From Diadema antillarum (taxonomy: Eukaryota): a stretch of 64,000 nt of DNA. The notes below the pieces were generated by a model. The model was given only the letters and a program-made list of their open reading frames with translations. It ran no database searches and had not been told where the DNA came from. The position numbers and the translations under genes are program-made. Numbering within the stretch: the first letter of the stretch is position 1; every line of letters begins with the position of its first letter. Positions 1 to 64,000 of this stretch are shown here, piece by piece. The DNA lies in the NCBI RefSeq assembly GCF_040938485.1, contig NW_027272008.1, positions 124,001-188,000 on the forward strand. Reading direction: 5' to 3'.

Positions 1-39600: not shown

Positions 39601-40018
39601 TCNNNNNNNNNNNNNNNNNNNNNNNNNNNNNNNNNNNNNNNNNNNNNNNNNNNNNNNNNNNNNNNNNNNNNNNNNNNNNNNNNNNNNNNNNNNNNNNNNN
39701 NNNNNNNNNNNNNNNNNNNNNNNNNNNNNNNNNNNNNNNNNNNNNNNNNNNNNNNNNNNNNNNNNNNNNNNNNNNNNNNNNNNNNNNNNNNNNATAGTAA
39801 TGCATTTACCGTCTAAGTGCTCCTCTCTCCACCTCTGTCTCTCCACTCTCTCTTGACCCCCTACAGGTGACATTCTCATAATGGACAACCATCGTGTGTT
39901 GCATGGTCGGGAGGCGTTCACCATGAAATCCGGCTCTTCTCGCCACTTGGAGGGAGGGTATTTGGACTGGGATGCCGTCTTGTCAAAGATGAGAGTCCTA
40001 GGACAGAACGTCGAGTGA
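30656..40018 (+). CDS. BBOX1: Gamma-butyrobetaine dioxygenase-like Fe(II)/2OG oxygenase, 519 aa, 6 exons
   Basis: Exons 30656-31276, 34498-34808, 35912-36017, 37247-37449, 37973-38139, 39867-40018 (1560 nt, in frame; exon 5 acceptor is the weakest). Zn motif WLRDNCRCNEC plus DGHVSHY; Fe ligands HTD and RVLHGR; GGENTLVDGF; C-terminal RHLEGGYLDWD. Confidence 0.88.
33050..33480 (-). mobile_element. Possible decayed LINE ORF2 3' fragment in BBOX intron 1
   Basis: Broken minus-strand translations resemble LINE C-terminal motifs (RRKLFALFR; LCGHE; TVH...CPRY); no continuous frame. Confidence 0.25.
34089..34290 (+). mobile_element. tRNA-derived SINE
   Basis: GGCGCTGTAGTGGCTCAGTGG (A box), GATTCGAGTCCC (B box), A-rich (AAAAC/AAATC)n tail. 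Confidence 0.65.
38462..38578. mobile_element. ~120-bp Harbinger-like MITE (same family as 55403-55519)
   Basis: Ends TTTTGATAAAACGGGGCC|CAG; interior is the reverse complement of the 55403 copy. Confidence 0.55.
39176..39578. mobile_element. TTAA MITE family copy 4 (diverged), in BBOX intron 5
   Basis: AGGAAAGGTACAGTTTTGATTGAG...CTCAACCAATACTATACAATACCT; central GGTGGGACCCACA. Confidence 0.6.
39603..39793. other. Assembly gap (191 N)
   Basis: N run. Confidence 1.
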
Positions 40019-40140
40019 AATACGTGGTATATGGCACCTTTTTATTGAAAAGGGAAAAGTGTGGCCCCGATACAACGGACTTCTTCCGAGGAAGGGACTC
40101 ATTATTCCAAACTTCTGTTCGTTATGCCAAATACAGACTC

Positions 40141-40180
<40 letters not shown>

Positions 40181-40376
40181 AGGACCACTAAAGTTTGAAT
40201 GAGACTTTGTATATAGACGAATGGATTTGTCATAATTATTATGAAAAGCGATGCGTCCAGCAAAGTGATGAATATATTATTTCCATCTTATTGCACGTAT
40301 AAAATCTGATTTAAGTTTTAATTCATCCAGGTAACATTTAGTTAAGAATGAAAAGTTAAATCGGAGCATCTGTTAT

Positions 40377-40507
40377 GGACTCACTGTTTAATTCCGAAAA
40401 CGGTTTCACGTCCTATCCTGGACGCTTCATCAACTCGTCTTGTTTAATGACTGGAAAACGTGCGTCAGCGCCGATGGGGAACGTTCTCTGAATTAAACAG
40501 TGAGTCC
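40377..40507 (-). ncRNA. Degenerate minimal hammerhead-ribozyme-like motif (40395-40437) inside an 18-bp inverted repeat; possible Penelope-like element remnant
   Basis: Minus strand CGAG-TTGATGA-AGCGTCC-AGGATA-GGACGT-GAAAC-C-GTT-TTCG; perfect inverted repeat 40377-40394 / 40490-40507. Confidence 0.4.
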
Positions 40508-42921
40508 AGATGCAGTGCTGTAATTCTTGCTTTTTAACTTATCGCACATCCGGGTATCCATGTACTACAATTAACTTTTGGAATTCGCGAAATTATATGA
40601 AATTATATAATATTAAAAATTAAATCAACTCGTATATATTGTTCGTATTACCGATACCTCTAGTTATATTGCTACATTACCATGAACTAATGTTTGTTTG
40701 TACTCTTGGTACTATCCGTGTTTTTATTCTATTTGGTTGTTGGTTTTTTGTGGGTTTGTTGGTATATTTGGGAGGATTTAACTTCATTCTTCCTGTCGTG
40801 TCATATTAATTCCTTAATTGAAGAAATTGGATGCGTTTTGGTAGGAATATCATGAACGAGAGGGTGATTTTCTTATCCCTGAAACTTAACAAGTATGGGC
40901 CAGCATTATGTGATATTGGCATTGTTTTCTGCCGAGCCAGCTGTCGTATTTGGCAGCATTGTTAGTATTCCTTAGTGTATACATATAATCATAATCAACA
41001 GAAAAATGGTATTTCATGGAAGCAAGATTTATAAGTAAATAATGTCAGTTCAACTAGTTCTCGCTCGTTAACAAGATTCATAGCATTATAATTTTGCGAG
41101 GAATGTAACCAGATAATTATCCTTTAGCAAAATTGAGGCAGACAAGGTAGCGTGGTGTCATCTACTAAGACGAAATTTAAATGCAACGATACCTGGTAGT
41201 TATCACTAGCATCATATTTTCCACGTAGGTACAACATGAATGACCGGGAAGGAGTGAACACCTTTATTTCGCAGATTGCACTGGCGAAGTAATTTCAGAT
41301 GTTCAACATGTTCAAAATGACTTGGAAGAAGTTATATTATGTAAATTTATGTTATTCGTAACAGATGTATAAGGATCAAATCCAGGTAAACTATTTTGTG
41401 TGTCACATGTCTTCTTTTCCGTTTCTTCTCCCTCCCTGCTATTCGTAATGTTGTTCTTTAAGTTTATGATAACGCGTACATTTTTAATGCTTATTCTGCA
41501 AGTTTTACTTCCCAATGGATCTTTCTCCTGTCTTTTACTAAATATCATTATTTCATCAAACTGACGTATAACATATTGTCGTATATTCATTAGGGCATCA
41601 GTATAATGTTCGTAATGAAATTAAAGGTGTTTGCGTTCTACGACTTAAAAAATGCTTCGAGAGAATTTTGAATGAAATCACTTGTTTCATTTCAACCCAG
41701 ACGAATGACTGCGATATCAAATATCAATAAAACCGAGAGCTAACTTGAATGACGCCTGTGGTACCCACATGTTAGTTATAAAACATGAACGGATTGTCAT
41801 GTCATTCTTTAGTCCATAATAATGACGTGTGTCGTGCTTACCATGCTTCACCATGGGAGATAAAATTTCCGTGCTGATTATACTTATTTGCATATTTTGA
41901 ATAAATGTCATTGACCGATGACATTTTCCAGCCCCCCTCAAAAATAAATAGATAAATAAATAAATCCCCGGTATATGCAAAGACTGAATTACAAATAAAG
42001 TTGTACATGAAACTCACGAAACTTCATTGGAAACCTGAAGGAAAGAGAAAAGGGGAACGTCCCAAACCCACCTGAAGAAGAACAGTGGAGAGAGAATTAA
42101 ATTTCATAAACCATTCATGGGGATCTACGAGTATCCAAAGACTCGCCCAGGACCTCCTTCGTTACTGCCCTACATGCCAATCAGGCATACCGGCAGTTAA
42201 AGTAAGAAACTCATGAAGCCTACATCTGATTTGCATACCAATTAGAATATTCGCATTGGATAGCACTGAAAAAGGGATACTGCTTTTCACCTAACCCTAA
42301 AAACCTTAATAAAGTCTACACTGACTTTGATTTGCCTTTAAAAGAATAAAAAAACAAAAACACTCTCCCGGTGCTGTTTATTTGCATATTTCAGTACTAA
42401 TTTGCATATTGATGAATTAAAGTATACGATTAAGAACCTGCAAAATGTTCATACTTCATATTGCAAAGTCTATTCTATGCACAAATACTATTAACGAGCG
42501 TTCTCTTATTCAAATGCTTAACATATTCGATTTATTTATTGCACTATAAATTTGAGCTAAATTGGACGAGGGATAAGGAAGCTACAGCTGTTTGTATAAA
42601 TGAACCGTAGAGAACTTGTGGACGACTCTTCATTTATTTTCTACACAAAATTTCATTACAATTTATTTCAAAGTTTTCTCTTGATTCATATTAAAAACAT
42701 GGTTTAAATTCAAAATACATGCTTGCAAAATATATTCTGTCGTGCCATATTTGGATTTCAGATAAAGAGTTATGCCCATTGTTGAGAAATGATGAAGAAT
42801 GTGAGATTTTATGGGTATTAAAGTCATTATTTACCTTTTGCAGATAAAACACAAACCCAGCTTTACTACTTCAAAATACACAAGTTCTAAAATATGAGTC
42901 GGGGATAGAAACAACCAGTGT

Positions 42922-42971
<50 letters not shown>

Positions 42972-44300
42972 AGTCAATAAAGTCAATGTTCAGCATTGTT
43001 AGATATGCAAAATGTGAACAATAGTTGTACGGTAATAAAATATTGCTTCTAGACTAAACCCTCCACAGTTATGGTATAGTGAGAAAAATAGTGATATATC
43101 CTTATATCTTAGGTTCTGTTGTAATTTTTTTGGAATGGTAGGATCTAGGATGTATTGGGATACAACTGACCTACACATATGCATCAAATGTGATAACTCG
43201 AACATTTTTTAAATCACTGTTCCCAATGGTATATGGCACTTTTAAACTTTGCAAACATGTCCACAAATAATGAGCAGAAACAAGGTCATTCGGACCAACA
43301 GGCATAATGATTTTTAAATTCACTGGGATAAGCATCTGTAATGTAATGATTATTCATGAGATACCTATAAATACTGCTTGCCAGCACATCCACCTGACAG
43401 CAAAAGTGGTATTTGGCAATATCAATAGAAAGAGATTGTCAATACATTCAATGCAAAATAATGAAATGGATGCTTCCCAAGTGTAAATTGACGGATCGTT
43501 CTGCTCATCTGGTCTACGCAACTCTATTCTTTGTTTGAACAGGATTGTGAATCCCATAAATTGTTATGTAAAGCTTATGCATTATGTCGCTCTAAAACGA
43601 GTTAAGTGCCCCTAACCGACTGAGAAAAGAGAAAGGTCATTCGTGCCAATGCGCCCATGAGCTAACTCCGAACTAGCTTATTAATCAATCACAAGTTGTT
43701 TGCTGCTCTCTACTGACTTAAATTTTGCAAAGCTGAGATTTCCCTACTCCTTGCCCGTTTTGGCTTAAACTTGCAGTGGTTAATTCGAACATATCAGACA
43801 TTTGAATAAGAATTACTTCAGATTAAGGTATTGGTTCCCTTTAATTCACTTTTTTTCTGCTTGATTGTAAAGATTTCATAGAAATTGTGTCTCTGAAATT
43901 GACAATATTTTTCGTGACTCGGCAGCCATCTTGTTTATGCAAATTACTTCCCAGCTGCGTTTGTGCATTTCCCTTTGATGCGGTTTTCGAGATTTGTACA
44001 TTTTCATTTACGTTTACATTTCCGGGCCTTTGTACTGCATCCCGGTTCCACAGACCGATCCCTGGCAACTGCCTAATGCCATGAAGTAATTTTATAGTAA
44101 ACGACAACTGCTGTTGTGAGCTGACTTGGTATTGGAAATGTTACGGTCCCACCCCCCCCCCCCCCCATCTCAAGTGGTCATCTATATATCGCATGCTCGT
44201 TCCCAATTCTTTGGAAAAGGGGTATATAAAATCCCGAAAATTCCTTCAAATATGACATCTTTCATTATTTTCCCCCGAAATATTTTCTAATTAGAAGTTT

Positions 44301-44335
<35 letters not shown>

Positions 44336-44604
44336 TCGGACGTGTCCATCTGTCGACCTGAGGGAAGGAAAGTACTGCCCGAGGTACATTATGGCACCAG
44401 GCAGGAGCTCACGTCCTCCCGGATAGCACTTTTCAAAGACAAAGAAGCAGAAGGAGGAGCGGAGCTAGATTTTGTTGTTGTTGTTGTTGCTGTTGTTGTT
44501 GTTGTTGTTGTTGTTGCTTAAATGTTTCTGTTTTGCAGCCCTTCATAATACGCCCGCCTACCAGCTGTGACGTTATTTCGCTAACTTCGCCCAGTGAGTT
44601 TTAA

Positions 44605-45385
44605 CCCTAACTTACCTGGGGGGGGGGGGGGGACATAATGCCCCCCCCCCCCCTCGACGAATTCCGCGACCATTCCGGCGCGCAAAATTTTTTGACCGCG
44701 CCACTCGCTGACTTTTTACTTTCAAGTCTCGCGCAACTTTTGAGACCAAATTTGTTGCGCCCGGGCATACCGTTCCGAAGCCACTCCCATTCAAAAATTT
44801 TTCGTCAACCCAAAATTGCTCAAAAACGTGATTTTGTGTACAAAATCAATACAAATTGTGTTTTTTCAATTAATTCATATAAAGATTCATATTTCTAATT
44901 TTAATGGCTGAAATCAATTTATATTAGTATAATTATGCTTCAAAAATGTGTATGACAAATTCTGCTGAAAAAACAACAAAAACAAAAGCTCGAAGAAACA
45001 AAGAAATATATTAAAAATTGATAAAACAATAAAAAACATAAGAAATTAATTTTGATACAGATTTTTTTTTACGCACAAATGTTCAGAATGTCACTAGGAA
45101 TTTTTACATAAAAAAATCCGCATTCCATAAGCTTTTAAAAGCCAATTACAGACGAAAATGAGGGGTTTTTTGCATATATTTGAATAATTAATTAATTTAA
45201 AATAGAAAATGCAAATCTTTTGAACATTTAACTGAATAATCTGGTAAATTACATCCGGCTTTATGTTCATGCAAAATTTTGCGGCGATCGCGTGATCAAC
45301 GGCCGAGATCTGAAGGGGGGCCATGTAATGCCCCCCCCCCCCCCCCCAGGAATTCAAGCTCGCTAAATAGCCCAGGTAAGTTAGG
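44605..45385. mobile_element. piggyBac-like non-autonomous element ~300 bp upstream of the GBA copy B start codon
   Basis: TTAA|CCCTAACTTACCTGGG ... CCCAGGTAAGTTAGG|TTAA. Confidence 0.7.
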
Positions 45386-45692
45386 TTAAGGTTATAGTTT
45401 TGGTATACAAAAGGCACTCCTATTGCAATAGCTTGATCATAAACATTCGACCGTTGGCTGCACTATCTTTGCCGTCGCATAACGCCAGCAGCTAGCAAGC
45501 GAGCACGGATAAAAGCGACATTGAGATATTGCTATCATGGTTCATTTCCCCGTTAGAATAGGCGACGGGGACCTGGTCAAGATTTCCACGCAATATCTGA
45601 TTTTCCGTCACCAGTTTTTGACCGGTAACTGAATGGTCAGCGTTGTCCGATCCATTGATTGACCAACTGCTGGACGCTCTGTAGTGTAGGAA

Positions 45693-48600
45693 ATGATGGA
45701 ATCGGGGAATACAGAGTCCATCAGATTTGTCTTTTATCGTATTTGTTTTCTCGTTCTTCTCTGTGCGGCCGTTCTCAAAAAGACCGGAGCTGCAAGGGAC
45801 ATCAAAGTCGGTAAGTACACATTATACGTTTTAATTGGTCCTACCTATAGGCCTACTTCCGCACATATAGAATCATTGGTGGTCGTGGAAAATGTCAGCA
45901 ACCTGTGTTTCTATGTATTCCAAATGGCTAATGGAGCAATGGAGGTAAGGCAGGGGATTCTAAAAGGGGGAGGCGCAAAGCGAGAGAGCGTATAGCGACC
46001 AAGCCCAAGTGATCGGAGTGAGCGAGGAGGAGGGTGTGGTAGGGATGTAATATATATAACACTGTTGGTCATCGTGCGATTTCATGCAGACTTTAGGTGT
46101 ACTTTTTATATTCATAANNNNNNNNNNNNNNNNNNNNNNNNNNNNNNNNNNNNNNNNNNNNNNNNNNNNNNNNNNNNNNNNNNNNNNNNNNNNNNNNNNN
46201 NNNNNNNNNNNNNNNNNNNNNNNNNNNNNNNNNNNNNNNNNNNNNNNNNNNNNNNNNNNNNNNNNNNNNNNNNNNNNNNNNNNNNNNNNNNNNNNNNNNN
46301 AAGGGGAGCGAGCCAGGTGCGCCCTTCCCCCTTGGATCCGCCACTGGTACGGTGAACACAGGGGCCCGTATTCTGCTAAAAACTTAGACCCGAGTTTAAA
46401 CCCACGCCTGGGTCTAAAGTGGGTTTTTGAGGTTTAAACCTGGGTTTAAACCACCAGTTTAGACCCAGGTTTAAACCCAAGTTTAATTTGTATTCTACTA
46501 AGTCCAGCTGTGGTCTAAATTGGGTTTAAATTAAACCTACCCAGGAGGAGGTTTATTTCGAGTTTAAATCGAGTCTAACGATGACTGGTAAGGGTACCAG
46601 CACACAGATCAATGCCAATGGCACAAAACGAGAGGCTGGCTGGATACGTACAGCAGCTAGCTTGCCGGCCACACGCGTGTACACACGAGATACGCCTACT
46701 ACATACTAGATCCAGGCTAGTACTTGTACACTTAGAAGAGACTCGAGATCTAAATGTCGTAGTTAGTCTAGACTTTACGATGAAAATAACCTGAAGACTA
46801 GACCAAGAACTCAATGCAAGACTAGAGGGTAGGTTGAGCCTGACTGAGGTCGATTTGGCATAACATGCATAGATAGACTAACGTTAACTGTTAGATCGAG
46901 AACCTAGATCGTAGGACTATTACGTTAGGAGTAGGAGTAGGGTCCTACTAACGTTAGTAGAACCTATTCGAATAGCTAGAATACATTATTGTAACGTTAG
47001 GACTAATGTTAGATCTAAAGTTAGGTTAGTGTGGTAGGTAAAATCTACTTCTAACGTTATTATCGAGACAGGGTTGATATAGTCTAGGCCTAAATTTATT
47101 TCTAAATATTTTAGAATGGTTTCCATTTTTATTAACTGACAATCTTTCTGATGCTTAAGTGCACGCCTTAACAGAAAAGCTTTTATTCAATTTCCTACCT
47201 CAAAGTCCTGGCTTGATCAATCACCAATCCATTCCGAATTCACGATTCAATCGACATAAAATTAAAAGCCATGTCCCATCCATGCAGCGCACACAGCAAC
47301 CGTGCCGCCGGCCGGCGCGGCGCGTTAAATTGGCTCTACTGAGCATTCAAAGCTAGCTAGCCAGAAATAATAGAAAGATTAAACGAGAACTTACCTGTTT
47401 GAAGTTTGATCTTTATTTCATGAGGGAGTTGGAGAAAGAATTCACAGTGAGAGAGCCCGCTCAACGCGCGCGCAGTCATACTTCGTAGCAACAAGATGTG
47501 ACTTCTGTCAGAGTGGAAAGATTGAGAACTTACTTGAAGTTGATCTATACATTTTGTAATAGTATTCATGCCATGGGAAGGGAGAGGAGGGACTGTGAAT
47601 TCTTTCTCCAACTCCCTCATAAAATAAAGATCAAACTTCAAACAGGTAAGTTCTCGTTTAATCTTTCTATTTTATTTCGTGAGTTTACGCAAGAACTCAC
47701 AGTGAGATTTTGTAGCACAGAAGTCACATTTGTTCCAACTGAACAAACTCAAGCATGCACAATGGCAAGCAAAATGTAAGCTCAAATTACCTTGGTCTGA
47801 GGTCATTATTCCCTCACAATGAGTTGTGACAGGCACTGTCCCTCTTCTTGTAGAGGTTTGTCGTAGAATTTACGGAATGTTCGTTCTTTTGACCAGCCTG
47901 CTTTTGCGAGGATCAGAGGAATAGGTGCATCCGCCCTGTTTGCTGCTGAGCTAGATGCTGCTCGGGTTGAATGTGCACTGAACATTGTGGTGTCAATGCC
48001 AGCGCCAGTCATGATTTCTTTGATCCATCGAGAAATTGTCTGTGCCGTTACTCTCTTGAAAGGCTTGCGAAAACTAATGAAGAGATGACTTTCCTCTCCT
48101 CGGATCTCTTTGGTTCTCCGAAGGTAGGCCTTAATGTATGTAACTACACACAAACGTCTGTCTGGGGGGTACGCTTTCAAAAGTACGTCCAATCCAAAAT
48201 TCCCAGGTCTAGACTGCTTAAGATGTTCATTAACTTTGAATGACACCATAGATTGTTTGAGAATCATGCTGTCTAGATTCAGGCAATGCAAAGTCTGTAC
48301 CCTCTGGGTGGATATCAAGGCCAGTAACATGCACAGCTTCATCGTTAATTGCTTCAAGCTAAGCGAGTTAGCGGGAGCTAGACTTCTCAAATATCTAAAA
48401 ACAATATTCACGTCCCAAATTTCCGAATACCGCGGCCTTGGGGGCCTGAGCTGGAACACACCTCTCATAAAACGAGAGAGAAGCGGATGAGTGCTGACAG
48501 TAAATTGTTCATCCTCTAACACTAGAAAGGTAGCAAGTGCACTCCGTGCTGAGTTAATAGCTGAATAGCTCAAGTTCTCTTCATAAAACATGTGTGTAAA

Positions 48601-51600
48601 AAACTCCAAAACAAAATTAATCTTGGCATGAAGGTGACTTTCCTTCTTAAGTGTACAAAACTTTCTCCATTTCCTTATATATGTACAATATTGTCTTTGG
48701 GTTGATGCCCTCCAAGATGCTGCCAAGATGTCCACCGTTCTGCTGCTCATGCCAGAGTTCTCGAACGGCAGCTTCAAAACCTGCAACATAACAGATCAAG
48801 GCAAGCGTGTAAAGGGTGCGGTTCCCCAGATACTGGTTGCGTAATCAAATTCCTGTGTCTAGGAATTAAGAGTGGTTCATCTTTAAGCATTCTCCTCATG
48901 CGAGGAAACCACGCTTGCGTAGGCCAGTTTGGGACAATCAAGAGACCATGTGCCTTGTCGTTTTCTATTTTTTGGAGACATTTGGGGATGAGGCAGAAAG
49001 GAGGGAATGCGTAGAAATACAGATCACCCCAATTCAGAGTGAATGCATCCACAGAAACCGCATCTGGGTCAGGCAGCCACGTAACGTACGCAGGCAGCTG
49101 CTTATTGAGTCTGGACGCGAAAAGATCAATTTGGGGAGTACCACATTTCTTAGTGATATCAGTAAAAACTTTCTTATTCAGCATCCATTCTGTTCTGTCA
49201 TTAAAATGACGAGATCTCCTGTCTGCTTCTGTATTGTCACGACCTGGTAAATAGGCTGCTGTGATCCAGATATTCCTTTCCTTACACCAAACCCAAATGT
49301 CTCGTGCTGCCCTGTCGCAGGCTCGAGATTTAATGCCTCCCATATTGTTCAGGTAGGCTACAGCTGTTGTGTTGTCAGTTCTAATGAGCACATGTGTATC
49401 ATGCAGGTGGCCGCAAAATGACTTCAAACCAAGCCCTGCAGCTAAGATTTCAAGATAGTTGATTTCATTGTTTAGAGCATGCACTATCTCCTGATCATCC
49501 CATCTACCGCCAGTTTCACTGCTTAAATCAGTGGCACCCCATCCTTGCCCACTGGCGTCAGTACGTAGCTCTAAAGCTGGCCGATCTCGACTAATTGGTG
49601 CCGACTGGCAGTGAATGTTATTGAACCACCACATTAACTCCTGTTTAGAAGCTTCAGACAAATTCATAGGTCGATCAAAATGCCCTTTGCTTGATTTTAG
49701 TGCAAGAATTTTGTCTCTTTCTAGGTTACGATAGAAGAGGGGGCCATATTGAATAGCAGGGAAAGTAGCAATCAGTTTCCCAATGACCTGCGCCACCTGC
49801 CTGATAGTAGGGTTTTGTTTCCCTAGCAATTCCGCACATACTGCCCTGATATTTTGACATTTCTCATGCGGGAGCGTTATAGTCATGCTTTCCGAATCCA
49901 AGATAAACCCCAAAAATTGGAGCCGTTGCTGAGGCTCTAGGATAGATTTCTCTGAATGAATGACAAAACCAAGGTCAGAGAGCAGTTTTGTGGTTGCTTG
50001 CACCGCTTCTAGTGCTTGTGATTCAGTTTCACCGATTATGAGAGTGTCATCTAAATACCCCACAACCAGGTGGCCTGCCTGTCGCAGCTTTGCGAACACC
50101 GGCTTCATAAGCTTTGTGAAGAGCCTAGGCGCTGTACTAAGGCCATTGGGGAGTACCTTAAATTGCCAACATTTCTCATGCCAGACAAATCTCAAATACT
50201 TGCGATATGAGGGGTGAACAGGGACAGAGTAGTAGGCATCTCGAAGGTCGATTGAGGCAAGGTAACAACCAGGGGAAATTAGGGTTGTAGCCGTATGGAT
50301 GTTATCCATTTTGAAATGCTGTACATTCAGACTGTCATTGAGGTCCGATAAATCTAAAATTAGGCGTATGTCCCCATTTTTCTTTGGGCGTGTAAAGATA
50401 TTGGACACAAATTCTCCAGCCACATGCTGGCATTCTTCGATTACGCCTTTCTCGGCCAGTTTTCGAATTTCAATGTCAATCTTGCTCTCCTCAGCATTAC
50501 CCACTCTGTAGTGGTAAGGCGGTTTACCTCTGTGAGGTGGGCTATACGCCTCTTGAAATTCAAGTTTGTAACCGCTAATTGCATCAAGTATGAAAGGATC
50601 AGTGGTAATATGATTCCACTGTTTGCTAAAATGCCTCAATCGACCCCCAACGGGCAGGTCTAATGGAACATCTACATGTTCAATGTCAAAAACTGACTGT
50701 ACAGTGTGAGTAGATTGTGTATTTCCACAACAAGAGCTAGGCCTGCAACTTACCTCCTTGGGTAGTGCAGTTACTTTCTCCGTGACACAGTGTTTGGCTT
50801 GGCTGGGGTTGCTGTCGAGTAGCTCTGCCCCCGGTTGTGCGCATGAGCTGGAGGTGGGCGAGTCTGCGTGTGCGGGGCTGAATGTCTGTATCCCCGCTGC
50901 TGCTGGCCTAAAAAAGGCCTGGATGTATCGCCAGCTGCGAGCCAGCCTGCGTTCCGATATTGCTTCCGGCTGAATCCACCGCTGGCCGTGCGCTTGTATG
51001 GGTGGTACGGCTGATGAGTAGATCTCTTAGCCTGGCCTTTAACCACACTAAAGGCAGCCCTATTCTCCTCCTTGAGATCTTTTACACGTTGTCCCAAGTC
51101 ATCACCGAATAGAAACGCGGTCACGGGCGTAGTAGGCTTGCACAGATGTGCGTAAGCAGCGTTCATATCGGGCTTGATCAGCTCCTTTCTCAGGCAATTC
51201 ATCTCGTAATTGGCATTACAGAGTAAAGCGAGTGCGTCCTGTTGCGCCTCGTTCAAGTCAGTAGGAAGAGTTTGTAGGAACGCACACAGCCCGCGGGTAA
51301 GAGATTTCTGTACTCTCTGCAGCTTAACGTCTCTGCTGCGCGTAGTCTGTGTCACATTATCCCAAATCACTGGATTGACTTTAGGGACTAGTAAGTTGGG
51401 GCAATTGCTCGGTGCTGGGTAGTTTGCCGCTGACTCTTCCATAGATTTTTCCTCCAGACAATGGGAGATGAGATAATTCGTAGAATTTGCCAATTCGTCA
51501 TTGATAGGGTCGCCCACACAGGCGGAGACCGCAAATTTTGCAGCAAAGGATGGCACTTGTACTGGCCGCCCCGTGAGCTCTGCGGGTGCGTAACCCGCTG

Positions 51601-54600
51601 CCGCCGCAGGGAAATCGCATTCATCCCCACTGTAGCTGCTGCCGCCGTGGTCGTCGTGCAGCGTACCGCGTGCTTGCGTACTATCGTCTGTAGCACACAC
51701 ATCCATGCCCCCAAACGGCACACCACCGTGGTTTTCTGCGGTACAAGCCGTGCCAACATGGCCGGCACGTAGTTGCTGTTGTTGGATACGAGTAGGCTGA
51801 GACGGCAGTATTTCCATGACCTTTTCAAACATGGATTCGAGTTTAGAAAGGCGGGAAAGCACCTCCGCGTCCGTCTTCTCTTTAGGGGGAGCTGCCTTCT
51901 TACTTAGGCCCGGTTTGGTGGGTTTTTTAAGGGTTTTCCCATTCCCTTCTTTCTTTGTTGGAGCCTTAATACTAGCCGGCGAACACTTGGGTTCATGATG
52001 CACGGCTGTAGTCACCATCGCCACGACAGACTTAGCTGTATGCAGGGCGCTCGTACTAGTGGTGCCACCCACGACAGGCTTAGCTGTATGCTGTGGGGGA
52101 GCGGAAAGCGGAATTTCCATCCCGCGATATCTCGTGAATAAAAATCCACTTCCGAAGCAAAGTCAGCTCTAACTGAGCTATAAATAATAACAATCCACAA
52201 TATGATAAGATATTGCGAAGATGCACAGTTAAAAGGACGAATAAAACTGGATTTAGACTGCGATGAGGGAACTTAGCCCCTCGTGCAAAACGTGCGAAGA
52301 AGCGATATGACTGCGCGCGCGTTGAGCGGGCTCTCTCACTGTGAGTTCTTGCGTAAACTCACGAAATAAAAATAATAGCGCTAAGCGCTACACTTACCAT
52401 GTATCCTGTGATGTGCGTCGCACACGTACACAAACTGCACAGTAATGTACAGTGCTTCACGAGTCGTCACAAGCAAAAATACGGCGGGCCCTTATTCGAC
52501 ATAATATATACCCGTAAAAACTATTCAAAATCCAAGAAAGTCACGCTCATGTGGCTGATACACTGCCAATAATAAATTTAAGTGGATTTGTGGAGAGAAA
52601 AGTACTCAGAGAGGGAGAATTTCTTCTTCCTTAGAGGGCACCATGGTGGCTTGACCCAAGACTACTTCAGGTTTAATTTAAACCCAAAATAGACTTGGGT
52701 TTAACTAAACCTCGCTAGCAGAATACAAAATTAAACCTCGGGTCTAGCTAAACCATAGGTGAGTCTAAAATGGGTTTAAACCTTGGTCTACAGTAGAATA
52801 CGGGCCACTGAATCAAGTTACGGAAGAAATTTACTCCAAAATTGAATCAATTTCGTTTAAAAAAAAGAGAAAAATATTCCTTGGAGAACGGTGAAAAAAA
52901 ATGATCAAAATCGGATGAAAAATAAGGAAATCATGACATTTTTAAATTTCAAAAATTTTCGGAAAACACTTCTTGACCAGTAAAATTAGCAAGTTGATGA
53001 AGTCATCCCTCTCATAATATCTTACTCATTTTATCTATATATACAGAAATGACAAAAATATCATATTTCAGCTGTATAAACGTAAAACTTGTCTTAAAAC
53101 CACCCAAAATAAAAAAAAGAAATTGGTATCGGAATATGCTTTTTACCTGTATTAACTAAATGTAACATTTTTCCGCATTTCATAGATAACAAACACGAAA
53201 ATAATTGTGAGGGCATGTCATCATCAGCTACGGTAGCTTATATGAATATTCATAGAGGACTGGTCAAGATAATTATGTTTTCCGAAAGAAATGTGAAATT
53301 TCAAAATGTCATATCTCCGTTATTTCTCATACGATTTTGTCAGAATTGCAACGTTCTGTAGGGATATATTTTTCTCTCTCTTTAAGAGTTTGTTTATTTT
53401 TTTTTGAGTGGTTTTCCTCTTTAAAGAGCATCCTCTTTCATATCATATTACACCATCTTTCATTTGTTATCATCCTTTGTTGAACTATAGGTTCGCCATC
53501 AGCAAAGCCATGCGTACCCAAAACCTTTCCTGGTTTCCAGGGATTTGTATGTGTCTGTAATGCCACCTATTGTGACACCGTTGCCAACTATAATCCGGTT
53601 CCAAGAGACCAGTTTGTTGTCTACACCTCTAGCAATGCATCGGACCGTCTACGCCAGCAAGTCTTCAGCACATCTAAACAGTCCAATGTAACAGGTCAAG
53701 AAAATAACTCACGTTATTTTTTGTAATCGTTAAATTATCATTTTACAAATCTTGTGTTTATACTTAATTGCAGATGAATCAGCATAGCAGCACAATTCAT
53801 ATTTGTGACATTTCTTGTCACTGTACAACTGGAATTTAATATTTAACTTGTATTCATTAGCACAAGAGCAATAAGCCAGTTTGCTGTTAGCATTGGCTTG
53901 CAATGACATCTGAACCCAGATGTTTTAAAACATGGATTAATGTTTTAAACAGATGAGCAGTTAAAAACACCTAGGCAAAAAGTGGTAGTTTAATTGTATT
54001 AGTGTTGCATGAATGGCCTTTGTTAATTTGGTTGAAAAGAATAATGTATACAATTTGACCTGTATATGCATATAGAACAGTCTCCGGACTGAAGTATGTA
54101 CCGTGCTTAAATACATGAATGAAATGAAATATAAGCCTGAAATGTTTATAACATACGATTATACTTTTCATGACAAAGGATCCAGTTCTTTAATTACCTC
54201 AGTTACAAGTCAATCTCAAGCAGTAAAATGCATCAGAGAGTCAGCAATGACCTCTATCTGTACATGTTCAGATTGTACACTGTAACCGTGAAACCGGTTT
54301 AGAGATTACAATAACTATTTTGAGAAGTTGCATCAATACAAGACCATGTTATTGTCATAGAAATGATGCCCAAATTAAGTGAGGAAACTGTGTAAGTATA
54401 TAGACCTCCATTTCCATATGATAATTATTTCACTTACACTGTGTAAGTTGTGATCACTGATTTAACGGAGAACTTTGCTCCATATTTCACATTAACTTAT
54501 AAGTATCTGAGATTAAAGTTAAAACAAGGAGGTTGCTCACCTACTATTACCTCCGTCAATGGTTGACTTAGTTAAAGGTTTCATGACAGCATGATAAAGA

Positions 54601-57600
54601 GAAGGAAACTTAATTGGTCTATGTTCCTTTCATTTTCCATTATCATATACCTCTCAGTCAGCAAAGTTTGACAATTTCTCAAAATGAACTTCCACAATGT
54701 TGAATAGTGTCTTTTGCATCTAAAAGGTAAAGATAGATTAAAATAATCCTCAGCTGGCTTCGCGAGTTTTCTGTCCTATTGACCTCATGACTGACAACAC
54801 AATCAGTGATAAGGCATGAGCTAGTTCTGCTTTGCAAATATTGGCTGTAGTTCATTGTCTTTTTCTCCAAAGCATACAGGACATGTGATCTTGCAAAGTG
54901 TGTTTCAGTTTTTTGTTTGTTTGTTTTTTTTCACCATACATACAGGGATTCTCTTCTCAGGGTGGTTGTCAATAGCGATAGTAGAAAGGAAAAGAGACGT
55001 AACTACCGTGGTGTTCTCACTGAGTTTGTGATAAGACAGGAAAATGGGGCATCAGATTTCATGGTGCACTTGTAACGCTCGAGAGTTAAACAAGATTTTC
55101 TAACACAATAGGAGAGAACGCATTAGATTTTAGGTATTTAGCCTGGAGCAATCAAATATTGTAGAGGTGCTGCTTTATTCTACACCCATGCTTCTCAATA
55201 ATTTTTAACCCAAGACCCACTTCGGCTCCTACAATTATTTTGAGGCCCGGTTAGATCAATTACAAATCTATAAAGACATCGCGGCCCACATGCAAGAGCT
55301 TCATGGCCCACCAGTGGTCCCTACCTATGGTCCACTGTTTTAAAAACATACTATAGAAACAGCAGTGTTAAGCCTGTGAGTATTGTGTCTGGAGTCGCTC
55401 TGGGCCCCGTTTTATCAAAAGATAAAATCGATTTTAAATTTCCTTACCACGCAGGCTGCCATAGACTTACAGTTGAAATCAAATATATAATCAATGTTAA
55501 CCCTTCACAAAACAGGGCCCTGAACTACTTAAGAACAGGTGTTGCTGGATTTCCCTGACAAAGGAGAAATACAGGTCTATAGTTGTTACGCAGTATTACG
55601 TTTAGACTAATCAAGTAATCAAGTGTAGATATATTTCTGTGTATCTCCGAATATTGACTCAGAGAATTGTGGAGTCAGAGCAATACGGAAATGTCTGGAT
55701 TTCTCATGGCAGAATACATGATCAAAAAAAAGAAAAAGAAAAAAAGAACAAGGCTGCAGGTGTCTCGACCAATCAAGTAAAGAAAGGATGTTTCTGTCCT
55801 TCTGTAAGTTAGGCCAGCTCCATCCCCCCCCCCCTCCCCACCATTAACTTTGGCTTGGGTCAAAATGCCCCAAATTAGGAGATCGTTGCCCAAAGTGCAT
55901 CCAGCATGTAGTCCCCAAGTCTTGAGGTTTTTAAGATTGTTTGCGTCAGATTTTTCTGGCACTACTTGATTATGCAACTGTGTTGCAGTCCATCGTTTAT
56001 TGATAATCCGTCCCTTAATTTTCCTCTTCCCATCCAAACCAGACTTTGGTGCTGTCTTAAGTGTTAACATCAGTCTTCGCTTCCAGTCAGTGTTGGGGTT
56101 TGGTGGAGCCTTTACGGATGCAGCAACCATTAACATCCGCAACCTTTCTACCGGGGCCCAAGAACTGCTTCTGAAGTCCTATTATTCCCAAGATGGTGAA
56201 CTTTCTGTTATTATTGATAGCAGTAGGCAGGGATAGTATTGATATTTGTCTTACTGTGGTATTGTGATATAGTCGTCACAATAGAGATTATTAATTATCA
56301 TTAGTAGCAGTTGTATTTTTTTATAATGATGGGGTAACGATTTATCCTGATAATCTCATTATCATTATGTAATAACTGTTATTTGATCATTTTGCCTCTG
56401 ATGAAGATTCTTCTATAGGATCGAAAGCTCAGACACCTTTTGATTTCATTTCACTGTTATTTTTCTAACATCATTGCTATATTTTGTCATCATAAATATC
56501 TTTTTGTTTGTTGTTGTTGTTGTTTTTGTTTTACTGTTATCATTTAATATCCTCATCATCATACAGTGTTTTTACTTTTCAAGTCTGTGCTAATAGTATT
56601 CTCTTGCCATCAAACAATTCCACAGGCATTGAGTACACCATCGGACGGATCCCCATGGCAAGCTGCGACTTCTCCACCCACGAATACTCCTACGATGACC
56701 ACTCCGGAGATCTCGGTCTCCTCAACTTTTCCCTGGCCAAGGAGGATCTCGTCTTCAAGGTCGATGAGTTCCACTCTCACATTGCTTTAAAATCACTGTC
56801 ACCACTGTTCTTTTATCCTGACCTATCTTCTTAGAACCTGCTTTATCATGTTTAACATTATTATTTGACGAAACATTTCCCAGAGATATCGTCAGGCAAC
56901 TTTAACTGGACGAAATAGAGCGTGGGATATCATACTCAGAGCTTGATCTCTGTGTTTTGACCAAATCTTCACAAGGATTCAGCAACTGAAATAAACTAAG
57001 TATAAACCTCCTATTTATGACCCCTTTATTTTCACGAATAAGGGTGAAACATACCCACAACTGTAACTCGACACCAGACAACCAATGCAGATAACAGTAC
57101 ATTGGACAAGGACGATAATATAGGAGGTTCACATATTTGAGAAATGTATCAGTGCAATTCTGTTACAATACTGCTTGCTTGCGAGTTCACCTGTGTATAA
57201 AGAGTAAGTATGTATGCCTTCTTTTGTTCTGCTTCCTTGAGCCCCAACTCATGCATTCTTATGGTGACCCTGCCATGTCATCATCCTTGTTCATTGCAAT
57301 TTGTTATAAACTTCGAAAATATTCTTATTCTTCATCCCAATTATCAAAAATTCTGAAACTCATCTGTCCTCAGTATAACTAATTGATAGTTGTTAAAATG
57401 TAAAAATCTAAAAATCATCCGGAGGTCTCCTTTAAGATTGCACATACTAGACAACATGATCAAGATACGGCAAGTAGGTACATTCAACAGCATGAAATGT
57501 ACCCACTACAGTACTAAACCGCATCTCTCATTTTTCTATGAAAATAATCTTTCACAAAGTCACTGGGCTATTTTGACCCCTGTTGACCCTGGTTCTATAA

Positions 57601-57822
57601 ACCCACCATCTTATTCAACAGATTCCTGTCATCAAGTCAGCTATGGGGCTCTCCTCTCGGACGGTCAAACTGTTTGGCAGCCCTTGGTCAGCTCCAGGCT
57701 GGATGAAGACCGATGGACACATGAATGGCAAGGGTCAGTTGATTGGTCAGCCGGGTGGTAAATACTTCAAGACATGGGCTCAGTACTTTGTCAGGTGAGG
57801 CAGCAGACTGTATCAACCAGGA

Positions 57823-57868
<46 letters not shown>

Positions 57869-60800
57869 TTTGATGATGCTACAGTTTTATGTTTGTTGAT
57901 GATGTTTGATGATTTCATTCTAGATTTGTATAATGTATCTTTTTATTTTTGTTGTATATGAAGAACCTTCAACCAAAAGACGTTAAATTCATTGAAAAAT
58001 GACGGATTTAGCGCCTTTTGGAAGCAAGCTCTTCATATGCTGTTGTGAGTATACGAGTTGATTCCATGATTATATTACCATATATATGGTTGGCATATGT
58101 CAAATTTTTTTTTATTCTTTATTTATTTTTCTTTTTGGTTTAAAAGAAAAATATCAGTGGGATTGATTCATAATCGAGTTATTTATGTTGAAGAGAGATT
58201 TTGGCAGTATAGATTTAAAAATGGATTTGTTTTGTGTTTTGAATTGTATTTGTATTGTTCATGTTACACCCAGAATGGATTAATTGACGAATGATTTGAA
58301 TGAAATCAATAAATATACAATGGTAAAAAAAAAGAAAATGTGTGTTCTTGGAATTGCACTACAATATATAAAGTTATGAAATCTGTATGTGTTTTGCTTT
58401 TGTAGATGCATTTCTTGACCCGTCGCAATCGGCGGTCATCCGAACCGTCGTATATACCCCGATTTTCGGTCAAAATAAAATATTCGATTTCGAGATTTTC
58501 ATTCATTTCGATTGTGGACATTCCGTTTTATACATATTGTGATTTTTTTTTCAGTTTCGAATTTGATGGAATATTTTTGTAATTATCACTTTTTATAGAG
58601 TTTTGTCATTTCATTTGTTCATTTCCCCATAGGCGCTCGTGTTAAAAAACGCAAACAAAAAAGAGCGCAAACAGTACGCGGTCAACCAAACCGTCATTAT
58701 TATTATATCTGACATATTGACTTGGTGCGAAGTAATGATATGGTAATTAAATATCGTATAATATTGCAGATATCATGTTGTTGAATTTGTGATTAGTAGT
58801 GTGTGTACATCTCATTGTCCATGAAACCTATTGGAATTAACTGTCCCTCGTATACCGTTGCTAACTCACTCTCGGTTTGGGCGAATTGTTTTTAATTGTC
58901 ATTTATCATTGTTTTTGCCATTTTACTAGATTCGTTCAGGAGTATGCAAAGCAGAATGTTTCCCTCTGGGGGCTGACGGTCCAGAACGAACCGATGGACG
59001 GCCTCATTGGAAACTTCTCCTTCCAGGCGATGTACTACAGTGCCAGCATGGAGCGAGACTTTGTCAAGCTGGACCTGGGACCAGCCCTGGAGGCTGCTGG
59101 GTTCCAGGACCTCAAACTGATGATGATGGATGACCAGAGCTTCAAACTGCCCAGCTGGCCCCAGACTGTAAGGATTTCACCCACAAGTCCATGAATAATA
59201 TATTTTCTTTGGGATTTATGTTTCATCTGTAATATCACTGCAAAGTTATTGAATCTTTAATCTATTGCAATGATGTAGGGGAAATTGTGATTCAAGAAGT
59301 GTGTCAAATAAATTAAGTGTAATAACTAAGGAGAGATAACTCTTTATTGTGGGGAGAATTACAGACTTCCTACTTTTGCAGATGTTAACTAAATCTCTCC
59401 CCTCTTATCTATCTTTTCTCTCTCTCTCTCTTTCCCTCTCTTCCTCTCCCTTAACATACATTATACCTTCTTGTGACGAGGGTCGCATAAAAGATATACA
59501 TATAGTGCACGTTGACTCCATAAATCAAGGGATGAAGAGGCGAAATGTTGCCATGGTGTACAACATTTTGGATAGACTATGTCTTTAATATTTTTCAGTT
59601 CTTTCCTTTCTTTTCTTGTCTTTCTCATCACAAGGACATTTCATNNNNNNNNNNNNNNNNNNNNNNNNNNNNNNNNNNNNNNNNNNNNNNNNNNNNNNNN
59701 NNNNNNNNNNNNNNNNNNNNNNNNNNNNNNNNNNNNNNNNNNNNNNNNNNNNNNNNNNNNNNNNNNNNNNNNNNNNNNNNNNNNNNNNNNNNNNNNNNNN
59801 NNNNCCTACGTCTAATATAAATAAGATGGCACATGCAAATAATTGAATGCTCTTCCCTTCGACTCGGCAATTAAACTATGCACTCTATCAGGAGTGCAAG
59901 GAGGGTGCAGGTGGTCCAAAATAAGAGCCCTATCATACCTCTTTCATGTACATAACATAATGATTATTCTACGTGATTGGGCATCTGTCTCTGTCAGTCT
60001 GAGTATCCATTATCACTACCAATGCTGCTTTAGTTCAGTGAAAAATACAAGAGCAATTAGGAATACGGAAAGATACCCTGTGGGCCTGTATAAGGAATTT
60101 TGAGGTCTCTTCGTACAGAGTATTTGCAGCGCACCCTACCAGGAGAACTATTTCAAAGGTACGTATCAAGAGGAACATGTCGTCCATCAGTTATTTGGGG
60201 AAGAAGAAATATGACATCAAGACTATTGAGTCAAGATTATTGTATCTATCATAAAAATGATTGATGTCGTGATTCACATTGCAAGTGCAGAGTCTTGTCA
60301 GGTCCATATCTCAATACATTAAACATTTTCATATGAGAGTTAAACAAGTTTTGTCAAAAACTGATTTGAGAATAGTAGCTTGAATCATGTGAAAAACTTT
60401 CGCTCGCACGAAGAGGGTCGCATTTCCCCCTTCTATACTACTCTCTTCTCTCAGATTCTTGGCGACAAGGATTCAGAGAAGTACCTCTCGGGGATTGCAG
60501 TTCACTGGTATCTAGACAGGTACACCCCCGTGGGTCTAAAGCTGTCAGAAACCCACAGCCTCTTTCCCAACCACTTCATGCTCTACTCGGAGGCGTGCTA
60601 CGGCGCCGCCTTTTCTGACGGGCGAGTGGATTTCGGCAGCTGGTCTCGCGGGGAGGGATACAGCCAGAGCATCATCAACGTGAGTGCAAGCCTTGCTCTG
60701 TATGGGCAGGGATGTCCCTGGTATGGCTAGGGAGGTGGGATGCGAGGGCGCTTTACCCAATATTCACTGATTAATGTGGCAAAAGTAGAGTAGAGAAAGC

Positions 60801-63800
60801 TCGGGAGTTGGGAATTTGAGAATGGGGCACACTGGCACAGAGGACGGGGGACAGGGAACCGAATGTGGTCTCAACTGATGACAGAATGAACACCGAAGGT
60901 GATGTGCCCCGCAGCTTTGCATAGTTTTAGGTGTTTCTTGATCGGTTCACTTTGGGATTGTTTGCTTTCAGTAAGCCACCTTGAGGTGTTCGGTCCGGGT
61001 GCTGTTCGTTATTCCGAAGGTTCGCTATTCCGAAGGTTCGTTATTCCGAAGGGTCGTTAATCCGAAACACACAAATTCCCTATACCTAGAGGTTCGTTAA
61101 TCCGGAAATGAAAAAGGGTTCGTTAATCCGAACATTTGTGGCGTTATTCCGAAGCTTCGTTATTCCGAAGATTCGTTAATCCGAAAATGAAATTCAGAAC
61201 AATGAACCTTCGGAATAACGAATCTTCGGACTAAAGAGCCGTCGGAATAACGAACCTTCGGAATAACGAGCTGTAACCGTTTGGTCCATGCCTATTGAAA
61301 TCTACTAACATGTTGCTGAAAACAGGAATGCAAGATTACAAAAACTGCAAAATCGAAAAATACAATCTAAACATAAAAATGTGGGGATGTGAGATTCTAG
61401 AACCTGTGTAAATCGTGGATGTGTTCTGCCTTCTTAACGTCTTTTCTCACTTCATTATACACTCAATCATTTATTGAATTTCTTTGTATCTTAATAACAT
61501 AGTACATAGTGATCAAACCATCTGCAGTGCAGGAATCAGAAGGAACACGAGAAATATGCATAATAATAGTTAACTAATCTAAGCAGCCAATAGTGTTATG
61601 AACCCTGCACAAGTACACGAAGAAAGATGCTCCTTTCCGTACTGGAAAGAACACAGTGTCCCACAGTGTGTTCACAGTGTGGTCACATAGTCGACTATGT
61701 GAAAAAGATAACAGTGTGGAGATGATTTCACACTGTGATTTAGTTTTCACAGAGTGTTCACATGGTATGTTCTGTGTCACACTGTGAATTGATGATTCAC
61801 AATGTGTTCACACTGTTAAAACGCTCGAATTTAACAGTGTGAAGAGATTTCACACTGTGTTCACTGTGTTCACACTGTGTTTCTCACACTGTGGGACACT
61901 GCGTTATTTCCAGCAGGGTTAGGAGATGTTCCTACCACGTATTTTGTCAACTTGGTGATTGCCACATTTGTTGTTGTTTTTTTGTTTTCTGTTCAGGTAA
62001 TGAATCACTGGGTGACAGGCTGGGTGGATTGGAACCTGGTACTGAATCTCCAAGGAGGACCAAACTGGGTCCACGGCCATGCTGACAGTCCCATCATTGT
62101 AGATGCCGCTCAAGACATATTTTACAAACAGCCCATGTACTACCATCTCGGCCACTTCAGGTAAAATCTCAGAATCACAAATAATCAGGTGTGTTGTACG
62201 TGTCCCCCCCCCCCCCAAAAAAAAAAGAGCTAACAACAAACATTGTACATACAAAATAAAAACAGTTATCTACTGTAAGTGCTACCCCCTAACAAAAACA
62301 AACAAACAAACAAAACAAAACAAAAACCGCACTTGACACAAAAAACTGTAAATGGTTCAGATATGATTTTACTGGTTTACTAGGAAGGTATGGCGAGATG
62401 GCTTAGTCATAGAAACATGCTTGCTCTGCAGTAACGGAGCTTTGGTTGAAAGTCCAGTGAATCGAGTTGAGTACTGTCGTTTGTTACACTCTTTCCTTCC
62501 TGTTAATAGGCAAAATATTCCCCCCTCAGATAGAACATAAATTTTGAGATATGTGTGTTGGTGATTCCCAACCCCCCCCCCCCTCAAATAGGTAGATATC
62601 GTAAAAGCTAGAACAGGTAATTAAGGTTTTGCTATAGTGATCCAGCCAGATCCTAATCCTGACCCAGAATCTTTAAAAGGATGCATGCACAGTTCTATGG
62701 TGTATAAAAAGAGACTTATATTTGTGAGGTTTGTACTTTCCGTGTACTGCTAAGTTTAAAATTAAATCAAGAACTGTTGGCAGCCACACTTGAGATTAAA
62801 GGATTAACAGTCAATTTCCAGTTTTGTTGCTGACATATCTTCAGCTGTACAATATACCTTAAGTGGGTTCAATCTAACTTATTTTTTAAATCTATTGGCA
62901 AAACTTCAGTTAATGTTACCATGCATCGAAAACCAACAAAAAGTCGCACTCCCCAATTCTAACTGAGTACTAAAAAAATGAAATGGGTCAATCAAGTCAA
63001 TCTTTACTTTTTTATGATTTCTGAAAGAGCAATTCTTCTTTTACATAAGTTTGCAATAATTATGAAGTAAAAAAAGTGGTAACTTGTGGGGGGCTCAGTT
63101 TTCTTGAACTTTTTTTTGTTGTAGAACATTGTAGTTAGGTATATGTTTACAGGCTCCGTTACATTTCTTAGACGAATCCCTTTCGTACTCTTCCCTTCCA
63201 ACTGTACCGTTTTGAAAGTTAGTATAAGCTATAGATAGAATGTCTGCATCAAGAGTGTGCAAAAATTGTCAGCCTAATCCGATAATCTTCTCATGCGGTT
63301 GCTGTGCAGTGTTACTTTCTGGGGTTTTTCCCCCCATTCAGTGTACAGAGCGATGTATACTTATGTTTTGTGAGATTTGGTGCTTGAATAGCTAGGTCCC
63401 TTACCTTCAAGGCCTCTTTTCCAGTGTGTACTTTCTTTCCGATGTTTAGATAGGTTTTAAAATAAGTCTATTTGTATTGATTTATACATCATTTTTTAGC
63501 TTAGAGTCTGCTCTTTTAGAATATGCCATTAACTAATAATCTGTGTGACAGGACTTTTTTTTTTCGTGGTTTTGTGATGCAGGGTCACAACGATGTTTCT
63601 CAAAGTAGGAATCTCCTCCATTTTCGTGAAAAGTTGATTATGTAGTGATGATCTACAAATCAGGCCAAAGTGTGAATATACTGAAGCAGTACCAGCAGTG
63701 TAGAAAGCAATTTATGAATATACTTTTGATACTTTGAATATTAAAGTTTGTTATGATAGATAATGTCTCTTGTATAGTTCTTATGGATTTGTTTACCTTT

Positions 63801-64000
63801 CATGATGTACTATATTTAAAGTAGTCCTCATTAAACTGGCTTTCATCACCAATATTAAAAGATGTTTTTCAACAATGATAGATTTAAAAGAATTAAGGGA
63901 ATGAATAATTTGGTAGAATATTCATGCATAATTACATCATGACATGGTGTGTATTGTTGCATTTCAGTAAATTTATCGTGCCAGGTTCTGTGCGTGTGGG
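45693..64000 (+). CDS. GBA1: Lysosomal acid glucosylceramidase (GH30), copy B, 3' end beyond the window
   Basis: Exons 45693-45810, 53491-53694, 56043-56195, 56626-56759, 57622-57794, 58930-59167, 60455-60679, 61997-62160, 63968->64000; the eight complete exons match copy A in length and phase; GT-AG; no stops; both catalytic Glu motifs (QNEP, SEAC) intact. Confidence 0.92.
46118..46300. other. Assembly gap (183 N)
   Basis: N run. Confidence 1.
47806..48789 (-). CDS. DIRS ORF3, tyrosine recombinase
   Basis: 327 aa; catalytic set STQRVQTL (R), HLKQSRPG (K), HSTRAA (HxxR), AGW, RKFY (Y). Confidence 0.92.
   Translation of the reverse strand: MLQVLKLPFENSGMSSRTVDILAASWRASTQRQYCTYIRKWRKFCTLKKESHLHAKINFVLEFFTHMFYEENLSYSAINSARSALATFLVLEDEQFTVSTHPLLSRFMRGVFQLRPPRPRYSEIWDVNIVFRYLRSLAPANSLSLKQLTMKLCMLLALISTQRVQTLHCLNLDSMILKQSMVSFKVNEHLKQSRPGNFGLDVLLKAYPPDRRLCVVTYIKAYLRRTKEIRGEESHLFISFRKPFKRVTAQTISRWIKEIMTGAGIDTTMFSAHSTRAASSSAANRADAPIPLILAKAGWSKERTFRKFYDKPLQEEGQCLSQLIVRE
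48774..51026 (-). CDS. DIRS ORF2, reverse transcriptase-RNase H-DAM-like methyltransferase; frame open from 51026, first ATG only at 50309
   Basis: [14 protein letters not shown]-terminal motif, [70 protein letters not shown]. The track's 50639 start is TTG. Confidence 0.92.
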   Translation of the reverse strand, partial: EIYSSAVPPIQAHGQRWIQPEAISERRLARSWRYIQAFFRPAAAGIQTFSPAHADSPTSSSCAQPGAELLDSNPSQAKHCVTEKVTALPKEVSCRPSSCCGNTQSTHTVQSVFDIEHVDVPLDLPVGGRLRHFSKQWNHITTDPFILDAISGYKLEFQEAYSPPHRGKPPYHYRVGNAEESKIDIEIRKLAEKGVIEECQHVAGEFVSNIFTRPKKNGDIRLILDLSDLNDSLNVQHFKMDNIHTATTLISPGCYLASIDLRDAYYSVPVHPSYRKYLRFVWHEKCWQFKVLPNGLSTAPRLFTKLMKPVFAKLRQAGHLVVGYLDDTLIIGETESQALEAVQATTKLLSDLGFVIHSEKSILEPQQRLQFLGFILDSESMTITLPHEKCQNIRAVCAELLGKQNPTIRQVAQVIGKLIATFPAIQYGPLFYRNLERDKILALKSSKGHFDRPMNLSEASKQELMWWFNNIHCQSAPISRDRPALELRTDASGQGWGATDLSSETGGRWDDQEIVHALNNEINYLEILAAGLGLKSFCGHLHDTHVLIRTDNTTAVAYLNNMGGIKSRACDRAARDIWVWCKERNIWITAAYLPGRDNTEADRRSRHFNDRTEWMLNKKVFTDITKKCGTPQIDLFASRLNKQLPAYVTWLPDPDAVSVDAFTLNWGDLYFYAFPPFCLIPKCLQKIENDKAHGLLIVPNWPTQAWFPRMRRMLKDEPLLIPRHRNLITQPVSGEPHPLHACLDLLCCRF
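50771..52120 (-). CDS. DIRS ORF1, Gag-like protein
   Basis: 449 aa, ATG in good context (GGGATGG); coiled-coil-like [18 protein letters not shown]; [29 protein letters not shown] block typical of DIRS ORF1; lies between the 5' ITR and pol. Confidence 0.85.
   Translation of the reverse strand: MEIPLSAPPQHTAKPVVGGTTSTSALHTAKSVVAMVTTAVHHEPKCSPASIKAPTKKEGNGKTLKKPTKPGLSKKAAPPKEKTDAEVLSRLSKLESMFEKVMEILPSQPTRIQQQQLRAGHVGTACTAENHGGVPFGGMDVCATDDSTQARGTLHDDHGGSSYSGDECDFPAAAAGYAPAELTGRPVQVPSFAAKFAVSACVGDPINDELANSTNYLISHCLEEKSMEESAANYPAPSNCPNLLVPKVNPVIWDNVTQTTRSRDVKLQRVQKSLTRGLCAFLQTLPTDLNEAQQDALALLCNANYEMNCLRKELIKPDMNAAYAHLCKPTTPVTAFLFGDDLGQRVKDLKEENRAAFSVVKGQAKRSTHQPYHPYKRTASGGFSRKQYRNAGWLAAGDTSRPFLGQQQRGYRHSAPHTQTRPPPAHAHNRGQSYSTATPAKPNTVSRRK
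55403..55519. mobile_element. ~120-bp Harbinger-like MITE with CTG target duplication
   Basis: CTG|GGCCCCGTTTTAT...AAAACAGGGCC|CTG. Confidence 0.65.
59645..59804. other. Assembly gap (160 N)
   Basis: N run. Confidence 1.
60991..61279. mobile_element. Foldback-like MITE built from inverted arrays of TTCGTTATTCCGAA
   Basis: Several direct copies of GTTCGTTATTCCGAAG on the left and their reverse complements (TTCGGAATAACGAAC) on the right. Confidence 0.7.
61630..61900. repeat. Degenerate CACAGTGTG/CACACTGTG minisatellite with inverted halves
   Basis: Read directly; GBA copy B intron 7. Confidence 0.65.

Follow-up and report, generated by a model that had tools for sequence, protein, structure and literature searches.

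The pol gene of a DIRS1-like retrotransposon in Diadema antillarum is very probably an optional intron

The pol gene of a DIRS1-like retrotransposon in Diadema antillarum very probably serves as an optional intron, whose removal would join a frameshifted frame at the end of gag to the tyrosine recombinase (YR). The element lies in a window of 64,000 nucleotides (NCBI RefSeq assembly GCF_040938485.1, contig NW_027272008.1, positions 124,001 to 188,000 of the forward strand), whose own numbering is used throughout. In the mechanism that we propose, the DIRS RNA would be alternatively spliced. Unspliced RNA would act both as genome and as message for Gag, and a -1 frameshift on it at the heptamer U UUU UUA (50915-50909) would give Gag-Pol. 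From some of the transcripts, the spliceosome would take out positions 48781-50753, and with them reverse transcriptase (RT), RNase H, and the methyltransferase-like domain. Because the donor lies after the gag stop, Gag could still be made from the spliced RNA, on which ribosomes slipping at the same heptamer would read 52 transframe codons over the junction and into the recombinase, with a Gag-transframe-YR protein of about 780 aa as the outcome. A single frameshift site would then feed two alternative enzyme fusions, and splicing would select which. We are highly confident that the pol-spanning region is a real, conserved intron of this lineage. The two-switch scheme as a whole is the likely best explanation of the data, and the window copy itself is probably spliced when expressed; we consider it somewhat probable that frameshifting yields YR fused to Gag. 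Observed are the sites and phases in the copy itself, their conservation and co-variation in its relatives, and spliced forms in two of these relatives, and from them we infer splicing of this copy, the frameshift, and the Gag-YR fusion.

The element is about 5.0 kb long, runs on the minus strand from 52371 to 47369 with gag, pol, and YR all intact, and is the only DIRS copy in the window. Its main parts are as follows.

47369-52371, minus strand: whole DIRS1-like retrotransposon, delimited by terminal and internal repeats, ORFs, and Pfam matches (RVT_1, Phage_integrase, Phage_int_SAM_4)
52306-52371, minus strand: left (5') inverted terminal repeat, in pairs I2 and I3
50771-52120, minus strand: gag ORF, 449 aa, with stop TAA at 50773-50771
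48774-51077, minus strand: ORF in the pol frame (-1 to that of gag), open between 51077 and TGA 48776-48774, its start without a usable ATG
47592-47707, minus strand: internal complementary region, in two halves that meet near 47670-47671, each pairing with one end of the element
47369-47480, minus strand: right terminal repeat and its extension, in pairs I1 and I2

The left repeat is complementary over 55 nt (91%) to 47426-47480 (pair I2) and over 38 nt (100%) to 47670-47707 (pair I3), and the internal complementary region is complementary over 80 nt (99%) to the right end at 47369-47448 (pair I1). The pol frame gives a Pfam match to RVT_1 (1.4e-22), and its methyltransferase-like end gives a weak match to PCIF1_WW (0.0017) and carries FPPF..NWPTQ motifs common to all relatives. 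The YR ORF (48789-47806, with ATG 48789 and the stop at 47808-47806) overlaps the pol ORF by 16 nt in this copy, and its coding part (48789-47809) matches Phage_integrase (9.8e-9) and Phage_int_SAM_4, a SAM-like N-domain (3.7e-5). The element is thus DIRS1-like in having a tyrosine recombinase for a DDE integrase, an RT/RNase H pol with a methyltransferase-like part, and inverted terminal repeats together with an internal complementary region. As for its surroundings, clusters of a palindromic GGTTTAAACC-like motif at 46384-46538 and 52669-52790 bracket the element as inverted repeats (pairs I7, I10, and I11), and its landing site may be inside another repeat or foldback element. The window also holds long G and C homopolymer tracts (44148-44174, 44618-44667, 45315-45358, and 55819-55853), some forming inverted pairs about 670 nt apart, and runs of N at 39603-39793, 46118-46300, and 59645-59804.

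The proposed splicing and frameshifting involve the following features, in which a slash marks the border of exon and intron.

50909-50915, minus strand: U UUU UUA, a -1 slippery heptamer read in the frame of gag within the gag/pol overlap; its type and place are kept among families
50754-50909, minus strand: transframe segment of 52 codons in the pol frame, between slip site and donor, common to Gag-Pol and the predicted Gag-YR
50748-50756, minus strand: 5' splice site GAG/GTAAGT, in which GT occupies 50753-50752 and exon 1 stops at 50754; no donor of the element scores higher
48781-50753, minus strand: predicted optional intron of 1,973 nt, with the entire RT, RNase H, and methyltransferase-like part of pol
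48781-48800, minus strand: 3' splice site, a pyrimidine-rich tract and TTGCAG/, with AG at 48782-48781 and exon 2 from 48780; it ranks 1st of 200 AGs
47806-48780, minus strand: exon 2, tyrosine recombinase, 324 codons and stop

A preliminary description of this DNA had placed a donor 17 nt past the gag stop and an acceptor at the start of the YR ORF, and both borders, together with the length of the intron between them, are borne out in the window sequence. It was also correct that both sites are in phase 0: the donor codon GAG (50756-50754) is read in the pol (-1) frame, and GTT (48780-48778) belongs to the YR reading frame, so that the junction peptide would begin ..ALPKE/ before the YR residues. 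Gag is untouched, as had been claimed, its TAA preceding the donor, and the product of about 780 aa expected from frameshifting and splicing follows from the frame arithmetic of 404 + 52 + 324 codons. Using splice-site matrices that are approximate for metazoans and drawn from general knowledge (the ranking tests are independent of their exact values), the donor scores 7.7 bits. A phase-0 GT this strong is absent from every other 67-nt window of the element (p = 0.005, the floor of the test), and only 0.35% of all control windows of this size reach 4.4 bits. The acceptor, ..ctgttatgttgcag/GTT, scores 5.4 bits, its rank being taken among the AGs between the donor and the YR stop, and candidate branch-point A residues lie 16-30 nt upstream of its AG. 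ATG 48789 would be lost with the predicted intron, and the first Met past the junction is ATG 48750-48748. RNA structure after the slippery site is no better than in shuffled sequence (folding z-score -0.34), the sole hairpin being a 6-bp GC hairpin 11 nt downstream.

The preliminary description had proposed that unspliced and spliced RNA together yield both Gag-tethered enzymes, and had looked to related elements for conservation of the position and phase of the two sites. Relatives were gathered via the YR protein, for which 1,132 homologues were found; the loci comprised four from assemblies and 80 from metagenome contigs, with more added later. About 25 distinct families share the same layout, with gag in frame 0, pol in -1, and YR in -2. 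We scanned for donors within 150 nt on either side of each gag stop, in any phase. In 23 of the 25 families, the top donor of the whole element lies 5-38 nt past the gag stop, always in phase 0 of the pol frame. The best donor-like site of the scan is 5-42 nt past the stop in nearly all families, in this phase or as a tandem GTRG/GTRAGT. It outscores every control window of its own element in 22/25 families (combined p 8e-28), and the families that keep it have diverged to 41-64% protein identity; the window Gag, for example, is 42% identical to that of one relative (L001). Among the 23 donors, A is found at -2 in 22, G at -1 in 21, R at +4 and G at +5 in all 23, and T at +6 in 20, whereas nothing is conserved at +7 to +9 or in the residues on either side. 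The residues after the junction site are Val-Ser or Val-Gly, and the Ser codon of the donor motif is AGY in 14/14 cases, compared with 25% of pol Ser codons (p 3e-9). Judged by these patterns, donor conservation reads as a nucleotide-level splice-site profile and not as a protein motif. The short, constant gap between gag stop and donor (2-38 nt in all families) fits three needs, namely a complete Gag, removal of the whole of pol, and a stop near the exon junction; the last may serve evasion of nonsense-mediated decay, which is uncertain for invertebrates. A doubled donor, GTRG/GTRAGT, is present in six families (L007, L009, L019, L022, L025, and L026), with the second GT 4 nt on and out of phase, and could reflect extended pairing with U1 or an alternative donor.

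The acceptor follows the place where the YR frame opens. In the 11 families of the window's clade, TTGCAG/ stands at the third codon of the YR ORF and is the best or near-best AG between the donor and the YR stop, and stops close the YR frame a few codons upstream of it. An AG at this position is found in 11/11 families of this clade versus 0/14 of its sister clade, in which the YR frame is open about 70 codons further, over the end of pol. There, the acceptor lies about 200 nt upstream, within the codons of the pol motif Phe-Pro-Pro-Phe-Ser, which are written as ..ttYccNccNttcag/ or ..ttttag/ and thereby form a pyrimidine tract and an AG in YR phase 0; in five sister-clade families, the TAG that ends the intron doubles as the stop after which the YR frame is open. 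A subgroup, in which the motif is FPPFC or its Ser is written TCC, has its AG 15 nt further on, also in phase. Three acceptor positions are therefore found, all in phase 0, and the top AG of intron and YR combined coincides with the predicted acceptor in 14/25 families, the window's included. The tree places the classes with short and long overlap on the two sides of one split, so the co-variation of acceptor and YR opening counts as one or two events, not 25, and within each clade the acceptor site has been held over long branches. Fisher tests of acceptor class against frame opening overstate independence because of this single split and have descriptive value only. Part of the acceptor conservation could reflect coding, because the window acceptor falls on codons for Cys-Cys-Arg in pol and for Met-Leu-Gln in YR. 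As read from the codons used, conservation of the splice sites appears to go beyond coding needs, the donor-motif Ser always being AGY and FPPFS being written as ..ttcag/. Many loci of both clades have a third acceptor-like site in YR phase 0, at about 321-324 nt before the YR core Met, and its counterpart in the window is near 49110-49125 (codons DLFAS/R), where the YR frame is closed.

When the donor is joined to the class-specific acceptor, each of the 23 clear families has a single frame that stays open between the slippery heptamer and the YR stop, and 22/23 carry U UUU UUA or A AAA AAC at the corresponding place. The scheme of two enzymes tethered to Gag is thus supported by a conserved donor (23/25) and an acceptor that moves with the YR frame in phase 0, by the unbroken frame, by relatives whose YR is without an AUG, and by gene models and a contig in which gag or the transframe peptide is joined to YR.

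These joined forms come from Strongylocentrotus purpuratus and Porites. The S. purpuratus family (L099) belongs to the window's clade with 56% YR identity, and its RefSeq isoforms were found among the members of its 90% cluster, which contains pairs of models of 330 aa (MLQVMRQ, with the AUG inside the intron) and 326 aa (MRQ). XP_030847864.1 (LOC115926751 X1, 367 aa) has a pol-frame transframe peptide joined to YR at the predicted junction and is the exact translation of positions 3001-3120 and 5079-6059 of an S. purpuratus locus (L110), where the homologous intron of 1,958 nt holds pol between a GAG/GTAAGT donor and the acceptor TATGTTGCAG/GTT (..TTGCAG/GTT). XP_011683648.1 (LOC105447380, 706 aa) combines Gag, transframe, and YR in one model. 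These models may have RNA-seq behind them; NCBI is not known to report isoforms without transcript support. The L110 copy (AAGJ06000002.1) lies inside a host gene with FtsJ/Spb1 domains, on the same strand, so its transcripts may partly be host pre-mRNA. In a Porites contig (L085), gag is directly joined to YR at exact GT..AG borders, ..CCTCAG/TTTGCT.., with the pol frame running into YR. The 11 Porites copies of genomic type, eight of which are metagenomic DNA scaffolds, have the borders TAA..CCTCAG/GTAAAT and ..ccacctttcag/TTTGCT. Because the junction shows microhomology over 4 nt (TCAG), deletion at the DNA level would leave an identical sequence there. In further gene models from Diadema, Mytilus, and Exaiptasia (P0059, P0075, and P0095), the acceptor positions seem at the protein level to be the same while the donors differ; they are weak support, because gene finders favour introns that keep the frame.

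For the window copy itself, the joint 50754>48780 was absent among the assembled contigs, which drop rare forms, of four public runs, three of them without a recorded kind. Unspliced contigs in these runs cross the acceptor (47678-50531) and the donor (50533-50782), and their break points do not match those expected from a splice branch in the assembly graph. Among the contigs of the window's clade, none was spliced, all of L001-L004, L097, and L099-L108 being unspliced; the exact-protein look-up misses spliced forms with a different first Met. Contigs of 4,862-4,869 nt with the same ends (L099-L102; runs SRR161564xx) recur in many runs of one study and may represent either the RNA of the element in full length or points where repeat assembly broke off.

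One alternative accepts the intron and has YR translated alone from the spliced RNA, by re-initiation or leaky scanning at ATG 48750 (GMSSRT), not as a Gag fusion. This start would sit 47 nt after the gag stop on spliced RNA, with the junction 10 codons before it and the conserved SWR motif 11 codons after it. In L001 and L099, there is an AUG at codon 2 past the junction, which is where the RefSeq models of 326 aa start. However, L007, L019, L022, L042, L052, and L070 have no AUG from the opening of the YR frame to SWR, and in L005 the only AUG before SWR sits inside the predicted intron, leaving none between acceptor and SWR in any of these seven. YR of such AUG-less relatives cannot start alone, which favours fusion over re-initiation. 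Phase 0 at all three acceptor positions and the open frame from the slip site would also be needless if YR started on its own, and we regard independent translation as unlikely, if a serious competitor.

The splice-like sites could instead be kept for another purpose. A donor-like motif might be held for, e.g., binding of U1 snRNP against premature termination, with no productive splicing and with YR made from unspliced RNA via ATG 48789 or recoding in the 16-nt overlap. The assembled contigs of this genome show only the unspliced form, ATG 48789 does open the YR ORF, and in a plant Copia element (Arabidopsis EVD) U1 binding both promotes splicing and prevents premature termination (PMC5580714). 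Such an account leaves unexplained why the acceptor shifts with the YR frame, the frame-opening TAG, the AUG-less YR genes, the S. purpuratus model, and the gag-YR contig of Porites, and inspection of the window's 16-nt overlap found no X XXY YYZ heptamer in it, against recoding there. We consider it very improbable. A chance origin of both motifs is more doubtful still, to the point of being negligible: one GTAAGT in about 4 kb is to be expected and AG is common, but chance would have had to place them at the same site and in the same phase, under nucleotide-level constraint, in 23 families as diverged as these. We therefore favour the reading of pol as an optional intron with YR reached through the transframe.

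How DIRS elements express their recombinase has so far been open, as the YR ORF overlaps pol and is often without a start codon, and the superfamily overview offers no mechanism. A pol-sized optional intron would account both for YR expression and for the long and short ORF overlaps. It would also predict a Gag-tethered recombinase that is packaged with the RNA, and would be an uncommon example of splicing and frameshifting acting together to select one of two enzymes. More broadly, we lean slightly towards the hypothesis that metazoan DIRS1-like elements, from cnidarians to sea urchins, use one frameshift site and alternative splicing to pick Pol or YR, both as frameshift-limited Gag fusions, and that the 3' border of the intron migrated by about 216 nt at least once, creating the "long ORF overlap". 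There are implications for annotation as well: "uncharacterized proteins" is the label that gene finders will go on giving to such forms, and in repeat libraries pol and YR simply figure as ORFs that overlap.

Expression of a downstream gene from a singly spliced subgenomic RNA is exemplified by the env and accessory mRNAs of retroviruses and by the spliced pol mRNA of foamy viruses. The DIRS element resembles these in that its downstream gene would come from a singly spliced RNA with the acceptor at the end of pol. Retroviruses, however, have their donor before gag, in the leader, and translate the downstream protein from an AUG of its own, whereas the DIRS donor follows gag and the exon joined to it keeps the frame of the gag-pol transframe. 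The 2-kb RNA of Drosophila copia is a spliced subgenomic GAG RNA. In other Ty1/Copia elements, Arabidopsis EVD (PMC5580714) and barley BARE (PMC3735527), the subgenomic GAG RNA likewise arises by alternative splicing. These elements are similar in that the full-length RNA is partly spliced, with the spliced RNA still making Gag and the unspliced RNA acting as genome and Gag-Pol message. Yet their intron is short (around the protease) or their product is Gag alone, while the DIRS intron comprises the entire RT/RNase H/methyltransferase gene and its downstream exon encodes a second enzyme in the frameshifted frame.

Spliced subgenomic RNAs are thus already known for retroviruses and Ty1/Copia (PMC5580714, PMC3735527), and a pol-sized optional intron in DIRS is apparently new, as we found no paper describing one. 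The words "splice" and "intron" are absent from the overview of the DIRS superfamily (PMC3266345), and we found no account of native DIRS splicing in the openly accessible full-text literature; the intron text in PMC7192593, considered as a possible precedent, concerns artificial marker introns. Dictyostelium DIRS-1 and the surveyed DIRS1-like elements share gag, RT/RNase H/methyltransferase, YR, inverted terminal repeats, the internal complementary region, and the pol/YR overlap with the element described here (PMC3266345). About half of the surveyed elements have a long pol/YR overlap (Piednoel et al. 2011; PMC3266345), and the difference between long and short overlap recorded there is explained here by two acceptor positions. 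The closest counterparts are the S. purpuratus models XP_030847864.1 and XP_011683648.1, which share the homologous donor and acceptor, with pol as the intron, and belong to the same clade; they come from another species and family, and are annotated just as uncharacterized proteins.

Follow-up and report, generated by a model that had tools for sequence, protein, structure and literature searches.

The window, a stretch of 64,000 nucleotides of the Diadema antillarum genome (GCF_040938485.1, NW_027272008.1:124001-188000) in whose positions all coordinates below are given, contains a single copy of a DIRS1-like retrotransposon, with no second one within its length. Read on the minus strand, the element carries gag, then a pol frame with RT, RNase H (RH) and methyltransferase-like (MT) regions, and finally a tyrosine recombinase (YR).

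47364..52371, minus strand: the whole DIRS1-like tyrosine-recombinase retrotransposon, about 5.0 kb, recognized by its repeats and domains, with ends set by contigs that skip from 47363 to 52372
52120 (ATG) to 50773-50771 (TAA), minus strand: gag open reading frame (ORF) of 449 aa, from translation; its C-terminal part is homologous to the gag of relatives
51026 to 48774, with the stop at 48776-48774, minus strand: pol frame with RT, RNase H and methyltransferase-like regions, from the open frame and domain matches
48789-47806, minus strand: tyrosine recombinase ORF with Phage_integrase and a SAM-like N-terminal domain, from the ORF and domain matches

A Pfam domain search matched RVT_1 in pol (1.6e-22) and Phage_integrase in the recombinase ORF (9.8e-9), gave no match for the gag protein, and returned neither a protease nor an rve (DDE integrase) domain in any of the element's proteins. 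The methyltransferase region, which follows RNase H, has only a weak PCIF1_WW match below the cut-off, and relatives show weak Dam matches. Both the inverted terminal repeats and the internal complementary region required of a DIRS1-like element are present (I1, 47369-47448/47592-47671; I2, 47426-47480/52306-52360; I4, 47670-47707/52334-52371). The combination of an RT/RH pol with a tyrosine recombinase, instead of a DDE integrase, and the lack of a protease mark the element as DIRS1-like. Its exact ends are obscured by AATAATAG microhomology at the two junctions of the empty site (47360-47369 / 52372-52398).

Contigs from two sequencing runs (X5 and X7) skip the entire 5-kb element, passing from 47363 to 52372 with a short AGAAT-like filler, and the flanks of the element are unique within the window; these contigs suggest an empty-site allele, that is, an insertion polymorphism and hence a recent insertion. 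All ORFs and terminal repeats are intact, and the Pol encoded by a metagenome scaffold (L001) shares 99% identity with that of the window. The copy could in principle be a silent relic, in which the slippery heptamer described below sits at this locus with no present function. This is very unlikely given the three intact ORFs and terminal repeats, the near-identical copies and the contigs that lack the insertion, and even a silent copy would bear the functional signal of its family. The window element is likely an active copy.

Other repeats lie nearby. Short TTTAAACCC-type direct and inverted repeats flank the element at 46384-46540 and 52669-52790 (D2, D3, I8, I12 and I16) and may represent another repeat family, or a small element that hosts the DIRS insertion. 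At 44141-44667 and 45315-45358, inverted repeats are built from long homopolymer tracts of G and C (D1, D4, I6, I7, I10 and I14).

How might such an element express its Pol? The pol frame opens inside gag, and the stretch over which the two frames coincide holds the features on which our interpretation turns.

50771..51026, minus strand: gag/pol overlap of 253-256 nt, with pol in the -1 frame relative to gag, from the open frames
50909..50915, minus strand: slippery heptamer U UUU UUA in gag phase (CCU UUU UUA), followed by GGC, from the sequence and from the phase kept in relatives
50898..50908, minus strand: spacer of 11 nt, GGCCAGCAGCA, from the sequence and fold
50897-50892 / 50877-50872, minus strand: candidate stimulatory hairpin with a 6-bp all-GC stem and a 14-nt loop, part of the minimum-free-energy (MFE) fold

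The gag stop codon, TAA at 50773-50771, places codon starts at 50917, 50914 and 50911, so that gag reads CCT TTT TTA, in X XXY YYZ phase. This heptamer is the sole in-phase XXXYYYZ site in the entire gag that faces an open -1 frame. The first ATG of the pol frame comes only at 50309-50307, within the conserved RT motif HFKMD. An initial annotation of this DNA had described the same anatomy, namely a pol frame open from 51026 that overlaps gag by about 255 nt in the -1 frame, no pol ATG until 50309, already inside RT, and a gag codon series CCT TTT TTA in XXXYYYZ phase; frame translation and a reading of 50917-50909 on the minus strand agree with it on every count. It had gone on to propose that Pol is made as a Gag-transframe-Pol fusion of about 1,100 aa by -1 programmed ribosomal frameshifting, and had named conservation of the heptamer and of its phase in relatives as a check on this proposal. 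Because in-phase slippery heptamers also arise by chance, a single element is not compelling, and the weight of the argument falls on that comparison.

A protein search with Pol returned hundreds of relatives, from which we took 95 related loci (15 through exact-protein look-ups and 80 metagenome contigs) with 40-99% Pol identity, including genome loci of the sea cucumber Holothuria leucospilota and the brittle star Amphiura filiformis; a scan of viral contigs produced no relatives of the element. The metagenomic relatives are not assigned to a host and some are perhaps close kin, yet the branches of the tree are long, at 0.2-1.3 changes per site. Restricted to loci whose gag spans 250 codons or more, the set gave 41 distinct gag/pol overlap sequences, 34-253 nt long, and in all of them pol is in the -1 frame relative to gag. 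A canonical slippery heptamer in the phase of gag occurs in 39 of the 41, which come from elements with 40-63% Pol identity and include copies from the Holothuria and Amphiura genomes: 25 have U UUU UUA, 17 of them with GGN directly after it, 12 have A AAA AAC and 2 have U UUU UUG. In-phase sites reach a density of 7.2 per kb in the overlaps. In the remainder of gag or pol, heptamers of any phase number 0.11-0.15 per kb, which makes the enrichment over background about 55-fold, and only 2 out-of-phase heptamers occur within the overlaps.

The Pol tree implies at least four (4-6) changes of heptamer type, each yielding a different canonical slippery site, as illustrated by the sister pair L011, with A AAA AAC (A6C), and L015, with U UUU UUA (U6A). 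The flanks of the heptamer cannot be aligned, and an alignment of nine relatives conserves only TTTTTTAGG. The two overlaps that lack a usable heptamer seem to belong to decayed copies: in L091 a stop lies behind an A AAA AAC that is still in phase, and in L082 the T run is shortened. In a further locus, L049, the pol frame is apparently +1, yet an in-phase U UUU UUG lies upstream of an apparent indel. One clade of relatives (L012, L013, L029, L042, L047 and L057) encodes gag and pol as one ORF, about 1,150 aa long, that lacks the heptamer, a fusion with a single origin on the Pol tree (support 100); frameshifting is therefore not obligatory for the DIRS order, and the strategy can be replaced. 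Overall, the comparative pattern carries the classical signatures of -1 programmed ribosomal frameshifting and strongly supports this mechanism, and the check named in the initial annotation thus speaks for its proposal.

Could the heptamer instead be conserved for the peptide that it encodes? Pol would then be translated independently, through non-AUG initiation, reinitiation, shunting or internal entry, and the heptamer kept merely as the Gag peptide motif RPFLG. P-F-L-G is indeed common in the U6A group, and 16 of the 41 elements have a pol-frame ATG upstream of RT. The positions of these ATGs are unrelated to one another, however, and the window element and 24 others have none. Nor does the peptide account for the codons, since TTC, CTN or TTG would be tolerated under selection on Phe-Leu, yet the TTT-TTA pair is found in 25 of 25 U6A elements, in gag genes where Phe is encoded by TTT in 62% of cases and Leu by TTA in only 14%. 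Such invariance despite the codon usage of gag argues for a constraint on RNA rather than on the P-F-L-G peptide, and the A6C group, which swaps the peptide for K-N, still has a slippery site in phase. We consider an independent start of Pol highly improbable.

Slippage of the polymerase rather than the ribosome would act on the same bases: if Pol II added a U on the T6 run, or an A on the A6 run of relatives, a minority of mRNAs would have gag and pol in frame. The conserved core is a homopolymer of six, and insertion of one base yields the same change of frame. Polymerase slippage requires neither codon phase nor a specific seventh base, whereas here codon phase is respected by 39 sites and broken by 2, and the base that closes the heptamer obeys the rules of tRNA slippage, with A after U6 and C after A6. 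Six-base runs are also short for slippage by eukaryotic polymerases. None of 24 sequencing runs is recorded as RNA. DNA-like contigs of four runs, at low depth, show no variants and no variation in run length at the heptamer of the window element, an observation that is uninformative on RNA, and display neither transcript ends nor splice joints. We give very little credence to a transcriptional origin of the frame change.

Gene models from Amphiura raise one more alternative. Two of them (XP_072032829.1 and XP_072043497.1) join the C-terminus of gag to the -1 frame, including its FFRE motif, and then, through a GT..AG intron about 1.9 kb long, to the recombinase, and both bridge the frameshift itself by mini-introns upstream of the heptamer (L094:6260-6330, CM076860.1, and the XP_072043497.1 locus). 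Since gene predictors cannot model frameshifting, these bridges are most simply explained, and probably are, annotation artefacts of an unmodelled frameshift. That a small intron upstream of or across the overlap truly moves gag into the pol frame is the least likely of the readings considered here, as the two models that imply it use different bridges, both still include FFRE, the transframe motif that lies past the heptamer, no conserved signals of a small intron were seen, and the conservation of the heptamer would be left unexplained.

We put at about 85% the probability that the window element is an intact, recently inserted DIRS1-like retrotransposon that makes its RT polyprotein by -1 programmed ribosomal frameshifting. 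What the analysis shows is the anatomy of the overlap and the deep in-phase conservation of the heptamer across the clade; slippage itself, and any efficiency it has, is our inference. Ribosomes translating gag would reach CCU UUU UUA (50917-50909), where a fraction of them would slip back by one base on U UUU UUA and enter the pol frame, while the remaining ribosomes would stop at the gag stop codon, 46 codons past the slip site. Slippage after decoding of UUA would join Gag residues 1-404 to 711 pol-frame codons in a protein of 1,115 aa, and tandem slippage after UUA decoding gives the type of junction found in the major HIV-1 product. The transframe peptide offered in the initial annotation, FFRPAAAG..., is a plain translation of the -1 frame; the junction to be expected is mostly ...SRPFL-RPAAAG.... 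As no protease domain was found, the Gag-Pol fusion would probably stay uncleaved.

A GC-rich hairpin that begins 11 nt downstream of the heptamer may pause the ribosome. Its two arms, GCGGGG (50897-50892) and CCCCGC (50877-50872), are perfectly complementary and form the only all-GC stem of at least 6 bp nearby, and the stem pointed out in the initial annotation does appear in the minimum-free-energy fold. The stem region of the window element has a z of -1.8, with 8-11 of 200 shuffles folding equally well. Across 39 elements, the 70 nt after the heptamer are more stable than dinucleotide shuffles (mean z -1.28, p about 1e-7), whereas the 70 nt before it have a mean z of -0.34 (downstream versus upstream, paired Wilcoxon p 4e-4). 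GC-rich hairpins of 6-10 bp begin 5-11 nt downstream of the heptamer in many relatives, and in several of these the stem starts at 10-11 nt, so that the 11-nt spacer, which the initial annotation had noted as longer than the usual 5-9 nt, is not unusual in this set.

Stems in relatives vary in both sequence and position and defy alignment. RNAalifold applied to nine heptamer-anchored relatives, too diverged for a covariation test, found no shared pair, consensus or covariation, and L001, the only close relative, is identical in this region. A scan of the window element gave no partner for an H-type pseudoknot, and the Rfam frameshift families, including the HIV frameshift element, gave no covariance-model match at E values up to 10. 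A stimulatory structure is plausible as a property of these elements as a class, and the stem of the window element may, tentatively, be taken as a candidate stimulator.

The proposed signal closely resembles that of HIV-1 gag-pol. Both have U UUU UUA followed by GG, in the phase of the 0 frame, within a gag/pol overlap of about 200 nt; in both the downstream ORF lacks a start codon, and a GC-rich stem-loop follows the heptamer. In two relatives (L066 and L081) the slip site is UUUUUUAGGGAAG (also TTTTTTAGGGAAG), which we take to be identical to that of HIV-1 over 13 nt. The HIV-1 stem begins about 8 nt from the heptamer, whereas the stem of the window element begins at 11 nt, encloses a 14-nt loop and is not conserved. 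The window element also differs from HIV-1 in that it encodes no protease and in that the host of the signal is a tyrosine-recombinase retrotransposon rather than a retrovirus.

A further parallel comes from LTR retrotransposons. Frameshifting by -1 between gag and pol is known in Ty3/gypsy-type LTR retrotransposons, and A AAA AAC sites are used by retroviruses such as MMTV and HTLV. The DIRS relatives share with these groups a related RT/RH lineage, a -1 gag-pol overlap and heptamers of both the U6A and the A6C type; unlike Ty3/gypsy-type elements, DIRS elements lack LTRs, a protease and a DDE integrase. The mechanism itself is therefore a known one, textbook material for retroviruses and LTR retrotransposons, and we found no description of it for the DIRS order: the searchable literature yielded no published slippery site for DIRS, Ngaro, PAT or VIPER elements, although older papers may mention frameshifting, and reviews of DIRS elements and the open literature state only that the ORFs overlap.

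Frameshifting at the heptamer would provide RT, RNase H and the methyltransferase-like region. Another puzzle is the expression of the recombinase, for which the window element offers a pair of putative splice signals.

50745..50757, minus strand: putative 5' splice site AAGGAG/GTAAGT, which would end the exon at 50754, on a whole codon of the pol frame, from the sequence and relatives
48781..48802, minus strand: putative 3' splice site, a pyrimidine tract ending in TTGCAG/G, from which exon 2 would begin at 48780, in frame with YR, from the sequence

With this donor-like motif the exon would end 17 nt past the gag stop, and excision of 50753-48781 would fuse the recombinase in phase to the -1 frame. 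A GT at phase 0 of the pol frame, 5-44 nt after the gag stop, is present in nearly all relatives. A Ser codon after the donor GT is AGY in every case, with no instance of TCN, a bias that speaks for selection on GTRAGY. The TTGCAG/ acceptor is found in the clade of the window element and in the Amphiura gene model as well. The best donor and acceptor are compatible in phase in 27 of 41 loci, against one third expected, a rough figure from a crude splice-site scorer that picks the wrong GT in a few loci (L080, L045 and the fused gag-pol clade).

One further contig, L095 (a Logan contig from SRR26945560), represents a related element and lacks pol altogether. It includes the 3' region of gag as well as U UUU UUG, in phase, at exactly the point where the -1 frame opens, a TGA in the -1 frame lying directly before T TTT TTG (L095:700-800). 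The junction of L095 lies 8 nt beyond the stop codon of gag, past which the -1 frame stays open all the way into the recombinase; the far side of this junction corresponds, in the closest unspliced relative, to a position just behind a pyrimidine tract and TAG at an FPPF motif. L095 may be spliced RNA or a retro-copied DNA.

These signals raise the possibility, to which we give even odds, that one slip site serves two fusions, with unspliced RNA yielding Gag-RT/RH/MT and RNA spliced at 50754^48780 yielding Gag-recombinase. Both gag and the slip site would survive splicing, and in the window element the same -1 frameshift would then give a Gag-recombinase of about 780 aa. Retroviruses use subgenomic splicing for env mRNA, and foamy viruses for a spliced pol mRNA. 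An internal intron in DIRS elements would likewise provide a second mRNA from one promoter to express a downstream gene. Unlike in retroviral splicing, the spliced DIRS RNA would retain gag together with the slip site, leaving the -1 frameshift as the only route to the recombinase. We know of no other system that combines splicing with a shared -1 frameshift to reach a recombinase, and this combination, hypothesized here from sequence signals, would be the more novel part of the model.

If the slip site does have this dual use, it would explain how the recombinase is expressed from a 5-kb RNA in a DIRS clade that lacks a protease, and how both enzymes are delivered to Gag particles. The Gag-recombinase route would also explain the long ATG-less recombinase frames that have been reported for DIRS1-like elements. 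Should splicing hold, recoding and splicing would together set the ratios of three proteins made from one promoter.

DIRS elements occur widely among animals, fungi and protists, and the expression of their Pol and recombinase has so far been left at the statement that the ORFs overlap. Gene predictors now probably bridge the DIRS frameshift with invented introns, as in the Amphiura models, and the heptamer offers a simple marker of intact, probably active DIRS copies. A heptamer locked in phase supplies a concrete and testable mechanism of expression, and would bring this order of retrotransposons under the gag-pol logic of retroviruses.

Follow-up and report, generated by a model that had tools for sequence, protein, structure and literature searches.

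Introduction

Human GBA1 is a heavily studied disease enzyme that is associated with Gaucher disease and Parkinson risk, and its loops 2 and 3 as well as Asn396 are central to the design of inhibitors and chaperones. In this enzyme, the glycone hydrogen-bonds to N396 (PMC7271948), glucose O6 being bonded to this Asn (PMC9298352); moreover, the loops of the protein have been defined, and an alkyl groove lies between loops 2 and 3 (PMC3226326; PMC6222826). Drosophila GBA1a keeps every active-site residue, and its glycosidase activity is undetectable (PMC8000066). A sialyl-alpha2-6-glucosylceramide core is typical of sea-urchin gangliosides (PMC2063370). A literature search on sea-urchin GBA paralogues returned nothing relevant.

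Here, we analysed a window, i.e. the whole stretch of 64,000 nucleotides from Diadema antillarum contig NW_027272008.1 (positions 124,001 to 188,000), that contains two GBA1-like genes, copy A and copy B. The initial annotation had proposed that copy B underwent asymmetric neofunctionalisation rather than decay.

Results

Two GBA1-like genes lie head to head in the window

Copy A (20144..28985, - strand) is a complete GBA1-like (GH30) gene with ten coding exons (28985-28871, 27613-27410, 26039-25887, 25592-25459, 24203-24031, 23543-23306, 22358-22134, 21633-21470, 21009-20881 and 20246-20144), and all introns are GT-AG. Its ORF of 545 amino acids corresponds to RefSeq XP_071511381.1 (P0316), to which it is 100% identical across the 472 residues compared. 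Copy B (45696..64000, + strand) also has GT-AG introns throughout and runs off the window within exon 9; exons 1-8 are at 45696-45810, 53491-53694, 56043-56195, 56626-56759, 57622-57794, 58930-59167, 60455-60679 and 61997-62160, and exon 9 starts at 63968. Exons are numbered as in the urchin genes, exon 1 encoding the signal peptide. From exon 2 onward, the copy B ORF is 100% identical to XP_071511384.1 (P0317). The public contig extends beyond the window and has intact sequence for exon 10 and the remainder of exon 9; thus, disabling lesions outside the window, which the initial annotation had considered, are ruled out.

The two genes are 17 kb apart with a TauD-like gene in between. They share a promoter-proximal block and the signal-peptide exon, and they differ at 40 of 545 residues (~93% identity over the full-length protein) and at 80 of 1638 nt. 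Both proteins have the GH30 TIM barrel followed by the GH30 beta-sandwich (PF02055 and PF17189; E = 2.5e-140 and 4.8e-14 for B, and alike for A). Moreover, both catalytic Glu residues are kept in copy B, as had been claimed: the acid/base (human E235) is encoded at 58988..58990 in the QNEP motif (58982-58993) and the nucleophile (human E340) at 60590..60592 in the SEAC motif (60587-60598), all on the + strand, and both motifs are present in A as well. RefSeq already covers both genes as 'lysosomal acid glucosylceramidase-like', and they are not a new kind of system.

Ten intact exons, GT-AG introns and a signal-peptide exon were found in all six A and B genes, which come from two D. antillarum contigs and one D. 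setosum chromosome. Exon 1 of copy B (45696-45810) encodes a hydrophobic leader, a predicted signal peptide, and has a GT donor, and its phase is compatible with exon 2. None of the three RefSeq models for B-type genes includes this intact exon, which could reflect weak or atypical expression. In intron 1, the window copy B carries a DIRS retrotransposon of ~5 kb (47444..52342) with inverted terminal repeats at 47444-47479 and 52307-52342. The insertion is haplotype-specific, intron 1 being 7680 nt here and 1461 nt in the other contig, and the terminal repeats supply the 12-residue exon with which the RefSeq B model begins instead of the true signal-peptide exon. A search for RNA evidence of copy B was negative: no run recorded as RNA contained the stretch, and two of the sets proved to be DNA-like contigs from a relative. 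Transcript-derived protein fragments that span exons 7-9 and contain HGHA were not found in a collection of 5.8 billion proteins. Contig-level DNA from four runs matched 59810-64000 with short contigs and repeat pile-ups, none of which covered 62050-62189, and is therefore uninformative on the loop.

The duplication preceded the split of two Diadema species

In a phylogenetic tree, the B genes group together (95/94) and the Lytechinus pictus orthologue is sister to Diadema A plus B (100/99). Copies A and B are an inverted duplication that arose after the diadematoid/camarodont split and before the split of D. antillarum and D. setosum. Diadema has at least five GBA-like genes, and two groups of urchin GBA-like genes are without N396.

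A second D. antillarum contig and the independent chromosome-level assembly of D. setosum show the A-TauD-B arrangement and the loop codons as well. That the copy B loop described below stems from faulty assembly or consensus calling, or that A and B are alleles of one locus, as the initial annotation had allowed for, is ruled out by the presence of A and B together on both D. antillarum contigs and on the D. setosum chromosome, barring an error common to the three assemblies, and we give either explanation a vanishingly small chance.

Loop 3 of copy B lacks Asn396

We used phmmer alignments to the PDB GBA1 chains to verify the human mature numbering of residues 395-398, V384, W381, D188, W179, E340 and loop 2. 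In this alignment, the HGHA segment of copy B corresponds to human R395-N396-F397-V398, and residues 384 and 188 are placed as in the initial annotation. Copy B loop 3 is encoded by CAC GGC CAT GCT (62072..62083, + strand), so that Gly stands at the position of the O6-binding Asn396. The corresponding segment of copy A is CAG AAC TAT GTT (21547..21558, - strand), i.e. QNYV, the ancestral state, which is also present in A140, Aset and L. pictus P0158. The five nucleotide changes lie within 11 nt and all are non-synonymous, as had been reported; similarly, the flanks are near-identical, with 77 identical nt downstream of the loop and the nearest upstream difference, in the codon of A384V, 31 nt before the cluster. 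Over the 214 nt of the exon block around loop 3, A and B are 93% identical.

All three B genes have HGHA or HGHDA, and each lies beside a QNYV-type A gene. In the second D. antillarum B gene, HGHA is encoded with GGA instead of GGC for Gly, a synonymous variation, and D. setosum B has an extra in-frame GAT (Asp), giving HGHDA. Apart from this insertion, there are zero substitutions in loop 3 among the B genes of the two species. N396 is conserved in 182 of 196 full-length homologues (93%) and W381 in 100%. Because the L. pictus A-type orthologue, a hemichordate and a mammal keep N396 and V398, the loop 3 change is, on this outgroup comparison, derived in copy B; Y397 is present in the L. pictus orthologue and the hemichordate.

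A known paralogue was considered as the donor of the HGHA or loop-2 motifs by micro-conversion and rejected, because no other echinoid paralogue group has similar loops and because, in the window and the five loci, the 12-mer and a relaxed pattern were detected only in the B genes themselves. A homologue search at the 50%-representative level gave a best representative with at most 72% identity to B exon 8.

The initial annotation had also listed KTNG to KTDG and NLAL to NLVL among the differences of copy B. Both changes are present in the window copy B: N188D (GAT at 57712..57714, + strand; AAT in A) and A384V (GTA at 62039..62041, + strand; GCA in A). Neither is fixed among B genes, and therefore they do not define copy B. 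Residue 188 is polymorphic, the window B and D. setosum B having D and the second D. antillarum B having N; only the window allele has A384V. The Gaucher alleles N396T and N188S, to which positions 396 and 188 had been related, both occur in the Gaucher literature (PMC3349595).

Loop 2 also differs between A- and B-type genes and has been converted in the window copy A

Loop 2 of copy B (60602..60625, + strand; human 344-351) is GAAFSDGR, a state common to the three B genes that includes S345A and no longer has an aromatic residue at 348. In the other D. antillarum A gene and in D. setosum A, this loop is DSTFYDVH, and D-S-T at 344-346 is also present in the L. pictus orthologue; the polarity of three of the six differences cannot be assigned. 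Position 345 varies among the 196 homologues (S in 66, F in 39, Y in 25 and A in 14).

In the window copy A, the loop 2 codons (22211-22188, - strand) are identical to those of B. Codons 365-399 of this gene match B, and the flanking codons 351 and 404 hold A-type synonymous states; moreover, its introns 6 and 7 are 99.8-100% identical to those of A140. By this pattern, the window copy A obtained its B-type loop 2 through a short gene conversion in exon 7 (22165..22322, minimal tract ~22281-22179, - strand). Therefore, the full A/B contrast adds six replacements at 344-351, including S345A.

Within the window, this conversion masked half of the real A/B difference. The window copy A is a natural chimera with an A-type loop 3 and a B-type loop 2.

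The peptides encoded by exons 4 (56626-56759 in B) and 7 (60455-60679 in B) do not differ between A and B, in agreement with the initial annotation, and exon 4 is also identical in DNA sequence. With the N runs of the window left masked, orthologous introns have 79-80% identity over 5.5-6.9 kb and paralogous introns 75-76% over 2.5-3.9 kb. We conclude that gene conversion keeps most of the A and B coding sequence similar, and that the identity of exons between A and B is the result of gene conversion and not of constraint alone.

Fixed differences concentrate in loops 2 and 3

The window alone indicates only marginally non-random clustering (P = 0.056 for 5 differences per 11 nt given 80 per 1638 nt; P = 0.013 for a run of four replaced residues given 40 per 545); the comparative data make the signal solid. 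Across the two Diadema species, A-type and B-type proteins differ by 11 fixed amino-acid differences, ten of which are in loops 2 and 3 (344, 345, 346, 348, 350, 351 and 395-398), the remaining one being I517L. Ten of 11 within the 19 residues of these loops corresponds to a hypergeometric P of 1.7e-15, a significance that is inflated by the post hoc choice of loops; the loop boundaries are those of the human literature, even though the loops were chosen after the data had been seen. The non-synonymous rate in the loops exceeds gene-wide synonymous fixed differences with an odds ratio of 12 (P = 8.5e-7). In the two loop clusters, 11 of 15 nucleotide changes are weak-to-strong, and therefore the clusters may stem from mutation or from biased conversion; the synonymous fixed differences are without such a bias. 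Loop 4 is invariant in A-type genes and variable in B-type genes, and variation within B was not significantly enriched in the capping loops (P = 0.07).

Between the B orthologues of D. antillarum and D. setosum, dN/dS is 0.21-0.25 (below 1, P ~1e-8 to 1e-10). Together with the intact B genes, this bears out the earlier claim that copy B is not decaying, and the substitution pattern indicates that A and B are both under purifying selection, B across the whole protein. Positive selection on the whole gene was considered and found to be unsupported, the branch between the types having ~12 non-synonymous and ~9 synonymous fixed changes (omega ~0.4); the signal is purely site-specific. Measured against the L. 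pictus orthologue, A and B are about equally diverged (71.2% and 70.9% identity, respectively). Thus, the proposal of asymmetric neofunctionalisation is partly upheld, in that the loop change is derived and B is intact; the asymmetry is confined to the loops and does not extend to the overall distances.

The sugar site of copy B is otherwise kept

An AlphaFold2 model of B (pLDDT 92.2, pTM 0.92) has human GBA1 chains as its best PDB matches (TM 0.92-0.98, rmsd 1.4-1.8 A), and it superposes on human GBA1 with TM 0.94/0.98 and an rmsd of 1.4 A. Besides the N-terminus, only loop 2 (pLDDT ~60) and loop 3 (74-82) are weak blocks in the model. Sugar-site residues R120, D127, F128, W179, N234, E235, Y313, E340, C342 and W381 are unchanged in B. 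All five residues of the glucose-binding set (D127, W179, N234, W381 and N396) are present in copy A; copy B keeps the other four and has Gly at 396.

Discussion

We consider it moderately probable, on comparative sequence grounds, that B is a functional paralogue of the Diadema lineage in which the catalytic machinery is kept and the active-site entrance is rebuilt, with a predicted altered specificity. B would then be an echinoid member of the GH30 glucocerebrosidase-like family that retains the machinery of a retaining beta-glycosidase, with catalysis presumably still proceeding by double displacement at E235/E340. In human GBA1, loops 2 and 3 line one of two lipid-tail grooves. N396G, V398A, S345A, a non-aromatic residue at 348 and the two histidines beside the C6 pocket would open one corner of the pocket and render it more cationic at acid pH. 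B probably prefers a different substrate, and the preference may shift at sugar C6 (xylose-like, 6-deoxy or 6-O-substituted glucosides) and/or at the aglycone; because N396 hydrogen-bonds glucose O6 in human GBA1, the change most readily inferred is one of specificity at C6 or in the aglycone groove. Selection on the new preference would protect both loops from erasure by conversion.

In a more specific version, which we regard as quite improbable, the B type would be a new specificity within GH30 subfamily 1 for O6-substituted glucosides such as sialyl-alpha2-6-glucosylceramide, and selection for it would hold the loops apart. The hole left by N396G and the flanking histidines would receive an acidic substituent at lysosomal pH. 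Desialylation would then not have to come before cleavage of the glucose-ceramide bond by B, or B would act as a transferase for such sugars.

Alternatively, B could be an ordinary, perhaps weaker glucocerebrosidase that is kept because it adds to gene dosage or is expressed elsewhere or at another time, with loop changes that result from tolerated drift or from complex mutation or biased conversion that happened once or twice. Such an enzyme would fit a catalytic centre that is unchanged except at N396 and S345, the variability of residue 345 among homologues, the weak-to-strong bias of the loop clusters (11/15) and the equal overall distance of A and B from the outgroup; moreover, the window copy A bears a B-type loop 2 without visible harm, and human N396T is a disease allele and yet is not known as a null-type lesion. 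However, the two loops in contact with the substrate hold ten of the 11 fixed differences (P ~2e-15), these differences outlasted the conversion that homogenised the adjoining exons, and N396 is kept in 93% of homologues and W381 in all of them. Also, loop 3 has only the Asp insertion of D. setosum and no substitution between species, and the weak-to-strong bias is not shared by the synonymous fixed differences. We consider this explanation rather unlikely.

B might, by contrast, have lost hydrolysis and act as a non-catalytic binding protein or in an unrelated role, as proposed for Drosophila GBA1a. The O6-binding Asn is gone, neither RNA evidence for B nor, in the 5.8-billion-protein collection, a transcript-derived protein fragment with its loop was found, and a Drosophila GBA paralogue sets the precedent of a perfect active site with undetectable activity (PMC8000066); because of this precedent, catalysis by B is unprovable from sequence. 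In the three B genes from two species, the catalytic Glu pair and nine further pocket residues are nevertheless retained, and purifying selection acts over the entire protein. Moreover, an echinoid paralogue group with His396, conserved from Diadema to Strongylocentrotus, has both Glu intact, which indicates that a protein of this family can lose N396 and yet preserve its catalytic pair over long periods. We consider a loss of hydrolysis quite improbable. The reading that we prefer remains that of a functional enzyme with a rebuilt active-site entrance.

The Diadema A and B proteins and the chimeric window copy A are a ready test set for the roles of these loops in C6 and lipid recognition. 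For evolutionary studies, the locus is a clean case of paralogues that conversion homogenises while the differences in two short active-site segments remain fixed in both species; if selection holds the loops apart against conversion, the locus would be a natural experiment of conversion versus selection. The presence of at least five urchin GBA-like genes, including two groups without N396, fits the unusual glucose-based gangliosides of urchins.

Comparison with known systems

Human GBA1 (GH30 subfamily 1; PDB 1OGS, 5LVX) and B have the same fold, the same domains and E235/E340 at 48% identity, and the six exon boundaries that were checked against the PDB alignments are at the same residues. 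B differs from the human enzyme by R395H, N396G, F397H and V398A and by a rewritten loop 2 with S345A and W348 to S; Y244 is F in both urchin A and B, and B is one of at least five Diadema GBA-like genes, not a single-copy gene. The A orthologues (XP_071511381.1, XP_071488611.1, D. setosum XP_072167012.1 and L. pictus P0158) have 91-95% protein identity to B and the same ten-exon structure. They are neighbours of B in inverted arrangement and, unlike B, have QNYV in loop 3; loop 2 of Diadema A genes, DSTFYDVH, also differs from that of B except in the converted allele of the window.

The His396 echinoid group (D. antillarum P0280, L. pictus P0271 and S. purpuratus P0275) has, like B, lost N396 and kept both Glu and W381. 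Its members are ~50% identical to B, with I-D/A-H-K-L in loop 3 and a longer loop 2, and in the tree they descend from an old duplication common to three urchin genera, unlike the Diadema-specific B. Drosophila GBA1a and GBA1b are, similarly, products of a lineage-specific GBA1 duplication in which one protein is a true glucocerebrosidase and the role of the other is unclear (PMC8000066). The Drosophila pair is 47% identical with identical active-site residues, whereas the Diadema pair is ~93% identical and differs almost only at the active-site entrance.

Results

Copies A and B form a head-to-head pair of GBA1-like genes

Inverted-repeat and BLAST comparison identified a head-to-head pair of glucocerebrosidase-like genes in the window, in which 8-10 conserved blocks pair 20.9-27.7 kb (minus strand) with 53.4-64.0 kb (plus strand). 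Based on reading frames and GT-AG boundaries, copy A comprises ten coding exons (28985 to 20144, minus strand); for copy B (45696 to 64000, plus strand), exons 1-8 and the start of exon 9 are in the window. Copy A is 100% identical to RefSeq XP_071511381.1 (P0316) over the 472 residues compared, and copy B is 100% identical to XP_071511384.1 (P0317) from exon 2 onward, both proteins originating from Diadema antillarum contig JBFRCO010001120.1. Copy B is an already annotated GH30 GBA1-like paralogue; the literature searched contained no description of the remodelling of its loops. Over the gene part within the window, A and B differ with a dS of 0.089 and a dN of 0.025.

We confirmed the loop 3 observation in the window: exactly as the initial annotation had it, copy B reads CAC GGC CAT GCT (HGHA) at 62072-62083 and copy A reads CAG AAC TAT GTT (QNYV) at 21558-21547. 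A phmmer search against GBA1 chains in PDB placed these residues at human GBA1 395-398, the A/V and N/D differences at 384 and 188, respectively, also as proposed, and the catalytic Glu pair at 235 and 340. Similarly, the peptides of exons 4 and 7 (in the urchin's own exon numbering) were identical between A and B. The clustering is only modestly unusual when the window is considered by itself (5 differences in 11 nt, P = 0.056; four consecutive replaced residues, P = 0.013).

The two loop states recur in two Diadema species

The nearest database protein falls in a 90% cluster with six Diadema members, whose loci we compared. A second D. antillarum contig (JBFRCO010000140.1), probably the other haplotype, aligns colinearly with the window at 92-96%; moreover, the GBA cluster is present on D. 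setosum chromosome OZ188192.1. In all six genes, the ten exons are present, intact and bounded by GT-AG. Loop 3 is QNYV in each of the three A genes, and in the three B genes it is HGHA, HGHA (Gly encoded by GGA) and HGHDA (one additional GAT). Because the exons are intact and the loop states recur in both species, assembly error, an allele at a single locus and decay are all ruled out. Two changes that the initial annotation listed as features of copy B did not generalise: the B gene of the second D. antillarum contig lacks N188D, and A384V is private to the B gene of the window.

In the second D. antillarum contig and in D. setosum alike, A is followed by B and then by a further GBA paralogue, such that the three genes form a cluster. 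This third gene lies on the strand of B, 6-7 kb downstream (~32200-35300 in L001, the second contig; ~23800-26500 in L002, the D. setosum locus), and is a member of the P0199 group (orthologous to S. purpuratus P0174); in the contig of the window, the 10 kb downstream of B contained no similar gene. A and B are separated by a TauD/GBBH-like dioxygenase gene (Pfam PF06155 and PF02668 in the annotated second contig) in both D. antillarum contigs, in the window at ~29000-45600 (plus strand) as placed by colinearity only. Its start is less than about 50 nt from the first exon of copy A on the opposite strand, suggesting that the two share a bidirectional promoter.

Copy B is a complete gene

Exon 1 of copy B, at 45696-45810, is homologous to the first exon of A (143 nt, 86%) and has an ATG, a hydrophobic leader, a GT donor and a phase compatible with exon 2. 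Exons 9 and 10 are intact past the window edge in the public contig, and copy B is a complete gene. A haplotype-specific DIRS retrotransposon (47444-52342) is inserted in intron 1, which is 7680 nt in the window versus 1461 nt in the other haplotype without the insertion. The 12-residue first exon of XP_071511384.1 corresponds to 52307-52342, inside the DIRS terminal inverted repeat, and the same 36 nt are present, inverted, at 47444-47479. The intact signal-peptide exon at 45696-45810 is absent from this model, and the corresponding exon is missing from all three RefSeq B models. A search for evidence of transcription of B, including transcript-derived protein fragments with the loop, found none.

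In intron 7 of copy B, two stretches (60930-61350 and 61630-61910) had extreme depth in Diadema-related DNA runs, from tens of thousands to >1 million, and numerous internal joints, marking a very abundant short repeat family.

Fixed differences between A and B are concentrated in loops 2 and 3

When the unconverted A genes (those of the second D. antillarum contig and of D. setosum) were set against the three B genes, just 11 amino acid positions were fixed and different: 344, 345, 346, 348, 350 and 351 in loop 2, 395-398 in loop 3, and I517L outside the loops. With the human boundaries (loop 2, 342-354; loop 3, 394-399; PMC6222826; PMC3226326), 10 of the 11 are within the 19 residues of the two loops (hypergeometric P = 1.7e-15), and the remaining pocket residues are identical between A and B. 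The loops have 11 non-synonymous changes in ~44 non-synonymous sites versus ~10 fixed synonymous changes in 373 synonymous sites gene-wide (odds ratio 12, P = 8.5e-7). All four loop 3 positions are derived in B, the A-type orthologue of L. pictus (P0158) having QNYV, the hemichordate ANYV and the mammal RNFV; in loop 2, B has the derived state at 344-346 within this clade, and 348, 350 and 351 are not polarisable.

Loop 4 (237-248) is identical in all A genes and the B gene of the window, and varies in the second D. antillarum B gene (L240I, I241V, G242A, S245A) and in D. setosum B (I241V, N243H). Enrichment of the variation within B genes in the capping loops was not significant (P = 0.07).

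Exons were partly homogenised after an old duplication

Orthologous introns are 79-80% identical across 5.5-6.9 kb and paralogous introns 75-76% identical across only 2.5-3.9 kb, i.e. introns sort by type. In the protein tree, L. pictus is outside Diadema A and B (100/99) and the B genes of both species are united (95/94). The duplication is therefore older than the split of the two species. Paralogues are no more diverged at synonymous sites (0.10-0.18) than orthologues (0.11-0.15), so the exons have been partly homogenised since the duplication.

One conversion tract is in the window, at 22165-22322 (minus strand; at least 105 nt and at most 158 nt), where a B exon 7 segment was copied into A. 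Codons 365-399 in exon 7 of copy A are B-type, including the whole of loop 2 (22211-22188 in A is identical to 60602-60625 in B); the flanks (codons 351 and 404, introns 6 and 7) are A-type, and the ancestral loop 2 is kept in the other D. antillarum A allele and in D. setosum A. This makes copy A of the window a natural chimera, so that the window by itself reveals only half of the contrast between A and B.

Between D. antillarum contigs (L001 and L005, the public record of the window's contig, versus L003 and the window), A introns are 98% identical and B introns only 85.7%, and some B introns diverge as much as between species. Likewise, dS is 0.065 between the two B genes and 0.029 between the A alleles. 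This divergence may reflect old haplotypes of B, mosaic conversion or a difference in copy number.

Discussion

B orthologues have dN/dS of 0.21-0.25 and A orthologues 0.18-0.23, both far below 1, and these ratios gave no indication that constraint has been relaxed across B overall. The asymmetric divergence of B previously proposed holds in the loops; overall, A and B are equidistant from the L. pictus orthologue, and the asymmetry is confined to the loops. A mutational or biased-conversion contribution to the origin of the clusters is possible: 11 of the 15 changes in both clusters are weak-to-strong. The fixed synonymous differences have no such bias. In total, the sequence comparisons provide good support for reading B as a derived, maintained, active-site-directed divergence, not as decay or an artefact.

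Hydrogen bonds to the glycone in human GBA1 come from D127, W179, N234, E340, W381 and N396 (PMC7271948), the last of these bonding the O6 hydroxyl (PMC9298352). S345, N396, F397 and V398 line the glucose site, which is capped by loops 1-3 (PMC3226326), and one alkyl-chain groove is between loops 2 and 3 (PMC6222826). The AlphaFold model of B has a confident GBA1 fold (pLDDT 92; TM 0.94/0.98 to 5LVX, 1OGS and others), its least confident parts, besides the 12-residue N-terminus, being the two remodelled loops. In B, V398 and S345 are trimmed to Ala and the aromatic at 348 is lost; N396G would remove the O6 ligand, and two His would sit beside the C6 corner. With the GBA1 fold retained, these changes lead us to expect that B is a retaining beta-glycosidase whose tolerance is altered at C6, in the aglycone groove, or both, and action on a different sugar or aglycone can reasonably be inferred. 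Sea-urchin gangliosides have sialic acid on O6 of the GlcCer glucose (PMC2063370); speculatively, O6-sialylated GlcCer could be a candidate substrate class.

Urchin GBA-like genes comprise four old groups and the Diadema-specific B. In one of the old groups (P0280, P0271 and P0275, from Diadema, Lytechinus and Strongylocentrotus, respectively), position 396 is occupied by His in the loop I-D/A-H-K-L, loop 2 is longer, positions 244/246 are Q/N, and both catalytic Glu are kept across the three genera. Thus, loss of N396 with both Glu kept has a long-lived precedent, and this group is a second candidate, and a much older one, for a change in specificity. N396 was found in 182 of 196 full-length homologues, V398 in 170 and W381 in all 196. 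A cautionary precedent for B is Drosophila GBA1a, which shows that a GBA paralogue may look intact and yet have no detectable activity.
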